In this document: positions 1 through 62,789 of the stretch, in pieces
How positions within the stretch are numbered: position 1 is the first letter of the stretch
How the letters are laid out: each line of letters opens with the position of its first letter
NCBI GenBank assembly: GCA_021806925.1
Contig: JAKAPS010000006.1
Location: 1-62,789 of the forward strand
Origin: a bacterium
Lineage (GTDB): Bacteria > Patescibacteriota > Dojkabacteria > JAKAPS01
Reading direction: 5' to 3'
Length of the DNA stretch: 62,789 bases
Notes under the pieces: model-generated
Database searches by the model: none
The model's input: the letters and a program-made list of their open reading frames with translations, nothing else
Told to the model about the DNA's origin: nothing
Program-made: the position numbers and the translations under genes

Positions 1-42
1 TTATGGATCAGGTTATGCTTGTTTCGGCTGGACTCCATAATC

Positions 43-549
43 TCAGAATTGACTCTCGAACTTAACTCCTTTCCTCTTTTGGATAACTCTTACCTTCTTT
101 TTCCCCTTATTCCCGATAATCTCTAATGATTTATCAAATTCTTGTATATCAGGCCGTATTCCATTTTCTAGAAAACACAGAAGATCAGAATAATCTCTTC
201 CTTTTGGAATAGATCTATTCTCTTTACCAAATTTCTTATCTCTTGTAAATATAGCATTTACCTTATCAGTAAATAAAAGAGGTAACGACTATGCTTTTAA
301 AATATAGCTATGCCTAGGTATAAGGTCTGGTTGTATATTTGAAAATGATGTTTTTTGTAAATCAAGTTTTACATATAAAATTTCACTTTCATTTGTACGA
401 CTTAATCCCAAAATATGTAGAATTGGAAATTTCAATGTAATTGTTTGATTATGATTTGAAACAGATGCATAAATATCATATGCAAGTTCATTTTTGAAAT
501 AACTGAGGGTTCCATATTTCCAATTACCTCTAAGTATTTCACAATACAC
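43..549 (-). pseudogene. AbiEii-family nucleotidyltransferase (type IV TA toxin) remnant with in-frame TAG at 289-291
   Basis: ORF 289..549 ends HSYILKA*; the same frame continues SLPLLFTDKVNAIFTR...KGRDYSDLLCFL, matching the AbiEii K..AI..R / KGRDxYDL pattern, to a TGA at 43-45. No intact N-terminus recognised; 5' boundary uncertain. Confidence 0.7.
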
Positions 550-720
550 CCACTATATGAGTACATTGTGAAATAGTCAACAAATAAAATTCATCTTTGC
601 TAACTTGTATACATTAATAAAGTTATAAACAATAAAAATCACACAAAAAATTTTAACCATCTGTTTCTATTAGATATATCTATCAACTTAAAATCAAGTA
701 TATATGCACTATATAATTAT

Positions 721-1113
721 CTATAGTCCGATTAAACTCAACCATAATTGCAGGTTATAGACATACTGCCCTCTGTATTGTGAGTTTGAGCTTTGCGTTT
801 TTAATGATGTATTTTGAGTATTATCTACAGTATTTGTTGGTAAAACGACCTCATAAAAACCGCTCTTTACAAGTCCAAGGTTGTTAACTGCTTCACTTTT
901 AATATATGAATCAGTCTGAACATAATTAAGTTGATTATTCAATGAATTATTCTCATTTTTTGCTGAAACATATGAGTTATATATACTGTTAACAAATGAA
1001 TTCTCTTGATGAGAATTATAGTAATACCTGAAAATTGAAACACATGATAGCAACAAAAGGAAGAACAGGAAAAAATTTACTAAAAACATAACAGGATTTA
1101 ATCCTTTTGACAT
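721..1113 (-). CDS. ftsB: Septum formation initiator (FtsB/DivIC-like)
   Basis: N-terminal TM helix, short coiled coil, then YIKSEAVNNLGLVKSG resembling the DivIC IE..AR..LG.VKPG motif. Confidence 0.65.
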   Translation of the reverse strand: MSKGLNPVMFLVNFFLFFLLLLSCVSIFRYYYNSHQENSFVNSIYNSYVSAKNENNSLNNQLNYVQTDSYIKSEAVNNLGLVKSGFYEVVLPTNTVDNTQNTSLKTQSSNSQYRGQYVYNLQLWLSLIGL

Positions 1114-1153
1114 ATCTTTGATTTAGTGTTATTATAAGCTACAGGGAACTTAA

Positions 1154-2032
1154 ATGTCAAAGAAAACCAATTCAGAATACATAACAGAATTTATAGAATA
1201 CATAAGAGAACAAGGAAAAGCTCAAAACACAATTATTGCATACAAGAAAGATTTGGAGCAGATGTTTCAGTTTATTGAAGAAAAGTTTGGATGTTTTTAT
1301 CCAGAAGACTTGACTCATGAATATATAAACTCATATTTCGAAGATTTAAAAAATAGAAATGTTGTATCTCTAAAATCAGTATCAAGGAAGATGAACACAT
1401 CAACATCATTCTTTAGATACCTTGTAGATACAGGACTTCTTCATTCAAATCCAGCCAGCAAGATAAAGTATCCTAAATTTGATACAGTTGAGCCAAGAAT
1501 ACTTAGTACTGATGAGATGGAAAAGGTGAAGGAGATTGCAGCTAAAGACCCAAGACTTCTATCAATTATTGAAATTCTTCTACAGTCTGGAATAAGAATA
1601 GGAGAAGCTTCAAGATTAAAAATTAATCATATTCACTTAAATGAAGAAGTTCCATATCTTTATGTAGAGAGCTTCGGTTCAAACAAAGCAAGGACAGTTC
1701 CTTTAAATAACATTGCAATTTTTTACATCAAGAAATATCTTGAAATAAGACCAAAGTCAAAAAATCAACTTCTATTCGTGACAAAAACAGGGAATCCACT
1801 TCTTGTAAGGAATTTAAGAACTTCAATTGATAGAATATTTGTAAAAGCAAATATCCCTGAAGTTAAGGTGAACGATCTAAGAAATACTTTCATTGCTTAC
1901 AATTTATCTAAAGGAACAAATATATTTGCACTATCAAAAATTGTTGGACATAAAAGAGTATCAACTACTGAAAAATATATTGGACTTCTTGATGTACAGT
2001 CAGGAAATATTGTTACTTTAAATGAGCTTTAA
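1154..2032 (+). CDS. XerC/XerD-family tyrosine recombinase
   Basis: N-terminal SAM-like domain (NTIIAYKKDL), SGIRIGE (catalytic R), DLRNTF, VGHKRVSTTEKY (H and catalytic Y); 292 aa. Confidence 0.9.
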   Translation: MSKKTNSEYITEFIEYIREQGKAQNTIIAYKKDLEQMFQFIEEKFGCFYPEDLTHEYINSYFEDLKNRNVVSLKSVSRKMNTSTSFFRYLVDTGLLHSNPASKIKYPKFDTVEPRILSTDEMEKVKEIAAKDPRLLSIIEILLQSGIRIGEASRLKINHIHLNEEVPYLYVESFGSNKARTVPLNNIAIFYIKKYLEIRPKSKNQLLFVTKTGNPLLVRNLRTSIDRIFVKANIPEVKVNDLRNTFIAYNLSKGTNIFALSKIVGHKRVSTTEKYIGLLDVQSGNIVTLNEL

Positions 2033-2096
2033 AAGAAGGTTTTAGAAACATTTAGTCAATACTCAATATGTATTAGTGTATTCTTGATTACCTATT

Positions 2097-2978
2097 TTAG
2101 GATTTTTGTTTTTTGCCAATTCTACCTAATTCAAATATCAGTGACCCTATACCAATAAACAATACAACAACAATAACAATAATAGTATCTATCCCTATAT
2201 GATCCAGATTATGTATTTTTATTCCAGTATTGAAGGCTATACCATTAACGATATCAGGGAAAAGAACACCTAAAAAACCACTAAGCATAAAGACTATACC
2301 ACCGTAAAAAAGAGTCCTGCCTGCTACTCTATTTGATATGCTTCTGATAAGTGTTTCACCAATTTTTCTTGTCTCCATATATTTTCCAAAAAGAAAACCT
2401 GCACTTGCTTGTAATAGAGTAGTTCCAATTCCAAAAAACAAACCTGGAAGGAACGCTAGGAAAGGAGAGTTTGTAGCAGGAACTAAAACTGTATATACAA
2501 TTAAAGCAAATGCACCTGTCCCCCACCCTGCAATGAATCCATGAAGAGCTGCAAAATAGTAATTTATTTCTTTGTGGTTTGTTTGGTTGTGTGATAAATC
2601 AACTCCGAAGAACTTGTTCGGAACTATGTGAATATGAAATACTTTGTTTAATTTTAAAATATAGATTCCTCCAATTATCATTACAATCCCTATTAATATA
2701 TATACCGAATAATTAAAGAATTCATTTTGCAACAGTGATGAACTAAAAAAGTAGAATATTTCACTTGCAATCATCCTCTGAAGTGTGAAAAAAAGAGAGA
2801 ACACTAGTCCAGTAATAAAGCCTCTTTTTGATGAATAGCTATTTATTGAATAACTAAATGTTATCGGCCAAGTATGTTCATCAGGAGTCAATCCATGAAC
2901 AACTCCGAGTAGAAAAGCTAACAATAGAATAAATAGAAGTGAATCACCAGTTACAATTGGATTCCATAAATTTATCAT
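2097..2978 (-). CDS. Putative Ni/Co transporter-like multi-pass membrane protein (NicO/HoxN-DsbD_2-like)
   Basis: About 8 hydrophobic segments, GVVHGLTPDEHTWP and ALHGFIAG His motifs, His-containing loops; 7 nt downstream of thrS. Confidence 0.6.
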   Translation of the reverse strand: MINLWNPIVTGDSLLFILLLAFLLGVVHGLTPDEHTWPITFSYSINSYSSKRGFITGLVFSLFFTLQRMIASEIFYFFSSSLLQNEFFNYSVYILIGIVMIIGGIYILKLNKVFHIHIVPNKFFGVDLSHNQTNHKEINYYFAALHGFIAGWGTGAFALIVYTVLVPATNSPFLAFLPGLFFGIGTTLLQASAGFLFGKYMETRKIGETLIRSISNRVAGRTLFYGGIVFMLSGFLGVLFPDIVNGIAFNTGIKIHNLDHIGIDTIIVIVVVLFIGIGSLIFELGRIGKKQKS

Positions 2979-2985
2979 ACATCAC

Positions 2986-4788
2986 TCAATCACTCAAAGA
3001 TATAATATACTTCTCCAACATACTTAGCTTCATTGTTTCTGTTACATTATTCTTTCTTATGCTAATTGTTCCTTCTTTGCTTTCCCTGTCTCCAATAATA
3101 ATCAAGAGAGGAACTTTGCTATTCAATCCCTCTTTTATCTTCTTCTGAATTGATTCATTTCTATGGTCAATACTTGACCTTACCCTATTACCCTCTATAG
3201 GAGAACTCAAGGATATATTATCGAGTATATCTTTAATAGACTTTGCATATTGCACCAATCCATCATTTAATGTCAGTATCCTAACCTGTTCAGGAGCAAT
3301 CCAAAATGGAAACTCACCACCTGTTTTTTCAAGTAGGAAACCTATGAATCTTTCATAAGCACCTAGTATTGCTCTATGAATTATTACAGGATACTCCTCT
3401 TTCCCCATTTCGTTTATATATACAATTCCCATTCTTCTTGGAACTAATATATCAACTTGAAATGTTGCAATTGTATCTTCTTTTCCATTTACATTCTTGT
3501 ACTGAACATCAATTTTAGGTCCGTAGAATGCTGCTTCTCCACTTTCTTCAAAGAAGTTCCTCTTTGTACTAACCATTACTTTTCTAATTATATTAGATAC
3601 TCTTTCCCATTCATCTTTATCTCCTCCATATTTATTTTTTGAAAAGTCAGGAAGTGATAGTCTATATGAATATCCTGTCATTCCAAATATATTAAATACT
3701 TTTTCAAACAAATCTATAACACTAACAAATTCATTCTCTAACTGATCCTCCCTACAATATATATGAGCATCATTTTGTGTAATCGGCCCTAAGAATCTTA
3801 TCAATCCAGTTAATGTTCCAGATAATTCGTTCCTATATACACTTCCTGCTTCAGCAAGTCTTAATGGAAGATCTCTATAACTATCAACCAACTTTTTAAA
3901 TATCATGTGGTGATGAGGACAATTCATCGGCTTTATATAGAATCTCTCACCTTCACTATTTACAAACGAAAACATATCATCTTTATAGTAATTAGCATGA
4001 CCAGACTTTATATACAGTTCTTCCCGTGTTAGAACTGGAGTTGAGACATATTTATATCCGCTTTCTGTTTCATATTTCCTCATCAATTCGACCAAATTAT
4101 GCTTTAGAATTTCACCGTTTGGTAGAAGAAGAGGAAGTCCAGCACCTACTTCATCTGAAAACATAAATATTCCTAATTTCTCACCTAATACCCTATGATC
4201 TCTTTGCTTTTGTTCTTCTCTTAATTTTATAAATTCATCTAACTCTTCCTTTGTATTAAAACAAGCTACATATATACGTGTTAGCATCGGATTATGCTCA
4301 TCACCTCTGAAGTATGCACCAGCAAGAGATAATATCTTAAATTCTCCAATTTCTGCAAATGATTTTACGTGTCCACCACGACATAAGTTTATAAACTCTC
4401 CACTTTTATAGAATGTTACAATTGAATTTTCAGTCAATTTATTTCTCTCATCCATCTCTTCTTTAATACTTGAACCTTTTGATTCAATATCTTCAAGAAT
4501 AGAAAGTGAATACGGCTGATTTGTATCCTTTAAGAACCTTTTTGCATCAACTATCCTCATCTCTATCTTTTCAAATTCATACTTCATTTTCTTCTGCCTT
4601 TTCATCTCTGATTCAATTCTTTCAAAATCATCAGGTGTTATTTTTTCATCGCCAAAATCAAAATCATAATAGAATCCATAATCAATTGCAGGTCCAATTG
4701 CTAATTTTACTTTTGGAAATAATCTCTGAACACTACTTGCAAGCAAGTGTGCTCCAGAGTGTCGCATGTTTTTTAAATTCTCATCCAT
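2986..4788 (-). CDS. thrS: Threonyl-tRNA synthetase (no N-terminal TGS domain)
   Basis: RHSGAHLLA editing motif, LCRGGH, RDHRVLG, KPMNCPHH, AFYGPKID, IHRAILG; C-terminal anticodon-binding domain. Confidence 0.98.
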   Translation of the reverse strand: MDENLKNMRHSGAHLLASSVQRLFPKVKLAIGPAIDYGFYYDFDFGDEKITPDDFERIESEMKRQKKMKYEFEKIEMRIVDAKRFLKDTNQPYSLSILEDIESKGSSIKEEMDERNKLTENSIVTFYKSGEFINLCRGGHVKSFAEIGEFKILSLAGAYFRGDEHNPMLTRIYVACFNTKEELDEFIKLREEQKQRDHRVLGEKLGIFMFSDEVGAGLPLLLPNGEILKHNLVELMRKYETESGYKYVSTPVLTREELYIKSGHANYYKDDMFSFVNSEGERFYIKPMNCPHHHMIFKKLVDSYRDLPLRLAEAGSVYRNELSGTLTGLIRFLGPITQNDAHIYCREDQLENEFVSVIDLFEKVFNIFGMTGYSYRLSLPDFSKNKYGGDKDEWERVSNIIRKVMVSTKRNFFEESGEAAFYGPKIDVQYKNVNGKEDTIATFQVDILVPRRMGIVYINEMGKEEYPVIIHRAILGAYERFIGFLLEKTGGEFPFWIAPEQVRILTLNDGLVQYAKSIKDILDNISLSSPIEGNRVRSSIDHRNESIQKKIKEGLNSKVPLLIIIGDRESKEGTISIRKNNVTETMKLSMLEKYIISLSD

Positions 4789-4862
4789 AACAACTTAGTA
4801 AGTCTATTATACTAAATTTAGTTATATACTACAAAATCAATTTAAAATAATATATACTGAAG

Positions 4863-5810
4863 TTGAGTTTTAAAAGAAAGGATTTTCACAAAGTGAAAGA
4901 TACAGTAAAATATATAAAGCTAAAGATAGATGAAACTAACTCTCATGGATTAGAAAAAATTCATGAGCCTAAATTAGTTACACACAAGTCTAAACCTATT
5001 ACAGTAGTTTCTGATGGAAGAAGAGTAGATAATGGGTATATAGGGTTTCAAAGTCCGTATATATCCCTATTGCCAGATGATTCATCAAGTATTCATCTGA
5101 TATGGAAAGGGAAAGAACATGACACAGAATTATCTAAAAAGCACATCAGAAAATCACTTACAATTCTTGATAAAAAAGAAGGAGTAGATGTTATTCTTTT
5201 AACAGGTGGAGAACATTTACATCCATATACAACTGAATCAACTAGTACTGTAAATGATGATGAGTTAAACAAATATGGAGGATACTGCCTTGCAAGAGAT
5301 ATAGCAGGAGTAGAGTTACTTGAATTTGCTGAAAAACACAACAAAACCGTAATTAGCATATGTAGAGGAATGCAGCTTACGATAAACTATTTCTCAAACA
5401 AAACAATCAAACCAAGAGACCATAATCAATATATTCACACAGTTATTCCTGGTGAAACTGATCCAATACTACAGTTGCACAAAGTAAAATCTATTTTACC
5501 AAAAGAGTTAAAGGATAGATTTCCAATAATCCCAGAAATATCAATAGTAAATTCAGCACACGCACAAGGTATTTTACTTTCAGATTTGACAGAAAATTCA
5601 CTATCTATTCTTAAGGATAATGGATGGATACCATGGCTAGTTGCTGATATTGAAGGTATAGATGAACAGAATCAAGTAATTGAAGGCTGGATAAGAATAA
5701 GTAATGATAAAATTACTGGAGTTGCATTACAGTTTCACCCTGAGAGAGACTATTCACAAGAAGAAAACAAGAAGATAAGAGAGTTTATAAAAAGGGTAAT
5801 AGTCTCATAA
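4863..5810 (+). CDS. Class I glutamine amidotransferase, peptidase C26 (gamma-glutamyl hydrolase/PuuD-like)
   Basis: LLTGGE, SICRGMQL (nucleophile Cys), VNSAHAQG, LQFHPE (His-Glu); TTG start uncertain. Confidence 0.8.
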   Translation: MSFKRKDFHKVKDTVKYIKLKIDETNSHGLEKIHEPKLVTHKSKPITVVSDGRRVDNGYIGFQSPYISLLPDDSSSIHLIWKGKEHDTELSKKHIRKSLTILDKKEGVDVILLTGGEHLHPYTTESTSTVNDDELNKYGGYCLARDIAGVELLEFAEKHNKTVISICRGMQLTINYFSNKTIKPRDHNQYIHTVIPGETDPILQLHKVKSILPKELKDRFPIIPEISIVNSAHAQGILLSDLTENSLSILKDNGWIPWLVADIEGIDEQNQVIEGWIRISNDKITGVALQFHPERDYSQEENKKIREFIKRVIVS

Positions 5811-5972
5811 AATGATATCAGTAATAAATTTAGTTCTAATTAGCAATTATTAGAACATATTTTACTGTGTATTTTAATTCTCTATCTGAATAGCTACTCA
5901 TAAACAGTAAATAATAGACAACATATATTTTTCTACAGTAGAATACTAATGTAGAAATAGGATAATTTTATA

Positions 5973-7253
5973 ATGGCTATACTAGAAAAGCTGAAGAAAA
6001 AAAATATATTGAAGAGTATAGGTCCGGGGTTCATAACAGGTTCTGCAGATGATGATCCATCTGGAATTGCTACATATTCCCAGACTGGTGCAATGTATGG
6101 ACTAAGTCTATTATGGAGTGCTTTGTTTATGTTACCAATGCTATACGTTGTTCAAGAAATGAGTGCAAGAATATCTTTTGTTACTGGAAAAGGCATATCT
6201 AAGGTTATTAAAACTTACTACAATCCAATGTATGTATATATCATCGTAAGCATTCTTACCGTAGCAAATATAATTAATATTGGAGTTGACCTTGGTGCAA
6301 TGGCAAATTCTGTTCGTCTGTTTATACCAATAAACTTCTACATACTAATCATATTCTTCACAGTATTAATCATTTCTCTCGAAGTATTTATTGCGTACAA
6401 AAAATACGTAAACATATTAAAATTCCTTTGTTTCTTTCTGCTTGCATATGTATTTACTGGCTTTATAATTCAGCCGAATTGGTTAAATGTACTTAAAGCT
6501 ACAGTAGTCCCCTCCCTACAATTTTCAAAGAGCTATTTATATATTGTTGTAGGCTTGCTTGGAACAACAATTTCCCCATATATGGTTTTTTGGCAATCAT
6601 CAGAAGAGATTGAAGAAGAAAAAAAAGATAAATTAATAACATATAGACGTGGAATACCTAGCGTTGGTAAAAAATTAATTAAAGGAATAAAGCTAGAAAC
6701 ATTCACAGGTATGCTTTATTCAGAAATTATGACCTGGTTTATAATTATTACATCAGCACTTACACTTAATGTACATGGAATAACCAATATAACTTCATCA
6801 AGTCAAGCTGCAAGTGAATTATTACCGCTTGTACATAGCTTTCCAAACGCTGGATTGCTTACAGAATTAATATTTGCACTAGGTATAATTGGAACTGGAC
6901 TTGTAGCAATCCCAACACTTGCAGGCAGCATATCCTATGCCGTATCTGATGCGTTTAATATTAAAGAGGGGCTTGAGTATAAATTCAAGTCTGCAAAGAG
7001 GTTTTATTTAATAATTACAATTGCAACAGTTATTGGAATGGCAATAAATTTCATACATATTAACTCATATCAAGCACTTATATTCAGTGCATTTCTAAAC
7101 GGAGTACTAAATATTCCAATTCTAATATTCATAACTGTAATAGGAAATAGAAAGAGTATACTTGGAGGTTTTACTAATTCAGTTTTCACGAATATAGTCT
7201 CAGTAATCACTATATTATTAGTTTCCCTTGCTTTCATATTCTCAGTTTATTAA
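5973..7253 (+). CDS. NRAMP-family divalent metal transporter
   Basis: GPGFITGSADDDPSGIATYSQTGA (DPxx metal site), LLGTTISPY, about 11 TM segments. Confidence 0.92.
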   Translation: MAILEKLKKKNILKSIGPGFITGSADDDPSGIATYSQTGAMYGLSLLWSALFMLPMLYVVQEMSARISFVTGKGISKVIKTYYNPMYVYIIVSILTVANIINIGVDLGAMANSVRLFIPINFYILIIFFTVLIISLEVFIAYKKYVNILKFLCFFLLAYVFTGFIIQPNWLNVLKATVVPSLQFSKSYLYIVVGLLGTTISPYMVFWQSSEEIEEEKKDKLITYRRGIPSVGKKLIKGIKLETFTGMLYSEIMTWFIIITSALTLNVHGITNITSSSQAASELLPLVHSFPNAGLLTELIFALGIIGTGLVAIPTLAGSISYAVSDAFNIKEGLEYKFKSAKRFYLIITIATVIGMAINFIHINSYQALIFSAFLNGVLNIPILIFITVIGNRKSILGGFTNSVFTNIVSVITILLVSLAFIFSVY

Positions 7254-7256
7254 TAG

Positions 7257-7326
7257 TTAATATCAATAATTAAATTAATAATGAATTAATATCAATAATT
7301 AAATTAATAATGAATTAATATCAATA
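7257..7326. repeat. 29-bp tandem repeat, 2.4 copies (TTAATATCAATAATTAAATTAATAATGAA)
   Basis: Exact copies at 7257-7285 and 7286-7314, partial copy 7315-7326. Confidence 0.95.
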
Positions 7327-7354
7327 GTTAACAAAAAAGTATATAATTCTTTTT

Positions 7355-8197
7355 ATGGAACACCTGGAAAAAATAAAAGATATATTAATACATATTGCAA
7401 TAGAGGATGGAGAAATAATTGAAGATAGATTTAACAGTAGAGGAACTTTTTTAGATGTTAGAATAAAAGATAACGATATGCACAATATTGTTACTGATGC
7501 AGATGAAAATTCACAGAAATTCCTTATAGAAAATATAACTGAAAAAGTTTTAGGTATAGGAATAAAAAAGGAACAAATAGGATTTATATGTGAAGAAAAT
7601 GGTGTATCAAATATTGGTGAATATACTTTTGTAATTGATCCTATTGATGGAACTACTGCATTCTATGCAGGATTTCCTGCATTTGCAATATCTATAGCCC
7701 TATTTTTAAACAATGAACTTGTACTTGGGTTGATATATAACCCGATGACAAAACAGATGTATTATGCAATCAAAAATAAAGGGGCATATTGCTATACGAA
7801 AAAAGGTGAAAATATAAAGATAAATTCTAAAGATTTGCCTCTTAATAAAATGATCTTTATGGGTAGTTTGAGTAAGGTGTTTAATATAGAGTTAATACAA
7901 ATAGAGATGTATAAAGAGCTACACAAACATTGTTTAGGATTTGCTGGAACCCTTTCATTTGTTGACTCCGTTATAAAGTTACTAGATGATACCAACTTTG
8001 TTGGGATAACAATCCTTGGAGGTGGTATGCTTTGGGACATCTCCGCTTGTGAACTTATTGTTACAGAATTAGGTGGAAGTGTATGTGATTATGAAGGCAA
8101 AAAAAACATATTGGATTTAAAAAACCCAGATAAAAAATACCCTTCAATAGTTTATACAAAAAGCACAATTGATGATATTCTTAACATTATAAAATAG
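7355..8197 (+). CDS. Inositol monophosphatase family protein (SuhB-like)
   Basis: TDADENSQ, ICEE, VIDPIDGT, LWDISA motifs. Confidence 0.92.
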   Translation: MEHLEKIKDILIHIAIEDGEIIEDRFNSRGTFLDVRIKDNDMHNIVTDADENSQKFLIENITEKVLGIGIKKEQIGFICEENGVSNIGEYTFVIDPIDGTTAFYAGFPAFAISIALFLNNELVLGLIYNPMTKQMYYAIKNKGAYCYTKKGENIKINSKDLPLNKMIFMGSLSKVFNIELIQIEMYKELHKHCLGFAGTLSFVDSVIKLLDDTNFVGITILGGGMLWDISACELIVTELGGSVCDYEGKKNILDLKNPDKKYPSIVYTKSTIDDILNIIK

Positions 8198-8256
8198 ATA
8201 CTTGTAAAACAAAAAAAAAGACGGCTGTTTTCTAGTGGAAACGGTTTCACGTTTTA

Positions 8257-8285
8257 TTTACATACCATAATATAAATGCTAACCT
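8257..8285 (+). promoter_or_regulatory. Putative sigma70 promoter TTTACA-N17-TAACCT (extended -10) for fibre-like paralog 1
   Basis: Correct spacing; the same hexamers recur exactly 2200 bp downstream before paralog 2. Confidence 0.55.
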
Positions 8286-8311
8286 AGTAGTAATAGGCGA
8301 TCAGTTTTGGT

Positions 8312-10336
8312 ATGGGGAAAAATTTAAAAAATGTTCTTAGAAAAATATCAGGCGTAATCATTACGTCTATTCTCATACTGAATCCCGTGTATCTTAATCT
8401 TGTTACTACTGTTTCTGCTAACCCTCTTCCATATATTGATTACCAGGGAAGGTTGTCTGATTCAAATGGAAATCTTCTAACTGGAAATTATTACATTACT
8501 TTCTGTATTTATTCCGTCTCATCCCCTGCTACAAACTGTACTCCTCCTGCTTCTCCTTCTGGCTCTGGTGGAACTATCTCCACTCTCGGCAGTGCTGTAT
8601 GGGGTGAATACAGATACTTCAGTTCTACTAATTCTCCTTCTAATGAAGTTTTAAATGGTGTATTTAATACTCACCTTGGTAGCCAGTCTGCTCTCCCTAC
8701 TAACCTTTTTAGTGCAAATTCAGATCTATACCTCGGTCTCAATGTATATAACGGTTCATCTTGGGATGGTCAAATGACTCCACTTGAAGAGATAGTATCC
8801 AGTGGATATTCTATAGCTAGCGGTGGACTCACCAGCGGGACTAGTACATACTCTGCAAGTCAAACTCCTGCTGCTAATCAAATCCCTATTCTCGACTCCA
8901 GTGGTAATCTTACTCTCCCTGCTAATCTCAATGTAACTGCTGGCAACACTACTTTCGGCGGTGGAACAAATGTTACTTCTACTGGAAACTTAACCATTGG
9001 TGGAACTAATAGCCTTTACTTTGATACTACAAATTTTAGCATCTACTCGAACGGAACAAACCTATATATCGGACATGGAATGTCATCTACAAGCTATCTC
9101 TACTTGGATGGAAATATTGATTACATAGAAAATGGCGACTTAACTGTGAATGGATTAAGTAACTATATAAACGGGAATGTTTTAACAACAGGAGGATACC
9201 TTAATATGAAGAAAATTGCTAATCCTACAGCAGCACCGACACTTGGTGAAGTATCAACTGTAGGGCTACCAGCTGCTACATATTACGTTGAGTATACATG
9301 GGTAAATGGTGCTGGTGAAACAGGGTCATCCCCTGAAGCATCGTATACAACTGGTATAGGTTACGGATTGACAGTTAGTACTACATTTAGCGGAACTGTA
9401 ACAAGTGCAAATATCTATGTTAGCACAACAAGCGGAAGTGAAACTCTGCAAACTAATCCAATAACAGTCAGCGGTGGAACATGGACTGAACCAAACACTG
9501 GAATTACGAATACTGGAGCTGCTGCCCCTGTAACAAGTACAGCAGGAGGTTATATTACACTATATAATACAACAGGTAATGGAAGTTCAAAAATATTTTC
9601 AACCAGGAATGGATTTAATTTTGTAACTACAACTAACTATTGGTATTTTACTGGTATTGGAACAAATGGAGATACATTTAATATGGATGCAATAAGCGGA
9701 AATATAAACTTAAATGCTGGATCCTACACTTACAATATAAATTCAGGAGGCGTTGTTATAAACTCACCTAGCGGATATGCTGGTGATTTACTTGATGTTA
9801 AAAATAACGGAACTACAGAAATTGCTGTTGCTAATGGAGGTAATGTAACCATAACAAATAATCTTACTGTGAATGGGGTAACAACACTTAGCACTACCAA
9901 TACTGGGAATCTAGCAACAACTGGAAGTTTCCATTTCAGCGGACAAGGAAGTAATACTTGTATAGTTACAAGTAATTATGTATATACATATGCTTCCACA
10001 AATTCCACAGTAAATGTAATGACATGTGCAATAACAATGAGTACAACAAATCCATTACTTGTTACATTCAGAGCGAACTATATTGAGTCAAGCGTAACAT
10101 ACGCTGATGATACATTCTGGTTCTGTGTAGATGGTACAAGCTCAAATTGTACAGAAGAAACTATGTATTCAAATGGATCATCAACATACAATACTGCAAC
10201 TCCTACTATTTCCGAAACATATACAAATGTAGCCGCCGGAGCACATACAATATATCTTGAAATGCTTGGAGGAAACGCAACTAGTGGAACAAGCACTGTG
10301 TATGCTAACCTTCAAATGCAAGTAATGGAACTCTAA
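8312..10336 (+). CDS. Secreted fibre/adhesin-like beta-rich protein, paralog 1
   Basis: Signal-peptide-like N-terminus, YQGRLSD..G..LTG.Y.ITF.IY module, T/G/N/S-rich beta repeats, TYYVEYTWVNGAGET Fn3-like segment. Confidence 0.65.
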   Translation: MGKNLKNVLRKISGVIITSILILNPVYLNLVTTVSANPLPYIDYQGRLSDSNGNLLTGNYYITFCIYSVSSPATNCTPPASPSGSGGTISTLGSAVWGEYRYFSSTNSPSNEVLNGVFNTHLGSQSALPTNLFSANSDLYLGLNVYNGSSWDGQMTPLEEIVSSGYSIASGGLTSGTSTYSASQTPAANQIPILDSSGNLTLPANLNVTAGNTTFGGGTNVTSTGNLTIGGTNSLYFDTTNFSIYSNGTNLYIGHGMSSTSYLYLDGNIDYIENGDLTVNGLSNYINGNVLTTGGYLNMKKIANPTAAPTLGEVSTVGLPAATYYVEYTWVNGAGETGSSPEASYTTGIGYGLTVSTTFSGTVTSANIYVSTTSGSETLQTNPITVSGGTWTEPNTGITNTGAAAPVTSTAGGYITLYNTTGNGSSKIFSTRNGFNFVTTTNYWYFTGIGTNGDTFNMDAISGNINLNAGSYTYNINSGGVVINSPSGYAGDLLDVKNNGTTEIAVANGGNVTITNNLTVNGVTTLSTTNTGNLATTGSFHFSGQGSNTCIVTSNYVYTYASTNSTVNVMTCAITMSTTNPLLVTFRANYIESSVTYADDTFWFCVDGTSSNCTEETMYSNGSSTYNTATPTISETYTNVAAGAHTIYLEMLGGNATSGTSTVYANLQMQVMEL

Positions 10337-10358
10337 TATATATATATATATATATATA
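10337..10358. repeat. (TA)11 dinucleotide microsatellite
   Basis: Perfect TA run starting immediately after the stop codon of 8312..10336. Confidence 0.95.
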
Positions 10359-10456
10359 ACTCAATAAATACGCAATTTATTAAAAGCAAGCAACAAAAAA
10401 GCAACCATTGGTAATGTATTAGGAGTGGTAAAAAAATAATAAGACCCCACATTTTA

Positions 10457-10485
10457 TTTACATACCATAACATAAATGCTAACCT
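10457..10485 (+). promoter_or_regulatory. Putative sigma70 promoter TTTACA-N17-TAACCT for fibre-like paralog 2
   Basis: Duplicate of 8257-8285 with one spacer change. Confidence 0.55.
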
Positions 10486-10511
10486 TGTATTAGTAGACAA
10501 TCGGTTTTGGT

Positions 10512-12572
10512 ATGGGAAGAAATTTAAGAAATATTATTAGAAAAATATCAGGCGTAATTATTACGTCTATTCTAATACTTAACCCCTTGTACCTCAATCT
10601 TGCTGGTAATGTTTCAGCTAACCCTCTTCCATATATTGATTACCAGGGAAGATTATCTGATTCAAATGGAAATCTTCTAACTGGAAACTACTACATTACT
10701 TTCTGTATTTATTCTGTATCCTCCCCTGCTACAAACTGTACTCCTCCTGCCTCTCCTTCTGGCTCTGGTGGAACAATATCTACTCTCGGTAGTGCTGTAT
10801 GGGGTGAATACAGATACTTCAGTTCTACTAATTCTCCTTCTAATGAAGTTTTAAATGGTGTGTTTAATACTCACCTTGGTAGTCAATCTGCTCTTCCCAC
10901 TAACCTCTTTAGTGCAAATTCAGATCTATACCTTGGACTCAATGTATACAATGGTTCTTCATGGGACGGTCAAATGACTCCTCTTGAAGAGATAGTATCC
11001 AGTGGATACTCCATTGCTAGTGGTGGACTTACCAGCGGGACTAGTACATACTCTGCCAGTCAAACTCCTGCTGCTAATCAAATCCCTATTCTTGACTCCA
11101 GCGGAAATCTTACTCTACCTGCTAATCTCAATGTCACTGCTGGGAATACTACATTCGGCGGTGGAAATGTTACTATCACAGGAAGCAATAGTTTATACTT
11201 TTACAATAATTCCTTTGGAATTATGTCGAATGGAACTAATCTATATATTGCAAAATATATACCAACTAATGGAAGCATTTACTTGGATAATAGTACAGAT
11301 TACTTCCAGAATGGAGATCTGACACTAAATGGATTGAATGACTATATAAACGGAGATATATCAGATAGTGGTGGATATATCACAATGCAAAAGGTTATAA
11401 ATCCAACAGCAGCACCTACTCTTGGAGAAGTAGCTGTTAGTGGACTACCTGCTACAACATATTATGTAAAATATACTTGGGTAAATGCTGCTGGTGAAAC
11501 AGGAGCATCTCCTGAAGCATCATATACAACTGGTGCAGGGTATGGATTAACAGCAACTGTAAGCTTTAGCGGAACAATAACAAGTGCAAATATTTATGTT
11601 AGCACAACAAGCGGAAGTGAAACTCTGCAAACTAATCCAATAACCGTCAGCGGTGGAACATGGACTGAACCAAGTACAAACATTACAACCAATGGAGCTT
11701 CAGCACCTACACTTAGCAGTGCAGGAGGATACATTACACTTGATAACACTGCTGGAAATGGAACTTCTAAGATATACACTAACAGATATGGGGTCAATTT
11801 TGAAACTACAAGTAATTATTGGTATTTTGTAGGAAGTGGAACAAATGGAGATACTTTCAATATTGATGCTGCCAGTAACAATGTAAGCTTAAATACAAAT
11901 TCATATACATTCAATATAAATTCAGGAGGTGTTGTTATAAACTCACCTAGCGGATATTCTGGTGATTTACTTGATGTTAAAAATAACGGAACTACAGAAA
12001 TTGCTGTTGCTAATGGAGGTAATGTAACAGTAACAAATAATCTTACTGTAGATGGAGGAATTACTAGTAGCGGATCAGCCCTAATAGGTGGAAATTTAAC
12101 TGCAAATGGAGGTACAACAACTCTCGGTACAACTAATACAGGAAACTTAGCGACAACTGGAAGCTTTAGTTTTAGCGGAAGAGGAAGTAATTATTGTACT
12201 GATACAAGTAGCTTCACATACACATTTAGTTCTACTAACCCCGCAGTAACAGTTATGACATGTTCTTTTACTATGAGTACTACAAATCCTATCCTTGTAT
12301 TATTCAATTCATATTATGCTGTAGCAAGTAATCAATATTCTGATGATATTTTTTACTTTACAGTTGATGGAACTGGTTCAAGTCCTTCTACCAAGGCTTT
12401 ATTTGCAAACTCATCATCTGCTAATCAAGTATTGACGCCAAGCCTATCATTTATTTACACTGGAGTTGGTAGTGGTGCACATGCAGTATATTTAGAAATG
12501 CAGGGATCTGATGTAACAAGCGGAACATCAACCATCTACCCTAACATAACTTTACAAGTAATTGAGTTATAG
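10512..12572 (+). CDS. Secreted fibre/adhesin-like beta-rich protein, paralog 2
   Basis: Residues 34-218 identical to paralog 1; downstream conserved and divergent blocks alternate. Confidence 0.65.
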   Translation: MGRNLRNIIRKISGVIITSILILNPLYLNLAGNVSANPLPYIDYQGRLSDSNGNLLTGNYYITFCIYSVSSPATNCTPPASPSGSGGTISTLGSAVWGEYRYFSSTNSPSNEVLNGVFNTHLGSQSALPTNLFSANSDLYLGLNVYNGSSWDGQMTPLEEIVSSGYSIASGGLTSGTSTYSASQTPAANQIPILDSSGNLTLPANLNVTAGNTTFGGGNVTITGSNSLYFYNNSFGIMSNGTNLYIAKYIPTNGSIYLDNSTDYFQNGDLTLNGLNDYINGDISDSGGYITMQKVINPTAAPTLGEVAVSGLPATTYYVKYTWVNAAGETGASPEASYTTGAGYGLTATVSFSGTITSANIYVSTTSGSETLQTNPITVSGGTWTEPSTNITTNGASAPTLSSAGGYITLDNTAGNGTSKIYTNRYGVNFETTSNYWYFVGSGTNGDTFNIDAASNNVSLNTNSYTFNINSGGVVINSPSGYSGDLLDVKNNGTTEIAVANGGNVTVTNNLTVDGGITSSGSALIGGNLTANGGTTTLGTTNTGNLATTGSFSFSGRGSNYCTDTSSFTYTFSSTNPAVTVMTCSFTMSTTNPILVLFNSYYAVASNQYSDDIFYFTVDGTGSSPSTKALFANSSSANQVLTPSLSFIYTGVGSGAHAVYLEMQGSDVTSGTSTIYPNITLQVIEL

Positions 12573-12582
12573 TTAAATAGCC

Positions 12583-13656
12583 TTATTGTGCCCCGTACTT
12601 CCTTATAACCTTTGATTTATCAAATGTTACTGGCGTTTGTTTAGGTTGTATGTATGTGTCTATAGCTATATTGCAACAATATGGTGTAGTTCCAGTACAC
12701 CAGTTCGTATAATAACCGCCACTTACAACTGAATATTTTTTTCTACCAAATTCATTTGATAGTCTGTTATCTTGATATGCTATTTGACTACAAACTGTCC
12801 ATGACTTTGAACAAAAGCTATCAGAAGAAACATTATTGCAGGTTGGAACATTTCCATCGAGTGTAGATGTATTCCAACTTAAAATTACTTGCCAAAATTT
12901 ATTTGATATTTCACCCCAATCCTTAGAGTAGTGAGGACTCCAACTTGAAGCAATCCAATAATTAAAATTACCAGGTGCAAGTGCAGGAGCTAATAAATAC
13001 GTACTTAGAGTAGGATCTTTTCCAAGAGTGGCAAGTAAATAATCATCATAGCTTCCACCACTAAATATCTGCTTTGTCATCAATTGAGATATAGTAACAT
13101 GTGGAAAATTCTGAGGTAAACCTTCCATTGCAAATACTTCATTCCCAACTTCACTAACTAAGGTAGGGTCATTAGGATTACCAATGGTTTCCCTAAATGC
13201 CTCAGGTAAATTCAATATATTTGGATAAAATTGTTCACCATACCCTATCTGCCAAGATAATGGATAAAAGCATGTTTCATTATCAGGGAAAAAATACCCA
13301 TCACAATTTTGTATCCTTATATCACCATTTATTCCCTCGCTATAACTCCAAGCAACAACAAGACGAGGATCAACATGAGTGTGATGGACTCTGTTATATA
13401 TATCAATACTGTTATTTACATATGGAACCATTGCTTTTAATGAAGCAATAGTGCTGCTTGAAGCAGAGTTACTTAAATAGCTTGGATCATATACGAATCT
13501 ATATGTATACATGTACTGCTCTATTTGGCTATATGTTATTGTATATTTTCCATCAGAATTAGCAATAGCAATTCTTGGGGTTATATAAACTAAGAATATG
13601 AACAAATTAATAACCAATATAAATACAAATACTATAAGGTATCGTAATTTAAACAT
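12583..13656 (-). CDS. Membrane-anchored exported protein, possible lysozyme-like (SLT) fold, Cys-rich C-terminus
   Basis: N-terminal TM/signal; VDPRLVVAWSYSEG resembles the SLT 'DP.L..A....ES' helix; several C-terminal Cys. Confidence 0.4.
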   Translation of the reverse strand: MFKLRYLIVFVFILVINLFIFLVYITPRIAIANSDGKYTITYSQIEQYMYTYRFVYDPSYLSNSASSSTIASLKAMVPYVNNSIDIYNRVHHTHVDPRLVVAWSYSEGINGDIRIQNCDGYFFPDNETCFYPLSWQIGYGEQFYPNILNLPEAFRETIGNPNDPTLVSEVGNEVFAMEGLPQNFPHVTISQLMTKQIFSGGSYDDYLLATLGKDPTLSTYLLAPALAPGNFNYWIASSWSPHYSKDWGEISNKFWQVILSWNTSTLDGNVPTCNNVSSDSFCSKSWTVCSQIAYQDNRLSNEFGRKKYSVVSGGYYTNWCTGTTPYCCNIAIDTYIQPKQTPVTFDKSKVIRKYGAQ

Positions 13657-13724
13657 ATAGAGGGATTATTACATATATATACAAATTTGTAAATATGTGG
13701 CTTCAGTTATATATATACGATTTA

Positions 13725-14972
13725 TTATGTTAAAAGATACTTCCAAAGAGGTATAAAATGAATATTATTTCCACCTTCAGTAACATTTTTTTCTATTGAC
13801 TCTGTAACAACTATTGCTTCATGTGATTGAAAAGATTCTAGTACATTAAATAAATGAGTTGTATTAAAATCATCAATATTATCTATATATTTTGATTCTA
13901 TTAACTGAATTTCATTATTTTGTTTTATCAGAAAATCAATCTCTCTACCTTTGTTATAGAAAAAGTATAAAGAATCCTTATATTTTCTTTGAAGAAAATC
14001 AAAAAGCGTCCTTTCAGCTGCCTGCCCCCTATTCAATTTTCCGCATAAATTAAATAAAAGCCCATTGTCATTAATATAGTATTTTTTGGGGAAATATATT
14101 CTTTCATTTCGTGAAAAAGCGAATCTTTCTAATTCATACATATTAAATGTTTCTTTTAAGGCAGTGATGTACTCACGTACAGTATCTTTAGAGATACCCA
14201 AAATCTTTCCAAGTTTTATTAGACTTGTATGTGAACCTGATCTATCTGCAATAAGTTTTAATAAATCCCTAACAATATCTAAATTACGTATGTTATAGTA
14301 TTCAACAAAATCCTTATAAACGATACTATCAACTAAGTTTGAAAAATAGTCTGGCTCCTGTAATGATATATATTCTGGATATCCTCCTATTTTTAAATAT
14401 TCATCTAGAATATTTATATATCTATATCCTTCATATAATGGTATATCTATATTTTTAAATTCAAGAAATTCTTTAAAGGTAAGAGGAAACATATACATAT
14501 TTGTATGCCTTCCTGTTAAAAAGGCAGTTTTTACATGAATCTTAAATGAGGCTGAGCCAGTAACTATTATATGAACATTTTTTTCTATATCATATATGTT
14601 CTTTAATTCCTGCTCCCAGTTATCCTTGTACTGAACTTCATCTAAAAAGATATATATTTCTTGATCGATGGAAATATTATGAATTTTTCTGTATTCTTGA
14701 AGAATAGTATGTATAGACATATTATTAAATGCAAATGTATCAAGAAGCACATACAGAATATGTGAAACAGGAATCCCTGAATCAATTAATTTATTTATAT
14801 ACTGATATATTAGTGTAGTTTTCCCAACTCTGCGCCCTCCAAGTAGTAAGCATATATTTGAATATTCTAATTTCTTTGTAAGATCTTCTATGTAGCTCTT
14901 TCTTATAACACCAACATCAAGTTTCTTTTTACTAGTCCACCAAGGATTTTGTAATCTTAAAATTTCTTCCAC
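13725..14972 (-). CDS. AAA_14 + DUF4143 ATP-binding protein
   Basis: GGRRVGKT Walker A, IFLDEVQ Walker B, VTGSAS, GGYPE, PKKYYINDNGL, EIDF C-terminal nuclease-like motif; GTG start. Confidence 0.9.
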   Translation of the reverse strand: MEEILRLQNPWWTSKKKLDVGVIRKSYIEDLTKKLEYSNICLLLGGRRVGKTTLIYQYINKLIDSGIPVSHILYVLLDTFAFNNMSIHTILQEYRKIHNISIDQEIYIFLDEVQYKDNWEQELKNIYDIEKNVHIIVTGSASFKIHVKTAFLTGRHTNMYMFPLTFKEFLEFKNIDIPLYEGYRYINILDEYLKIGGYPEYISLQEPDYFSNLVDSIVYKDFVEYYNIRNLDIVRDLLKLIADRSGSHTSLIKLGKILGISKDTVREYITALKETFNMYELERFAFSRNERIYFPKKYYINDNGLLFNLCGKLNRGQAAERTLFDFLQRKYKDSLYFFYNKGREIDFLIKQNNEIQLIESKYIDNIDDFNTTHLFNVLESFQSHEAIVVTESIEKNVTEGGNNIHFIPLWKYLLT

Positions 14973-15180
14973 GTGGATATTATAGCCGAGTTAGCCGAAT
15001 ACTTCAATACCTAGCTATTACAGGTATAATATGCTTTCTATGCTTATAATTCTTTCAGTCTATACTCTAATTTTTTAGAATTACTTTCTCAAAAACATCT
15101 TTTTTTTTGATTATATTTGATATTAGGCATTATCGGGAAAATAGCAAGAATTTAACACAACGGAATGCAATAAAAATAAT

Positions 15181-15255
15181 TGGATCAGGATGGACTTGAA
15201 CCATCGACCCCCGTCTTATAAGGACGATGCTCTAACCGATCTGAGCTACTGATCC
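15181..15255 (-). tRNA. tRNA-Ile, anticodon UAU (CCA not encoded)
   Basis: Reverse complement folds as a cloverleaf: acceptor GGATCAG/CTGATCC, D-arm GCTC/GAGC, anticodon stem TCGTC/GACGG with loop CT-TAT-AA, T-arm GATGG-TTCAAGT-CCATC, discriminator A. Confidence 0.95.
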
Positions 15256-15367
15256 AACAATTTCGTTAGTAATAAAAAGATCTGCCCACAGTTCAAAAAA
15301 TTACTAGCTAGCTTATTGTAGCATATTTTTCAAAATATTTAAAAGTTAGTTATTTAGAAACCTACTA

Positions 15368-17803
15368 TTAAAAGTTAAAACCATCAAATGGATTCTTCTT
15401 TGTACTTGGTGCTTCCTTACCACCTTCTAAAATTGACTTCCTTCTATCTTCCATTTCCTTCTCAACATCTGCAATACTCCTTCCGTACCTTACACTTGAA
15501 AGCTTCTTTATTGAATCCCCAAGTGATATGTTCGGTTCTGGTATTTTCCATGTTGTATCAAGTGAGAATGCAGGTATTGTTTCCCCTTTAGCTATCATCT
15601 TTACATAACAATTCCTATTTTCTAAATTCAACAAATCCTGTTGTTTAAAGGTAGGAGAAAATTCCTTTTCAAGTATTTCAGCATCAGCTGCACCCACCTT
15701 AAAGCTAACTAATGAACCAACATTACCAAACACTGCCTGCCTAATCTGATCAGTCATTTGTGACATATATTGGTTTGCGACTGTTAGATTTAACCTGTAT
15801 TTTCTTGCCTCAGACATGATTTTCATAAAATCATCAGTTGCAAAGTTCTGGAATTCATCAACATAAAGGTAACAATCTTTTCTTTCTTCAATAGGCAATT
15901 TTGCTCTTGTATATGCAGCACTTAAAATTTTAGGGATTAATATTAACCCGAGGAATTGAGAATCCTGCTCACCTAACTTTCCTTTACTTAAATTCATTAT
16001 TAGAATCTTCCTATTGTTCATAATGTCGGAGAAATTGAAAGCAGATTTACTCTGACCTAATATATTTCTCATTGTTTTGTTTGTTACAAATCTATCAAAC
16101 TTTGATGTGAAGTAACCAAGAGTTTCAGATTTATGATAATCAGAAGTCTTAGCTATCTGTTCCGTCCAATATGATCTAACTACATCATCTTTAAGATACT
16201 TAAGCATTTCGTTCAAATATGCTTGATCCAATAAAATCAACTTGAGGACTTCAATTAATGTACTTCCAGGTCGAGCCATTGCAGTTAAAAGAGCATTTCT
16301 TACAACCCTTTCCAGCTGAGGACCAGTAATACCTGTTTTATTTGGATCAAATAATTTTTCTAGTAACGCATAAAAAGCAGATGCAATCTGGTGTTGCTCT
16401 AATTCAGTTTCATTATCAAGAATGTTAAACCCAATAGGTCTTTCTGTATCTCCAGGATCAAAATATATAACATCTTCGGCTCTCTCAGGAGGTATTCTAT
16501 AAATTATATTTTCAGCACTGTCTCCATGTGGGTCAATAAAAATAACGCCCTCTCCATTAGAAATATCTTGAAGAATCATTTTTTCAAGAAGTGTTGATTT
16601 TCCGACACCTGTTCTTCCAACAATATATACATGCCTTGTTCTATCCTCTTTAAGCAAGGCTACTCTTTTTATTATTCCTCTATACACACCATCTCCAATG
16701 TATAGACCTTCAGTTGCAACACCTTCAGGAACTGGTGCCCTCTTTGAGGATAGCCAGTGAAGATTTGGTACATTAACATTTTTATTCGGTAAATGAAATA
16801 TTGAAGCTAACTCTGAAGTATTTAAGACTGATAAATGAGAATTTGGAAGGAATCTAAACAATGGAAGATGCCTGTGCTTGAAAGCAATTATGAAATCCTG
16901 CTTCTCATACCATCTCAATTTTCTTTTCGTAAATTTATTAGCTCCTGGATCCTCAAATTGCTTAAAACTCTCAACAAGAGATTTTAAAATCTTCTTAGCA
17001 TTATCTGCACTTGGTGATGTAGCAACTAACCTAATACAGAAGTTATATCCAAGTTTTGACATTTTTTTATTTATTGCTTCAACCTGTTTTGTATCAGTCT
17101 GTGGTTTAGGATTCTTTTCATCACCAGTTTTTTGCATATCCTTAACCTTAGCCTTACCTTTCTTGACCCATTTTCCATCTGATGGAGAGATTATAAGTTG
17201 CATTGCTGCACCCTCATGTGGAAGTAATCCACTAAGAGATGTAGTAATTGCACTAATTGTGTCTACCTTCATATCTTCATATTCCCTTATTGGGAGGTAG
17301 TCTTTTTTTGCAAGTTTTAGTTCTGCAAATTCAATATTAGTACTTTCCTCAGAAAATATCTTGTATTCCTGATTCTGTATAAGTATTTCAGCCTCAGGAT
17401 ATGCTGCATTTATTTGTTTATTCACTAAATTAACTAATCCATTTGGCATTGAAACATAAAACCTTATTGTCTCTGGAAGCCCTACAATTTCAAAACTAAT
17501 ATAGTCATACTCACCAAAAAATTTGTTTTTAAAACTATGATTTCCAATACCAGCAAGGTTAGCAAATAACTGTTCAGCTGCTTTTATTTCTATTTCATTG
17601 TCTTTAGGAATACTAACCAATTCAAGAACTCTTTTAGCTCTCTTTTTTCTTCTAGTTGTATCATGAACAAGGTAAACGATGTATATAGACAAAAGAATGG
17701 CAACTACAACAATTGCAATAAATAGGACACCATCTATAGCCACTCCGAGCCAGTTAATTATAGATTGTTGTGGTGCATATGCAACTACTTCAGTTGGAAC
17801 CAT
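15368..17803 (-). CDS. VirD4/TraG-like type IV secretion coupling ATPase (TrwB/DUF87 type)
   Basis: N-terminal TM, GRTGVGKS Walker A, FIDPHGD, LYVDEFQNF Walker B, SEARKYRL, ANQY, VFGNVGSLVSFKVG. Confidence 0.88.
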   Translation of the reverse strand: MVPTEVVAYAPQQSIINWLGVAIDGVLFIAIVVVAILLSIYIVYLVHDTTRRKKRAKRVLELVSIPKDNEIEIKAAEQLFANLAGIGNHSFKNKFFGEYDYISFEIVGLPETIRFYVSMPNGLVNLVNKQINAAYPEAEILIQNQEYKIFSEESTNIEFAELKLAKKDYLPIREYEDMKVDTISAITTSLSGLLPHEGAAMQLIISPSDGKWVKKGKAKVKDMQKTGDEKNPKPQTDTKQVEAINKKMSKLGYNFCIRLVATSPSADNAKKILKSLVESFKQFEDPGANKFTKRKLRWYEKQDFIIAFKHRHLPLFRFLPNSHLSVLNTSELASIFHLPNKNVNVPNLHWLSSKRAPVPEGVATEGLYIGDGVYRGIIKRVALLKEDRTRHVYIVGRTGVGKSTLLEKMILQDISNGEGVIFIDPHGDSAENIIYRIPPERAEDVIYFDPGDTERPIGFNILDNETELEQHQIASAFYALLEKLFDPNKTGITGPQLERVVRNALLTAMARPGSTLIEVLKLILLDQAYLNEMLKYLKDDVVRSYWTEQIAKTSDYHKSETLGYFTSKFDRFVTNKTMRNILGQSKSAFNFSDIMNNRKILIMNLSKGKLGEQDSQFLGLILIPKILSAAYTRAKLPIEERKDCYLYVDEFQNFATDDFMKIMSEARKYRLNLTVANQYMSQMTDQIRQAVFGNVGSLVSFKVGAADAEILEKEFSPTFKQQDLLNLENRNCYVKMIAKGETIPAFSLDTTWKIPEPNISLGDSIKKLSSVRYGRSIADVEKEMEDRRKSILEGGKEAPSTKKNPFDGFNF

Positions 17804-17876
17804 TTCAACAAGACATTATACCCCAAAACAGGAAAACAACCAATGTTTATTAAAAAGAATATATGTTTAATAAAGA

Positions 17877-18311
17877 CTAAAATGGCATTTTACCTACAAA
17901 ATTACGTGCATATTTAATATTCTCTTTGTCTATAATACTCTTATGCTTATCATATTTCTTCTTTCCCCTTCCAGCACCAACCTCAATTTTTATTAAATTA
18001 TGTGACAACAATATACTAAGAGGAATAACAACATTCCCTTTTTGCTTTAAATGATTTGCAATTTCCCTTATTTGAGACTTCTTCAACAACAATTTTATAT
18101 TTCTGCTCTGAGCATTATCAGTTATTGCATTTATTAAATAAACTTCGCCATCTAATACTTTCACATATGAATTCTCTATTTTAACTCTCCCCTCTCTAAA
18201 AGCTTTTACCTCAATTCCTTCAAGAATCAAACCACAAAGATATTCTTTAAATATGAAAAAATTAAAATTAGCATATTTATTTCTCTTTATTAATTTTGCG
18301 TTTTGCTTCAT
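17877..18311 (-). CDS. smpB: SsrA-binding protein
   Basis: NKYA.FNF, GLILEGIEVKAFREG, KLLLKKSQI, GRGKKKYDK. Confidence 0.93.
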   Translation of the reverse strand: MKQNAKLIKRNKYANFNFFIFKEYLCGLILEGIEVKAFREGRVKIENSYVKVLDGEVYLINAITDNAQSRNIKLLLKKSQIREIANHLKQKGNVVIPLSILLSHNLIKIEVGAGRGKKKYDKHKSIIDKENIKYARNFVGKMPF

Positions 18312-18333
18312 TAATTAAACTTATTCTACTCTA

Positions 18334-20340
18334 TTAATTTGCACTTAGAAATGCCAGTGGAGCTTTATATACATTAAGTCCATCAAGAATATATATGTAT
18401 TTCAAAGAATTATCAACATATATGCTTTTTATATTGCTGAATGAATCATTTGTCATATCTGCAACGAAACTAAATTCTCCCTGTGCTACCTTCCTCAAAG
18501 CTATTATTCTGTTGTTTTGTGGATCAAGCAAAAATATATACCCTATACTTTCATTAGTATATATTGCAGTAGTTGAAGTTAAAGGAATATTTATTAGAGA
18601 TATATTATCAATGGTGTAATTTACTTTTTGTGATGCAAAATATTCTGTAAATCCATTTTCAGGAGAAGCAAAATATATATTACCATCAACCGCTGATGAA
18701 TTTACAACACCAATATTAGTCATATAACTTTCTGGAAGTGAAAAACCACCATTTACATAAAATGATCTATATAGAACAGAATCTTGTGCATCTAAAAAAT
18801 ACAAATTTGAATGAAATGTAAAACAGCCGCTAATACTTGGAAGTGAATTACTTCCTGGAATCTGATTAAATTGTCCGTTCTGATAACTTATAGCTCCATA
18901 ATTGGAATCATACAGTATATATGCCTTTAGGCTATTTGAGTAATATATACACGTACTTGAGTTATATTTATTGTTAATAAAAGACATAGATGATAAATCA
19001 AATATTCCCGATGAAGTTGTAACTAGGTTGTTATCAATTGCTGTTGCATTTGAAACACCATAGGAAGATAAATTAGCAACTGTTTGTAAATTCAACACAT
19101 CAATTCTATGATATGCAAAATATTTTTCACTTATAGATGAGTAGGCGTTATATATAACCTTATCAGTTCTGTAGCTATTATACATTTTATATATTTCGGA
19201 ATATGTTGAATCTATATTAGAAATTGTTAGATTAGCGACTAAATTTTTAGCATTCAACTCATTTGAAGATGTTGTAGCAACTTTATGCTCATATACTTTC
19301 ACGCTTGAGAATAGAAAATAGAAAGATAGAAGTATAATTGGTAAGGAAAATAGGATAAATGAGACAATATTTGCCTTTATTTTTTCCTTAATTTCAAATC
19401 TTGAGAAAATATCCTGTAAAACATTTAATAACACTTTGACTTCACTTCTAGCTAAAAAAAAAAGGCGATTGTTTTTAATATTTTTAATCCAGCTAAAACT
19501 ATCTCTTTTAAGACTAGGTAATTTCTTAATTTTTATACTGTCTAATTTAGCCTTATACAACCCCTTAAATGCAAATTCAGATATATGCTTTTTTTTTTCT
19601 CCTAATTTCAAATTAGATATTATACCGGTAATTGCGTTAAGACCATTCGAAAACACTTTATCCTGGCTATATCCATTTTCAGTATTATCTGACATACCAC
19701 TGTTAAAATCAGAACTAAGATTATCTTCAAATGATATTTTTAAAAACGAAATTTTACCATAACTTTCAGGAAACCTCATAAATATCCTGTCTATTTCTTC
19801 ATCATTAAGCATATTCAAGTTCTCTATACTGCTGCTCTCTTCTCTTTGTAATACACTCCATGAATTACCTGTTAAAATCATTAAAGAATCACCTTCAGTT
19901 ACAATACCAGAAGCAACCATTCCAAAAACTTCTGATTCATCAAGTGCTTCTGAAATTATTGATACCTTATTATCTCTTATTAAACAAATTTTCCCATCTC
20001 CAACTTTTACAAAATATATTGCGTTTTTATATATGACAAGACATGTGGTCTCAAAATCTACATCATCAATACTTTCTTTTACTTCAAGGTAACTGTTCAA
20101 AGAAAATAGAGCATCCTTAAACGATTTTTCAATAACATTTATTAATGCACTTTTATTCTTTATACCAGTTAGAAAATTATCAATAAAAATATCAAGTCCA
20201 GATAGAGCATCAACACCCTTTTTAACACGCATATCACAAACGGAGAATATATTTAATTCTTCATCTTTATATTCATATATTTTAGAGACATGAGATAAAC
20301 TACTTATCTCCTCTTGATATGTTTTTACCTTTATATTCAT
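18334..20340 (-). CDS. Single-pass membrane protein: degenerate PP2C-like N-terminus, TM at about aa 325-345, C-terminal beta-propeller
   Basis: VKVGDGKICLIR resembles the PP2C GD motif; NLYFLD / NIYF / YIFLLDPQNNRI / YIYILDG NHL-like blades. Confidence 0.5.
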   Translation of the reverse strand: MNIKVKTYQEEISSLSHVSKIYEYKDEELNIFSVCDMRVKKGVDALSGLDIFIDNFLTGIKNKSALINVIEKSFKDALFSLNSYLEVKESIDDVDFETTCLVIYKNAIYFVKVGDGKICLIRDNKVSIISEALDESEVFGMVASGIVTEGDSLMILTGNSWSVLQREESSSIENLNMLNDEEIDRIFMRFPESYGKISFLKISFEDNLSSDFNSGMSDNTENGYSQDKVFSNGLNAITGIISNLKLGEKKKHISEFAFKGLYKAKLDSIKIKKLPSLKRDSFSWIKNIKNNRLFFLARSEVKVLLNVLQDIFSRFEIKEKIKANIVSFILFSLPIILLSFYFLFSSVKVYEHKVATTSSNELNAKNLVANLTISNIDSTYSEIYKMYNSYRTDKVIYNAYSSISEKYFAYHRIDVLNLQTVANLSSYGVSNATAIDNNLVTTSSGIFDLSSMSFINNKYNSSTCIYYSNSLKAYILYDSNYGAISYQNGQFNQIPGSNSLPSISGCFTFHSNLYFLDAQDSVLYRSFYVNGGFSLPESYMTNIGVVNSSAVDGNIYFASPENGFTEYFASQKVNYTIDNISLINIPLTSTTAIYTNESIGYIFLLDPQNNRIIALRKVAQGEFSFVADMTNDSFSNIKSIYVDNSLKYIYILDGLNVYKAPLAFLSAN

Positions 20341-20363
20341 TTATTAATATGTATAAAAATAAC

Positions 20364-22679
20364 TCAAAACTGCTCCTCCTCTATTTTATCACCTTTTTTT
20401 CCTGAATACACGACTTGTGAATTAATTACAATAGTATAATCCGAATTTGCGACCAAGCTATTATCTGTTGGGCTGAATCCAAATAGACCAATTCTTATAC
20501 ATTCGTCCCCTGAATCACTTAACAAACAATTGTTTGGATTTGCACTAGTTATTCCTGATAGAGTAGTTATATTTGTATTTGGATAATAAAACCCTAATAT
20601 TTGATTAAAGTTTTGTCCACTCTCTGCTCTACCTAACGCTCCACATTGACTCATACCTATAGAGTGACCAAAACCATATGTATACACTGTAAACGTACCG
20701 TCAGAGTTATTAGTAAAGAAACCGTTGTTGATTGACATAAAATCACTAAGTGGGGAGAGTAAATTAAATGCCATATAGAAACTTATACTTCCTAATGTGT
20801 AAGTTCCATTCTGCCCGTACAATACAATTGAATTAATATAGTCTTTATTAGCTGATACATTTTCAAGACTCTGTAATGAATCAGTTGAATACCCACTTCC
20901 GTTAGGACTATATGTGAATTCTGCTTTTTGAAAATTACCAATAGCATTTGTCATATAGCTTGAGTAATTTAGATTTGTATTTATATTATTTATGCTATTA
21001 CCTTCATTTATATATATGCTCGCACCAAGTATATTTGTGAGTTGACTTAAAGTCAGAACACCACCATTTCCATTCCATGATACAGGATTCGCTGTTCTAA
21101 AATATTCATTTTGACATAAGTTTGTCGTATCCCCTGGATAATTAAAATCATCAAATTCATTGGACGAACTTCCATCAACTTGAGACGGTAAGTATGGATA
21201 CGGAGTGGTACTCCACCCCATGTCTATATTACTCCTTTCATATCCCCCATTATTAGCACTAAAAAATGGTTCAATTAACGAATTATTATTCTCTAGCACG
21301 TCACCATTTGTACTTGTTTCAGCACTATATTTATATGTTTCTGCACTTGTTCCATCAATACCAATATAGCTCTGATCTTGTGTTGTATTCGTTATATCAT
21401 AATGCAGATTATTTGTAGATGAATTATATTTTCCGCTCTGTTTTATATATAGCCCATACGTCCTTGAGGCAATCAATTGTGCCTCCAATGCATTATTGCT
21501 ACCTATAGTCCCCCAATCATCTGGCATTTCCCCTATTCCTGCAACATAATCTTCTGTTGAAGTTTGTTCAATAAAGTTAGCATTTGTATCAACCCTAAAT
21601 TCAATACTACCAGAATAACACCCTGTTCTTTGTCCAGATGAAATTCCCCATGCTTCATTTATATTAGATGGAACAAATTGGATAGGAGCGGAAATATTCC
21701 TTAATATTTGTGCTCCATTTACAGCAACAGAAATTGTATTTGAATTTCCACCAGATTGAATACCAGCTCCGTTAGGAGAAAAAAATGAACACTCAGTCCC
21801 TGCCAAAGTTGTTAATGTTGTTGATGAAGGTGTAGGTGTAATAGATGTACTTGTTGGTGTAATAACTGGAGAAGAAACTGGCGTAGGAGCAGAAACAATA
21901 GTTCCTCCTTGTTGCTGAGTAGATTGTGTATTTATAGCGTTTTCTATAGATTGCTGTTTTGAATTTATGATATTCTGTTCTTCTTGATTAAGACTGCTAA
22001 GTTGAGATTGATAATTGCTAATCTGACCCATCAATGAAGACTCATTAGAATTAAGTGTAGTCAGCTGCTCTGATAGATAGTTTTGATCCTCCTTTGCTTT
22101 TTGTTCATCTGCTTTATATTTTGCTTCTTCAAGGGTTAAACTGCTTAATTCGTTTTGTATAGAAGATATATTACTGTTTTCCTGTTGAATATTCGCTAAA
22201 TCTTGGTTAATATAGCTCTCTTCAAGATTTGCAAAATATATAACATTCTTAACACTAAACATACTTAAGGCTTCAAGGTATGGATTAGCATATGAGTTTT
22301 CATAGAATGATTTTATAGCATTATCTCTATTTGCAATTAAAGCGTCTAATATTGAATTTAAATTATTCCTCTTTGTGTTTGCCTGGCTAATCAAACTATT
22401 AACATTTGACAAGTTACTATTTAGAGAGTTTATTTCACTTTGAAGACCTTGAATATTGCTTTTGTATGAACCGATTGTAGATTCATCAACACTTATCTGT
22501 TTGTTATTTTGTGATATAGAATTATTTAACTGTGTAATCTCTGAATTAATTGCGTTCAATTGAGATTGTGTGTCCCCTGTACTCTGTCCTGAAACTGAAG
22601 TAAAGATAGCTGTTTTTAAAGAAAAGATAATAGGAATTAGAAATAATACAATTAAAATTATGTATACATTTTTTCTCAT
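20364..22679 (-). CDS. SpoIID/LytB-domain peptidoglycan lytic transglycosylase with N-terminal coiled coil and S/T/P linker
   Basis: EDYVAGIGEMP, ALEAQLIASRTY, GFGHSIGMSQCGA...ILGFYYP; signal/TM anchor. Confidence 0.88.
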   Translation of the reverse strand: MRKNVYIILIVLFLIPIIFSLKTAIFTSVSGQSTGDTQSQLNAINSEITQLNNSISQNNKQISVDESTIGSYKSNIQGLQSEINSLNSNLSNVNSLISQANTKRNNLNSILDALIANRDNAIKSFYENSYANPYLEALSMFSVKNVIYFANLEESYINQDLANIQQENSNISSIQNELSSLTLEEAKYKADEQKAKEDQNYLSEQLTTLNSNESSLMGQISNYQSQLSSLNQEEQNIINSKQQSIENAINTQSTQQQGGTIVSAPTPVSSPVITPTSTSITPTPSSTTLTTLAGTECSFFSPNGAGIQSGGNSNTISVAVNGAQILRNISAPIQFVPSNINEAWGISSGQRTGCYSGSIEFRVDTNANFIEQTSTEDYVAGIGEMPDDWGTIGSNNALEAQLIASRTYGLYIKQSGKYNSSTNNLHYDITNTTQDQSYIGIDGTSAETYKYSAETSTNGDVLENNNSLIEPFFSANNGGYERSNIDMGWSTTPYPYLPSQVDGSSSNEFDDFNYPGDTTNLCQNEYFRTANPVSWNGNGGVLTLSQLTNILGASIYINEGNSINNINTNLNYSSYMTNAIGNFQKAEFTYSPNGSGYSTDSLQSLENVSANKDYINSIVLYGQNGTYTLGSISFYMAFNLLSPLSDFMSINNGFFTNNSDGTFTVYTYGFGHSIGMSQCGALGRAESGQNFNQILGFYYPNTNITTLSGITSANPNNCLLSDSGDECIRIGLFGFSPTDNSLVANSDYTIVINSQVVYSGKKGDKIEEEQF

Positions 22680-24808
22680 AAATTAAAAACACTTCCTCCC
22701 CATGTGTCAAATGTATTTGTATGGGAGAATATTATTATTTGGTGAGTATCTTTGACTTTATACAGTATATTTTTTATATTCTCCATTCTTCTGTCATCTA
22801 TTTCAAGAAATGTATCGTCAAAAAATACTGGTATGTTTGCATTAAGAAGCGAATCAATAATACTTAGGCGGAGTGATATGTACAATAGGTCAATTGTTCC
22901 ACTGGACAGATTCTCTATATCAATAAATGACTGTTTCTCATCAGAAAATACCTTTATATTATTCAAATTTTCAAGATCAATCCTACTATATTTTCCAGAC
23001 GTAAAATCGTTTACATATTTTGAGAAATTTTCGCTTATTACCTTTATTTTTGAAGTCGATGACTCTTTAAGTGTAAGTTCAATAGCACTCGAAGCATATT
23101 TATTAATCTTAAGCTCCCTATTTTTCTCTTCAATCTGTTTGTCTAATTTGTCCAATTTCAATTTATATTCCTCACTCTTAGATGCTTTAGTGCTTGAATT
23201 AAGTCCATCTAATTTTCCCCGTTCCTTTGCAATATCTTTATCTGTAGATTCAATATCTCTAGCTAGTAATTCAGCTTCTTTCTTTGAATACATATAATCA
23301 CTATCAGTAACAACTGGAATTGAATCAAGTTGCTTAGATTTTTCATCACATTCTATTTTTTTATGAATAAGTTCTGAATAATCACTATTCAATTTTTCTA
23401 AAGACATTCCGTCTAATACATCATTAATAGATTTATTTATCTGCTCAATCTCAATATCCATTGTTATCAAATTAGTCTTCATTGTATAAATCTCTTCAAG
23501 TGACTGAACACCAGGATATTTCTTCAATTCATCATGTATTTTCTCATCAATAATAGCAATATCACTATCTTCCTTGACGACCTCTTTCTTTAAAGAATTA
23601 TCCTCAACAGTTTTCCTCTGAATTGGAAAAATTTTAAGATATATTAAAAATATTGATACAATAAGCACAATTATGAACGGAATTAGAAATATGTAACTAA
23701 ATATGAGTGTTAAAACTAAAAAGAATAAAAGAAATATACCAGCAATTGATAATGGAAATATTTCTTTTATCTCGATTTTAGGAGGTACATTCTTAGCAGT
23801 TTCTATTATTTCGTCTTTCTTAATTAACAAGACTTCCTTCTCCTTCATATACCTGTTTATATTCTCTATAGATACGGTAACCTGTTTCAACAGATCCTTT
23901 AAAGAACCGTTAGGAATCTGAGATAAATTAAGAATTTCTTTTGAAGAAGAGTTAATACTTTCTAGCCTTTTTTCATATCCTTCAACTTTTATCTTTATGT
24001 TCTCAATTAATTTAAGCTTTTCATTTACTTCATTCACACTATTTAAAACTCCTGACCGTTTCTCATAATTAGATATATTATCCTGATGTTTTTTAAGTTC
24101 ATTAACATACCCCTCCTTCTCTTTCAAAAGTTCTTCAATTGCCTTATTTGAGATTTCTGTAGTTTTACCAACTTCAACACTTTTTGTATACTCTTCGCTT
24201 ATAACTGATCTACTGTCAATAAGGCTTTTCAATTCTCCAGAGTTTTTTGATGGGTGATTTAATCCAAGTTCAATTTGAGAAACTCTATTATCTAAATACT
24301 TTATTATTCTATTTATTGAATCAAGCGGCTCATCTATCGATAATTTTTCAATTTCACCCTGAAGAAATTCCTGCGATTTTTTAGAAAATGAGTTGTTAAT
24401 TTTATCTATAAAGGCTACATTTAAAAATATATCTTTATTGCTAGATCCAATAACTTCCTGAATAAATGGTAATACAAGGTCCCCTTCTATTACATTCCTG
24501 TTTATTATATCCCTTATGAAATATTTTTTATCCTTATATGATTTTGTAATGGAATACATTTTCCCATTATGTAAGAACACTAATTCAATTTCTGGTAATT
24601 CCGCTGATTGCCATGATTTATATTTTTCAATTGTTGTCTTGGAAAAATCTGATGAGAAAATTACATCAGTAATAGCGGAAAATACAGTAGATTTACCAGC
24701 TTCATTTCTTCCTTTTATTACAACAATTCCTGAATCAATAGTGTTAAAGGATATAACCAGATTATCTATTTTCTTAAAGTTCTGTATCTTCAATTCAACA
24801 ATTTTCAT
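22676..24808 (-). CDS. SbcC/Rad50 (YhaN-like) SMC ATPase
   Basis: GRNEAGKST Walker A, long coiled coil with a central hydrophobic segment, LSSGT signature, FFDD Walker B, FSH. Confidence 0.88.
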   Translation of the reverse strand: MKIVELKIQNFKKIDNLVISFNTIDSGIVVIKGRNEAGKSTVFSAITDVIFSSDFSKTTIEKYKSWQSAELPEIELVFLHNGKMYSITKSYKDKKYFIRDIINRNVIEGDLVLPFIQEVIGSSNKDIFLNVAFIDKINNSFSKKSQEFLQGEIEKLSIDEPLDSINRIIKYLDNRVSQIELGLNHPSKNSGELKSLIDSRSVISEEYTKSVEVGKTTEISNKAIEELLKEKEGYVNELKKHQDNISNYEKRSGVLNSVNEVNEKLKLIENIKIKVEGYEKRLESINSSSKEILNLSQIPNGSLKDLLKQVTVSIENINRYMKEKEVLLIKKDEIIETAKNVPPKIEIKEIFPLSIAGIFLLFFLVLTLIFSYIFLIPFIIVLIVSIFLIYLKIFPIQRKTVEDNSLKKEVVKEDSDIAIIDEKIHDELKKYPGVQSLEEIYTMKTNLITMDIEIEQINKSINDVLDGMSLEKLNSDYSELIHKKIECDEKSKQLDSIPVVTDSDYMYSKKEAELLARDIESTDKDIAKERGKLDGLNSSTKASKSEEYKLKLDKLDKQIEEKNRELKINKYASSAIELTLKESSTSKIKVISENFSKYVNDFTSGKYSRIDLENLNNIKVFSDEKQSFIDIENLSSGTIDLLYISLRLSIIDSLLNANIPVFFDDTFLEIDDRRMENIKNILYKVKDTHQIIIFSHTNTFDTWGGSVFNL

Positions 24809-25857
24809 AAAGTGTTCTCCTTTCCTTCAAGCAATTTTATACAATACTCTAATATATCCTGCTTTTCTTCTTCTGATATCTCCCCTTTATCATATATATT
24901 CTTTTTTAACAATTTTCTGAATTCATTTTTCTGTACCAATTGTTCGATATCTTCACTTTGTTCAACTTGGATATCCAACGACAAAGCAAAAAACATTCCA
25001 TTCAATCTTCTTGTAAATTCCATTTCTTCAGGAATGAAATATGTTACATCTCTAGATCCATTTACTGAAATTAATGCTACAGTAAATTCACTACTGAAGT
25101 GTTTAATATGTTCAATAATATCTTCAAAGTTCTTAAAATCATTTATATTAATATCGATAGATACAACTGAGTATTTAGTCCATCTTTCCTTTAATATATG
25201 TACACCACCTTCATCTAAAAACTCGCCGAATACTACATTACCAAAATCTTTATCTTCTTTTTCAAGCATTTCAAAACTACCTGGGTAAACTATCCTGCCG
25301 TTATTATCGTTTAGAATATATTCCTTAAAACCATGAAAATGACCGAGGGCAACATAGTCAACACCAGTTTCTCTTAATTTCTCAATTGGAAATTCATCCG
25401 GATATGCTCCATGTAAAAGTAAAGCACCATACTTCAATGGATTATCATTTTTTGAAAAACTAAGTGTTCTATCGCTAAATACCTTTATATTAAGATCTGG
25501 AAATTCTACGCTTGATCCATTCTCTAATACATGTACTGTACTTAATACTTCAATTCTAGGTTTCAATTCATTGTATATTAATTCATCATGGTTACCAAAT
25601 ATCATCGCAACATTTATTTTCTGTTCATTAGATTTCTCTAGAAATGACACAAAGGCATTCTTTTGATATTCATTTATATCATTCCCATCAAATATATCAC
25701 CAGCTATCAATAGAAGCGTTATATGATCACTAACTAATCTATCCAATAATCTATTTAGGTTTGTTATTATGGATGATCTTAAATCGTCTGCATGATCACC
25801 GAACACAAGAAACTTTGCCCCTAAATGAACATCAGAAATATGTGCAAACTTAATCAT
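24805..25857 (-). CDS. SbcD/Mre11 (YhaO-like) metallophosphoesterase nuclease
   Basis: HISDVHLG, AGDIFD, GNHD, LLHG, ALGHFH, VYPGS; ATGA overlap with the SbcC-like gene. Confidence 0.92.
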   Translation of the reverse strand: MIKFAHISDVHLGAKFLVFGDHADDLRSSIITNLNRLLDRLVSDHITLLLIAGDIFDGNDINEYQKNAFVSFLEKSNEQKINVAMIFGNHDELIYNELKPRIEVLSTVHVLENGSSVEFPDLNIKVFSDRTLSFSKNDNPLKYGALLLHGAYPDEFPIEKLRETGVDYVALGHFHGFKEYILNDNNGRIVYPGSFEMLEKEDKDFGNVVFGEFLDEGGVHILKERWTKYSVVSIDININDFKNFEDIIEHIKHFSSEFTVALISVNGSRDVTYFIPEEMEFTRRLNGMFFALSLDIQVEQSEDIEQLVQKNEFRKLLKKNIYDKGEISEEEKQDILEYCIKLLEGKENTL

Positions 25858-26107
25858 TTTTACAATTATATATTAACATATGAAAATACATTTATATATA
25901 AAAAAGTAAAGTGTCAGAGATTTTTTAGCTTAATTTTTCAATATCACTTAATAAGTATTTTTTTTATTAAGTTTATCTGTATTAATAATTATACAATATA
26001 TATATTAACATGTAACTATCCCCTCACTCTTTTTTCTCTAATAGAAAGTCTTCACTATAATATATATGTAATCTATATTTTACTATGTGAAAGCAGAATG
26101 TAATAAA

Positions 26108-26524
26108 TTAAAGGTGATTGTTAGGATTCCCAGGAACACTTGATGGTTCATATTGATAGGTAGGAGTGAATGTACTTTGTAAATTGAACTTAAAATTACC
26201 ATTGGAAAAACTAAAACCAGATGAAAGCCCAGTAACACTGCTTAACAATTGTAGAATAATAAAAGAAAGGAACACCAAGCCAAAACCAACTACACTGTAG
26301 AGTAACCCCTTAGCTGTTTTATCTACATTTTCCTTTTTGCCTCCTGATGTTATGTACCTGAGTCCAGTTACTATAATCATTATGAAAAGAACAATAGCAG
26401 AGCCAATCAATAGTAATGATATCAGTGAGCCAGCCATGGAACCAAAACTCAACAATGTTGGTGGACAAACTGATCCTTGACAATTCATATAAATATTTTC
26501 TTTACTGATTTCAGTATACAACAA
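26108..26524 (-). CDS. VirB2/TrbC-like pilin (T4SS_pilin type)
   Basis: Two hydrophobic helices around GLRYITSGG...AK.L.YSVVG; start could be ATG 26488. Confidence 0.7.
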   Translation of the reverse strand: MLYTEISKENIYMNCQGSVCPPTLLSFGSMAGSLISLLLIGSAIVLFIMIIVTGLRYITSGGKKENVDKTAKGLLYSVVGFGLVFLSFIILQLLSSVTGLSSGFSFSNGNFKFNLQSTFTPTYQYEPSSVPGNPNNHL

Positions 26525-26550
26525 AACGGCGGATATATAAAATACCCGCC
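26523..26550 (-). terminator. Intrinsic terminator after pilin 26583..27068
   Basis: Minus strand GGCGGGTAT...ATATCCGCC followed by GTTTTG. Confidence 0.65.
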
Positions 26551-26582
26551 ATTAGTTAACAAATGCTTGTACAAATATTTGT

Positions 26583-27068
26583 TTACGAACCTGGATATGT
26601 TCCTCCAGATCCACTGTTTGAGCTACTAGTTGGGGATGTTCCATTTTGCAAACAACCAGAAACTCCAGAACTACCATTGATACCACATGGAAGTGTTATT
26701 GAGTTTGGTGAGCTTAAACCTAAAAGACTAAATATCAATTGAACTATTAAATATGAAAATATTATTATTAAAAGTCCAACTACTGCTGATATTATTTTTT
26801 CTTTTGCTTTCTTCTTTTTATCCTCTGAGTCCCCTGTCATCCATTGAAACCCTGCCATTATTATCATAACAAGAGCGACTAATCCAGACAAAACAAATAC
26901 AAAGTTAATAATATTTCCAATCAAATTATTCAAATACTGATTTGTATTAGATCCGAAATATTGAGCAAGAGATGGTGGGACAAATCCACTTGCGTGAACG
27001 ACACCAAAAACCATACTTCCTAAAAATATCACTAATGTAAATACTAAAATTTTTCTAAAATTTCGCAT
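26583..27068 (-). CDS. VirB2/TrbC-like pilin, candidate major subunit (start revised from GTG 27080 to ATG 27068)
   Basis: Signal peptide, AGFQWMTG...KKAKEKIISAVVGL; AAGGGGGTGA SD-like site at 27077-27086, 8 nt before the ATG. Confidence 0.78.
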   Translation of the reverse strand: MRNFRKILVFTLVIFLGSMVFGVVHASGFVPPSLAQYFGSNTNQYLNNLIGNIINFVFVLSGLVALVMIIMAGFQWMTGDSEDKKKKAKEKIISAVVGLLIIIFSYLIVQLIFSLLGLSSPNSITLPCGINGSSGVSGCLQNGTSPTSSSNSGSGGTYPGS

Positions 27069-27099
27069 TAAAATATTCACCCCCTTTTTTCATTTTTTT

Positions 27100-27780
27100 T
27101 TACAAACTTACTGCTGATGTAATTGTACTAAATAACTGAGTAAAACTAAAGTTCACAGGGAAACCAATCATTGAAAGGACAATTTCGACTATTGCAAATG
27201 AAAGAATAACCAATAATATACCAATAAATCCAGTAGTCAATGTTTTTCTTGCCTTCTCAACTTTTGACTTCTCACCTTCACTCATCATTATCATATATCC
27301 TCCCCATATGATTGTAACAAAGAAAAGAAGTCCTGCTATTGAGAATACAAACATTATTATTCCTTCTATAATACCGTCAACACTACTGTATGATGTTATA
27401 ACTGGACCGTTTGACGTGATACCTGAAAATATTCCACTTATTCCTAATATTGATGCTAGACCACTTTCAGAACTTGTCGGAGTTGGAAGGACAACTTCAG
27501 AACCAATTTTTTTAAATATTGAAGCTATTCCACTATCCGTAACTGTTGAAGTGACTGTTGAAGTAAGTGAATTTGATCCAACAATAGGTTGTGGTGATGA
27601 TCCATTAGAACACCCTCCGTTATCTACCTGTACATTAGGACATGGTGTTACAGCAAAAACATTTGCTCTGCTATTTAGTAAAAATAGACTATTTGATTGT
27701 GTAAAAAAAATTGATAAAAAGAATATAACCAATATCGTTTTTATATATTTAACATATTTCATATATTTTTTATTATTCAA
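27100..27780 (-). CDS. VirB2/TrbC-like pilin with S/T-rich N-terminal extension
   Basis: WGGYMIMMSEG...KARKTLTTGFIG. Confidence 0.75.
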   Translation of the reverse strand: MNNKKYMKYVKYIKTILVIFFLSIFFTQSNSLFLLNSRANVFAVTPCPNVQVDNGGCSNGSSPQPIVGSNSLTSTVTSTVTDSGIASIFKKIGSEVVLPTPTSSESGLASILGISGIFSGITSNGPVITSYSSVDGIIEGIIMFVFSIAGLLFFVTIIWGGYMIMMSEGEKSKVEKARKTLTTGFIGILLVILSFAIVEIVLSMIGFPVNFSFTQLFSTITSAVSL

Positions 27781-27791
27781 CCATAATTTTA

Positions 27792-28406
27792 CTAAAATAG
27801 TATACTATTTAATGATGTGAGACCTAACAGACCTATTATTATCTTTATAATGATAACTGAAAATGCAATCAATGCAATACCTACGATAGTGTAAGTTAAT
27901 ATATGTTGACCTTTCTTCACTTGTTCATCAGAGTCCCCTGCTGTTAAATATGTAAATCCTCCGTATACAATAGATCCAAAGGCAAACAACCCTATAAATG
28001 TATACAACATATCTTTAAATAAGTTGAAAACATCAGCGAATGTTGTTACTTTGGATTCCACATTACTTAATTTTCCAATATTTGAAAGACATTGTCCATC
28101 TGTAATAGCACCAGACTTAGGACAACATTCCGTTCCAGAAACAACTCCATCCCCAGCATTTGGAGTATACGAACAAACAGGCAACTGAAATGGAACCCCA
28201 CCTTCTACAGACAAACTTGAAGCTGGGTCCTGATAACACACTCCGTTATATATCAATCCATTAATTCCATAGTAATCACATGGATCATAATTTGATGAAT
28301 CAAAATTTATTGGCGTAACAGTTGGTGTAGTATTAGCTGCAAATACTGAACTAGAAAGTAAAGAGATATATATAATTCCTATTAACGTAAATATAAATAA
28401 CTTCAT
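27792..28406 (-). CDS. VirB2/TrbC-like pilin with Cys-rich N-terminal domain
   Basis: YGGFTYLTAGDSDEQVKKGQHILTYTIVG; six Cys upstream. Confidence 0.78.
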   Translation of the reverse strand: MKLFIFTLIGIIYISLLSSSVFAANTTPTVTPINFDSSNYDPCDYYGINGLIYNGVCYQDPASSLSVEGGVPFQLPVCSYTPNAGDGVVSGTECCPKSGAITDGQCLSNIGKLSNVESKVTTFADVFNLFKDMLYTFIGLFAFGSIVYGGFTYLTAGDSDEQVKKGQHILTYTIVGIALIAFSVIIIKIIIGLLGLTSLNSILF

Positions 28407-28777
28407 AACCCCAGGTTTATATTAAATAATATTTCAATTATTTTTATTATCATACCAGCAAATCCTATTATAACCGTACCTATGAGTGAATTCGTCAATA
28501 TTTTCTTTGCTGACTTTATTTTTTGATCAGAACCATAATCTAGCATATACATAATTCCAGAATATATTATCATAGAAACAAATATTAAACCTGTTAAAAA
28601 AAACACTATATCCAGTGTATGACTAAATAAAGTTTGAATATATGTTTGGAAATCTGTAGTCCCAAAAGGGCTTTGAACTGTTATATTATCAGCATATACA
28701 TATTGAGAATTTAGAAATTCTATAAGAAATACATAAAAAGATCCTATTGATATGTTTTTTAATAATTTTTTAATCAT
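28403..28777 (-). CDS. VirB2/TrbC-like pilin
   Basis: YSGIMYMLDYG...KSAKKILTNSLIG; ATGA overlap with the next gene. Confidence 0.75.
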   Translation of the reverse strand: MIKKLLKNISIGSFYVFLIEFLNSQYVYADNITVQSPFGTTDFQTYIQTLFSHTLDIVFFLTGLIFVSMIIYSGIMYMLDYGSDQKIKSAKKILTNSLIGTVIIGFAGMIIKIIEILFNINLGL

Positions 28778-28863
28778 ATTAAACTAGACGGCTCATTTGC
28801 TCTAAATAAATTACCCCTATAATCTCTAATAATTGTAACACTGAATATTATCAATAGCAATCA
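28774..28863 (-). pseudogene. Decayed duplicate of the 3' end of pilin 28962..30248
   Basis: Reads *LLLIIFSVTI...SSLI* against LLLIIFSVTILKIIGVSILGINVLSSLI*; LEIIGV appears in the shifted frame; identical 18-mer AATCATATTAAACTAGAC at 28772-28789 and 28960-28977. Confidence 0.75.
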
Positions 28864-28961
28864 AAAGACTAATATTACCTGTAATTTTTTATATAACTGT
28901 AAATACTTTATAGCAGGAATTATACTGATAATCTGTTTTAGTAAGTACAAATATATCCCAA

Positions 28962-30248
28962 TCATATTAAACTAGACAATACATTTATTCCAAGTATACT
29001 CACACCTATTATTTTTAATATTGTAACACTAAATATTATTAGCAATAATCCAAGTATTGCATTTGTTATCGTCTTCTGACCCTTCTTTATATCTTCATCA
29101 CTTTGACTTGTCATCAGTTTATATCCTCCTAACATCATCATTATTAATGCCACAAATCCTCCAACACCTACTGCTATCGTTAATATTATCTGTACCACTG
29201 CTCCGAAATTCGATGGAATACATCCGAATGCCGTATATGTATTCCCATTTGCTACTGTCTCAGTAGTATTTGTAGCAGGTATATATACTGGTTGTGTTGT
29301 ACATGTACATTCTGCTGCGTTTTGACTTGCATATTGTGGTGATTGACAGTTTAATACCCCTTTAGCTCCATTTCCTCCTGATGAAAAACCTGAGATGTTA
29401 CATATGCCATTAATCCATCTGTTATTTGTTGCTATTGGTTTTAAAGTATTATTACCATTAACCATTGTATGATTTATGCTACTCCCTGGATTTGTACTTT
29501 CACCTGTATAATTAAAACAATAGCTTAACGGTGGCATTGATGTATCTATATACGGAGGAATGGACGTATATGGTCCTGCTTGTCCATTGCCTGGTAACCC
29601 AGGATATCCAGTTTTTTCTGCACAATCAAAAGTGAATTCACTTGAGATATTGCCTGTGATATTTTCATTTTCAACTCTCAAAGCACCTGTATCACTACAA
29701 ATATTTGCGAATTCTGAATCACACACTATTACAAATGCTGTCTCACCTGAGTTATCCTCCACTTCATATTCCATACAAATTGGTTCATCGTTTGTACGGT
29801 CAACGTTACATTGAGATACATTTATACCAAAGAAATGCTGATCCGAACATGCACTCGTACCATCATATGGCTTGACAATAGAAGGTATATTATTTTGATA
29901 ATCCCATGCAATTTTAGAATCTGGAGACATCATTATATAATCTGAAGTCCACGAAGCTTCATCTAATATATCTGTTGAATATCCATAATTGAAAATCATA
30001 GCATCTCCTGCTCCGATAAGTCCACCAGCCCAACTTGTACCAAAATTATTTCCATTACTACTACCAGTTTTTACAGTAAAACTATCCACACAATTCATAG
30101 CACCTGAATTATCCTCTATAAATACATTACTCTCACATCCTGTATATAGTCCTCCACTTCCTTTTACTATACTCTTCTGACCTATTAATCCAAAATATAC
30201 TGGTATAAATAACAGGAATATAAATAATATCAAAAATGACTTTTTCAC
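28962..30248 (-). CDS. Large VirB2-like pilin with extended Cys-rich exported domain
   Basis: Signal peptide, many Cys, C-terminal LGGYKLMTSQ...KKGQKTITNAILGL. Confidence 0.75.
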   Translation of the reverse strand: MKKSFLILFIFLLFIPVYFGLIGQKSIVKGSGGLYTGCESNVFIEDNSGAMNCVDSFTVKTGSSNGNNFGTSWAGGLIGAGDAMIFNYGYSTDILDEASWTSDYIMMSPDSKIAWDYQNNIPSIVKPYDGTSACSDQHFFGINVSQCNVDRTNDEPICMEYEVEDNSGETAFVIVCDSEFANICSDTGALRVENENITGNISSEFTFDCAEKTGYPGLPGNGQAGPYTSIPPYIDTSMPPLSYCFNYTGESTNPGSSINHTMVNGNNTLKPIATNNRWINGICNISGFSSGGNGAKGVLNCQSPQYASQNAAECTCTTQPVYIPATNTTETVANGNTYTAFGCIPSNFGAVVQIILTIAVGVGGFVALIMMMLGGYKLMTSQSDEDIKKGQKTITNAILGLLLIIFSVTILKIIGVSILGINVLSSLI

Positions 30249-30276
30249 CTATGTATATATTATCAATAATATATAG

Positions 30277-30307
30277 AAAATAAAAGGGAAGAGTAAACTC
30301 TTCCCTT
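30277..30307 (-). terminator. Intrinsic terminator of groES-groEL
   Basis: Perfect 10-bp stem AAGGGAAGAG-N4-CTCTTCCCTT followed by TTATTTT on the minus strand. Confidence 0.85.
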
Positions 30308-30336
30308 CCTTTTCATATTTCCTTTTTTCGTTACTC

Positions 30337-31968
30337 TTACATCATACCACCCATTGATGGATCATAACCTCCTGCAGAATCAGTGTGATTATGTTCCTCT
30401 GGTTTTGGAATATCTGCAACAACTGCATCTATTGTTAGAAGCATTATTGCTGCACTTGCTCCGTTTTGAACTGCAAGCCTTGTTACTTTAGTAGGATCGA
30501 CTATACCGTTCTCAAGCATATTCTCATATACTCCAGTTGAAGCGTTATATCCAACACCTTTTCCAATCTTATCTATAACAACTCCGCCCTCAAGTCCTGC
30601 ATTCTCTGCAATTCTTCTTGCTGGTTCTTCAAGAGCTTTTACAAGAATATCTCTTCCAACTGCTTCATCTCCGCTTAACTTTAATTCTGTTAAATTTCTT
30701 GAAGCATCTAGGTATGCAACTCCACCACCTGAAACAACACCTTCTTCAAGTGCTGCTCTTGTAGCTGCTAATGCATCTTCTATTCTATCTTTCTTTTCTT
30801 TTAATTCAACTTCAGTAGCTGCACCAACCTTGAATACAGCAACTCCACCAGTTAATTTACCGACTCTCTCCTGTAGTTTCTCTTTATCATAATCACTTGT
30901 AGTATTTTCAATCTGAGTTCTAATTGATTCCACTCTTACATCAATTTCTTCTTTCTTTCCAGATCCTCCTACTATTATAGTGTTATCTTTATCAGATATA
31001 ACTTTCTTTGCTTTTCCAAGATCAGATATATCCGCACTTTCAAGTTTCTTACCAAGTTTCTCTGTTATGACTCTACCACCTGTTAGAACTGCAATATCTT
31101 CAAGCATTGCATCTCTCCTGTCACCAAATCCAGGTGCTTTCACTGCAAGTACATTAATAACTCCTCTGAGCTTATTAACTACAAGAGTTGGAAGAGCCTC
31201 TCCATCAACATCCTCTGAAATTATTACTAAGTCTTTTTTACCTTGGTTTACTAACTTTTCAATTATTGGAAGAAGATCCTTTATTGAACTTATTTTCATA
31301 TCTGTGATTAAGATATTAGCATTTTCAATAATTGCTTCCTGCCTATCTGCATTTGTGATGAAATATGGAGAAATATATCCCCTATCAAACTTCATACCCT
31401 CAACGTGTTCTATTTCATCATGAATTCCTCTTGATTCATCTACTGTAATAACTCCACTATTTCCTACTTTGCTCATTAATGTTGAAATCATTTCTCCAAT
31501 TTCAATATTATTGTTTGAGCTTACTGTTGCAACCTGCTTGATTTCATCTGGTGCACTTATTGTTTTTGAATTTTTCTTAAATTCATTTGTAACAAATTCA
31601 ACTGATTTCTCAATACCGCTTCTTACTTGTACTGGATTTGCTCCAGCTGCGATATTTTTAAATCCTTCACTAATGATTTTCTGTGCTATTACTGTTGCAG
31701 TTGTTGTACCATCACCGGCATTATCACCTGTTTTAATTGCTGCCTGCTTTATTATTTGTGCTCCCATATTTTCTACAGCGTCAGCAAGTTCAATATCCTT
31801 TGCTACAGAGACACCATCTTTTGTTACTACAGGGTTACCATAACTTCTTCCAAGAACAACTAATTTACCTCTTGGCCCCATTGTTACCTTTACAGCGTTA
31901 GCAAGTGTATCTACTCCTTTTTTAAGTTTCTTCCTTGCTTCATCGCCATGTAATACTTTTTTTGCCAT
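30337..31968 (-). CDS. groL: Chaperonin GroEL
   Basis: AVKVTMGPRG, AGDGTTTATV, GMKFDRGYISPYF, KAPGFGDRR, GGM tail. Confidence 0.99.
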   Translation of the reverse strand: MAKKVLHGDEARKKLKKGVDTLANAVKVTMGPRGKLVVLGRSYGNPVVTKDGVSVAKDIELADAVENMGAQIIKQAAIKTGDNAGDGTTTATVIAQKIISEGFKNIAAGANPVQVRSGIEKSVEFVTNEFKKNSKTISAPDEIKQVATVSSNNNIEIGEMISTLMSKVGNSGVITVDESRGIHDEIEHVEGMKFDRGYISPYFITNADRQEAIIENANILITDMKISSIKDLLPIIEKLVNQGKKDLVIISEDVDGEALPTLVVNKLRGVINVLAVKAPGFGDRRDAMLEDIAVLTGGRVITEKLGKKLESADISDLGKAKKVISDKDNTIIVGGSGKKEEIDVRVESIRTQIENTTSDYDKEKLQERVGKLTGGVAVFKVGAATEVELKEKKDRIEDALAATRAALEEGVVSGGGVAYLDASRNLTELKLSGDEAVGRDILVKALEEPARRIAENAGLEGGVVIDKIGKGVGYNASTGVYENMLENGIVDPTKVTRLAVQNGASAAIMLLTIDAVVADIPKPEEHNHTDSAGGYDPSMGGMM

Positions 31969-31990
31969 AATTTATTTTAATATATATTAA

Positions 31991-32344
31991 TTAACCTTGT
32001 ATAATACCAAGGATATCTGATTCTTCCATTATTAAATATGTAGATCCCTTAACCTCTACTTCATCTGGAGAATATTTCTTAAATAGAACTTTATCTCCTA
32101 CCTTAACTGAGAATGGTAAAACTTTACCTGATTTTGTTATTTTCCCACTTCCAAGTGCAACAATTTTTCCCATTTGTGGTTTTTCATTTGATATATTATC
32201 AGGAATTACTAACCCAAATGATGTAACTGTTTCTTTCTCTTCAGGAAGTACAACAATTTTGCCTCCAATTGGTTGTATTCCTAATGTACCAGTACTCACT
32301 GTAGGAGTGCTGGTAGTTGTTTGTGCTTTTGCAGCGTTACTCAT
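31991..32344 (-). CDS. groS: Co-chaperonin GroES with about 20-aa Thr-rich N-terminal extension
   Basis: IQPIGGKIVV, GLVIPD..EKPQ.G, VKVGDKVLFKKY, EESDILGII. Confidence 0.97.
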   Translation of the reverse strand: MSNAAKAQTTTSTPTVSTGTLGIQPIGGKIVVLPEEKETVTSFGLVIPDNISNEKPQMGKIVALGSGKITKSGKVLPFSVKVGDKVLFKKYSPDEVEVKGSTYLIMEESDILGIIQG

Positions 32345-32385
32345 ATTTTTTTACGATATTATATAACAAGATGAATAAGTGAAAA

Positions 32386-32412
32386 CTAGCACTTAACATA
32401 CTTGGTTGCTAA
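32386..32412 (-). promoter_or_regulatory. CIRCE operator upstream of groES
   Basis: Minus strand TTAGCAACC-N9-AAGTGCTAG against consensus TTAGCACTC-N9-GAGTGCTAA. Confidence 0.85.
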
Positions 32413-32415
32413 TAT

Positions 32416-32444
32416 AATATTGCAGATTTATATAAATGTCAATA
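32416..32444 (-). promoter_or_regulatory. sigma70 promoter of groESL, TTGACA-N17-TATTAT
   Basis: Consensus -35 with 17-nt spacing, 3 nt upstream of CIRCE. Confidence 0.8.
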
Positions 32445-32481
32445 TTCCCATAATATATTGTGTGGAAGTGTATCAGTTTGA

Positions 32482-34239
32482 TTATTGAGTAACTGATTGT
32501 ATAACATTAACATTCTCTTTCATTAACAGAATATTTTTTATTTTACCAGCTATTTTAGATATTAGCTCACTTTCCTCATCTTCAAGAAAATATGCAAGAA
32601 ATATATATACACTAATTCCAACGTAACATACTATTGCAATCAAAAAAATCAATTCAATGGTATGAGATGTGTTTATCAAACTATCAAGCAATATATATAC
32701 TCCATACATTGCGATACCCATAACCCCGCCTGATACGACCTTCTTTATTAATGGTATCTTAAATTCATCTCTTTTCAATCCACCAATACTTTTTTTGAAC
32801 ACACTTCCCATGTATATGAGGACAATAAATGATGTAATTGTTGATGCTAGAGATAACCCCCCGACAGCCATCCAACCATTACTTCCAGACACAAATGAAG
32901 GAAGTAAATTAATATGCATAAAATTACCAATAACACCTCTGTATGCAGAAAAATTTCCAAATACCTTAACTAAATAAATGCTAAGGAATAGATTTACTAT
33001 AACTGTAATTAAAGAAGCTCTTAAAGGTACTTTTGTATTTTGCATTGCATAGAATCCTCTTATGAGAAGTGCAATTACAGATTGAAATATTATATTCAAT
33101 CCAAAGAAGAAAAGAACCCACGCTGTTGCAAGAGTGCCGTCCCAGCCAAGCATTGTATCTTTTCCTATTCCAAGAAGTCTTACAAGAGGCAATCTTAATA
33201 CTGTTATTATTATTGCAAGTGGAATTGAGAAAAATAAAATTTGTTGAAGCGATTTAGAAAAATTCTTTTTAAAAGAATCTATTTTCCCTAGGCTATATTC
33301 TTCAACTAGAACAGGAAATGCAGCTTGAGCAATACTAAGTCCAACTACAACGACTGGTATTAAATATATTGTGTAGGCATATTTGAATGCACTAAGAGAC
33401 CCGCTAATAAGTCCTATTGCAAGTATTGTATCAACAAGAACACTTAGTTGTTCCCCAAGCAGTCCAAGAACCCTAGGAGAAAAAAGCCTAAGCATTTCAA
33501 TTAAATAATTATTTTTAAAATTAAAATCAAATTTAAAATCTATTCCAAGCATTTTTATAACAGGCAATTGAACAATTAAATGAAATACACTACCTAAAAC
33601 TACTCCCCAGCATAATCCAATAACACCAAAGAATGGAACAAAAATAAAGATTGAAAGTATAAATCCTAATGAATACATTACCGAAGCAATTTGTGTAATT
33701 ATGAACCTTTTATGAACCATTAAAATACCAGTCAATATGAAGCTAAGACCTAATATGAATGGAGATATAAAGAGGATTCTTATCATCTCTGACATCTCTG
33801 CAAATTCAAATGCATTAAATGGTGGAGTTGGTTTAGATATACCGAAATCTACAAGTGCTTTAACTATAAACGGAGCAAATACTATACCTATAAGTGCTAA
33901 AACACTTAACAACAATGATGCAAATGTAAATAATTTTGAAAAAACAGAATTAAATTCATCTGATTTTTTTCCAGTGAATTTTGAAAATACAGGTATAATT
34001 GCAGTATTTATACTACCTGTAACAAGTAGTGTGAATATTATTTCTGGAAGAGTGTTTGCAGCATAAAACATATCAAGACTTCTTGAAGTACCAAACATGT
34101 TTGCAAGAAGAACTAATTTGATTATCCCAATAAGTTTTGTAGCAGTTGTTGCAATAATAAATACTAAGGCACCACTTAATATTGTTTCCTGCTTTTTTGA
34201 AACAAAATCCCTGCTATTTTTTAGTATTGAAAAAGCCAT
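32482..34239 (-). CDS. murJ: Lipid II flippase MurJ (MviN)
   Basis: TKLIGIIK...MFGTS..LDMFYAANTLPEIIF, AQAAFP, RGFYAMQNTKVP; about 14 TM. Confidence 0.93.
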   Translation of the reverse strand: MAFSILKNSRDFVSKKQETILSGALVFIIATTATKLIGIIKLVLLANMFGTSRSLDMFYAANTLPEIIFTLLVTGSINTAIIPVFSKFTGKKSDEFNSVFSKLFTFASLLLSVLALIGIVFAPFIVKALVDFGISKPTPPFNAFEFAEMSEMIRILFISPFILGLSFILTGILMVHKRFIITQIASVMYSLGFILSIFIFVPFFGVIGLCWGVVLGSVFHLIVQLPVIKMLGIDFKFDFNFKNNYLIEMLRLFSPRVLGLLGEQLSVLVDTILAIGLISGSLSAFKYAYTIYLIPVVVVGLSIAQAAFPVLVEEYSLGKIDSFKKNFSKSLQQILFFSIPLAIIITVLRLPLVRLLGIGKDTMLGWDGTLATAWVLFFFGLNIIFQSVIALLIRGFYAMQNTKVPLRASLITVIVNLFLSIYLVKVFGNFSAYRGVIGNFMHINLLPSFVSGSNGWMAVGGLSLASTITSFIVLIYMGSVFKKSIGGLKRDEFKIPLIKKVVSGGVMGIAMYGVYILLDSLINTSHTIELIFLIAIVCYVGISVYIFLAYFLEDEESELISKIAGKIKNILLMKENVNVIQSVTQ

Positions 34240-34443
34240 AATATATAAAAATTATTATAACAGAATAAATCATACATAAAAATATAAATAATAAATATAT
34301 ATGTTAATAGGTGTTATACAAAACATACGAGATAAAACTTTCTTCTATATAATCAGTTTCCACTTCTACTGGATCTAGTGAATTGTTCAAAGCCAATGTT
34401 GCTTTCAATTATTAATATATATATAATTAGTGCAAATATAATT

Positions 34444-35031
34444 ATGGCAAGTTTAAATTTAAATTATTCAAGAACAGTTCCAAATCCAATATATACAATT
34501 CCTACATTTGTTTCAGATGATGATCAAAGGTGTGTAAATTGTTTAATTGAAATACCAAAAGGAACAATAAACAAATATGAATATTTAAATGATATTGGAC
34601 TTCTAAAATTAGACAGAGTTGGATATTCTTCACTTGCATATCCTTTTTCATATGGAGCAATTCCATGTACACTTGATGAAGATGGAGATCCTCTAGATGT
34701 TATGGTAGTTTACGAGACTGAGAAATTCTTTCCAGGTTGTTTAATAGAAGGCAGAGTTATAGGTGTTATGAAAATGGTAGATGGTGAAGAAGTTGATGAT
34801 AAGATACTTGTTGTTCCAAATAATGATAAGAGATATGATCATATTAATGAGATCAATGAGATTCCTGAATATTTAATAAAAGAGTTCACATATTATTGGA
34901 CTCACTATAAAGATATGAAAAAACCAGGGACTGTCTCCATTGAGGGTTTTTTAAACAGTAATGATGCAGTTGATGTTATAATGAAATCAATTGAGAGGTA
35001 TGAAAAAGAAATACTACCTAAACTCAAATGA
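34444..35031 (+). CDS. ppa: Family I inorganic pyrophosphatase (start revised to ATG 34444)
   Basis: IEIPKGTINKYE, LDRV, YP..YGAIP.TLDEDGDPLDV, DDKIL. Confidence 0.95.
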   Translation: MASLNLNYSRTVPNPIYTIPTFVSDDDQRCVNCLIEIPKGTINKYEYLNDIGLLKLDRVGYSSLAYPFSYGAIPCTLDEDGDPLDVMVVYETEKFFPGCLIEGRVIGVMKMVDGEEVDDKILVVPNNDKRYDHINEINEIPEYLIKEFTYYWTHYKDMKKPGTVSIEGFLNSNDAVDVIMKSIERYEKEILPKLK

Positions 35032-37247
35032 AAAAATTACCTTTTACAATTGACGATAAACACTTCGATTCATCTACCGTTGAATCATTTATACGTGAAT
35101 TTTGGCAAGAGGAAAAGCTATTCGAAACAAATTCTAATTTAGATAAAAATAAGAATGTTTTCTCAATAATACTTCCTCCACCAAATGCAAATGCACGACT
35201 TCACCTTGGACATGTATCAGGATACGCATATCAAGATTTAATGGGAAGATTTCACAGATTACTTGGTGATGATGTACTCCTTCTACCTGGAAAAGATCAT
35301 GGGGGTATTCAAACAGAAGTCGTTTTTGAGAAAGAATTATCCAAGCAAAATATAAGAAAAAGAGATCTTTCTAGAGATGAATTTTTTAAAAGATGCTATG
35401 AGTTCTCAATTATGAATATGAAAAATGCAAGAGAACAAGAGGAAATGATTGGATTAAGTGCAGATTTTTCAAAAGACATTTTTACGCTAGATGATAGAAT
35501 AAAAAAAACTGTTTACGATACATTTGTATCCATGTATAAGGATGGGCTGATTTATAGAGGAAAAAGAATAATAAACTGGTGTACAAGATGTCTTAGTGCA
35601 CTTGCAGATGTTGATACTGAAAACAAGGATGAGGATTCATTCCTTTACTATATAAAATATGGCGATGACCTTGTAGTAGCAACAACAAGACCAGAAACTA
35701 AGATTGCTGATACTGCACTGGCCGTAAACCCAAGAGATGAAAGATACAAAAAATATATAAACACAGAAATTGAAGTTGTATCTCCTGAAGGAACATATAT
35801 GCTTCCAGTTATAGCAGAAGACGATGTAGATATGAATTTCGGAACAGGTGTATTAAAAATAACACCTGGTCATTCTCCAGAGGACTATAAAATTGGACTA
35901 AGACACAACCTACCAATAAAGACTGTTATTGATAAATATGGGAAGATGAATGAAAGTTCAAATCAATATAAAGGATTAAAAGTAATAGAAGCAAGAAATA
36001 AGATAGTTGAGGATTTGAAGAAGATGGGTCTTTTAGTGAAAATTGAAGCGATAAATCATAGTGTTCCTGTATGTGAAAGATGCAAGACAATAATTGAGCC
36101 GCTCATATCATATCAATGGTTCCTTTCACTAGACGAGTTAAAACGTAAAACTATATTAGCAATTGAAAATGAAGATATAAAGATTCATCCAAAAAGAATG
36201 GGTAAAAACCTTATACAGTGGCTTGTGTCACCAGAAGACTGGTGCCTTTCAAGACAGTTATTTTGGGGATTTAAAATACCAGCATATTATTGTGGAGGTA
36301 AAGATATAATCAGCGATGAGAATGGAAACCTTATTGAAAAATATGGAGGGAGTGGAGGATGTGGAGAAATAATAGTACAAGAAAATGTACCTGATAAATG
36401 TCCAAAGTGCGGTGGAACTAATATAGTAGCAGAAGAAGACATATTAGATACATGGTTTTCATCAACACAATGGCCATACGCAACACTATTGAGTTATCCT
36501 GGATACTTTGAGAAATACTTTCCTACAAGTGTTATGGAAACAGGAAGAGACATAATATTTTTTTGGGTTGCAAGAATGATAATCATGGGAATATATAAGT
36601 ATGGAGAAGTACCATTCAAAGATGTTCACCTTCATGGATTAGTTACTGATAAGGAAGGGAAAAAGATGAGCAAATCAAAAGGAAATGGTATAGACCCTTT
36701 TGAAATGATTCAAAAATATGGTGTAGATGCTCTTCGTTACTCATTTGTTTTTGCAAATTCTATTGGGAAGGATTACAGACTATTCGATGAGAAAATAAAA
36801 GGGAATAGAAATTTTGTAAATAAGATATGGAATGCTTCACGTTTTATACTTCAGAATATTTCAGATGAAGGAAATATAAAGGTTGCTACAAATGAATCTA
36901 ATTTATCCCCTATTGTAAAAAATAATGAGGACTATATTAAATTCAGTGAATTTGAAAACAGGATTATTGAATTAAATAAGAAGTATAAATTTGGAAAAGC
37001 ATCTGAAGAAATGTACGAATATTTTTGGCATACATATTGTGATGTATTAATAGAAAAATATAAAGAAAAAATTAAAGAGAAAGATATTGAAGCAATGGAA
37101 GTACTGCTAACGATACTCGTTTCTTTCATGCAGTTATTACACCCCTATATGCCATATATAACAGAATATATATGGATTCTTCTATATGAAAAGAATATTG
37201 TTACAGAGAATTCAATATCAAAGACAAAATTCTTTAACATATCTTAA
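35028..37247 (+). CDS. valS: Valyl-tRNA synthetase, short form lacking the C-terminal coiled coil
   Basis: PPPNA..RLHLGH, DHGGIQTE, TTRPET, GTGVLKITPGH, DWCLSRQLFWG, LDTWFSS, DIIFFWVARM, KMSKSKGN. Confidence 0.96.
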   Translation: MKKLPFTIDDKHFDSSTVESFIREFWQEEKLFETNSNLDKNKNVFSIILPPPNANARLHLGHVSGYAYQDLMGRFHRLLGDDVLLLPGKDHGGIQTEVVFEKELSKQNIRKRDLSRDEFFKRCYEFSIMNMKNAREQEEMIGLSADFSKDIFTLDDRIKKTVYDTFVSMYKDGLIYRGKRIINWCTRCLSALADVDTENKDEDSFLYYIKYGDDLVVATTRPETKIADTALAVNPRDERYKKYINTEIEVVSPEGTYMLPVIAEDDVDMNFGTGVLKITPGHSPEDYKIGLRHNLPIKTVIDKYGKMNESSNQYKGLKVIEARNKIVEDLKKMGLLVKIEAINHSVPVCERCKTIIEPLISYQWFLSLDELKRKTILAIENEDIKIHPKRMGKNLIQWLVSPEDWCLSRQLFWGFKIPAYYCGGKDIISDENGNLIEKYGGSGGCGEIIVQENVPDKCPKCGGTNIVAEEDILDTWFSSTQWPYATLLSYPGYFEKYFPTSVMETGRDIIFFWVARMIIMGIYKYGEVPFKDVHLHGLVTDKEGKKMSKSKGNGIDPFEMIQKYGVDALRYSFVFANSIGKDYRLFDEKIKGNRNFVNKIWNASRFILQNISDEGNIKVATNESNLSPIVKNNEDYIKFSEFENRIIELNKKYKFGKASEEMYEYFWHTYCDVLIEKYKEKIKEKDIEAMEVLLTILVSFMQLLHPYMPYITEYIWILLYEKNIVTENSISKTKFFNIS

Positions 37248-37477
37248 ACAAGGGTTGTTTTTTGTTTCAAAAGCTTTAAAATAGCTTAGAATCTGTATTT
37301 AATCCTTTCGTGGGTGCTAACCAATTTTTATTCATTCCTTCATTTCAACCTTTTTCTCTCTTTAGTGTTTAATTTGATATAAAAGAATAATTTACTAGGA
37401 GTCTGACAACTACACTTCTATAGCACTTTTTATGAAAGTATTTGACAATACACTCATAAATATTCTTTAATTGTATT

Positions 37478-39493
37478 GTGAGTATAGAAGCATACAAACA
37501 AAAATTTCTACAAGTATTAAAAATAAATAGTTTCAGAAAGAAAGTAGTTATATCTATATTACTGTTTTCTGTATTTTCATTAACTTCATTAATATATTTA
37601 TATAATCAACACATTAAAGTTTTTGCATTTGGAAGTACACAAAATACTTCTATAGTACAGACTACATCACAAACACCTCCGGATATTACAGATTTGTGGA
37701 ATGGTAATGCCCACCTAGGACCAGTACAAACTGTAAATTTTGTAGGGAATCCTTCAACAGGCTCATTTGGTGATCCAGGAAGAGTTTCCCTGATTTATGG
37801 TAATAATAACGAAATTTATGCATATTTTAGACAAGCAGTTCCAAATACATCTAAAATTTATGATCTTTATATGGCAACATCTACTGATGGAGGGATGACA
37901 TTTAATGTTAATCCTAATGCAATTCTTAGCCAACAAAATACAGGAGAAATTAATTTGTTTGATCCTAATGTTATGAAACTAAACAATGGTTATTGGATGG
38001 TATATGAAAGTCAGCCTAGTACTGATAATTGCACAGGATCTGTTAGTATTGCATACTCTCCTGATGGAGTTAATAATTGGAAATTTGAAGGAATACCAGT
38101 ATGTGGTCAAAGCTGGAATCTTGGGGCTTCAACTCCAAACTTTGTACAGGTGCCAAATTCTAATAATCTATATTTACAATGGGTTGTTGTTGACTATAAC
38201 GATGTATATGATGGATTAACAACCAGACACCAAATTGAGATGGATCCAACTAACTTAACAAAAACACTTTCTACAGATCCATTAATAAATCAATTACCAC
38301 AGGACATTGCAAATTCCTGGGATGATAGGAATTTCGGTTCAGGAAACACAATATATGAAAATGGTTACTATTATACATTTTATGAGGGAGCAGATAGTGT
38401 AACATGTCAACCAACTCCTCCACATAATGAAAGTCTTTGGGGAATAGGTCTTGCAAGAACAAATGATATTGCAAACCCAAGTTCAGTAGTTAAATACAGT
38501 GGGAATCCGCTAATAATAGCTCAGAAAAATGATTCATGCTGGGTACAATATCCAGCTGTAATAAAAATTAATGGAAGCTACTACTTATATTATGAGGATT
38601 CATATAACAATTATGGTCACCCTAATGAGTACATATTAAGAAGGGAAATAGTATGGAATACAACAAGCACAATAACAGGAAAGGTTGTATATACTCAAAA
38701 CGGTGGTGGAGGATTAGGAGGAGTTAGCGTAAATGATGGAACTCAAACAGTACTAACTAATTCAAGTGGATATTATACATTTAACGTAGTGCCTGGATCA
38801 TACACTATAAAGATTGCATTACCAGAAGGATACAACTATGCAACAAATTCACCAACATCATTAAGTGTAATAGCTACACCTCCAGGGTCATCAATTGCAC
38901 TTTCACCTACACCTAATTTCTCTCTTACACCTATAGCAACATACCCTTATTCTGGAAATGTGTATAAGGTAACAGGAACAACAGAGACCGGAATGCCTGG
39001 AGTTACAGTAATAAACAATGGCGTTACAACAACAACAAATTCTAGTGGTGAATTTAGCTTTAATACACCTCCTGGATTAGAAACATTTACCTTGCAACTT
39101 CCGAGCGGATACTCTTATGTTCCAAATTCAAAAACAGAGTATACAGTTGAATTCCCATCAAATACATTAAATGTTCCCGTTGCAAATTTCTACATAACCC
39201 AAACTTCACCTGTTGTATCTCAAGTGCCTCCAGTTACCCAAACTCCTCAACAGCAACAATTAGTAAGCTCAAATTCTATAAGCAGCACACAAAAAACAGC
39301 ATATGTATCAAATTCAGTTCGAATTCCGTCCGAGAGTACTACTGTATCATCACCGACACCTACTCCTTTAAGTAGTATTACAACTGGAAATGTCATAGAA
39401 GCTACAACAAGTTTTAGTCAAGTATTCATGTCAATACTTTCTTCTTTAGTATCATCATTTACATCAAGTATTGGTTCAACCTTGAAACTCTAG
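37478..39493 (+). CDS. Exported five-bladed beta-propeller glycoside hydrolase-like protein (GH43/117/130 type) with two CnaB/carboxypeptidase-regulatory-like domains and S/T/P tail
   Basis: FDPNVMK..YWMVYE, YYYTFYEG, IGLART..KYSGNPLI, QYPAVIK..YYLYYE; TNSSGYYTF and TNSSGEFSF repeats. Confidence 0.7.
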   Translation: MSIEAYKQKFLQVLKINSFRKKVVISILLFSVFSLTSLIYLYNQHIKVFAFGSTQNTSIVQTTSQTPPDITDLWNGNAHLGPVQTVNFVGNPSTGSFGDPGRVSLIYGNNNEIYAYFRQAVPNTSKIYDLYMATSTDGGMTFNVNPNAILSQQNTGEINLFDPNVMKLNNGYWMVYESQPSTDNCTGSVSIAYSPDGVNNWKFEGIPVCGQSWNLGASTPNFVQVPNSNNLYLQWVVVDYNDVYDGLTTRHQIEMDPTNLTKTLSTDPLINQLPQDIANSWDDRNFGSGNTIYENGYYYTFYEGADSVTCQPTPPHNESLWGIGLARTNDIANPSSVVKYSGNPLIIAQKNDSCWVQYPAVIKINGSYYLYYEDSYNNYGHPNEYILRREIVWNTTSTITGKVVYTQNGGGGLGGVSVNDGTQTVLTNSSGYYTFNVVPGSYTIKIALPEGYNYATNSPTSLSVIATPPGSSIALSPTPNFSLTPIATYPYSGNVYKVTGTTETGMPGVTVINNGVTTTTNSSGEFSFNTPPGLETFTLQLPSGYSYVPNSKTEYTVEFPSNTLNVPVANFYITQTSPVVSQVPPVTQTPQQQQLVSSNSISSTQKTAYVSNSVRIPSESTTVSSPTPTPLSSITTGNVIEATTSFSQVFMSILSSLVSSFTSSIGSTLKL

Positions 39494-39579
39494 AAGTTCT
39501 ATTAGACAGTGTTTATTTTGATTGAATAATTTTTTGCAAAGATGCAAAACATCACAAAATATGCTAAAATACCTAACAT

Positions 39580-40203
39580 ATGCAACTAACAGCAAAAACA
39601 AGAACTACATTAGGTAAAAAGAATAAGTACCTAAGAATGAACAATGAATTACCAGGAGTAATTTACTCAAAAGATATAGGATCAATAAGTGTTACATTTC
39701 CTATAGGTAATTTCAAAAAAGTATATGAAACATCAGGTAGATCAACAATAATAGATATTTCATTAGACAATGAAAAATCTTTAAAAGGTCTAATTGAAGA
39801 AATTCAAGTAAATCCGAGGAAAAATGAATATTCCCATGTTTCAGTCAGAGCTGTTAACCTAAACGAAGAAATAACGGCATTTGTTGCATTCGAGTTATTT
39901 GGAGAGTCACAAGCTGTAAAAATAGATAAAGGAATATTACTAAATATTACAAATGAAATTGAAATTAGATGTTTACCAGAAAAATTACCTCAAAGTATAA
40001 AAGTAGATATTTCACCTCTTGAAAAGATTGGTAATACTATATCAATTAATTCCATACAGTTGCCTGAAGGAGTTTCTCTTGTACATCAAGGCGATATAAA
40101 CCTGATTATTGCCAGTGTAATTGCACCAAAAGAAGATATTGCTAAATCAAATCAAGCAGATACGACAACCACTGCAACTACTACAGGAAGTACTGAAAAA
40201 TAA
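39580..40203 (+). CDS. rplY: 50S ribosomal protein bL25 (Ctc form)
   Basis: LTAKTR..GKKNK.LR...LPGVIY, IQVNP..HV, EIEIRCLPEKLPQSIKVDIS.L. Confidence 0.92.
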   Translation: MQLTAKTRTTLGKKNKYLRMNNELPGVIYSKDIGSISVTFPIGNFKKVYETSGRSTIIDISLDNEKSLKGLIEEIQVNPRKNEYSHVSVRAVNLNEEITAFVAFELFGESQAVKIDKGILLNITNEIEIRCLPEKLPQSIKVDISPLEKIGNTISINSIQLPEGVSLVHQGDINLIIASVIAPKEDIAKSNQADTTTTATTTGSTEK

Positions 40204-40255
40204 AGGGAATAGATACATTAAAATATTTTAATACAATATTTTTTACGTTTCTAGC

Positions 40256-41281
40256 TTATTGTGCTGTTAATGAAATATTACTTGTATCAATCGCAGGGAA
40301 AAACACATCAAATATTTTTGCTCCGCTGTAATTTATAACTCCAGCATTTAAATGTATGTGAAATACTGGAAACACATATCCGTTATTTGCCATATAGTCA
40401 ATCTTTGTATATTCAATTGATATATTTGTGTTAATATTGATCGTTTTATCTGTTATACTGCTGTCTTGCGTAAATACACTCAAATAATTCAAATTTGAAT
40501 AAACTTGGTCTAGGGCATTTCCAAGTGGGACTAAATTTACATCTGTAACTTTAGTCAATCTATCCCCTATTGGAAAATTAGTGAAATTAACATAGCCAAG
40601 TACTCCATCAGGTCTTATATACATATCAATAAAGTCACTTGAAGTATCTGGATATATCGAATTATTACCATTTAAAAATGTAACTTCAAATTCATAATAA
40701 TTACCACTCTTTACAATACTTTTTAATATGTACCCACTATTGATTCCAAATATTGTATTTAAATAATTTTCAAAATTATTTTTCATTGTTACAACATCAA
40801 TAGTATTTTGCGTTACGCTCGCATAATGCTCAAGTGTATAGTGTCCATTAATTACAGATAATGCATATGAATCATCGCTGTTTTCCCATGTAGAAGCATT
40901 TACGCTACTCATTTTAAACTTTTGAATTAGCGTTTGAACGTTAAATGGATCATATGTATAAACAGAATATTGTGAGGAGGTTCCAGAAGCAAAAATATTT
41001 GCATTTTGAACATTCATTATGTTATTTACAGTAACATTTGATTTAAATGGCAACAAACTCATTACAATAGGGGTAGGTGTTAAAGGAATTGGTGTCACAT
41101 TAATAGTAAATACTGATGATCTATGAATAAAGTTAGTAGATATGTAGTTGGAAATATATGGGTAAGATAATATAGCAAAGCAGATAACTGATACAATAAT
41201 AAAGCCTACCTTATACTCCTTAGAGTTGGTTTTATCGTTGGAGTTATTATCATTATTCATATTTTTACTTATATTCCACAA
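40256..41281 (-). CDS. Single-pass membrane protein with exported beta-rich domain, function unknown
   Basis: One TM near the N-terminus; overlaps the giant ORF by 13 nt (or starts at ATG 41260). Confidence 0.6.
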   Translation of the reverse strand: MWNISKNMNNDNNSNDKTNSKEYKVGFIIVSVICFAILSYPYISNYISTNFIHRSSVFTINVTPIPLTPTPIVMSLLPFKSNVTVNNIMNVQNANIFASGTSSQYSVYTYDPFNVQTLIQKFKMSSVNASTWENSDDSYALSVINGHYTLEHYASVTQNTIDVVTMKNNFENYLNTIFGINSGYILKSIVKSGNYYEFEVTFLNGNNSIYPDTSSDFIDMYIRPDGVLGYVNFTNFPIGDRLTKVTDVNLVPLGNALDQVYSNLNYLSVFTQDSSITDKTININTNISIEYTKIDYMANNGYVFPVFHIHLNAGVINYSGAKIFDVFFPAIDTSNISLTAQ

Positions 41282-44200
41282 ATATTACTAAAGTAGTTAA
41301 AGAATGACATTACTGACTTTGACTCTAATATACCACAATCAGGATATTTTTGAGAATTTTGCCTACACACGTACTCTTGTGCAAGTGATTCTGCTTGATA
41401 ACTGTTTATGCTTGTAGTTAATGTTTTCTTTGTATAATTTGGACATAACGTGTTACTCCATTTGAATCCGTTGTTTATATATGCAAATACACCCGCAGCA
41501 GCTACAATTGAATCCTGAAGATTATTTAAGTCAAGATTTTTTGAAACTCCACTGCATCCTTCTATATCACTAATCACACTGGCATCATTAACTGCCTGAA
41601 CATCATTTGTGCCTTGTGAAGTTATTTGTGATGATTTACTACTGTCAGCGTAAAATATACCCATTGGGCCAACTCTAATTGATGAAGTTGAGTTGTTTAA
41701 TACCTCATCAACGCTTTGAAGATTACTTCCTATGTAGTCTGTTGTTGGCGACTGCTTGTATTGACTAACATAACTACAAACTCCGTATTGGTTTGAATTT
41801 CCAGTTGATATATATGTTCCGTTATATTCAAGTTCTGCTGCAAGAAGAGCAGGATCTACGTTAAAAGCATCCCCTACCTTCGATATATATTTATATAAAG
41901 AACTATTAGTATATGATGATCCAGTACTTGGATCTGTGCATGTACTTGGATTTGCAGTTGGATTAGTATCTATAACACCTCCACTACTTGAACATACATA
42001 TACCCCAGTTCTCAGATATTCATTGACTGGTAATGACGCACATCCGACATTAGTTGTGCTTGCACTTGTATTATTCGATGAAAAGCATTCATTTAATTGC
42101 GTGTATGAATTAAATGCTGGACAATATATATCTTGATTAGCTCCACTCCCTTTATAGTAGACCTTACTATATTTATATTCGTTATTTGAATTTAATGAAA
42201 CAGACATGTATGACATATATGTATTTAAGTGTGGTCCTGTCCATGTCTGATGTGATGCTGGAACTTTAAAGTTTTTTACATCACTTTGTAGATCAATTCT
42301 CCCTATTGCAGGACCAGATTTTGTAACAATAAGAGGACTTCCTGAATAATATGCATTTGCATTTATTATTCCTTCACCATCTGAATTAGCATCATTACCC
42401 ATATAACTGTTATATGCATCGAGAACTGCCTTACTTGGCTCAACATGATAATACGTTATATCAACATCACTAGTGAAAAATCCATTTTGGGATTTTTGAT
42501 TTTGATCTAATCCCAATGCTTCTGGTGAAAGCATTATTGTTATTTCACCTCCTGATGTTGCACTTGAATTAGCTCCATCAACTGCATATATTATATATCC
42601 ATTGAATGGTGAAAATACATCATTAGAATTTCCTGACACAGGAACTAAATCGGTTGATAATTGAGATACATGTTCAGGAAGAGACGATACTAAATTATTT
42701 GAATTACCTGCACTGCATGCCTCACCCGGATTACTTGCACTATACTGCACTCCGTTATATGATAATGCAAAAGGACAACCACCGCTTAAGGCACCGTACT
42801 GTACAGTACCAATCTGTTGAGGTGCTGGATTAGCTCCTAAAATTCCTCCAAGTCCAGCAAATGCAGCTACAGAAAATCCCATCATCAAAATTCCAAACAT
42901 AACACTCATTGGGTCATTCCGTCTTAGTAAGAAAAAGAAACTAATTAAGAATGATATTACTCCAGCTACAGCCAATATGTTAGCTATGAACCCCATTACA
43001 AGACCTCTTACCCAACCATAAAGTGGTGTAAATGAAAGACCAAAACCAATTGCTCCACCTATACCAGCTCCAAGCAATGTGCCTAACGGTCCAAAAAACA
43101 ACCCTATACCACCACCTATTATCGCCCCTCCTATTGTAAAGGCCATTATCCCAAACCCACCAGAAAATGCCCAAGATAAGGCATGTGATAAGAAATTATT
43201 CCACACCCACATAGCTATTTTTCCAGTCATATCCATTATGAAGCCGGAAATCGCCCCGTTAGTTGCTATATCAATCCCAAAATATACAGCCAAGATAGGA
43301 AGAACTGCTAATGGATCTGTGACTCCAACTGCTGTAAGAATAGCACCAAACATGTCAGCCACCACTCTTGCATACATTCCGATACCTATAACATTGAATC
43401 CACCAATTAGTATATTATATAAACCTGCACCTATTGTAGTTAAAGAGTTCGCATCTATACCATTAGTAAATAATTCATGAACTCCTTTTGATAATTCGCC
43501 AAATCCTTTCCCAATATCGTTAAATCCATGTATTAGTGGATAAATCTCTCCATATGGATGATTTGCCGATAAATATGCTCCAAAGTAAAAATTCATTACA
43601 TTAGTTGATGCTCTAACTACCGAAGACACACCATTTTCCATTATGTATTTATATGTACCAGATGCTCTATCAAATGCATCTCTGATTACTTGAGGTAAAT
43701 ATTTATTTATTGCTACTCCTCCTAAGCGTACAGCAATGTATGCAGCTGCAACACCAGCAGCTAACTGATGATTTATTCCCCAAAGTACAGCTAGTATTGA
43801 TGCAGCGTTAACGCCAGTGTCTAATAAGTCACCAACTGACATAGGGAAGTCCATAAATCGATAAGATGAAACTTTTGATAATGCAACACCGAAACTATTA
43901 TCAGGATTCCTTAAAGCGTCGTGAATAGCGTTAAATAAACGATGATCAGGTGTTAATCTTCTTAATTCCGAAGTAGCTAACTGCTCATTTGTCATTGTTG
44001 GATCTTCACGTGATACTTCCTTTAACCATCTTTCAATACTATTTTGAAGACCTAATTTCATGCGGGAGTACAATTCCAGGAATATTCGTTCGCTAGTACT
44101 TAAATTATTTATGTGATTTACAATATCGGCGTAATTAGTTAATAGCCCTCTTTCCTCATCAGATAGTGTCCTAGCCAAATCAATACCTCCATTAACATGC

Positions 44201-47200
44201 TCCTGAACCATTTCATGAAATATTCTGACTAGATCAGGATTATCAGCATGTATAAGAGTATATAGCGTACTAGTTTGTGTTAAACCAGATAGTGTTATAT
44301 CCCCATTTTTAATACTCTCTACAAACGAAAGAAATCTACTTTGTGAAGCAGAATCCAATGAAATATATCTCAAACCATTAACATTTGTAGTAGGAGAATT
44401 AAATATATCACTATTTAAATGTCGTAAATTCTCAATAGCATCGGACCTAATAAAATATCTAGGATAATCATTAAATTCAAAAGCTCTGGTAATATAATCC
44501 GTATGATCGAGTGCCACAGATAATGCACGAACCGAAAGTACTTTTGCAACTGGAGCTGAAACATATTCTATAACACGTTTATTAAAATTCGACCATGCTC
44601 TATAAAATATGCTATCGTTTGGCCTAATCTGACCTTCTAAAAGTGTCTTAACTGAACCAGACGCATTTAATGATCCATCTCTTCCAATAGTATAAAAAAT
44701 ATCTTTAGGGTAATTCCTTAATGAATAAAATATTGTTCTAGTAAAAAAAACACTTAGTGCAAGTGTTGAGTTTTGTGTTATTAAATAAGTAGGAATTGCC
44801 CATAGACCGCCATTAATACCAGCTTTCAAAACCTCCCATGATGTATGGGTAGCAATTCCTACTCCCCTCAAAGCCGTAGCCGCAGCTTTAGCAGCAACAA
44901 ATAAGTGCCTTCCGTCTGTCCAACCATCAAAGATTCCTCTAATATATCCCTCTCTTCCTACCATTGATAACAAACCATCACCTTTAGTTATTGCATCACT
45001 AAAATTTTTTATATCAACAAGTCTTTGATTATACCAATATCTTAAACCGTCTAGGTTTGATAAATATTCTCGTGATGATTCTAGAATTTTGGTTCCAAAT
45101 TCTGTAAATGTTGCCCCCAAAGAGGATAAAACAACAGATGCTACAAAAGAAAATAGCGGTGAAATACTATCAACAAGAGATAAATCTCCTCTTCTTCTTC
45201 TATTTTCTCTATCTAACGTCTTTGATCCGAATAAATAAACAAACCTATTAAACCAAGATAGTTGTGCAAGATTAAGTACATTATTATTAAGGAGATCGTT
45301 ATTTGGAATAGCACGAACAGTGAATAATCTCCTAATCCTTGAGAGTATACTGTTACCATATACTGGAGCATTTTCATGAATACCAGCTCTCAATCCTAAT
45401 AGTCTTGATAATGCTCTAAATCCAATCTCGCCAGGTCTGTATCTATCATCACTAAATCTCCATACTAGATGACTTCCCTCAGTACTACGGACATATAAAC
45501 CAGCAGCTCCTAAAAATGATTCCCAGCTTATTCTCTTTATTAATCGACTTACTGCCTCACCCTTTGGAACAAAATAATGATTATATAATCCCCATGCAGA
45601 GTTATGTGCATTATATGGTGCAAATAAACCAGCGTTCCTAGCCTTACTTCTTCCCATTATATTTAACGGGTCAATTCCGTACCTCAACATTCTTAAAGCA
45701 TTTACATTATCTGGTATTAAGTTCTGAGTAATACCTATTATGCTTCCTGCAACAGATGCAATAAGAAATAAGCCTGGCATTGGAATACCAGCTCCTATAA
45801 CGCCATTTAATGCAACACCATATAATGCAGTACGAACTAAATTATCAGTTGAAAATGGATCTTTAGCAATACCATCATTAATCCTTTTTAAAATGTTCTC
45901 AGTCTGTTCAGCCTGCATACCTGTAGCAATCAAGTTCTGCCAACGCCCTGATCTAGATAATTCAACTTGTAATGCTTCCTCTAATCTTACATAAAAATCA
46001 TTTAAGTCTTGGTAATTATTTGGATTAAAAGCATGAGATACATGCCTTATGTTTTCATATATTGGATTTCCGTTAGGATCTCTGGCAACAACAGGAATGT
46101 TCAATAATACATACTCGCCTCTTCTACTTCCTCTAAGGATATTATTGGCAACCCTAACAGCGTTAGAATGACTCAAGTATATTTCTAATTGCCTGGTTAT
46201 TGAATCTCTAATTAACAATCGCTCAGAACTACTATTAGACCATTCTGTAAATGCTTGAAATCTTGATAGAATCCTGCTTCTTACAGGAGGTATTGTATTA
46301 CCTACAGAATGCATCCTATCCAATTCCTGTATTCTGCGATCTAATGAAAAAGATGATGATCTGTCGTATTGTACAACAAGCTTCATTATATTGTTTAGAT
46401 AACCTTGCTTAGCAACCTGAAGTTCATGAAGTCTTTCTTTTACTCTTATAGTTTCACTCTGTAAATTTCTCCTTATAATAATACTATCTTGAGCTGTTCC
46501 ATTTATACTTTTAATACATACGTCTATGTTAGTACCTCCACCTTGAAATGGGCTTGAATGTTTTTGAACTTTTCCTGCAACAACTACCTTTATTGCATTT
46601 GCAATTTGACTATCATCTAATCCACCTTTATTATTTAAACTTGCTGCAACTGCATTAATATCAATATTATTATTAAAACCAATTTTTGAAACTCTCTTTG
46701 TAATCTCCTCAGCCATTTCTCTTGAAACTCTAGGATCATAAGTCAATCTATTTAAAGCATTGGCTGTAGCTTCTTGTGTAAGGTAGGCAGATATTTCTAT
46801 TTTTTGCTGTTTTCTTGAAATACTAATTCTATTCATTCTATTTTCACCCTCAAACCCAGCGTCACCACCAAAAGGATGCACAACACCACGCATACCCAAA
46901 TAAAGTAGAAAATTAGATGGCATTTGTTGCGGATCACCTGGAACTTGTCCAACAGGTCTGCCAGTTGTATAATGTATTGCAGCATTTAAATCTTGGTCAT
47001 GTGTAAGATCAATTGATGCAACTGCTTTAAGGGCATCTTCCCTTCCTACCAATTCAGCTCTAATCGATCTGTTGTTATTCAGCTTTGTAAACAAATCATC
47101 TAGGTTTGCTGAATGGGTTCTATTCCACGCATCTGGATCTGGCGCGTTCGCTGGACATGTTGCCGCCAATTCATTATTATAACTCAATTCAAGAGCTTGA

Positions 47201-48513
47201 ATATTGTTACCTATATTAGCGATCTCATTCCCTATTCCAGATGATCTGGATGCAATATCATTACTGTATTTTTCAACAAACTTATTAATTTCTTTAACTT
47301 TTTCTATAACGACAACTCCGCTAGGATCAATTTGTTGATTGATTCTATCTCTTATTGACCTTATTGGAACTTTACCAAATTGATTACTTACCTTTACATT
47401 TACTAGATTAGTAACCATCGTACCTATATAGTCACCAGGAGTAATCGCCACCTTAGCCCCACTGGCTAAAGCATTTGCAATATCCTCTGTAGGAATTGGA
47501 TGACCCGCACTATCTACATTTAGATTATCCCGTACTGGCACAGCTCTGTATACTGGATGTATGTCATCCACTGTTTGCTTCTGTCCGTTTAAGTCAATAT
47601 ATTCATAACCTTCGGGAACTCTCTCTAACCTGACTAAGCTACGAGTTTCATTATCATGTAGCAATACGTTAGGCGTTATGTTTGTAGAGAAGAGCTGTTC
47701 ACCTGAACTTCCAACTCCCACATTATTAATATTGTTATTACTATTAGACCCATTTCCACTTCCAGTACTATTTTGAGTAGATGAATTTGATTGTGTAGGT
47801 AGAATTCCCTGAAGTATATTTGCTAATGGAGTTAGGAGTTCTTTTGGAAGGTCTCGTAGCGAAGAAGTGTTTTCATCCTTTTTATTAGGATCTTCTGCGA
47901 TATTTATTCCAGCATAATTAAATATTCCTCCAGAATCAGGACCTCTTCCAGTGTTGTTAGGCTGATAACCTCTTGCTTGATCCCCAGGAGTTAGTTGTGA
48001 ACCTGTATAATTTCCTAGTACTGGAGGTTCAAATTGTTTATCTACACCCAATTCAGATATGACCGAAGCAAAAACAGTTGCAACCATTTCATTAAACTGT
48101 TGCTTACCAACTCTAGTTGCATTTTCGCCATTTATCCAATTTGATATTTCAGGAACTTTACACAGTTCATTAAATAAGTTATTCGATGCTTCTTGTACTA
48201 TTTTTCTTTGTGCAACGCTACCGCTTAAAGCTATATAGTTATTTTGAATATAGTCCTGAACCTCATCTGGTGGAATTCCTCTATTTACTGCTTCAGTAAT
48301 AAGTTCCTCTTTTGTGGGACTATACCTGTTTAATTGATAACTTAAGCTACTAGAATTAAGTGCTCCTCCCAAATTAGAGGCTGATTCGGTAAATATCTGT
48401 CTTATATGAGTTGAAGGATCAGAATCAACATGCGGATATTCTGCCAATCCAATTGGAGATGAACTTTTCTTATCAAGTACCCCCCAAATCAAAGAGATTA
48501 TTCCACCAGGCAT
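41269..48513 (-). CDS. 2414-aa giant membrane protein with Gly-zipper TM region, M23-like domain and C-terminal lytic transglycosylase-like domain
   Basis: Uninterrupted ORF; GGAIIGGGIGLFFGPLGTLLGAGIGGAIG; SPFNGYIIYA...GGEITI...ITYYHV...TGPHLN; FNVDPALLAAELE...VGPMGI...NLQDSIVAAA. Confidence 0.7.
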   Translation of the reverse strand: MPGGIISLIWGVLDKKSSSPIGLAEYPHVDSDPSTHIRQIFTESASNLGGALNSSSLSYQLNRYSPTKEELITEAVNRGIPPDEVQDYIQNNYIALSGSVAQRKIVQEASNNLFNELCKVPEISNWINGENATRVGKQQFNEMVATVFASVISELGVDKQFEPPVLGNYTGSQLTPGDQARGYQPNNTGRGPDSGGIFNYAGINIAEDPNKKDENTSSLRDLPKELLTPLANILQGILPTQSNSSTQNSTGSGNGSNSNNNINNVGVGSSGEQLFSTNITPNVLLHDNETRSLVRLERVPEGYEYIDLNGQKQTVDDIHPVYRAVPVRDNLNVDSAGHPIPTEDIANALASGAKVAITPGDYIGTMVTNLVNVKVSNQFGKVPIRSIRDRINQQIDPSGVVVIEKVKEINKFVEKYSNDIASRSSGIGNEIANIGNNIQALELSYNNELAATCPANAPDPDAWNRTHSANLDDLFTKLNNNRSIRAELVGREDALKAVASIDLTHDQDLNAAIHYTTGRPVGQVPGDPQQMPSNFLLYLGMRGVVHPFGGDAGFEGENRMNRISISRKQQKIEISAYLTQEATANALNRLTYDPRVSREMAEEITKRVSKIGFNNNIDINAVAASLNNKGGLDDSQIANAIKVVVAGKVQKHSSPFQGGGTNIDVCIKSINGTAQDSIIIRRNLQSETIRVKERLHELQVAKQGYLNNIMKLVVQYDRSSSFSLDRRIQELDRMHSVGNTIPPVRSRILSRFQAFTEWSNSSSERLLIRDSITRQLEIYLSHSNAVRVANNILRGSRRGEYVLLNIPVVARDPNGNPIYENIRHVSHAFNPNNYQDLNDFYVRLEEALQVELSRSGRWQNLIATGMQAEQTENILKRINDGIAKDPFSTDNLVRTALYGVALNGVIGAGIPMPGLFLIASVAGSIIGITQNLIPDNVNALRMLRYGIDPLNIMGRSKARNAGLFAPYNAHNSAWGLYNHYFVPKGEAVSRLIKRISWESFLGAAGLYVRSTEGSHLVWRFSDDRYRPGEIGFRALSRLLGLRAGIHENAPVYGNSILSRIRRLFTVRAIPNNDLLNNNVLNLAQLSWFNRFVYLFGSKTLDRENRRRRGDLSLVDSISPLFSFVASVVLSSLGATFTEFGTKILESSREYLSNLDGLRYWYNQRLVDIKNFSDAITKGDGLLSMVGREGYIRGIFDGWTDGRHLFVAAKAAATALRGVGIATHTSWEVLKAGINGGLWAIPTYLITQNSTLALSVFFTRTIFYSLRNYPKDIFYTIGRDGSLNASGSVKTLLEGQIRPNDSIFYRAWSNFNKRVIEYVSAPVAKVLSVRALSVALDHTDYITRAFEFNDYPRYFIRSDAIENLRHLNSDIFNSPTTNVNGLRYISLDSASQSRFLSFVESIKNGDITLSGLTQTSTLYTLIHADNPDLVRIFHEMVQEHVNGGIDLARTLSDEERGLLTNYADIVNHINNLSTSERIFLELYSRMKLGLQNSIERWLKEVSREDPTMTNEQLATSELRRLTPDHRLFNAIHDALRNPDNSFGVALSKVSSYRFMDFPMSVGDLLDTGVNAASILAVLWGINHQLAAGVAAAYIAVRLGGVAINKYLPQVIRDAFDRASGTYKYIMENGVSSVVRASTNVMNFYFGAYLSANHPYGEIYPLIHGFNDIGKGFGELSKGVHELFTNGIDANSLTTIGAGLYNILIGGFNVIGIGMYARVVADMFGAILTAVGVTDPLAVLPILAVYFGIDIATNGAISGFIMDMTGKIAMWVWNNFLSHALSWAFSGGFGIMAFTIGGAIIGGGIGLFFGPLGTLLGAGIGGAIGFGLSFTPLYGWVRGLVMGFIANILAVAGVISFLISFFFLLRRNDPMSVMFGILMMGFSVAAFAGLGGILGANPAPQQIGTVQYGALSGGCPFALSYNGVQYSASNPGEACSAGNSNNLVSSLPEHVSQLSTDLVPVSGNSNDVFSPFNGYIIYAVDGANSSATSGGEITIMLSPEALGLDQNQKSQNGFFTSDVDITYYHVEPSKAVLDAYNSYMGNDANSDGEGIINANAYYSGSPLIVTKSGPAIGRIDLQSDVKNFKVPASHQTWTGPHLNTYMSYMSVSLNSNNEYKYSKVYYKGSGANQDIYCPAFNSYTQLNECFSSNNTSASTTNVGCASLPVNEYLRTGVYVCSSSGGVIDTNPTANPSTCTDPSTGSSYTNSSLYKYISKVGDAFNVDPALLAAELEYNGTYISTGNSNQYGVCSYVSQYKQSPTTDYIGSNLQSVDEVLNNSTSSIRVGPMGIFYADSSKSSQITSQGTNDVQAVNDASVISDIEGCSGVSKNLDLNNLQDSIVAAAGVFAYINNGFKWSNTLCPNYTKKTLTTSINSYQAESLAQEYVCRQNSQKYPDCGILESKSVMSFFNYFSNICGI

Positions 48514-48522
48514 AAATAAATA

Positions 48523-50298
48523 TTAAACGACATTCCCAATAATCCCCCCAACAAGAGGAATCTTTCCTGCAAGATTCATAGCTTTCTTTCCAAATTCTCC
48601 AGAAGATTCATTAGCACCTCTGAATTGGAATTCTGTCTTGAAGAACTCATCAAGATCTTTGGCAAGACCAGGAATAATTGTAATTATACCAAGTGCTACA
48701 AAATTCCATATATATTGTGGGTCAATTGAATCAACAAATATCAATGGACCATTTGAAAAGTTAACAATACCAACATTACTTGATATAAACCATGGACCTG
48801 AATTGTTTGTAAGACCGAATTCATTTCCGGCACCTCCTGACGTTCCTGAACAACTTGTGTATCCACTAACACCATTTGCTGATGAAGGACATTCAGTTCC
48901 AAATGCAAATATTGCAGCAATGAATATTAGAAGAAACACAGCAGGAAATATCAATGCAGAAGAAAGGAGAGAATTTAAATAATTACCAATAGCCTTACCT
49001 CCACTTAATACATAATTTACAAGCATAAGAGGTCCAATAGCTGCTACCAATACAATCTTTATAAACGCTGTTAAAACAACAATAAATATTCTTACTGCCC
49101 AATACAATGCAAGGACATTTAATATGAATCCTATTGCAATTGTAACAGCACCAGCAAGTGCAAATGTATTATTAAGCAACAATCCATCAAGTATTCCTAT
49201 ATTTGTAGGTTGATCAATTAACCCAGCATACCCTGCACCATTTTGTTCTGCTGGTGGAAACCAACTTTGTACATTAACAATGGGAGCTAATAATCTAAAG
49301 ATATTAAAATCTCCTGCATTTCCGCCTATAACACCTTTTTGAGATTGAGTAGTATATTCATTAAATCCACAATACTTCATACCTGTTGTACTCTGAAGCC
49401 CGCTTGTATATGAACCTCCTGGAACAAGAGAATTAACTGAACAGGCAACAGGGTATTCCCCTGCAGCATAATATGTAGGTTGAACAAATTCTGGAGCAAG
49501 AACTGAGATTATAACATTGGTTCCAAGATTTGCTATATCAATCATAAGTCCTGCTATTGCATAGCTGAATGTGATTAACAATAGTGCAATTATTATCTTA
49601 GGTATTGAGCTCATAATTGTTACTTCTTCCTGCCCAAGTTTTGCACCAAATAACAAAAGGAAACCAATAAAAACAACAAGTATTGCAACAACAATATACG
49701 CTATATTTCGTGAGATATCCCAAATTGGCAATACCGGCGACAGTGTGTTATACCCAGTACCAGTTGTTCCAGCTGCATATACACTCGTTTTGTTTTGTTC
49801 AAATCTACTTTGAACATAATATGTTGCAAGTGCAGAGAAGCTAACAGGATTATTTGAATATATATAACCTTCAGTATTTGCAAGGAATCCAAGAAGTCCA
49901 GTTGAACCGCTTGATGTTGAGGTTGCCTGTGTCCCTTGTGCAATTTGATTAACTAAACTTGCAAACTGAGCAAATTCATCGTTTATTAAATTAGGTGAAA
50001 TACTAGATTGATATCCAAGATTATTTTGCGCGGTCGTATTATCTAAAGAATATGTATTGTAATCTTGCGCAGATACAATACCTGACAATGATAAGCCAAC
50101 TATTGATAGGAACCCTATTATCGAAAACAGAGCTAGCTTATTCCTCCAGTTCAAATTTAAAAATAGGATAAAAAAAGATTTAATTCTATGTAGGGTTGCT
50201 AATAAAATAACCCAAATAGCAAAAAACGCAATTTGTAACTTAAGTAAAATATATTTGAAGAATAGATTCATATTCTCATTTATTATATTACTTTTCAA
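48523..50298 (-). CDS. VirB6/TrbL-like polytopic membrane protein (CPR type)
   Basis: WDISRNIAYIVV...IPKIIIALLLITFSYAIAGLMIDI; several C-terminal TM helices; start TTG 50298 (TTGA overlap with trmD stop) or ATG 50271. Confidence 0.6.
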   Translation of the reverse strand: MKSNIINENMNLFFKYILLKLQIAFFAIWVILLATLHRIKSFFILFLNLNWRNKLALFSIIGFLSIVGLSLSGIVSAQDYNTYSLDNTTAQNNLGYQSSISPNLINDEFAQFASLVNQIAQGTQATSTSSGSTGLLGFLANTEGYIYSNNPVSFSALATYYVQSRFEQNKTSVYAAGTTGTGYNTLSPVLPIWDISRNIAYIVVAILVVFIGFLLLFGAKLGQEEVTIMSSIPKIIIALLLITFSYAIAGLMIDIANLGTNVIISVLAPEFVQPTYYAAGEYPVACSVNSLVPGGSYTSGLQSTTGMKYCGFNEYTTQSQKGVIGGNAGDFNIFRLLAPIVNVQSWFPPAEQNGAGYAGLIDQPTNIGILDGLLLNNTFALAGAVTIAIGFILNVLALYWAVRIFIVVLTAFIKIVLVAAIGPLMLVNYVLSGGKAIGNYLNSLLSSALIFPAVFLLIFIAAIFAFGTECPSSANGVSGYTSCSGTSGGAGNEFGLTNNSGPWFISSNVGIVNFSNGPLIFVDSIDPQYIWNFVALGIITIIPGLAKDLDEFFKTEFQFRGANESSGEFGKKAMNLAGKIPLVGGIIGNVV

Positions 50299-50942
50299 TG
50301 TTTTTTAAAACATTTACGCCATTCTTGTATTTTCTTATGATCACCTGAAAGAAGCATATCGGGAACCTTTAACCCTTTGTAATCAACTGGTTTTGTATAC
50401 TGAACATATTCACTTGTCACTCCATCATCATACGACTCTTCTAAAAGACTGTCTGAATTTCCTAATGTACCTGGAATAAATCTAGTTATTGCATCAATCA
50501 AACAAATTGCGGGAATTTCACCTCCAGAGTAGATTATATTACCTATACTTACCCTGTAGTCACAAAGTGATGCAATTCTTTCATCAATCCCTTCATAGTG
50601 ACCGCATATTAGTATGAGTTCTGATTCTTTTGAGAACTCTTTTATTAACATTGTGTTTGCTTGAGTCCTTCCAGCATCAATCAGTATTACTTTTGATTTA
50701 GGTGTTTTTACTGAATTTATTGCTTTGTCTACTGGCTCAATCTTTAATATCATTCCTGGAATATTACCCCCATAACTCCTATCATCTATCCTTCCATCTT
50801 TCCTATCTGAAAACTTCCTTAGATCAATAAAATTTACATCTATTAAATTATGTTTTACAGCATTCCCCAGTAATCCATATTTAAACACTGAAGAAAACAT
50901 ATCTGGGAATATAGAAATAATGTGAAACTTAATCATTAGCAC
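50295..50942 (-). CDS. trmD: tRNA (guanine-N1)-methyltransferase
   Basis: SIFPDMF, IDDRSYGG..GMILK, LICGHYEGIDER, SIGNIIYSGGE, VPDMLLSGDH. Confidence 0.97.
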   Translation of the reverse strand: MLMIKFHIISIFPDMFSSVFKYGLLGNAVKHNLIDVNFIDLRKFSDRKDGRIDDRSYGGNIPGMILKIEPVDKAINSVKTPKSKVILIDAGRTQANTMLIKEFSKESELILICGHYEGIDERIASLCDYRVSIGNIIYSGGEIPAICLIDAITRFIPGTLGNSDSLLEESYDDGVTSEYVQYTKPVDYKGLKVPDMLLSGDHKKIQEWRKCFKKH

Positions 50943-51963
50943 TCTTTAAAATAAAATGCTTGATTATCGCCTGAATAAGAGAAGCCACTGGAACTGCAAA
51001 CATTGCTCCAATTATACCAAATATTGAATATCCTGCAATCACTGCTATAAAAAATATAACAGGATGTATTCCAAAAGTAGTTTTTGCTAATCTAGGGATA
51101 ATTATATTTACAAAAGTTTCAGAAAAAAGAAAGTATGCTATAAATATAACCCAAAATAAAGTTATAGATTGATTAATTGCAATCATGAACCCAATTAAAG
51201 GAGCAATAAATATTCCAAATACAGGAATAAAGTATAAAAGGAACGCAAACAAAGCAGAAATGAATGGGTAGTTAACTCCAAGTAACCAGAGTAAAAGAAA
51301 GAAAAATATACTTAAAGCTAAGGAAGTTAATCCCTGAAATTTCATATATTCAGAAAATATCTTTCTTGTAGTTTCTGTAAATACGAGAAAATCTCCCCTG
51401 TATTTTTCCGGAAGAAATATGTAAACAATCTCCTTCCATGAACCGCCGCTAAGAAGAAAATAGTAGGATATAAAAAGTGAAAGGAAAAATTGACTTACAA
51501 TAGATGCCAAATTTTGTAAGAATTGCAACATATTATCAAGAAGTGAATTTACAATAGTTTGCAGTCTTGACAAGATAAATGTGCTACCAATTGATATATG
51601 AAGACCAAATGAGCTTTTTATATCATATATGATTCTTGTTATATTTGAATAACTTAAGTTCTGTATCAATCCATTTAAATTAACTAGAACTACAGGAATC
51701 AAATATATGAAAATTGATACAACAAATAGAATAAATATTATGAATGAGATATTTACAGCTAATATTTTGTTTACTTTTTTTGATACTAGAAAATTAACAA
51801 ATGGATTTATAACAATTGATATTATCCACGCTATTAGAATTACGTTTATAACAGGCTCTATAATTCCAAGTGTTCCAATAAACATCTTTATTAGCAACAC
51901 ACCAAAATATATACCTATTATCCATATCGGAATATATATTTTCTTAATAAGTTTTGAATTCAT
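50929..51963 (-). CDS. AI-2E family (PerM-like) transporter
   Basis: IVINPFV, FIPVFGIFIAP, NIIIPR..GIHPV..GIIGAMFAVPV. Confidence 0.88.
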   Translation of the reverse strand: MNSKLIKKIYIPIWIIGIYFGVLLIKMFIGTLGIIEPVINVILIAWIISIVINPFVNFLVSKKVNKILAVNISFIIFILFVVSIFIYLIPVVLVNLNGLIQNLSYSNITRIIYDIKSSFGLHISIGSTFILSRLQTIVNSLLDNMLQFLQNLASIVSQFFLSLFISYYFLLSGGSWKEIVYIFLPEKYRGDFLVFTETTRKIFSEYMKFQGLTSLALSIFFFLLLWLLGVNYPFISALFAFLLYFIPVFGIFIAPLIGFMIAINQSITLFWVIFIAYFLFSETFVNIIIPRLAKTTFGIHPVIFFIAVIAGYSIFGIIGAMFAVPVASLIQAIIKHFILKSAND

Positions 51964-51987
51964 CAGTTAACTATAAAATATTACCTG

Positions 51988-52023
51988 AAGGAAGAGAGTA
52001 GCAAAAATGCCATTCTCTTCCTT
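51988..52023 (-). terminator. Inverted repeat downstream of the type IV pilin gene, putative terminator/stabiliser
   Basis: AAGGAAGAGA-N16-TCTCTTCCTT; weak U-tract. Confidence 0.5.
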
Positions 52024-52044
52024 TGGTATACATAAATCTATACT

Positions 52045-52587
52045 TTAAAATATCTTAAAATATAGAGCTGACTTTGATGGATCAGTGTTAACACCGTTTG
52101 ATTCCATATCATCAGACATTACAACAACATGAGCATTATCAGCAGTCAAAGCAACAAATAAGTGAGCATATGTTCCAGTATCAGATGGAACTGTTGCAAG
52201 ATACTGAGATATTGCACTTGATAATGTTGAATAATCTGCCCACATACACCCTGCACTAACATCTGTCGCATTTGAATTATCTCCTGCTACAACTGATGCG
52301 TAAGTACAATTTGGATCGTTAGTTGCGGTGATTATACCTTCTGCATTTGTTGATGCATTAACAACAAGTAACGGTATCATGCTTGGATATGAACCTCCGT
52401 GGTCCGCACTATATTGTAGAATTGCATTTCCAACAGCAGATACATTTGATATTCTTGTTGAGTTTCTTGCATCTGCAAATCTTTCTACTGGATTAAGTGC
52501 TACCAATACAACCAATGCTAAAATTGCTATTATTGCTATCACAATAAGAATTTCAATTAACGTAAAACCTTTTTTATTCTTCTGCAT
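52045..52587 (-). CDS. Type IV pilin (prepilin N-methylation motif), probable major pilin
   Basis: KKG|FTLIEILIVIAIIAIL class III signal, ARNSTRISNV..I..A...Y; perfect SD TAAGGAGGTGA at 52594-52604. Confidence 0.93.
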   Translation of the reverse strand: MQKNKKGFTLIEILIVIAIIAILALVVLVALNPVERFADARNSTRISNVSAVGNAILQYSADHGGSYPSMIPLLVVNASTNAEGIITATNDPNCTYASVVAGDNSNATDVSAGCMWADYSTLSSAISQYLATVPSDTGTYAHLFVALTADNAHVVVMSDDMESNGVNTDPSKSALYFKIF

Positions 52588-52748
52588 TCATAATCACCTC
52601 CTTACACATATACTTTTGCACTAAATATACAAAAAATCAAATTACACTAAAAGTATTGCATGTGAATTTAATTATGTCAAAGAAAAAAACAAATACACTA
52701 ATTGTATACAATTCTATTGAAAATATATAATGTGCCGTAAAAAGAAAT

Positions 52749-52790
52749 AAGAGCAAGAACCAACTAATTTCTTAGGAAATCCTTGCTCTT
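52749..52790 (-). terminator. Putative terminator after dnaK
   Basis: AAGAGCAAG-N24-CTTGCTCTT, followed on the minus strand by ATTTCTTTTT. Confidence 0.6.
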
Positions 52791-52812
52791 TACTAACACA
52801 AACTTTCTTTAT

Positions 52813-54711
52813 TTACTCTATAACTTCTCCTTCAGGTTTAGAAGAGTTGTCGCCATTATCACCATTTGTAGGTTCATCCTGCGGAGGTGTTTGATTTGGA
52901 TTGTCCTTATACATCTTCTCACCAACACCTTGAATCAATGATACTAGAGAGTCTCTCTTTGCTTTCAAATCATCAACATTTGGATTTTCTTGCTTTAATA
53001 ATTCTCTAATTTCACTTATCTGTTGAGTGATTTTATCCCTTTCTTCTTGAGGAATTTTCTGTTCATTATCTTTAATGAACTTCTCGTTATTAAAACAAAG
53101 AGTTTCCAATTCATTCTTCAACTCCACAACAGCTCTTTTTGCTTTATCATCAGCTTCGTGCATTTTAGCTTCATTTACTTGTTTTTCAATTTCTTCTGAT
53201 GACATACCGGTATTTGCAGTAATAGTTACTTCCTGTTTTTTACCAGTTGCTTTATCACTTGCACTTACATGAAGAATTCCGTTTGCATCAATATCAAATG
53301 AAACTTCAATCTGAGGAACACTTCTCGGAGCAGGTGCTATCCCATCAAGAATAAATGTTGCAAGAGTCTTATTATCACTTGCCATTTCTCTTTCACCTTG
53401 AACTACATGAATTTCAACTTGTGTCTGATTATCTGCCGCAGTTGTAAATATTTGTTTCTTCTCAACTGGAATTGTTGTATTTCTTTCAATAAGTTTTGTA
53501 GCAACCCCTCCAAGAGTTTCTATTCCAAGGGAAAGAGGTGTTACATCAAGAAGCGTAATATCTTTTACATCTCCCATTAATACACCACCCTGAATTGCAG
53601 CACCAATAGCAACAACTTCATCTGGATTTACACTTCTGTTTGGTTCCTTACCAAAAAATTCTTTTACCTTTTCTATAACAGCTGGCATTCTAGTCATACC
53701 ACCAACAAGAACTACTTCATTTATATCCTTTACTGTCTTATTTGCATCACTTAATGCTTTTTTAACAGGTTCGATTGTTTGATTTATTAAATCCATTACA
53801 ATCTGCTCCAACTGAGAACGTGTCAATGTTATATTCAAATGCTTTGGACCAGATGCATTTGCAGTTATGAAAGGAAGATTAATAACAGTACTAATTGTAC
53901 TTGATAGCTCTATTTTAGCTTTCTCAGCAGCTTCTTTTAATCTCTGTAGCGCTGCACTATCTTCTCTTAAATCAATTCCATTTGTTTTCTTAAATTCATC
54001 AGCAAGATAGTTTATGATTTTTTGATCAAAATCATCTCCTCCAAGATGAGTATCACCATTTGTAGAAATTACTTCAAAAACACCATCTCCGAGTTCAAGA
54101 ATTGAAATATCAAAAGTACCACCACCTAAATCATAAACTGCAATTGTCTGCTCATTTTTCTTATCTAAACCATAGCTCAATGCAGCTGCAGTGGGTTCAT
54201 TTACAATACGTTTTACTTCAAGACCTGCAATTTTTCCAGCATTCTTTGTTGCCTGTCTTTGTGCATCATCAAAGTAAGCTGGAACTGTTATTACAGCTTC
54301 AGTTACTTTTTCTCCTAAGAAGCTTTCAGCATCTGCTTTTAATTTTTGCAAAACCATTGCTGAAATTGCTTCTGGAGCAAGCCACTCATTGCCAAATTTA
54401 ATTTCCACTCCTCCATTACTACTCCTTCTTAATTCAAAAGGTAATAACTTTGTATCTCTCTGAACTTCACTATCATCCCATTTTCTTCCAATTAATCTCT
54501 TAATAGAATAGAAAGTGTCAGATGGATTAAGAACCATTTGGTTCTTTGCAGTAATACCGACAGATCTGCTGCCAGTTTCCTTACTAATTGAAACCACAGA
54601 AGGAGTCGTTCTAAGTCCCTCTGAATTTGGTATAACAGTTGGTGATCCACCTTGCATAACTGCTACACATGAATTAGTTGTACCTAAATCTATACCAATT
54701 ATTTTTCCCAT
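52813..54711 (-). CDS. dnaK: Chaperone DnaK
   Basis: [47 protein letters not shown]. Confidence 0.99.
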
Positions 54712-54720
54712 ATATATTTT

Positions 54721-55257
54721 TTATCTATAAACTATAACCTTAGCAGATAATATAATCTGTTTTGTGGTTGATTTTAAATAACCTCTTGAAATCACTTCGG
54801 CAATTTTGTTTCTCTCTTCCTCTTTTTGAGTTTCGATAAATCCAATTGCTTGGTGATATTGAGGATTGAAGGTATCTCCTTTTGCAACTTCTACAATTTC
54901 AACACCTTCAGTTACAATTATATTTTTTAACTTATCAAGTAAAGGATTCATTTGATCTACAGTATCAGAATTATCCTTGAAATGATTAGTTAATTTAATG
55001 AAATCCTCATAAAAATCAATTAGTTTTAATAGAAGATTAGTTTGAGCAAATGAAAGAAGTTCATCTTTTTCTTTATCAGCTCTCTTTTTAATGTTCTGGC
55101 AATCAGCAAGAGCAATGAGCAAACTCTTCTTTGTATTCTCTAGCTCTTTACTTAATTCCTGAACTAATTCTTCATAATTTTGACTTGAGTCGAGATTGCC
55201 TGCCTCTTCTACAACCTCAGAACTGTTTAAATTTTTAGTGTCATCGTCATCATTCAT
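54721..55257 (-). CDS. grpE: Nucleotide exchange factor GrpE
   Basis: ALADCQNIKKR, FNPQYHQAI, RGY...AKVIV; 9 nt upstream of dnaK. Confidence 0.93.
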   Translation of the reverse strand: MNDDDDTKNLNSSEVVEEAGNLDSSQNYEELVQELSKELENTKKSLLIALADCQNIKKRADKEKDELLSFAQTNLLLKLIDFYEDFIKLTNHFKDNSDTVDQMNPLLDKLKNIIVTEGVEIVEVAKGDTFNPQYHQAIGFIETQKEEERNKIAEVISRGYLKSTTKQIILSAKVIVYR

Positions 55258-55306
55258 TTTTATATTTTTATTTTTTTAAATATGATATGTCTAAATTACA
55301 TATCTG

Positions 55307-55348
55307 AAGGTAAGTAATTTAAAAGTTCACTACTGTTTTCCTTACCTT
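55307..55348. other. Inverted repeat in the hrcA-grpE spacer (possible mRNA stem-loop)
   Basis: AAGGTAAG-N26-CTTACCTT. Confidence 0.4.
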
Positions 55349-55350
55349 GA

Positions 55351-56079
55351 TTACCAACCTCTAGTTACATCCGTTAAAGTTTCCGCAACCATACGAACTT
55401 TCGGTATAACCTGGTTGTATACCATTCTTACTGGACCAACTACACCTATAAAACCTTTGGTTCCATGATATAGACTGAACTGAGCATAAACTATTGCACA
55501 TGGTTCAAATGAAGAAAAACCACACTCATCACCAACCAATACCTTCAATAGTTCACCCTCAATATATTTATTAAATACAGAGTTTAGCATGGAATAGTTT
55601 TCTATTACTGCTAAAACTCCTCTTAGATTATCTAAATCTCTAAATTCTTCATAGTCTAATATATCCGAAATTCCAGAGTACAATACACTATTATCAGATA
55701 TTGCAACAGAAACATACCTTAATGAATCTGCCAATTCATCGATAGCAGTTTTTATTAACTTTTCTTTTTCAAATCTGCTTTCGTGAAGGTGCTGTTTAAT
55801 TCTCATCTCATCAATATAGTTAATATCATCCTCAACCATCAAACGGTTAATATAGTATCTGAAACCAATTGATGTAGGATATCTTCCAGCACTGAAATGA
55901 GACTTCTGCAGATATCCCATCTTAGTCAAAACAGACATATCATTCCTTATTGTTGCACCAGAAGCATTAACATATTTTTCAGAAATTATAGATGAACCAA
56001 CAGGAGAGCCTGTTTTAGCAAATTCAATAACAACCCCTTTTAGTATAGCTATTTGTCTTTCACTTAATGTATCATACAT
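55351..56079 (-). CDS. hrcA: Heat-inducible transcription repressor HrcA (short form)
   Basis: LSERQ.AIL..VV.E..TGSPVGS, SGATIRNDM, HFSAGRYPT..GFRYY, GVVGPVRM.Y. Confidence 0.95.
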   Translation of the reverse strand: MYDTLSERQIAILKGVVIEFAKTGSPVGSSIISEKYVNASGATIRNDMSVLTKMGYLQKSHFSAGRYPTSIGFRYYINRLMVEDDINYIDEMRIKQHLHESRFEKEKLIKTAIDELADSLRYVSVAISDNSVLYSGISDILDYEEFRDLDNLRGVLAVIENYSMLNSVFNKYIEGELLKVLVGDECGFSSFEPCAIVYAQFSLYHGTKGFIGVVGPVRMVYNQVIPKVRMVAETLTDVTRGW

Positions 56080-56080
56080 G

Positions 56081-56107
56081 TTAGCACTCTATATATTTTA
56101 CTGCTAA
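56081..56107 (-). promoter_or_regulatory. CIRCE operator abutting the hrcA start codon
   Basis: Minus strand TTAGCAGTA-N9-GAGTGCTAA, then C-ATG. Confidence 0.9.
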
Positions 56108-56108
56108 T

Positions 56109-56137
56109 AATATATCATTACAAATTATTTGTGTCAA
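56109..56137 (-). promoter_or_regulatory. sigma70 promoter of hrcA-grpE-dnaK, TTGACA-N17-TATATT (extended TG)
   Basis: Consensus -35, 17-nt spacer, 1 nt upstream of CIRCE. Confidence 0.82.
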
Positions 56138-56353
56138 CTGCTAAACAAATCATATTTCTAATCAAGTTTGATAACTTCATGGCTAATTGATAGTAAGTAA
56201 TATGGAATAAATATAACCTTGCAATCATCAATATATTTCACTCCAGTATAATTTTTGTTTACTATATACGCTTCCTTTGGTTTATACTTTGAAATATAAC
56301 TTATTAAAGACCTACCTACACTGCTATTCTTATTCAATTCTTTATACTTAACC

Positions 56354-56926
56354 TCAAAAGGATATAACTTTCGACCTATTTCCCTCTCTTTTATATTTAA
56401 CTAATGTTTTTGCCCTGTATCCAGTTTCAGCATATATCTTCTCCACCCCATCACAATCCATATCCTCTCCGATAGCAACTATATTATCAATTATCACTCC
56501 TTTTTCTCTTTTTGCAAGATTAATTAATGCAATAATAGTACTGCCAGTTTGTATTAAATCATCTACTATTGTTATATGGTCTCCCCTATTCAATCCATTT
56601 AAATACATTTTCCCTTTAGTATATTCATTCTTAAAATCAATACAGAGTTGTCCCCTTGCACCATCTGGATACCATTTAGACATAGCTAATGACTTTTTCA
56701 TTTTATATGCTACTAATGCAGACAAATACCCCCCACGGTCTTCATCTCCAAGAATTACTGTTGTTGTTGAAAAATCAACAGCTTTTGACAGTTCAGTAAC
56801 AGCATCGTCTATTAAAGAATATGGTGTATTTGGAATCTGGTCTGTTAACGGAATGTATAGGTAGTAATTGCCATTTGGTAACCTTACATATTCTTTATTA
56901 TCAAAGCACTCAACTAAATACTTCAT
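56354..56926 (-). CDS. Purine phosphoribosyltransferase (archaeal HPRT/APRT-like)
   Basis: IVDDLIQTGSTI PRPP-binding loop; YLYIPLTDQIP N-terminal motif. Confidence 0.8.
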   Translation of the reverse strand: MKYLVECFDNKEYVRLPNGNYYLYIPLTDQIPNTPYSLIDDAVTELSKAVDFSTTTVILGDEDRGGYLSALVAYKMKKSLAMSKWYPDGARGQLCIDFKNEYTKGKMYLNGLNRGDHITIVDDLIQTGSTIIALINLAKREKGVIIDNIVAIGEDMDCDGVEKIYAETGYRAKTLVKYKREGNRSKVISF

Positions 56927-57107
56927 ACCTAATATATTAGCATAAAGTATAGAGTTAAGACTAAGCCCACTAATCTATTACTAGTTTTAAATGCTACAAC
57001 GAGTTATTTATTGAAAATAAAAAGATAAAAAACAAAATAAAAAACCATACAACACAATTAGCATCCTTTACAAAATAGGTACAGTTTTTGTATACTATGT
57101 TAGTAGC

Positions 57108-58262
57108 ATGTATAGAGAAATAAAGGACAAACTTGTAAAATTAATAGATAACGAAGACAAAGTTCTTGTAGTTACAGGGGCTAGACAAGTTGGTAAAACA
57201 ACTCTTTTAAAATCAGTTCTAGGAGATAATGCCGTATACTTTGATATTGATGATAAAACATATAAGGATTTTTTTGATAGCCTTTCACTCGTAAAATACT
57301 CTTCATATTTGACTCCGATAAAATCATCTGGAAAGAACATTATTGTGATTGATGAAGCACAAAGATTAAAAGATCCAGGTCTTTGTGCAAAAATAATTCA
57401 TGACAATAGGTTAATAAAAGTAATACTAACTGGTTCTTCATCTTTGGATATAACACAAAGAACTACAGAAAGCCTTGCAGGTAGAAAAATTAACATTACT
57501 GTTTATCCATTAACTCTATATGAATATATAAAGCAGGAAGAATATATTGTTCCATTTGCTCTTAATGAAATTAATTTAAAAATTATTGAAGAAATTTTGA
57601 ATGAGAAAATTAGAATCGGCACATATCCAGCTATAAGCCGCAATTTTCCAGAAGTATACTTAAAAGATCTAGCAGAATCAATAATCTTAAAAGATATTCT
57701 ATATCTCGGATTAATTAGGAAATCAGAAAACCTTATAGATTTATTAAAATATTTTGCAAACACAATCGGTGTAGCTCAAGGAATATTGCCAATATCAAAA
57801 GGTGTTCAGCTATCAAGAAAAACAGTTGAGTATTATATAAACATACTAGAATCTTCATATATAATATATGCAATAAATGGATTTAAAGATTTAAGAAACG
57901 ATGAAGTATCAAAAATATCTAAATACTATTTTTTTGATACTGGACTAAGAAACTATTTAATTAATGATTTTAGACAACTAAGTAATAGACAAGATAAAAG
58001 CTCCCTTTTTGAAAACTTCATAATTACTGAAATATTAAAAAGAAATGAATATAACTTCTCAAGATATGAAACATTCTTCTGGAAAACTACGCAAGGAGCC
58101 AACATTGATATTGTGCTTAGAAGAGATAATAAAATATTATTATATAATTTTGACAAGAAGCAAAGTTCCATTGATGCCTTTATTTCAACATACAAAGATA
58201 AGTACGAGATATCAGTAATAGATAATATCCTTGAATTTATACTAAGGGAAGAATACTTATGA
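57108..58262 (+). CDS. AAA_14 + DUF4143 ATP-binding protein
   Basis: GARQVGKTT, IVIDEAQ, LTGSSS, GTYP, KYYFFDTGLRN, LFENF, FWKT. Confidence 0.9.
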   Translation: MYREIKDKLVKLIDNEDKVLVVTGARQVGKTTLLKSVLGDNAVYFDIDDKTYKDFFDSLSLVKYSSYLTPIKSSGKNIIVIDEAQRLKDPGLCAKIIHDNRLIKVILTGSSSLDITQRTTESLAGRKINITVYPLTLYEYIKQEEYIVPFALNEINLKIIEEILNEKIRIGTYPAISRNFPEVYLKDLAESIILKDILYLGLIRKSENLIDLLKYFANTIGVAQGILPISKGVQLSRKTVEYYINILESSYIIYAINGFKDLRNDEVSKISKYYFFDTGLRNYLINDFRQLSNRQDKSSLFENFIITEILKRNEYNFSRYETFFWKTTQGANIDIVLRRDNKILLYNFDKKQSSIDAFISTYKDKYEISVIDNILEFILREEYL

Positions 58263-58888
58263 AATTAAAATATATAATATATGTAATTGTTTCTTTCATT
58301 TGTTTGCTGCTCATATTTTACCTGTATTTATTGTATTCAAGTTTAAAAGCTGGGAATATAACAATACTTGGAGTTAATTGCTCAGTAGTTATTGATAATA
58401 AGGGAAAGGAAAATTGTCCACTAATATCATACCCAATAGGAACTGGTAATCATACGATAACAATTAAACCAAACAATTCCACTCTTCTTCAAATAATAAC
58501 GAAGGAATATGTTGTTAGTAACGAATCTATCGTATATTATGTTCTTCCAGGAGGATCCTCACCATATTTCTACTTAAATAAAATAGAAGAAATACCAAAA
58601 AATATTAATACAGTAGATAGTATTAGCGATGAAAATAATAATGGAAAAAGCAGCTACAGTAATAACAACCTATTTGTTTACATTACTCCAGAGAATTCGC
58701 AATTACAAATTGATTCAAAAAGTATAGCCGTATCAAATAATGGAATATATTCTTTTAATTTAACAAGTCAAAAAGATATTGATATATATATTCAATCAGA
58801 TGGTTATATACCGGAAAAATATTCAATAGTTATTAAAAAAAATTATTTAGTATATAATACAGTTGAGTTATATAAGTCACCTATATAA
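58259..58888 (+). CDS. Membrane-anchored PEGA-like domain protein
   Basis: N-terminal TM; VVIDNK.K..CP...GNHTITI and VYITPENSQLQID...DGY PEGA-like repeats. Confidence 0.55.
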   Translation: MKLKYIIYVIVSFICLLLIFYLYLLYSSLKAGNITILGVNCSVVIDNKGKENCPLISYPIGTGNHTITIKPNNSTLLQIITKEYVVSNESIVYYVLPGGSSPYFYLNKIEEIPKNINTVDSISDENNNGKSSYSNNNLFVYITPENSQLQIDSKSIAVSNNGIYSFNLTSQKDIDIYIQSDGYIPEKYSIVIKKNYLVYNTVELYKSPI

Positions 58889-58985
58889 AAATTAAATTAT
58901 TAAAAATAGGGTTTGACAAGAATATATATATAGAAAAAATAGAGTAAGAAATATATATTTATTTAATACAGGTGTATAAATAAAA

Positions 58986-59975
58986 ATGGATATACATAAT
59001 TTAGGGTCAATAACAAAAATTATATACGCCGATTTTGAATATAGTTCAAAGTACATATATGAGAACTTTAATAAATTTATTAATAAAGAGAGTAAATCAA
59101 ATAATTCTAAAGATAATGTACAACTAACAATTGAATACAAACAGATTAATGAAATATTAAAGAATAAAACAATACCTAAAAATGATGAAATTCTTGTTGT
59201 AAATTCATTATTCAAAGAGAATCTCAAACAATCTAACAAATTAAACGTTTTAAATACATTAAAGAATTTGCTTGATGATAATATAAGAGTAATAATATTA
59301 GCATCAAAGAGTTTTTCAGAGCTGATTGAGCTTTATGAAGAAGAACATAACAATAGAAAAGCAATTCTCCTGCTTGTAGATAATCTCTACCATGAGGATA
59401 TTTCACTCGATGAACAAAAATTAGGAGAATATGTAAAATATGCATTAAAAACAAAACAGATAGTTGTAGATAAAATTGAATATAACTACTTTGTACATAT
59501 GAACGACTTATTTAAAGCAATATTAACTGCAAGTCAGAATATTAATCATGGAGGAATATTTTTTGTAGCAGAGCCGTATTCATATTCAAATTATGCAATA
59601 TACCTTAGATTAAGTGTGTTACTTTCTAAGGATATACAATTAAATGCTCAAGTATCTCAAGAAGATACAGTCAAATCACTTCCAAATGTAATTCCAGACT
59701 GGAAAGCAGATATTTCTCTGGATACAGGTCTTGAATTAATACTTAATAGAATAAACACTTCATCAGATAGGGCAATTTTTATAGATGAAATAACAGCAAT
59801 TGAAAATGAACCAATTAGGAATTATACACCAGCCCAAAGATACAAAGAGAAAACTCAAGTTTCCGTAAAAAATATTAGATATTCCGATTTTGATAGTATT
59901 AGATCAAAATTTGATAATAACAACGAATCTGTAGGATTATTTTCTAAATTAAAAAAAAAATTATTTGGAGATTAA
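58986..59975 (+). CDS. Hypothetical protein with degenerate epimerase/SDR-like segment; possibly N-terminal half of a frameshifted gene
   Basis: YFVHMNDLFKAI...GIFFV...LGWKA.ISLDTGL-like C-terminal SDR pattern (IPDWKADISLDTGL); TAATG overlap with the next ORF. Confidence 0.5.
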   Translation: MDIHNLGSITKIIYADFEYSSKYIYENFNKFINKESKSNNSKDNVQLTIEYKQINEILKNKTIPKNDEILVVNSLFKENLKQSNKLNVLNTLKNLLDDNIRVIILASKSFSELIELYEEEHNNRKAILLLVDNLYHEDISLDEQKLGEYVKYALKTKQIVVDKIEYNYFVHMNDLFKAILTASQNINHGGIFFVAEPYSYSNYAIYLRLSVLLSKDIQLNAQVSQEDTVKSLPNVIPDWKADISLDTGLELILNRINTSSDRAIFIDEITAIENEPIRNYTPAQRYKEKTQVSVKNIRYSDFDSIRSKFDNNNESVGLFSKLKKKLFGD

Positions 59976-60673
59976 TGTTATCGATATTTATTATTTTAAT
60001 AATTTCTATTTTCCTCAGATACACATATGAAACATTTAATAACTCGTTTGGTGGGTTAATAAGTAATAGAGTATCAGAAAAACTTTCTGAGTTTAATGTT
60101 GCAACATTTATTTTCCCTTCACTTGAAAAATACAAGCTTTATAGTTTATTGCTTAACGAATTAAATTCAAACAATTTAAAAATTAATTCTTCAATAAATC
60201 AGATAAAAAACCAAAGCCACACTATTACTACTCCATCTATTAGTTTAGATACACAATACATTCCTGTAATTGAAAGTTATGTTTCACAAAATGATGTAAA
60301 GAGTATTTTAAATACATACAAGAATGAAGTTAACAGAGTAAATATGATTAATGAATTAATAAATATAAAGAATATGGTAATTTATTCTAATGGTGTAATT
60401 TATGTAGCTACATTTAAAGGAGGTATTTTTGAATATACTAACCAATATACTTCAAATGGTTCAATTACTGTAGCAAATAACGTAAATAGTAATAATTTAT
60501 TTAATACATGTGAAAATATAAAAACATATTTAAAGATGGATAGTGTAGACTACTGTATTGCTACTAATACTCCTCTCTCTATAAATATATTGAATACAAC
60601 TATACAAAATGCTATAAAAACATTCAAAATTCCAAATAACATATATATTCTAAATATGGAAAATGTAAATTAA
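59975..60673 (+). CDS. Membrane-anchored hypothetical protein; possibly C-terminal half of a frameshifted gene
   Basis: Begins directly with a TM helix; its frame is open back through the A10 run at 59951-59960. Confidence 0.5.
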   Translation: MLSIFIILIISIFLRYTYETFNNSFGGLISNRVSEKLSEFNVATFIFPSLEKYKLYSLLLNELNSNNLKINSSINQIKNQSHTITTPSISLDTQYIPVIESYVSQNDVKSILNTYKNEVNRVNMINELINIKNMVIYSNGVIYVATFKGGIFEYTNQYTSNGSITVANNVNSNNLFNTCENIKTYLKMDSVDYCIATNTPLSINILNTTIQNAIKTFKIPNNIYILNMENVN

Positions 60674-60706
60674 TTTCTAAAAAATGTTAAAATATATATT
60701 GATAAA

Positions 60707-61153
60707 ATGATTTTCTTTAAAAAGAATAGAGAAGAGCTTCCTCTTGGATTAAATATAAAAAACGACCCTCTTTCATATTATAAAAGGAAGATTTATTTGA
60801 TACATGAAACTTTTGGAATAATAATTTTTTGGAATGATTTCCTTATTCTATTCCCTATATTTTCTGGTGCATTAATATATATATATTTGATATTATTCTT
60901 AACAAAGGTCAATGTATTCTTTCCTAATTCATTTATACTTCAAACTACTTTCATTAATTTATCAATTAATAAAATTAATATTTACTATTTCCTATCCATT
61001 CCGTTCGTCTTCATGATTACAACATATTTATTTTCATTTCTATTTTTTAATAAAAACAAAAAGCTAGCATATACATTAAGCTATTTTTCATTCCTTACAA
61101 TATTAATGTATTTATTCCTAGTTATAAGAATATATGTATTAGTAAAAGTATGA
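60707..61153 (+). CDS. Small multi-pass membrane protein (about 3 TM)
   Basis: Hydrophobic composition; ATGA overlap with the downstream GT4 gene. Confidence 0.55.
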   Translation: MIFFKKNREELPLGLNIKNDPLSYYKRKIYLIHETFGIIIFWNDFLILFPIFSGALIYIYLILFLTKVNVFFPNSFILQTTFINLSINKINIYYFLSIPFVFMITTYLFSFLFFNKNKKLAYTLSYFSFLTILMYLFLVIRIYVLVKV

Positions 61154-62313
61154 TAAATAATATTTTAAAGATAACAGGAACGCCTATATTTCAAAAATAT
61201 TTTCATTTTTTTCCCCTTTTTATCACTGCATTTATTATATCTTTTCTTCTAGTTCCAATAATTGGATATGTTGATAGGAAATATAATTTTTTTTATCCTG
61301 GAAGGGATTCTCTGGATAAAAATGATTTAACCAGATCAAGAAAAATTCATACAGAACCTAAAGCAAAGGCAGGAGGAATTGCAGTAGTTAGTACGTTCTT
61401 AATATTAAGTATATTTAATGTTAATATATCAAAACCTTTTCTTGGTCTTATTTTTGGTGTATTAGTACTTTTTATAGGGGGTATACTTGATGACATATTT
61501 GAACTAAATGCAAAAATACAAATACTTTTTCAATTCATTTCTGCTTTTATAATAATTGGATTCGGAACTGGTATAAACTACATAAAAGTACCTCTTTACA
61601 AAACAATTTCTCTTGACTATTTTCAAGTACATATATTTAGTGCAATAAGATATATTCCTAGTATTTTAATTACTGTCATCTTTATTGTCTTTTTCATAAA
61701 TGCAATAAAGTGGAACGCAGGAAGTGATGGGCTAGCAGAAGGTAATATTACAATTGCATCAATAATAATAGGATTAATTAGCATTAGATTCCTTACAAAT
61801 GATACAGCAATACTCTCCTTTATATTTGCAGGAAGTATACTCGGATTACTAGCATATAATTTTTATCCTGCATATATATATTCTGGCAGTAGTGGAAAGT
61901 CTGTTTACGGCTTTATCATTGCAGTTCTTTCATTTATTTCAGGTAGTAAAATGGCTACAATAATAATAATCTTTTCATTACCTTTAATAGATGCAATTTG
62001 GGTTATAATCTACAGATATATAAAATATAGACCTAAAAATATATTTAAGCTTATGTCCATAAGCGATAAAACCCATTTTCACCACAAATTAATGGAGCTT
62101 GGATTATCTCAGAAGCAAGTTGCATACTTTGAATATACATATACTCTAGTAGTTGGAACATTCGTTTTTATGTTAACTGGTATGCATAAAGCTATGCTTC
62201 TTTTTATTATTCTATCAATTCTTTTTTTAATTCTTTCTATACTATCCGTTAAACTAAAATCTAAAACAAACAACCTTATTAATGTTGATATATTAAGAAA
62301 GATTAGGGAATAG
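61150..62313 (+). CDS. WecA/TagO/MraY-family (glycosyltransferase 4) polyprenyl-phosphate transferase
   Basis: GGIAV, GILDD, SDGLA, NFYPA, DKTHFHHKL; about 11 TM. Confidence 0.88.
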   Translation: MINNILKITGTPIFQKYFHFFPLFITAFIISFLLVPIIGYVDRKYNFFYPGRDSLDKNDLTRSRKIHTEPKAKAGGIAVVSTFLILSIFNVNISKPFLGLIFGVLVLFIGGILDDIFELNAKIQILFQFISAFIIIGFGTGINYIKVPLYKTISLDYFQVHIFSAIRYIPSILITVIFIVFFINAIKWNAGSDGLAEGNITIASIIIGLISIRFLTNDTAILSFIFAGSILGLLAYNFYPAYIYSGSSGKSVYGFIIAVLSFISGSKMATIIIIFSLPLIDAIWVIIYRYIKYRPKNIFKLMSISDKTHFHHKLMELGLSQKQVAYFEYTYTLVVGTFVFMLTGMHKAMLLFIILSILFLILSILSVKLKSKTNNLINVDILRKIRE

Positions 62314-62315
62314 AT

Positions 62316-62789
62316 CTACTCCAAACTTCCAGACTTTCTTGTTAAGGTACCATCATTATTTCGTGTAATTACAGTAAAAGTTCTATTTATATTGTCAACT
62401 TTACTAATCTCAGTGACATAAAAACTACCATGTTCTACACTGCAACATGCTGTTGTTTCTGTACCATCAGTAGCAGTTCTACTTATTGATGAAATAGTAT
62501 ATTTATCAGAACCATCACCTAAATATGAAATATTGTACTTATTTCCTTCATTGTCCGTGTATTCTAAATTACATCCTACTCCATATATTTCTTTTATAGA
62601 AACATTACCATATTTGATTAGTTCTGAAGTTATTTCTGTACCATTATTAATATATTCAGCACTTAGAATTTCATGTTGAGTTTTTACTTTTTCTAGATTG
62701 GAGTATGCTTTTACAAAATCATCGAAAAAGCTGAATAATTCAGCATAATGTTCAAAATTAGGTATAGTAGAATCGTTTTTTAAATTATT
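62316..62789 (-). CDS. Partial hypothetical protein (5' end beyond the window)
   Basis: Stop-free minus frame from the window end to TAG at 62316-62318 (...VITRNNDGTLTRKSGSLE*). Confidence 0.7.
   Translation of the reverse strand, partial: NNLKNDSTIPNFEHYAELFSFFDDFVKAYSNLEKVKTQHEILSAEYINNGTEITSELIKYGNVSIKEIYGVGCNLEYTDNEGNKYNISYLGDGSDKYTISSISRTATDGTETTACCSVEHGSFYVTEISKVDNINRTFTVITRNNDGTLTRKSGSLE

Follow-up and report, generated by a model that had tools for sequence, protein, structure and literature searches.

Results

Two paralogous genes in tandem

In the window, that is, the whole stretch of 62,789 nucleotides that was analysed, two intact open reading frames follow each other on the + strand. 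Gene A (P0001; 8312..10336) codes for a predicted secreted fibre protein of 674 amino acids and gene B (P0002; 10512..12572) for a paralog of 686 amino acids. The two proteins are 73% identical overall, and B starts exactly 2200 bp beyond the start of A. Judged from their sequences, A and B are a tandem duplication, with the very offset that an earlier note on this DNA had given. Neither protein had a single Pfam match even at E values up to 1, and gene A was assigned to no Pfam, NCBIfam or PHROG family. Gene A is present on three contigs of public assemblies, and the 4.5-kb locus has a base-for-base copy in an ENA assembly, on a contig of 206,887 bp.

Each gene is preceded by a conserved 5' flank on the + strand (8248..8311 for A and 10448..10511 for B), a candidate promoter and 5' UTR. 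The two flanks align with 8 mismatches in 64 nt, counted on the alignment, and the likeness ends farther upstream. The earlier claim that the duplication includes the promoter thus stands as far as the common 64-bp flank goes, but a consensus promoter scan of this flank found no site on the + strand. By eye, the elements TTTACA, TATAAA and TG-n-TAACCT are conserved inside the flank. An (AT)11 microsatellite, read from the sequence, lies directly after the stop codon of A (10336..10358, unstranded). On one side the pair is bordered by genes for ThrRS, Nramp and inositol monophosphatase, on the other side by an ATPase gene, a VirD4-like gene and SmpB.

Searches of the 928-kb genome with every block (tblastn and blastn) revealed no third copy of any part of A or B, and further genes with the YQGRL module, for which a genome search had been suggested, were not found there beyond A and B. 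Moreover, no RVT_1 match to a reverse transcriptase was detected in the genome, which is 92.7% complete. A shufflon, silent cassettes or a diversity-generating retroelement (DGR) were rejected on these grounds.

Predicted fibre architecture

According to the models, a leader is followed by an Ig-like beta-sandwich, a first shaft, an Ig-like domain, a second shaft and a TNF/C1q-like tip. The putative leader peptide of A (codons 1-33; 8312..8410, + strand) has a basic N-terminus and a hydrophobic helix at residues 2-28 in the model, and V-S-A precedes the mature end as judged by eye. Residues 40-160 form a beta-sandwich with a pLDDT above 90. Against the PDB, this N-module reached a best Foldseek E value of 0.06 and a best VIA Z of 6.8, which means no close solved relative. 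Together with the proximal shaft it makes up codons 34-217, found at 8411..8962 in A and at 10611..11162 in B (both + strand).

The variable part of shaft 1 follows (codons 218-299; 8963..9208, + strand; pS 0.76, pN 0.28, with a 7-residue indel). The first stretch past residue 217 has an identity of about 54% between A and B. Shaft 1 has a pLDDT below 50 as a monomer, which rises to 82-84 in the predicted trimer, whose interface it forms. When residues 35-330 were modelled in three copies, the homotrimer score was 0.84 versus 0.00 for the best control; this score is the model's own confidence and may reflect likeness to solved fibres, and among proteins of solved structure 20 of 30 one-chain pairs and 1 of 23 single chains reached the mark. 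Across runs the contacts agreed to at least 91%, with an interface at residues 160-304 and the tightest contacts at 180-208. The products of A and B are therefore probably homotrimeric intertwined fibres according to these models, and the trimeric, fibre-like structure that had been proposed is predicted.

The middle domain (codons 300-415; 9209..9556, + strand) is Ig/FN3-like, again with a pLDDT above 90. It has hundreds of matches in a representative library. Its structure match to 9vel_C, a capsid chain of SPO1, has a Z of 8.8, and by tblastn it matched tail and baseplate proteins of Bacillus phages (E 5e-9).

The tip domain of A (codons 545-674; 9944..10333, + strand) is predicted to be a jelly-roll beta-sandwich by both the model and the structure matches. 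VIA-align gave Z scores of 9.3 to the TNF-like lectin PLTL (rmsd 3.2, 121 aligned), 8.8 to the Pgp3 C-terminal domain, 8.2 to EDA-A1, 7.7 to BclA (1wck), 7.3 to 9h38 from the BclA/F-BclA fibres and 7.2 to the Bd2734 MAT tip. These Z values of 7-9 are middling, the model has a pLDDT of 60-77 here, and CBM35-type sandwiches score 7-8 too. The tip of B (codons 557-686; 12180..12569, + strand) differs from it with a pN of 0.31 and a pS of 0.70, and a 19-residue insertion relative to A lies just before it. Over these C-terminal 130 residues the two proteins are 51% identical, in line with the divergent tip that had been described.

An invariant base beside a changing leader

Between A and B, the 184 codons 34-217 show no amino-acid change and 41 nucleotide differences, all of them synonymous and at third positions (25 transitions, 16 transversions). 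The earlier note had put the identity at residues 34-218 with roughly 30 silent sites. The identity and its silent nature were reproduced, but residue 218 lies at the 7-residue indel and is hence outside the identical span, and the number of differences is higher. For this module dS is 0.38, pS 0.30 and dN 0, with an upper 95% bound of 0.019 for omega. The leaders differ at 8 amino acids with a pS of 0.29 and an omega of 0.36. Leader and module are thus alike in silent divergence, whereas their replacement load differs (Fisher P 1.3e-6).

Paralog pairs in other Patescibacteria served as a comparison. Their N-modules have an omega of 0.10-0.19 with 14-81 amino-acid differences at a dS of 0.29 to >2, and one more diverged pair has an omega of 0.29; pairs with a dS below 0.1 show 0-2 amino-acid differences. 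An omega of 0.12 would predict about 19 replacements in the module of A and B, and the probability of none is about 6e-9. From these substitution counts we conclude that the N-module of A and B is under extreme purifying selection, as had been claimed, and that their base is constrained much more tightly than the bases of similar paralog pairs in relatives.

Uneven silent divergence along the genes

In a proper alignment the divergence is uneven, which the earlier reading had made its test: pS per block ranges from 0.07 to 0.80 (chi-square 87, 7 d.f., P 4e-16). Both near-identical distal blocks that had been pointed out exist, at codons ~359-391 and 471-521 of A. Within the former, a low-divergence island at 9416..9494 (+ strand), paired with 11595-11673, consists of identical runs of 50 and 28 nt with one mismatch between them (pS 0.13 for codons 361-390). 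The latter, in shaft 2 (9722..9874, + strand, paired with 11901-12053; pS 0.07), contains an identical core of 70 nt (9780-9849 versus 11959-12028) and 32 identical third positions in succession (P ~2e-4). Because the silent sites in these blocks are near-identical too, they look like gene-conversion tracts, a better reading of the sequence than purifying selection on the protein. In other genomes, some paralog N-modules are also nearly identical in DNA or, in one pair, fully so. The distal segments had been taken for diversifying, which the counts do not support: no 30-codon window has a pN as high as its pS, and the distal silent sites are saturated.

The N-module in other genomes

The N-module was found in 132 of 401 sampled Patescibacteria genomes, where it heads proteins of 400 to over 7000 amino acids. 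In all relatives aligned it is N-terminal and stands behind a leader. Its partner domains include Peptidase_S74, YadA_head, Kelch, CBM_4_9 and beta-helix domains, and it also heads FGE- and Collar-bearing proteins. In some of the proteins a Peptidase_S74 or YadA-head domain forms the C-terminal end. Some of these proteins are annotated as 'tail fiber domain-containing protein'. Among 50,697 phage records no match to the N-module was found.

Discussion

We think it reasonably likely that the tandem paralogs encode secreted homotrimeric surface fibres of a Patescibacteria (CPR) cell, with a common anchor and two tip specificities. Each gene, with its own conserved 5' flank, would give rise to one such fibre. 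After removal of the leader, the invariant first ~180 residues would attach each fibre to the same component of the cell envelope, and the shaft and the Ig-like spacer would project a trimeric TNF/C1q-like tip. Since the tips are 51% identical, each would recognise a ligand of its own, and glycans on the surface of the episymbiont's host organism are the most plausible candidates. We infer that the N-module anchors the fibres at the surface, that the tips bind ligands and that the fibres act in host attachment; the fibres may even set host range, as had been suggested. The base would be held by purifying selection, short conversion tracts would have re-homogenised two distal stretches, and the remainder would have diverged under ordinary constraint. 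Identical bases and differing tips suggest one shared anchor with two binding specificities. A bolder version, in which fibres with the N-module are the phylum's counterpart of the mosaic adhesive trimers (MATs) of Bdellovibrio and a main determinant of the hosts that its members can attach to, with a base locked by a socket or by co-assembly and the gene pair as a two-specificity device, is doubtful in our view.

The fibres may instead form a general surface coat or bind something other than a host, such as a polysaccharide, a mineral or a biofilm matrix, so that the tips would reflect environmental ligands. TNF-like and CBM35-like sandwiches alike among the tip matches fit such a role, as do the CBM_4_9, Kelch and beta-helix domains of relatives. 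We nevertheless regard it as unlikely, since MAT fibres, the closest characterised family, act in cell-cell recognition and cultivated Patescibacteria are obligate episymbionts. Moreover, predicted surface-associated adhesins are among the growth-essential functions of one Saccharibacteria species (PMC11665869). A phage origin, with A and B encoding the tail fibres of a prophage or of some phage-derived particle, would agree with the Bacillus phage matches of the middle domain and with the lambda central tail fibre as top Foldseek match of the whole model, at a poor TM-score of 0.10. The cleavable-looking leaders on both proteins, the housekeeping neighbours, the missing PHROG match and the absence of the N-module from the phage records make it highly improbable. 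Of the phage-tail-fibre-like cassettes in the earlier note, the conserved base and the variable end are retained, but there are no cassettes and no third copy, and the locus is not a phage element.

Other explanations concern the identical base. That a recent duplication or gene conversion made the bases identical, without any special selection, is barely credible: conversion is active in the family, with one DNA-identical pair, near-identical pairs and the two islands described here, but 41 silent and 0 replacement differences have arisen since the last homogenisation (P <= 1e-7 at the usual omega of the family). This pattern refutes either event as a sufficient cause. Selection may also have favoured divergence of the DNA itself, as a protection of the locus against homologous deletion; dS would then be inflated and protein constraint ordinary. 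In favour of this are the arrangement of the copies as direct repeats 2.2 kb apart with only silent differences in the module, and the fact that similar pairs in other genomes either have nearly the same DNA or show replacements. It is improbable nonetheless. The differences are spaced no more evenly than by chance, with a longest identical run of 71 nt where 51 nt is expected (P = 0.94 for a longest run of 71 nt or shorter), the distal islands still hold identical runs of 70 and 50 nt, and the leader and 5' flank are equally diverged at silent sites, along with replacements. We give as little credence to mixed trimers, in which A and B would co-assemble via the identical base and proximal shaft and replacements would harm the interface. 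The tightest predicted contacts do fall within the invariant span and the same conserved flank on both genes makes co-expression possible, but past residue 217 the indels of 7 and 19 residues and an identity of about 54% would disturb the register of a mixed shaft.

The preferred reading remains that of separate homotrimers on a shared anchor. With one silent-site age, a freely changing leader and a fully frozen mature domain, the pair is a clean natural experiment, and the frozen module beside the changing leader points to a very tight partner for the base. An omega near 0 here versus ~0.1-0.2 in relatives is not sufficiently explained by anchoring alone. Work on host recognition by ultra-small episymbiotic bacteria has so far concentrated on type IV pili. 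The fibre architecture known from a predatory proteobacterium appears to be widespread in Patescibacteria, and two proteins of ~680 amino acids with the same base and different tips are a compact, tractable example that suits tests of anchoring and ligand specificity.

Comparison with known systems

The BclA and F-BclA fibres of the Bacillus exosporium and endospore appendages share a trimeric TNF/C1q-like C-terminal cap with the predicted fibres. However, A and B are without collagen-like GXX repeats, and the base modules are unrelated. Receptor-binding tail fibres of phages resemble them in the logic of a trimeric fibre, in mosaic conservation, in a TNF/C1q-like or lectin-like tip and in the phage-like Ig domain, whereas A and B are cellular, bear putative leaders and have no tail or baseplate genes nearby. 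The N-module itself recurs in 'tail fiber domain-containing proteins' of Patescibacteria, Elusimicrobiota, Bacteroidota and Verrucomicrobiota that have Peptidase_S74 at their end. In these proteins it agrees with the module of A and B in sequence profile (E from 1e-48 to 1e-26) and in shape (TM of 0.52-0.58, by query, against S74 clusters), and leader, module and fibre come in the same order. Unlike them, A and B have no S74 domain, an intramolecular chaperone (PF13884), and carry a jelly-roll tip instead.

Among known systems, the MAT fibres with which the predator Bdellovibrio bacteriovorus grips its prey come closest, a likeness by layout and tip shape, with solved MAT structures covering the tips only. 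Caulton et al. (2024) described their role in cell-cell recognition (PMC10769870). MATs possess a signal peptide, a conserved beta-rich N-domain of ~130 amino acids without solved homologue, a shaft built as a trimer and a variable tip with an independent fold, and their base was read as the end kept for cell retention, with a partner that the authors left unidentified (PMC10769870). There are 21 copies of ~1000 amino acids, including the consecutive genes bd0704/0705 and bd3266/3267 of HD100, and Bd2439 and Bd2734 are non-S74 MATs with TNF-like tips; Patescibacteria do not appear in the authors' table of diverse MATs (PMC10769870). A and B likewise combine a leader-like start, a beta-rich N-domain without solved homologue, a predicted trimeric shaft and a variable, putatively adhesive tip, and in both systems a multi-gene family joins a conserved base to a variable distal end. 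In contrast to MATs, A and B belong to a Patescibacteria cell with another envelope, measure 674-686 amino acids, occur in two copies and contain a middle Ig-like domain common to Bacillus phage tail proteins. An indirect link is provided by the S74, FGE and Collar proteins headed by the N-module, which are tip classes also listed for MATs.

Results

Genes A (8312-10336, + strand, ORF of 674 aa, P0001) and B (10512-12572, + strand, ORF of 686 aa, P0002) lie head to tail with a start-to-start distance of 2200 bp. In a codon alignment, their base modules (residues 34-217) encode an identical protein despite 41 nucleotide differences, all of which are synonymous and located at third positions (pS 0.30, dS 0.38, dN 0; upper 95% bound of omega 0.019). 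This confirms the earlier note, which had described an N-terminal module identical in protein but with silent differences in the DNA. The 33-codon leader shows a pS of 0.29, matching that of the base module, together with 8 amino-acid changes (omega 0.36), and the counts of 9 replacement and 7 silent differences in the leader versus 0 and 41 in the base differ strongly (Fisher P = 1.3e-6). A changing leader and a frozen mature domain thus lie side by side in a tract whose silent sites are all of the same age. The freely changing leader is presumably cleaved off.

Paralog pairs of the same N-module from other Patescibacteria genomes served as comparators. Compared with an omega of 0 for A and B at a dS of 0.38, omega was 0.10 in a tandem pair of genome G207 (dS 0.42), 0.15 in L030/L031 (dS 0.29), 0.14 in both P0004/P0007 (dS 0.67) and L036/L037 (dS 0.83), 0.11 in L028/L042 (dS 0.97) and 0.12 in L032/L033 (dS 1.38); the more diverged comparator pairs ranged from 0.11 to 0.29. 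An omega of 0.12 predicts about 19 replacements in the base module, and the probability of observing none is about 6e-9. The N-modules of L023 and L024 are identical in DNA and two pairs are near-identical, with 8 silent and no replacement differences in one and 8 silent and one replacement difference in the other. Paralogs in this family therefore commonly have their base modules homogenised. Module dN/dS values against the closest relatives of other species were unusable due to saturated silent sites (pS 0.74-0.78). An even spacing of the silent changes in the base, as in an anti-recombination recoding, was not supported, the longest identical run being 71 nt versus 51 nt expected.

Along the two genes, silent divergence between A and B is very uneven across blocks (chi-square P = 4e-16). 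In the first shaft and the tip pS is saturated at 0.70-0.80, whereas it amounts to 0.30 in the base module, 0.13 in A codons 361-390 and 0.07 in A codons 481-521. In the latter block, one run of 70 nt is identical, as are 32 third positions in a row (permutation P ~2e-4 for the latter). As purifying selection on the protein leaves silent differences in place, gene conversion at different times is the best explanation for these low-divergence islands. The mosaic of conserved and divergent blocks proposed earlier is thus retained as far as uneven silent divergence is concerned, but its attribution to diversifying selection found no support since pN exceeded pS in no 30-codon window; such selection would be masked anyway by the saturated silent sites.

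Protein, DNA and profile searches of the genome detected no further copies or cassettes, the module being confined to A and B, and the 92.7% complete genome yielded no reverse transcriptase. The locus is therefore not a cassette- or retroelement-based system. Upstream of A we identified genes for ThrRS, a C26 peptidase-like protein, Nramp and inositol monophosphatase, and downstream of B those for a 357-aa protein, an AAA_14/DUF4143 ATPase, a VirD4-like ATPase and SmpB. These neighbours on both sides rule out a prophage. The gene of the 357-aa protein (12583-13656, - strand) is convergent on B with a gap of 10 nt, and its product starts with an N-terminal hydrophobic segment. It belongs to no Pfam, NCBIfam or PHROG family, the genome encodes no paralog of it, and related fibre genes lack a homologue next to them.

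The start codons of A and B are preceded by shared 5' flanks of 64 bp (A 8248-8311, B 10448-10511) with 8 mismatches counted from the alignment, and the similarity ends upstream of them. The suggestion that the duplication includes the promoter holds for the shared flank itself; because a consensus scan gave no + strand promoter there, we only infer that it serves as one. An (AT)11 microsatellite (10336-10358) is located directly 3' of the A stop codon and ends about 90 bp before the conserved B flank, and the length of this run could affect read-through into or expression of B. An Rfam scan of 8000-12800 gave no meaningful match. The fibre genes (8000-12000) have a GC content of 0.36-0.37 and the flanks one of about 0.30, a difference that may result from a composition rich in Gly, Ser, Thr and Ala. 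The source genome comprises 928 kb, is 92.7% complete and has its relatives and best matches among Patescibacteria; a 206,887-bp contig in an ENA assembly carries the same 4.5 kb without a single base difference.

Neither protein matched a Pfam, NCBIfam or PHROG family. The AlphaFold monomer starts with a helix (residues 2-28) that we interpret as the leader and contains two confidently modelled domains, a beta-sandwich (40-160) and an Ig-like domain (300-410), as well as a moderately confident beta-sandwich (548-674); confidence is low in the stretches 165-295 and 432-547. Three copies of residues 35-330 were predicted as an intertwined trimer with a score of 0.84 versus 0.00 for the best control, a partner pLDDT of 82-84 and agreement between runs in at least 91% of contacts. 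Among proteins solved as one-chain pairs, 20 of 30 attained the trimer-score mark, as did 1 of 23 solved as single chains. The chains are predicted to touch over residues 160-304, most tightly at 180-208, within the invariant block. This prediction supports, but does not prove, that a protein of the A/B type forms a trimer, in line with the fibre-like structure expected from the earlier note.

No solved structure is closely related to the base sandwich, whose best matches are generic Ig-like folds (Foldseek E 0.06, VIA Z 6.8), and Foldseek with the whole model gave weak, scattered matches led by lambda gpJ (TM 0.10). The tip model is closest to trimeric TNF/C1q-type jelly rolls, namely PLTL lectin (Z 9.3), the C-terminal domain of Chlamydia Pgp3 (Z 8.8), EDA-A1 (Z 8.2), BclA (Z 7.7) and the Bdellovibrio Bd2734 fibre tip (Z 7.2). 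As CBM35 modules also match this model at Z 7-8, the TNF/C1q-like assignment is tentative. When the tip alone was used in a word-seeded search, the query was the sole match and even B, whose tip is 51% identical, was missed, which makes this search uninformative. The middle domain (9209-9556 and 11388-11735; motif T-Y-Y-V-x-Y-T-W) resembles an Ig-like domain of the SPO1 capsid structure (chain 9vel_C, Z 8.8) and in sequence matches tail and baseplate proteins of large Bacillus phages (E 5e-9). Searching the solved-structure library by sequence with the middle domain and with the tip yielded nothing at E up to 1. Hundreds of relatives of the middle domain occur in the representative library, many in proteins of 200-300 aa.

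The N-module was found in 8 of 11 genomes of the organism's order, usually as a single copy heading very long ORFs, including giant ORFs of 3450 and 3712 aa (L010 in G004, L011 in G003). In an even sample of the phylum comprising 401 Patescibacteria genomes, one of them unpublished (G364) and not relied on for any specific statement, it was present in 132 with 1-5 copies each, in ORFs of about 400 to more than 7000 aa (up to 7471). The pair A/B with 674-686 aa is among the shortest complete forms. In profile searches the module precedes Peptidase_S74, YadA_head, Kelch, CBM_4_9 and beta-helix regions, and some of the proteins concerned bear the name 'tail fiber domain-containing protein'. A shape search of the ESM Atlas placed this fold N-terminally in S74-, Collar-, FGE-sulfatase- and fibrinogen-bearing proteins of several phyla, and cluster look-ups of ten distant N-module matches gave Doudnabacteria and Saccharibacteria as the only useful organism names.

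Several Patescibacteria proteins of 1300-1800 aa (P0222, P0254, P0265 and similar ones) combine the N-module with phage-integrase SAM-like matches (PF13495, PF02899), some of them also with Peptidase_S74, and two are named XerD or site-specific integrase in their source records; either these annotations are wrong or the proteins are unusual fusions. The base module's two closest relatives lie at opposite ends of the 193-kb ENA contig_21009 (L021 8001-9437, L022 8001-8957). In one of them, P0004, the GC content rises from 43% to 63% after about codon 330, the translation looks out of frame and high-GC genes adjoin. The contig was probably misassembled into a chimera at the repeated module.

Discussion

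We propose that A and B would be two independently transcribed, secreted homotrimeric fibres that share a common anchoring base and display different tips. As the lineage consists of obligate episymbionts, host surface structures would be the most plausible tip ligands. Why the base is so exceptionally frozen in this genome is only partly explained. Among the candidate reasons we rank a very tight shared socket first, followed by co-assembly of the A and B proteins and then by selection on silent sites.

Among the relatives checked, synteny of SmpB and VirD4-like genes with fibre genes was observed in one only. G207, which belongs to another family of the same class, carries three tandem fibres of 1550, 1157 and 3834 aa a few kb from SmpB and a VirD4-like gene (L043 2141-5458; counterpart in the window 15368-18311, - strand), and the VirD4-like proteins of both loci are 44% identical. 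This likeness may represent retained synteny or a link of the fibres to type IV secretion genes.

Caulton et al. described 21 'mosaic adhesive trimer' (MAT) fibres in Bdellovibrio, in which a meandering trimeric fibre is followed by swappable tips of types including S74, TNF-like and C-type lectin folds (PMC10769870). Their table of MATs outside Bdellovibrio comprises Oligoflexia, the PVC group, Alpha- and Deltaproteobacteria, the FCB group and OP3, with Patescibacteria absent (PMC10769870), and among the papers searched we found none connecting MAT fibres with Patescibacteria. Feature by feature, the predicted architecture of A and B resembles that of the MAT fibres, and we file them as a putative new member of the MAT kind.

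Follow-up and report, generated by a model that had tools for sequence, protein, structure and literature searches.

Bacteria are commonly described as reading the isoleucine codon AUA with tRNA-Ile2, whose CAU anticodon is converted by TilS into the lysidine-bearing LAU form, a system that lets AUA but not AUG be read as isoleucine. According to papers from 2024-2026, 'almost all bacteria' use lysidine, and UAU anticodons are confined to 'rare cases' (PMC11938285, PMC13752280). A tRNA-Ile gene with a UAU anticodon in the genome of an ultra-small bacterium of the Patescibacteria (CPR) raises the question of how this organism reads AUA as isoleucine and leaves AUG to methionine. The gene lies in the window, that is, the whole stretch of 62,789 nucleotides analysed here, which is one contig (C18) of a 928,548-bp assembly of 23 contigs with 30% G+C; the genome is rated 92.7% complete and 1.1% contaminated, and the public sequencing runs that contain the window sequence are mine-drainage metagenomes. 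With a probability of roughly 0.9, we consider tRNA-Ile(UAU) to be the cell's only AUA reader, an isoleucine acceptor that replaces both tRNA-Ile2(CAU) and TilS.

The tRNA gene and its surroundings

ARAGORN calls a tRNA-Ile(tat) at 15180-15256 on the minus strand, the sole tRNA in the window and, in the whole-genome scan, a single-copy gene. The Rfam model RF00005 is covered in full when read from 15255 to 15181, and its score of 66.5 bits is well above the gathering score, which is 29 (E 2.9e-12). The minus-strand sequence, GGATCAGTAGCTCAGATCGGTTAGAGCATCGTCCTTATAAGACGGGGGTCGATGGTTCAAGTCCATCCTGATCCA, forms an acceptor stem of 7 bp, a D stem GCTC/GAGC, a variable region of 5 nt and the T arm GGTTCAAGTCC; it ends in the discriminator A73, and CCA is not gene-encoded. 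U12-A23, A37, A38 and A73 can all be read from the sequence. The earlier note had described this gene, from the letters alone, as a clean UAU cloverleaf with the loop CUUAUAA and discriminator A; ARAGORN and Rfam agree with that description, and its coordinates are exact, while the strand, on which it was silent, is minus (see the table).

Comparative evidence points to a functional tRNA under purifying selection on its structure. In an alignment of 17 homologs, all 357 stem cells out of 357 (100%) hold standard pairs, and compensatory changes are found in 13 of the 21 stem pairs; 0 of 500 shuffles did as well, and slid registers came nowhere near. Among homologs from over 160 related species, the anticodon loop is invariant. 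It is this combination of an invariant loop, intact pairing and covariation that argues for selection on a working molecule.

Features around the tRNA-Ile(UAU) gene, in coordinates of the window
Feature	Position	Strand	Basis or remark
tRNA-Ile(UAU) gene, 75 nt	15181..15255	(-)	ARAGORN; Rfam RF00005; paired cloverleaf
Anticodon U34-A35-U36 (plus strand = ATA)	15218..15220	(-)	direct sequence reading
Anticodon loop CUUAUAA	15222-15216	(-)	C32 U33 U34 A35 U36 A37 invariant in 17 homologs
Promoter-like site TTTAAA-17-TACAAT with upstream TG, about 60 nt 5' of the tRNA	15315..15343	(-)	consensus scan
VirD4/TraD-like type IV coupling ATPase gene, upstream of and co-oriented with the tRNA	15368..17803	(-)	Pfam DUF87, TrwB_AAD_bind, TraG-D_C; NCBIfam TraD/VirD4-like weak
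AAA_14/DUF4143 ATPase gene, downstream of the tRNA	13725-14972	(-)	domain matches

Genes for type IV coupling ATPases and AAA_14/DUF4143 proteins often travel on mobile elements, and the tRNA gene lies between one of each. It could be imagined that TAT arose as a mistake in sequencing or assembly, or that the gene is a decaying or mobile-element-borne copy. Against this, positions 15100-15340 show zero differences from an independent assembly of the source run, in which the word depth is 41; nothing in the data points to a CAT anticodon, which the earlier note had named as a sign of assembly error. The loop is invariant and the covariation perfect. No duplicated tRNA end or direct repeat was found around the AAA_14/DUF4143 gene of the window. 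The gene is single-copy and keeps its place, with VirD4-like orthologs (48-70% amino acid identity) directly upstream of tRNA-Ile(TAT) in four families (f1, f2, f13 and f6), and this shared order argues that the position behind the VirD4-like gene is conserved and chromosomal. The linkage of the TAT tRNA to the VirD4-like gene appears to be class-specific, and a preprint describes a type IV secretion system as native to this phylum. An error or a stray copy can therefore be given hardly any probability.

The flanks hold some further features. The promoter-like site upstream of the tRNA may possibly be its own promoter; since the scan returned 4 sites where shuffled sequences led us to expect 2.3, it is weak evidence for one. 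Among the contigs of three metatranscriptomes from the same study, none derives from 13700-18400 and nothing comes from this organism. Several relatives carry a gene for a XerD-like recombinase downstream of the tRNA, at the place taken here by the AAA_14/DUF4143 gene, and a gene of the latter kind also flanks the tRNA-fMet/Met locus outside the window (C12:18352-19632, plus strand). An SmpB gene is found in the window at 17877-18311. Elsewhere in the assembly, ARAGORN calls a tmRNA (C19:16584-17007) with an unusually long predicted tag, VKNPFSNFVAGVKLAFANLFAPSMNYAFA, as well as a tRNA-Ser(CGA) of 77 nt (C19:53002-53078), a length that leaves no room for the long variable arm expected in a tRNA-Ser; a normal tRNA-Ser(CGA) of 88 nt is also called, on C10.

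AUA codons and the lysidine system

The demand on this tRNA is considerable. The earlier note had remarked that ATA codons are visibly abundant, and a count over 682 long open reading frames bears this out: ATA accounts for 55.0 per 1000 codons, making it the second most used codon of all and 51.5% of those for isoleucine, and ATG for 17.0 per 1000. The run of codons it gave as an example, at 7370-7390, lies in frame within a 280-aa open reading frame (7355-8197). A single-copy tRNA gene thus serves more than 5% of all codons.

AUA means methionine in many mitochondria, and the same reassignment might be considered here, with the UAU tRNA acting as a methionine acceptor for both AUA and AUG. 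A UAU anticodon can read both codons, and CPR lineages are known for changes to the code (PMC8629427). The meaning of ATA was examined in the VirD4-like orthologs of 14 genomes, which were aligned and the codons of the other genomes tallied for each column. The ratio of ATT plus ATC to ATG is 7.4 in ATA columns, close to the 6.7 and 6.9 of ATT and ATC columns, and 0.1 in ATG columns. That ATA is substituted just as ATT and ATC are, and in the opposite way to ATG, argues that AUA is isoleucine and not methionine in these genes. The tRNA itself fits this meaning: when the anticodon is masked, the TAT tRNAs of the class interleave in a tree with tRNA-Ile(GAU) and stand apart from all CAU tRNAs, even if trees of 75 nt are too noisy to settle where the class TAT tRNAs originated. 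The genome also keeps a separate elongator tRNA-Met(CAU), and at 5.5% of codons a methionine-coding ATA would bring the methionine content to an implausible 7%. Reassignment of AUA is, in our view, exceedingly improbable. As to the ancestry of the tRNA, descent from tRNA-Ile2(CAU) was considered and rejected; BLAST against 40 TilS-bearing genomes returned mixed top matches (Ile-GAT, Lys, Ala and Met) and not Ile2.

The canonical system was sought in the organism's own genome, and neither of its parts was found. Searches with PF01171 and TIGR02432 give nothing above cut-off in this genome and are positive in 14 of 14 control genomes; one weak 'TilS' match (18.6 bits) proved to be MnmA (NCBIfam NF001138, 381 bits), the s2U34 synthase, which is thus present. 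ARAGORN lists tRNA-Ile(GAU) and just two tRNAs with a CAU anticodon, both on C12. The first is the initiator, recognized by its C1xA72 mismatch and 93-94% identical to the initiators of other Patescibacteria. The second is the elongator tRNA-Met, with the anticodon-arm signature GGACUCAUAAGCC and an A31/G39 mismatch; its identity is 76-82% with elongator-type CAU tRNAs of TilS-bearing genomes and 64-68% with the Ile2-type tRNAs of one TilS-bearing family (f43). The same signature marks the elongator in TilS-bearing genomes that have a separate Ile2-type CAU tRNA too. No Ile2-type CAU tRNA was found by ARAGORN in this 92.7%-complete assembly.

Given that the assembly is incomplete, absence from this one genome is a weak argument, and the case for loss rests on synteny and on the pattern across the class. 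In 10 of the 13 loci compared from TilS-bearing Patescibacteria (L067 and L093-L104), the gene immediately upstream of ftsH is tilS, often with three CAU tRNAs beside it. Here, ftsH is found at C12:15932-17857 on the minus strand, with the tRNA-Met 20 nt upstream, then the tRNA-fMet, and no tilS. In family f43, three CAU tRNAs (Ile2-type, initiator and elongator) are found just upstream of the tilS-ftsH loci. Set beside such loci, the region C12:15932-18049, outside the window, looks like a clean 'empty site' in which tRNA-fMet, tRNA-Met and ftsH have been kept, and tilS and the Ile2-type tRNA are gone.

The class-wide pattern is equally one-sided. A pattern built from the D arm, the CTTATAA loop and the T arm matches a TAT tRNA in 163 of 201 class genomes, and a reversed control pattern gives 0 matches in the same search; independently of the pattern, BLAST with the tRNA retrieves homologs with a TAT anticodon from 18 of 40 relatives in 8 families. 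TilS_N rises above cut-off in 1 of the 201 genomes, and that genome is 7% contaminated. About 40 weaker 'TilS' matches in the class (24-41 bits, in open reading frames of about 350 aa) were examined and set aside as MnmA and not divergent TilS. Applied to 301 genomes sampled from the phylum, this search detects TilS in 121, so sequence divergence is not what hides it in the class. The trait is ancestral to the class, vertically inherited and not peculiar to this organism.

Across the sampled phylum, TilS and tRNA-Ile(UAU) exclude each other. Of the 301 genomes, 121 have TilS only, 77 match the TAT pattern only, 103 match neither, and none has both (Fisher p = 2.5e-21). The counts of TAT tRNAs are lower bounds, as patterns built on CTTATAA miss loops with C38 and the strict pattern also misses D-loop variants; a looser pattern is noisy, with control matches in about 45 genomes. 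A second family of tRNA-Ile(UAU) does exist, with the loop CUUAUAC (C38 and not A38) and a different body (L072, L085 and L091, from genomes G354, G291 and G201, respectively). The 'neither' group is thus partly an artefact of detection, as these three genomes do carry a tRNA-Ile(TAT), and the true share of UAU users must be higher than counted. By these patterns, about 80-100 of the 301 genomes show neither TilS nor a TAT tRNA, some of them false negatives; in the class, two genomes that are 99% complete (G014 and G023) are matched by the patterns for neither.

These counts also bear on the possibility that the UAU tRNA is redundant, with tilS and tRNA-Ile2(CAU) hidden in the unassembled 7% or so of the genome. 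The assembly, 92.7% complete, does lack several essential tRNAs (the 41 that are called do not include tRNA-Lys(UUU), Leu(UAA) or Pro(UGG)), and both systems are carried by Lactobacillus plantarum and L. casei among the Firmicutes (PMC3575796). However, the assembly spans the syntenic place for tilS next to ftsH, and the gene is not there; TilS turns up in 1 of 201 class genomes, compared with 121 of 301 across the phylum, and 0 of the 301 phylum genomes have both. Redundancy is therefore very unlikely. The suggestion of the earlier note that this lineage has dropped TilS is supported by the genome itself, by the empty site at ftsH and by the class counts. Its description of UAU anticodons as rare exceptions fails within this phylum, where a UAU tRNA is common (at least 77 of 301 genomes, and 163 of 201 in the class).

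Isoleucyl-tRNA synthetase and the wobble base

If tRNA-Ile(UAU) is the only AUA reader, it must be charged with isoleucine and must discriminate between A and G at the third codon position. A search with PF00133 finds four reading frames of class-I synthetases over cut-off in the genome. A frame of 1044 aa on C5 is the IleRS (TIGR00392, 747 bits), with MupA/MupB as the next-best models; of the four, this frame was the one scanned and confirmed as IleRS. The enzyme is type 2: its C-terminal domain is matched, in part, by DUF5915 (49 bits), and the zinc-binding domain zf-FPG_IleRS gives no match. Compared with solved structures, it scores 556 bits to eukaryotic cytoplasmic IleRS, 531 to bacterial IleRS2, 519 to that of T. 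thermophilus and 269-287 to IleRS1.

It would be tempting to see the type of synthetase as the cause of the switch to UAU. This was rejected, as 291 of the 301 phylum genomes have a type 2 IleRS (DUF5915, PF19302), all TilS-bearing lineages included; being phylum-wide, it is ancestral and provides a permissive background but not an explanation of UAU use. The scores of the C-terminal domain are unevenly spread, nevertheless, and in the 301-genome sample the best 50 DUF5915 scores all come from TilS-bearing genomes, as do 90 of the best 100. The anticodon-binding region at the C-terminus of IleRS2 thus appears to lie further from the family consensus in the lineages without TilS, which could reflect either co-evolution with U34 or plain phylogeny.

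The modification t6A37 is an identity element for IleRS in E. coli. TsaD (338 bits) and Tgt are present in the genome, and the presence of TsaD suggests that t6A37 can probably be made. By analogy with related enzymes, IleRS2 would charge the tRNA by reading U34-A35-U36, aided by t6A37; eukaryotic IleRS and the IleRS of the Bifidobacterium/Neorickettsia type are thought to read UAU likewise. On the ribosome, U34 would pair with the A of AUA, and misreading of AUG would be kept low by the intrinsically weak binding of U34 to G, together with competition from tRNA-Met(CAU). Weak U-G binding in the A site and competition by tRNA-Met have been measured for the unmodified UAU tRNA of Mycoplasma mobile (PMC3575796), and the same two effects for the UAU tRNA of a Bacillus subtilis tilS-deletion suppressor (PMC3919564). 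This lineage would thus have another route to the discrimination of AUA from AUG, as the earlier note had proposed.

Whether U34 carries a modification is less clear-cut, and on balance we lean, by a little, towards an unmodified base. In bacterial tRNAs, a U at position 34 nearly always carries a modification, and the tRNA may be just as described here with the exception that a modified U34, pseudouridine or an undescribed derivative, provides both selectivity for A over G and recognition by IleRS. Such a base would be useful: with AUA at 5.5% of codons and AUG at 1.7%, a small amount of U-G wobble would already carry a cost. The nearest relative of the IleRS is the eukaryotic cytoplasmic enzyme, whose natural minor substrate has Psi34 (PMC3575796), and the lower DUF5915 scores in lineages without TilS (the top 50 of 301 being all TilS-bearing) hint at co-evolution. 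On the other hand, both bacterial UAU tRNAs that have been chemically analysed, those of M. mobile and of the B. subtilis suppressor, are unmodified and still discriminate. No candidate enzyme for the modification of U34 in a UAU anticodon was identified in the genome. Signature motifs of MnmE/MnmG were not found in a six-frame translation, a lead and nothing firmer, and MnmA, although encoded, acts on substrates that carry U35 and not A35. A modified U34 is quite conceivable, at somewhat less than even odds.

Relation to known systems and significance

TilS-independent decoding of AUA by tRNA-Ile(UAU) is already known. Nine species in three clades were reported to have UAU-type tRNAs by Taniguchi et al. 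2013 (PMC3575796), and a database paper of 2014 gives 19 species. Bifidobacterium and Neorickettsia lack TilS and combine a tRNA-Ile(UAU) with an IleRS of eukaryotic type (PMC3575796). The organism described here resembles them in having no tilS, a genomic TAT tRNA-Ile and a type 2 IleRS without the zinc-binding C-terminal domain. It differs from them in that the trait spans an entire class and much of a phylum and not a genus, that AUA is one of the two most used codons, and that the type 2 IleRS is an ancestral trait of the phylum, found in its TilS-bearing members too.

With M. mobile, it shares a reduced, AT-rich genome, the lack of tilS and a UAU tRNA as sole decoder of AUA (PMC3575796), and M. 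mobile probably serves as the model for the avoidance of AUG by an unmodified U34 on the ribosome. The synthetases are different, however: M. mobile has a type 1 IleRS in which Arg865 of the zinc-binding domain (Trp905 in E. coli) confers recognition of UAU, whereas the type 2 enzyme here has no such domain. A defining trait of the M. mobile subtype, an IleRS of type 1 adapted in this way, was looked for and is not what this genome encodes; judged by the type of its predicted IleRS, the system would therefore belong to the Bifidobacterium/Neorickettsia subtype and not to that of M. mobile.

Two further comparisons are instructive. In the B. subtilis tilS-deletion suppressor, a change of G34 to U34 in tRNA-Ile1 replaces the lysidine system with little misreading of AUG (Kohrer et al. 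2014, PMC3919564). The TAT tRNAs of the class likewise resemble tRNA-Ile(GAU) in body sequence; the suppressor, though, is a mutant obtained in the laboratory from a species that has TilS, whereas the present case is natural, ancient and fixed. In eukaryotes, a tRNA-Ile with the anticodon PsiAPsi also reads AUA by means of a wobble base derived from U, and the IleRS found here is nearest to the eukaryotic cytoplasmic enzyme (556 bits). Their formation of Psi34 and Psi36 requires Pus1 and a precursor that contains an intron. Unlike theirs, the gene described here has no intron, and a Psi-forming enzyme was not identified in the genome. The canonical lysidine system, which performs the same task, is used by about 40% of the sampled Patescibacteria, and both of its components are missing from this genome.

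In the openly accessible literature, no paper was found that links lysidine, tilS or the AUA codon with CPR, Patescibacteria or Saccharibacteria, and the scale of the phenomenon goes beyond the literature found. A more far-reaching interpretation, which we consider unlikely, is that the class and no less than a quarter of Patescibacteria, probably more than half, have abandoned lysidine and achieve selectivity for A over G by undescribed means. Such means may be a new modification of U34, a remodelled anticodon-binding domain of IleRS2 or a CPR-specific feature of the decoding site; the weaker DUF5915 scores and the families of loops with A38 or C38 would then be traces of co-evolution, and selectivity in these bacteria may not need to follow the solution of M. 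mobile.

Returning to the favoured reading of tRNA-Ile(UAU) as the sole AUA reader, the gene is one instance of a clade-wide exception to the lysidine/TilS rule of the textbooks. It is relevant to the question of how the genetic code can keep AUA and AUG apart without modification of a cytidine, and also to the use made of tilS, be it as an essential or marker gene taken to be 'universal' or as a target for antibacterials. For genome annotation, it means that isotype callers and estimates of completeness should expect TAT, and not CAT, in these genomes. Cultivated and genetically tractable Patescibacteria exist among the Saccharibacteria (PMC10633639); if these carry the same tRNA, the chemistry of U34, its recognition by IleRS2 and the discrimination between AUA and AUG on the ribosome would be directly testable there.

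Follow-up and report, generated by a model that had tools for sequence, protein, structure and literature searches.

The three genes at positions 40,256 to 50,298 probably encode the envelope part of a chromosomal, Gram-positive-type (MPF-FATA-derived) T4SS of the Patescibacteria in an expanded variant, as suggested by sequence comparisons at the level of gene families. A reading made from the sequence alone had taken the trio for an undescribed host-penetration module. However, T4SSs of Patescibacteria that comprise VirB6, arrays of pilins and VirB1-type hydrolases bearing M23 domains have already been published (PMC10633639, PMC12102498, PMC12857230), and the T4SS of this phylum, its VirB6 and its VirB1 homologues with M23 domains have been described (PMC12102498). 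The trio would thus be an oversized, apparently fused variant of this module rather than a device of a new type for penetrating hosts.

Layout and genomic setting

The source is a Patescibacteria/CPR (ultrasmall) bacterium from mine drainage, and the window, i.e., the whole analysed stretch of 62,789 nucleotides, contains the following features:

15368..17803, minus strand: VirD4/TraD-like coupling-type ATPase, 811 aa (PF10412, PF12696, PF01935, TIGR03743), context
26108..30248, minus strand: VirB2-type T4SS pilin gene array (PF18895 T4SS_pilin and NF045849 on the ORF at 28962-30248), context
40256..41281, minus strand: P0003, predicted bitopic protein, 341 aa, TTG start, TM residues 25-43 and outward-facing domain of ~300 aa
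41269..48513, minus strand: P0001, giant membrane protein, 2414 aa, ATG start, putative T4SS-associated, membrane-anchored M23-type component
41272..41916, minus strand: Cys-rich C-terminal extension of P0001, residues 2200-2414, with invariant PALLAAELEY and GPxGxF (alignments A3, A4, A7)
42199..42696, minus strand: M23 (LytM)-type domain of P0001 with insertions (H1948...D1955, H2023, H2095-L-N2097)
42847..43806, minus strand: Gly/Ala-rich polytopic TM block of P0001, residues 1570-1889, about 7 helices (hydropathy, composition)
43807..45816, minus strand: first membrane region of P0001 (residues ~900-1262) and soluble loop of ~300 aa (1263-1569) (hydropathy)
45817..48513, minus strand: N-terminal ~900 aa of P0001, soluble, no signal peptide (hydropathy)
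48523..50298, minus strand: P0002, VirB6/TrbL-like polytopic membrane protein, 591 aa, TTG start, ~7 TM helices

ORF calls confirmed the three tightly packed minus-strand reading frames of 591, 2414 and 341 aa, with a gap of 9 nt and an overlap of 13 nt. An alternative ATG lies 9 codons inside the TTG start of P0002 and is the start taken in the database copy P0004. Between nt 41900 and 42700 there are zero differences to an independent Logan contig (41x) from a mine-drainage metagenome. Scans for promoters and terminators at the locus gave results at chance level, and Pfam, NCBIfam and PHROG scans of all three proteins gave no matches.

The neighbours of the locus are trmD, an AI-2E transporter gene and the L25 and leuS genes. 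The PrgI/VirB3-like gene, VirB4 and a second ATPase of the same genome (G000) are encoded on another contig, and no relaxase was seen in the window. The pilin ORFs of the VirB6-like clusters of other genomes match ORFs of the pilin array in the window.

The VirB6-like protein and its putative small anchored partner

The proposal that the 591-aa protein is VirB6-like is supported by the distribution of its family, its T4SS neighbours, coinciding TrbL matches and, weakly, fold matches. Hydropathy indicates about 7 hydrophobic helices, i.e., a polytopic protein (at least 5 TM helices). By profile search the family was found in 82 of 151 Patescibacteria genomes and in 18 of the 19 genomes of the class, with a single strong VirB6-like gene per genome examined, and in distant genomes (G032, G003, G059 and others) it is located between pilin arrays and VirB4. 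P0002 itself has no match to PF04610 or to a PDB sequence, and the Pfam TrbL model finds nothing in its genome at E <= 1. TrbL matches coincide with ORFs of the P0002 family in seven genomes (G051, G045, G100, G137, G104, G018 and G017), only that of G051, with 27.3 bits, being above the cut-off. The AF2 model of P0002 has a pLDDT of 60 overall and of 80-95 in the TM/helical core, and in a fold search against 350,542 PDB chains its top four matches were all stalk/IMC chains of the R388 T4SS, including 7o3v_F from the VirB5-VirB6 stalk entry, with weak and individually non-significant E values of 0.13-2.9 and TM-scores of 0.29-0.40 on the target. Judged by transitive family-level homology, P0002 is a very divergent VirB6/TrbL homologue.

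P0003 has a relative in the gene at the same place in genome G151 (24% identity over 283 aa, E 8e-15), and N-terminally anchored proteins of ~280-390 aa also follow the large protein in families f2, f83, f84 and f89. With hhalign, P0003 scored 32% (P 5e-4) against 282-aa proteins of the sister family f82 and showed no relation to the ~327-aa proteins of f2, and a profile of 6 homologues found no solved relative in the PDB. P0003 may represent a VirB8/PrgL-like partner.

The giant protein and its homologues

The soluble N-terminal ~900 aa of the giant, which we infer to be cytoplasmic, have no relatives in Pfam, NCBIfam, PHROG or the PDB and do not resemble the N-terminus of the orthologue in G151, although the genes nearby are 41-46% identical between the two genomes. 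Over ~1550 aa, the N-terminal parts of the family members can no longer be recognised as related, and about 1550 aa of the giant (64%) are without assignable function; internal repeats were not found. TM segments comprise residues 900-933 (nt about 45715-45816), 1111-1135 (nt about 45109-45183) and 1584-1602 as well as the block 1701-1889. Of the hydrophobic segments proposed before, those at 45720-45840 and 45100-45180 are thus recovered, whereas that at 44740-44890 (residues about 1208-1258) shows no more than moderate hydrophobicity. Of the N-terminal 1600 aa, only this latter region can still be aligned with the orthologue P0083, and the one conserved island in the first membrane region and the loop, residues 1226-1285 (GGLW...FYxxGxDGSL), is common to P0083 and G151.

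The Gly/Ala-rich TM block (16% Gly and 12% Ala in residues 1570-1890) lies where the sequence-only reading had placed it. Its supposed glycine zipper is borne out in so far as small-xxx-small-xxx-small motifs exceed expectation (18 vs. 11.3 +/- 3.3 in shuffled sequences, with 36 of 1000 shuffles reaching 18), but not for strict GxxxG motifs, which are not enriched (10 vs. 8.2). The TM block reaches 28-34% in the alignment with the orthologues. With hhalign, residues 1698-1893 scored 95.3% against polytopic proteins of 1458-1571 aa encoded in the same slot in f82, and the TM block 94.7% against a 1709-aa homologue in G162, keeping in mind that composition can inflate such scores on Gly-rich TM blocks. 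Since the last short loop carries two arginines (RR, residues 1864-1865), the C-terminus is argued to lie outside. Its 520 aa have a low charge and contain 13 Cys, all after the last loop and many of them invariant.

With respect to the M23-like domain claimed for the outer side of the membrane, P0001 alone has no match to PF01551 even at E <= 10, although it contains the motifs PEH...STD (residues 1946-1955), YYHVEP (2021-2026) and GPHLN (2093-2097). The claim is nevertheless supported by its relatives. The orthologue P0083 matches PF01551 with E 2.3e-5 over profile positions 10-92 of 96 (24.9 bits, below the cut-off of 28.7), and six of ten homologues match it singly (best 5.8e-7). A profile of the ten homologues (A5, with P0001 as first row) finds the PDB entries 5kqb (5.7e-7) and 6jmx (9.7e-6) as well as LytM, lysostaphin, ShyA, SpoIIQ, LasA and zoocin A, with about 27 M23 structures at E < 0.05. 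By family-level homology, the region is thus genuinely related to M23. In P0001, H1948, D1955, H2023 and H2095 of the zinc set are present, but the second His of HxH is replaced by Asn2097 (HxN), and the spacing from His to Asp is 6 residues instead of 3. Sequencing error was rejected as the cause, as the AAT codon agrees in the independent 41x contig. Because the second His is missing, the P0001 copy may be non-catalytic and leave peptidoglycan uncut, whereas catalysis is probable for the rest of the family, since nine of ten homologues keep the full HxH and only P0001 is degenerate. An AF2 model of the C-terminal 503 aa from an alignment of three sequences was of low confidence (pLDDT 28.9).

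The C-terminal extension is present only in the three orthologues of this family. The motifs quoted for it do exist (PALLAAELEYN at residues 2221-2231, VGPMGIF at 2281-2287), but the SLT-like domain in which they were placed could not be established, as Pfam (E <= 10) and PDB profile searches with the extension gave no SLT- or lysozyme-like match. A comparison by hhalign with 16 SLT domains of Patescibacteria gave a weak score of 24.5 (P 0.003, probability 10.7%), which was above those of 100 out of 100 column shuffles (mean 10.8, maximum 20.9), and in this alignment the invariant E2227/E2229 are out of register with the glutamate of the ES motif. The extension is possibly lysozyme/SLT-like.

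In line with the earlier expectation that the giant should be linked to VirB6-like genes in other genomes, its orthologues and homologues adjoin such genes. The orthologue P0083 has 2342 aa and that of G151, which is split over two contigs, at least 2588 aa; both share the same synteny. Throughout the class, the gene following the VirB6-like one encodes a membrane-anchored M23 homologue (803-1709 aa). The smaller homologues possess 1-2 TM helices only and are organised as classic anchored hydrolases of the PrgK type. With hhalign, the giant scored 94% against ~900-aa proteins whose genes follow the VirB6-like gene in f2 and 96.4% against a 931-aa protein in G169, and its M23 region 87.7% against the 1709-aa protein in G162. 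The f2 proteins in turn scored 94.8% against proteins whose genes directly follow virB4 in distant genomes, and among such post-virB4 proteins of distant Patescibacteria are two bona fide M23 proteins (E 6e-19 and 6e-18). In the trmD-L25 slot of f82, polytopic, hydrolase and SLT-motif genes are separate, the slot including a separate 241-aa protein with the motif AIWGQESSF. Because these components occur there as separate genes, the giant seems to have arisen by fusion, combining a polytopic protein with a wall hydrolase and a protein with an SLT motif.

Other searches were negative. Word-indexed searches with the C-terminal region and the whole length of the giant found only the giant itself, two metagenome scans gave no further relatives, and PDB sequence searches with P0001, A1, A3, A6 and A7 gave nothing relevant. 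When 1.84 billion representatives were searched exhaustively by HMMER with the C-terminal 520 aa, the only matches were P0083 and P0084, the latter, a 438-aa Cys-repeat protein, being spurious as a homologue. No relation was found by hhalign between the giant and the TM-less ~900-aa proteins beside VirB6-like genes, the 225/230/280-aa proteins of f82 or the 387/379-aa proteins of f87, nor between the Cys-rich protein of f82 and the M23-like profile.

Proposed role of the trio and comparison with known systems

Given transitive family-level homology as the basis for the assignment of P0001 and P0002, P0002 would be a VirB6-like polytopic channel or platform subunit, P0003 a bitopic partner in a PrgL/VirB8-like position, and the giant would fill the VirB1/PrgK role. 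The latter would run from a long cytoplasmic N-terminal region through membrane helices with a Gly-rich bundle to a disulfide-rich ectodomain composed of the M23 (LytM)-type domain and the family-specific, possibly lysozyme-like extension. This ectodomain might open or grip the peptidoglycan locally, either of the own cell or of the host, and so enable channel and pilus assembly. The topology of the giant is likewise predicted, and its role could be enzymatic or regulatory. We infer that the trio belongs to one machine with the VirB4 of the other contig; the parts of this T4SS would be scattered, with the pilin array and the VirD4-like ATPase in the window and the PrgI/VirB3-like protein, VirB4 and the second ATPase elsewhere.

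Alternatively, the trio might work without VirB4, for example by remodelling the wall of its own cell, by acting in division or by forming a separate pore for host contact, and thus constitute a paralogous offshoot of a T4SS. Its genes are indeed distant from VirB4, which is on another contig, and lie amid housekeeping genes (trmD, L25, leuS), in a slot between trmD and the L25 gene that is conserved over two families, and its HxN recalls the degenerate LytM regulators EnvC, NlpD and SpoIIQ, of which SpoIIQ is among the PDB matches. However, the single strong VirB6-like gene per genome examined would leave the VirB4 machine with no other VirB6, distant genomes place the VirB6-like family and an M23 protein inside the pilin-VirB4 cluster, this genome has no other hydrolase gene beside VirB4, and dispersed T4SS genes are documented for Patescibacteria (PMC12102498). 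An autonomous machine is therefore considered unlikely.

Rather improbable is also that the giant is an all-in-one fusion replacing several T4SS envelope subunits, with the hypervariable N-terminus of ~1550 aa as a lineage-specific adaptor or cargo domain under host-driven antagonistic evolution, or that the whole protein is threaded outward with its Gly-rich helices as a conduit in the host membrane, in keeping with the sequence-only reading.

The sequence-only reading takes the giant for a tape-measure-like conduit or effector. After extrusion, the protein would cut the host wall by the hydrolase domains at its terminus and embed its Gly-rich helices in the host membrane. The giant lacks a signal peptide, and its Gly-rich hydrophobic block precedes wall-hydrolase-type domains, an order also found in some phage tape-measure proteins. 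Further, its N-terminal 1550 aa diverge extremely fast, as expected of a host-facing or antagonistic protein, and the organism is probably an episymbiont. Yet this idea is not supported, given the absence of PHROG matches, of tape-measure similarity in the giant and of phage genes, and the conserved trmD-L25 position. Moreover, ~10 hydrophobic segments over 1000 residues with positive-inside loops look like those of a resident polytopic protein, the smaller homologues have the PrgK-type anchored layout with 1-2 TM helices, and rapid evolution affects the putatively cytoplasmic part and not the ectodomain, making extrusion very improbable. A remnant of a prophage or mobile element, with a tape-measure gene and flanking genes unrelated to secretion, would fit the size of the giant and its C-terminal M23-type and possibly lysozyme-like domains, but is effectively refuted because synteny is conserved, the housekeeping neighbours being conserved in three families and homologues following VirB6-like genes throughout the class, with a GC content like that of the surroundings and no phage-family matches.

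As a probable envelope part of a T4SS, the locus bears on a phylum that makes up a large share of bacterial diversity and whose T4SS is the first that has been shown to be indispensable for growing on a host. In S. epibionticum, the T4SS is reported to be essential (PMC10633639). The locus gives candidates for experiments on the breaching or gripping of a cell wall by episymbionts. In the class studied here, the proposed envelope half (VirB6-like channel, anchored M23 protein and bitopic partner) is missed by standard profiles but recoverable by family-level searches, which would explain why surveys call VirB6 and VirB1 'scarce' in some classes. The hydrolase component appears evolutionarily plastic, as its position alternates between virB4 and virB6, its length varies from about 800 to 2414 aa, and it seems able to fuse with polytopic and possibly lysozyme-like modules and to lose a zinc ligand.

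Amongst known systems, the closest are PrgK of the Enterococcus plasmid pCF10 (a VirB1-type, 'DELTA class' T4SS peptidoglycan hydrolase, PDB 8S0U) and TraG of pIP501, both from Gram-positive-type T4SSs as here. PrgK consists of an intracellular domain, a TM segment, a LytM domain, a muramidase domain and CHAP, its LytM domain being regulatory and not an active cutter (PMC12857230), which fits the HxN of the giant. The giant shows the same predicted layout of N-terminal intracellular domain, membrane anchor and extracellular hydrolase-type domains, LytM/M23 first and then a possibly lysozyme-type one, and has homologues, bona fide M23 proteins, directly after virB4 in G003 and G059. In contrast to PrgK, it is nearly three times longer, has ~10 hydrophobic segments including the Gly-rich bundle instead of one anchor, carries an orphan N-terminal region of ~900 aa, lacks a CHAP domain, has only a putative lysozyme-like domain, and its gene adjoins virB6 and not virB4; PDB sequence and profile searches revealed no similarity between the two.

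The LytM regulators EnvC, NlpD and SpoIIQ, the last being part of a trans-envelope channel, share with the giant an incomplete zinc set and the M23 fold that is predicted for it; however, in the giant's family the degeneracy is limited to the copy of this genome. As to VirB6/TrbL proteins (TrwI of R388, PDB 7o3v/8rtd; PrgH of pCF10; 'extended VirB6'), P0002 resembles them in being polytopic and T4SS-linked, in the TrbL signal of its family and, weakly, in its best fold matches to VirB6-containing R388 entries, but differs by lacking a TrbL match of its own and by carrying a large extracellular insert with poor prediction (residues 269-342 and 468-524). An extended VirB6 is not represented by the giant either, in which no VirB6 signal was found. 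Phage tape-measure proteins are comparable in their large size and in hydrophobic Gly-rich segments followed by wall-hydrolase-type domains, whereas the giant has neither a sequence relationship to them nor a phage context, and shows conserved chromosomal synteny with a VirB6-like gene.

Within the same phylum, the T4SS of Southlakia epibionticum (SEML1_0006-0019, Wang et al. 2023, PMC10633639; survey by Quinonero-Coronel et al. 2025, PMC12102498) has the same set of VirB2-type pilin array, VirB3/PrgI, VirB4, VirB6 and VirD4-like ATPase, with associated peptidase/lysozyme homologues and M23 domains reported on VirB1 homologues. The system described here differs in that its VirB6-like and M23-like sequences are too divergent for standard profiles, that it is split over at least three loci, and that its hydrolase gene lies beside virB6 and has grown to 2414 aa by apparent fusion.

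The VirB6-like protein and its gene neighbourhood

The three tightly packed minus-strand ORFs described by the sequence-only reading were found exactly as claimed, with a 9-nt gap between P0002 and the giant and a 13-nt overlap between the giant and P0003. These and two type IV secretion system (T4SS) features of the window are:

48523-50298, minus strand, 591-aa ORF (P0002, VirB6/TrbL-like protein)
41269-48513, minus strand, 2414-aa ORF (P0001, the giant)
40256-41281, minus strand, 341-aa ORF (P0003, anchored protein)
26108-30248, array of VirB2-type T4SS pilin genes
15368-17803, VirD4/TraD-like ATPase

The longest ORF for P0002 starts with TTG and overlaps the trmD stop by 4 nt, and its database copy P0004 (582 aa) begins at an ATG nine codons downstream; which of the two is the real start is uncertain. 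The nearest neighbours of the trio are housekeeping genes, with the L25 and leuS genes on one flank and, on the other, trmD, genes for an AI-2E transporter and a type IV pilin-like protein, and dnaK-grpE-hrcA. In the source genome (Patescibacteria, 0.93 Mb, about 31% GC) a contig other than the trio's carries the genes for a PrgI/VirB3-like protein, VirB4 and a second VirB4-like ATPase. This remaining T4SS core (C22:54119-61842; L102 8120-15843) encodes a protein of 524 aa whose N-terminus is a PrgI/VirB3 domain and whose C-terminal region resembles a beta-sandwich, a further protein of 234 aa, VirB4 (664 aa), an unknown protein of 376 aa and the second VirB4-like/AAA_10 ATPase (415 aa); no wall hydrolase was found beside VirB4 on that contig. 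The window also holds the gene for another wall-remodelling protein, of 771 aa (20364-22679, minus strand), with the VirD4-like gene and the pilin array on either side; the protein joins an N-terminal coiled-coil/SMC-like region to a SpoIID/LytB domain (TIGR02669, 3.5e-36). Two AAA_14/DUF4143 ATPases (415 and 384 aa; 13725-14972 and 57108-58262) are encoded in this one 63-kb window as well.

None of P0001, P0002 and P0003 has a direct match in Pfam, NCBIfam or PHROGs. The P0002 family is present in 82 of 151 sampled Patescibacteria genomes and in 18 of the 19 genomes of its own class, and in distant genomes it occupies the canonical cluster in the order pilin array, Cys-rich secreted protein, VirB6-like, VirB3-like, VirB4 and membrane-anchored hydrolase. 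The Pfam TrbL/VirB6 model lands on the P0002-family ORFs themselves in seven genomes, with one of these matches exceeding the gathering score. The AlphaFold model of P0002 (30 sequences; pLDDT 60, helical core 80-95) has as its four best, albeit weak, PDB matches (E 0.13-2.9) chains of the R388 T4SS stalk and inner-membrane complex, amongst them the VirB5-VirB6 stalk chain 7o3v_F. This distribution, the cluster position and the TrbL and weak fold matches lead us to regard P0002 as a very divergent homologue of VirB6, as had been proposed. Similar divergence probably explains why a published survey found VirB6 to be 'scarce' in some Patescibacteria classes (PMC12102498).

In many distant Patescibacteria genomes the VirB6-like gene is immediately preceded by one for a protein of 850-1420 aa that has a signal peptide, 30-42 Cys and no Pfam match; on its other side a convergent gene encodes a TM-less protein of 610-1140 aa (e.g., L032 2659-5202, L038 711-4979, L046 10262-14260). 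The two recur as neighbours of T4SS genes.

Architecture of the giant

By hydropathy, the giant has membrane segments at residues 900-933, 1111-1135 and 1584-1602 and a dense block at 1701-1889, in agreement with the hydrophobic segments and TM block recognised earlier; neither a signal peptide nor a TM helix is present in the first ~900 residues. The block is rich in Gly (16%) and Ala (12%). As for the glycine zipper claimed for it, small-xxx-small motifs are modestly enriched (18 versus 11.3 +/- 3.3 in shuffles), strict GxxxG motifs not. The terminal 520 residues contain 13 Cys and are poor in charge. The short loop preceding the last helix has an RR pair, which together with many invariant cysteines argues for an outward-facing C-terminal domain.

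Only two orthologues were found: the 2342-aa P0083 on a JGI metagenome contig with the same gene order, and a gene split over two contigs in MAG GCA_025450075.1 (N-terminal 1483 aa, C-terminal 1105 aa). Identity is 28-34% over the C-terminal ~850 aa, and over the N-terminal ~1550 aa similarity is undetectable except for a short island at ~1226-1285, even though identity is 41% for the neighbouring VirB6-like protein and 46% for TrmD. These are thus collinear orthologues in which the part presumed to be cytoplasmic evolves extraordinarily fast. Nucleotides 41900-42700 agree base for base with an independently assembled 41x contig from a mine-drainage metagenome. Over the M23-like region (42365-42671), a contig of run X3 from the same mine-drainage study is only ~94% identical (18 differences in 307 nt), which suggests that a strain or sister population carrying a diverged copy of the giant co-occurs there.

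With respect to the M23-like domain, P0083 gives a near-threshold match to PF01551 (E 2.3e-5) covering nearly the whole profile. By hhalign, the giant's C-terminus aligns with ~900-aa proteins of family f2 encoded directly after the VirB6-like gene (94%), with a 931-aa f83 protein (96.4%) and also with an 803-aa f89 protein, and the giant aligns with a 1709-aa f84 protein in both the M23 region (87.7%) and the TM block (94.7%). A profile built from ten such regions and headed by P0001 matches ~27 solved M23 peptidases (5kqb at 5.7e-7; also ShyA, SpoIIQ, LytM, lysostaphin and LasA), and six of the ten members match PF01551 singly. The homologues share the motif residues H...D, H and HxH, the first motif being spaced H-x6-D instead of HxxxD. 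Judged by sequence, the domain is thus of the M23 type at family level; HxH is incomplete in P0001, which alone has Asn (codon AAT) at the second histidine. Since this histidine is a zinc ligand in LytM-type enzymes, the P0001 copy may be non-catalytic.

The tail (residues 2200-2414) is restricted to the three family orthologues, with invariant PALLAAELEY and GPxGxF motifs and conserved cysteines, and sequence and profile searches of Pfam and PDB returned no match to it. Compared by hhalign with 16 Patescibacteria SLT domains it scores above 100 of 100 column shuffles (P = 0.003) at a probability of only 10.7%; the alignment takes in the first helix as well as the Glu region, but the glutamates are out of register. 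An AlphaFold model covering the C-terminal 503 aa is unusable (pLDDT 28.9). An SLT-like tail is rated about as likely as not.

Gene relocation, apparent fusion and a possible mechanism

In distant Patescibacteria virB4 is directly followed by a gene for a 904-993-aa protein that has an extended N-terminal region, TM helices and, at the C-terminus, a bona fide M23 domain (6e-19), or CHAP in one genome; the C-terminus of this protein and that of the f2 proteins are homologous (94.8%). The f2 genes directly follow the VirB6-like gene, which bears out the suggested linkage across genomes. In the giant's class the hydrolase gene has moved next to the VirB6-like gene, and the gene after it encodes a protein of about 280-390 aa that is anchored at its N-terminus. 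The corresponding slot of the sister family f82, again flanked by trmD and the L25 gene, is occupied by separate genes:

VirB6-like gene
225-aa protein
1458-1571-aa polytopic protein (95.3% to giant residues 1698-1893)
282-aa anchored protein after the polytopic one, with weak likeness to P0003
Cys-rich protein of 760-790 aa showing NlpC/P60 or M23 signals
241-aa protein that contains the SLT-type motif 'AIWGQESSF'

Given these separate genes in the equivalent slot, the giant appears to have arisen when a polytopic subunit fused to wall-hydrolase modules. Elsewhere in the source genome, two adjacent giant ORFs (C10:45713-53086; 1169 and 1286 aa) give weak, sub-threshold Peptidase_M23 signals (E 4e-3 and 1.3e-4), and the genome with the split giant gene has a comparable 1294-aa ORF with two weak M23 matches; these may belong to another family of large envelope proteins that bear M23 domains.

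Topology, complex membership and activity of the trio are inferred as follows. P0002 would form a VirB6-like membrane platform and the helices would hold the giant in the membrane, from where it could offer its M23-type domain, and possibly a lysozyme-like one, to the peptidoglycan, opening or holding a gap for channel and pilus; its cytoplasmic part may touch the ATPases, and P0003 might be a bitopic, VirB8/PrgL-like partner. That the trio is an autonomous machine independent of VirB4 is possible but disfavoured, as there is one strong VirB6-like gene per genome and the same families occur inside complete clusters in other genomes. The tape-measure-like conduit or effector originally envisaged finds no support in sequence or context, the layout being that of a resident membrane protein and PHROGs yielding no match. 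A prophage origin of the trio is excluded by synteny.

Relation to known systems

The module can no longer be called undescribed, since T4SS, VirB6, pilin arrays and M23-bearing VirB1 homologues of Patescibacteria are already in print (PMC10633639, PMC12102498, PMC12857230). New features are the giant's size, its apparent fusion, its Gly-rich polytopic block and its family-specific tail, as well as the HxN degeneration in P0001 and how extremely the N-terminal two thirds have diverged. If non-catalytic, the M23 domain of P0001 would resemble the LytM domain of PrgK, which is regulatory (PMC12857230).
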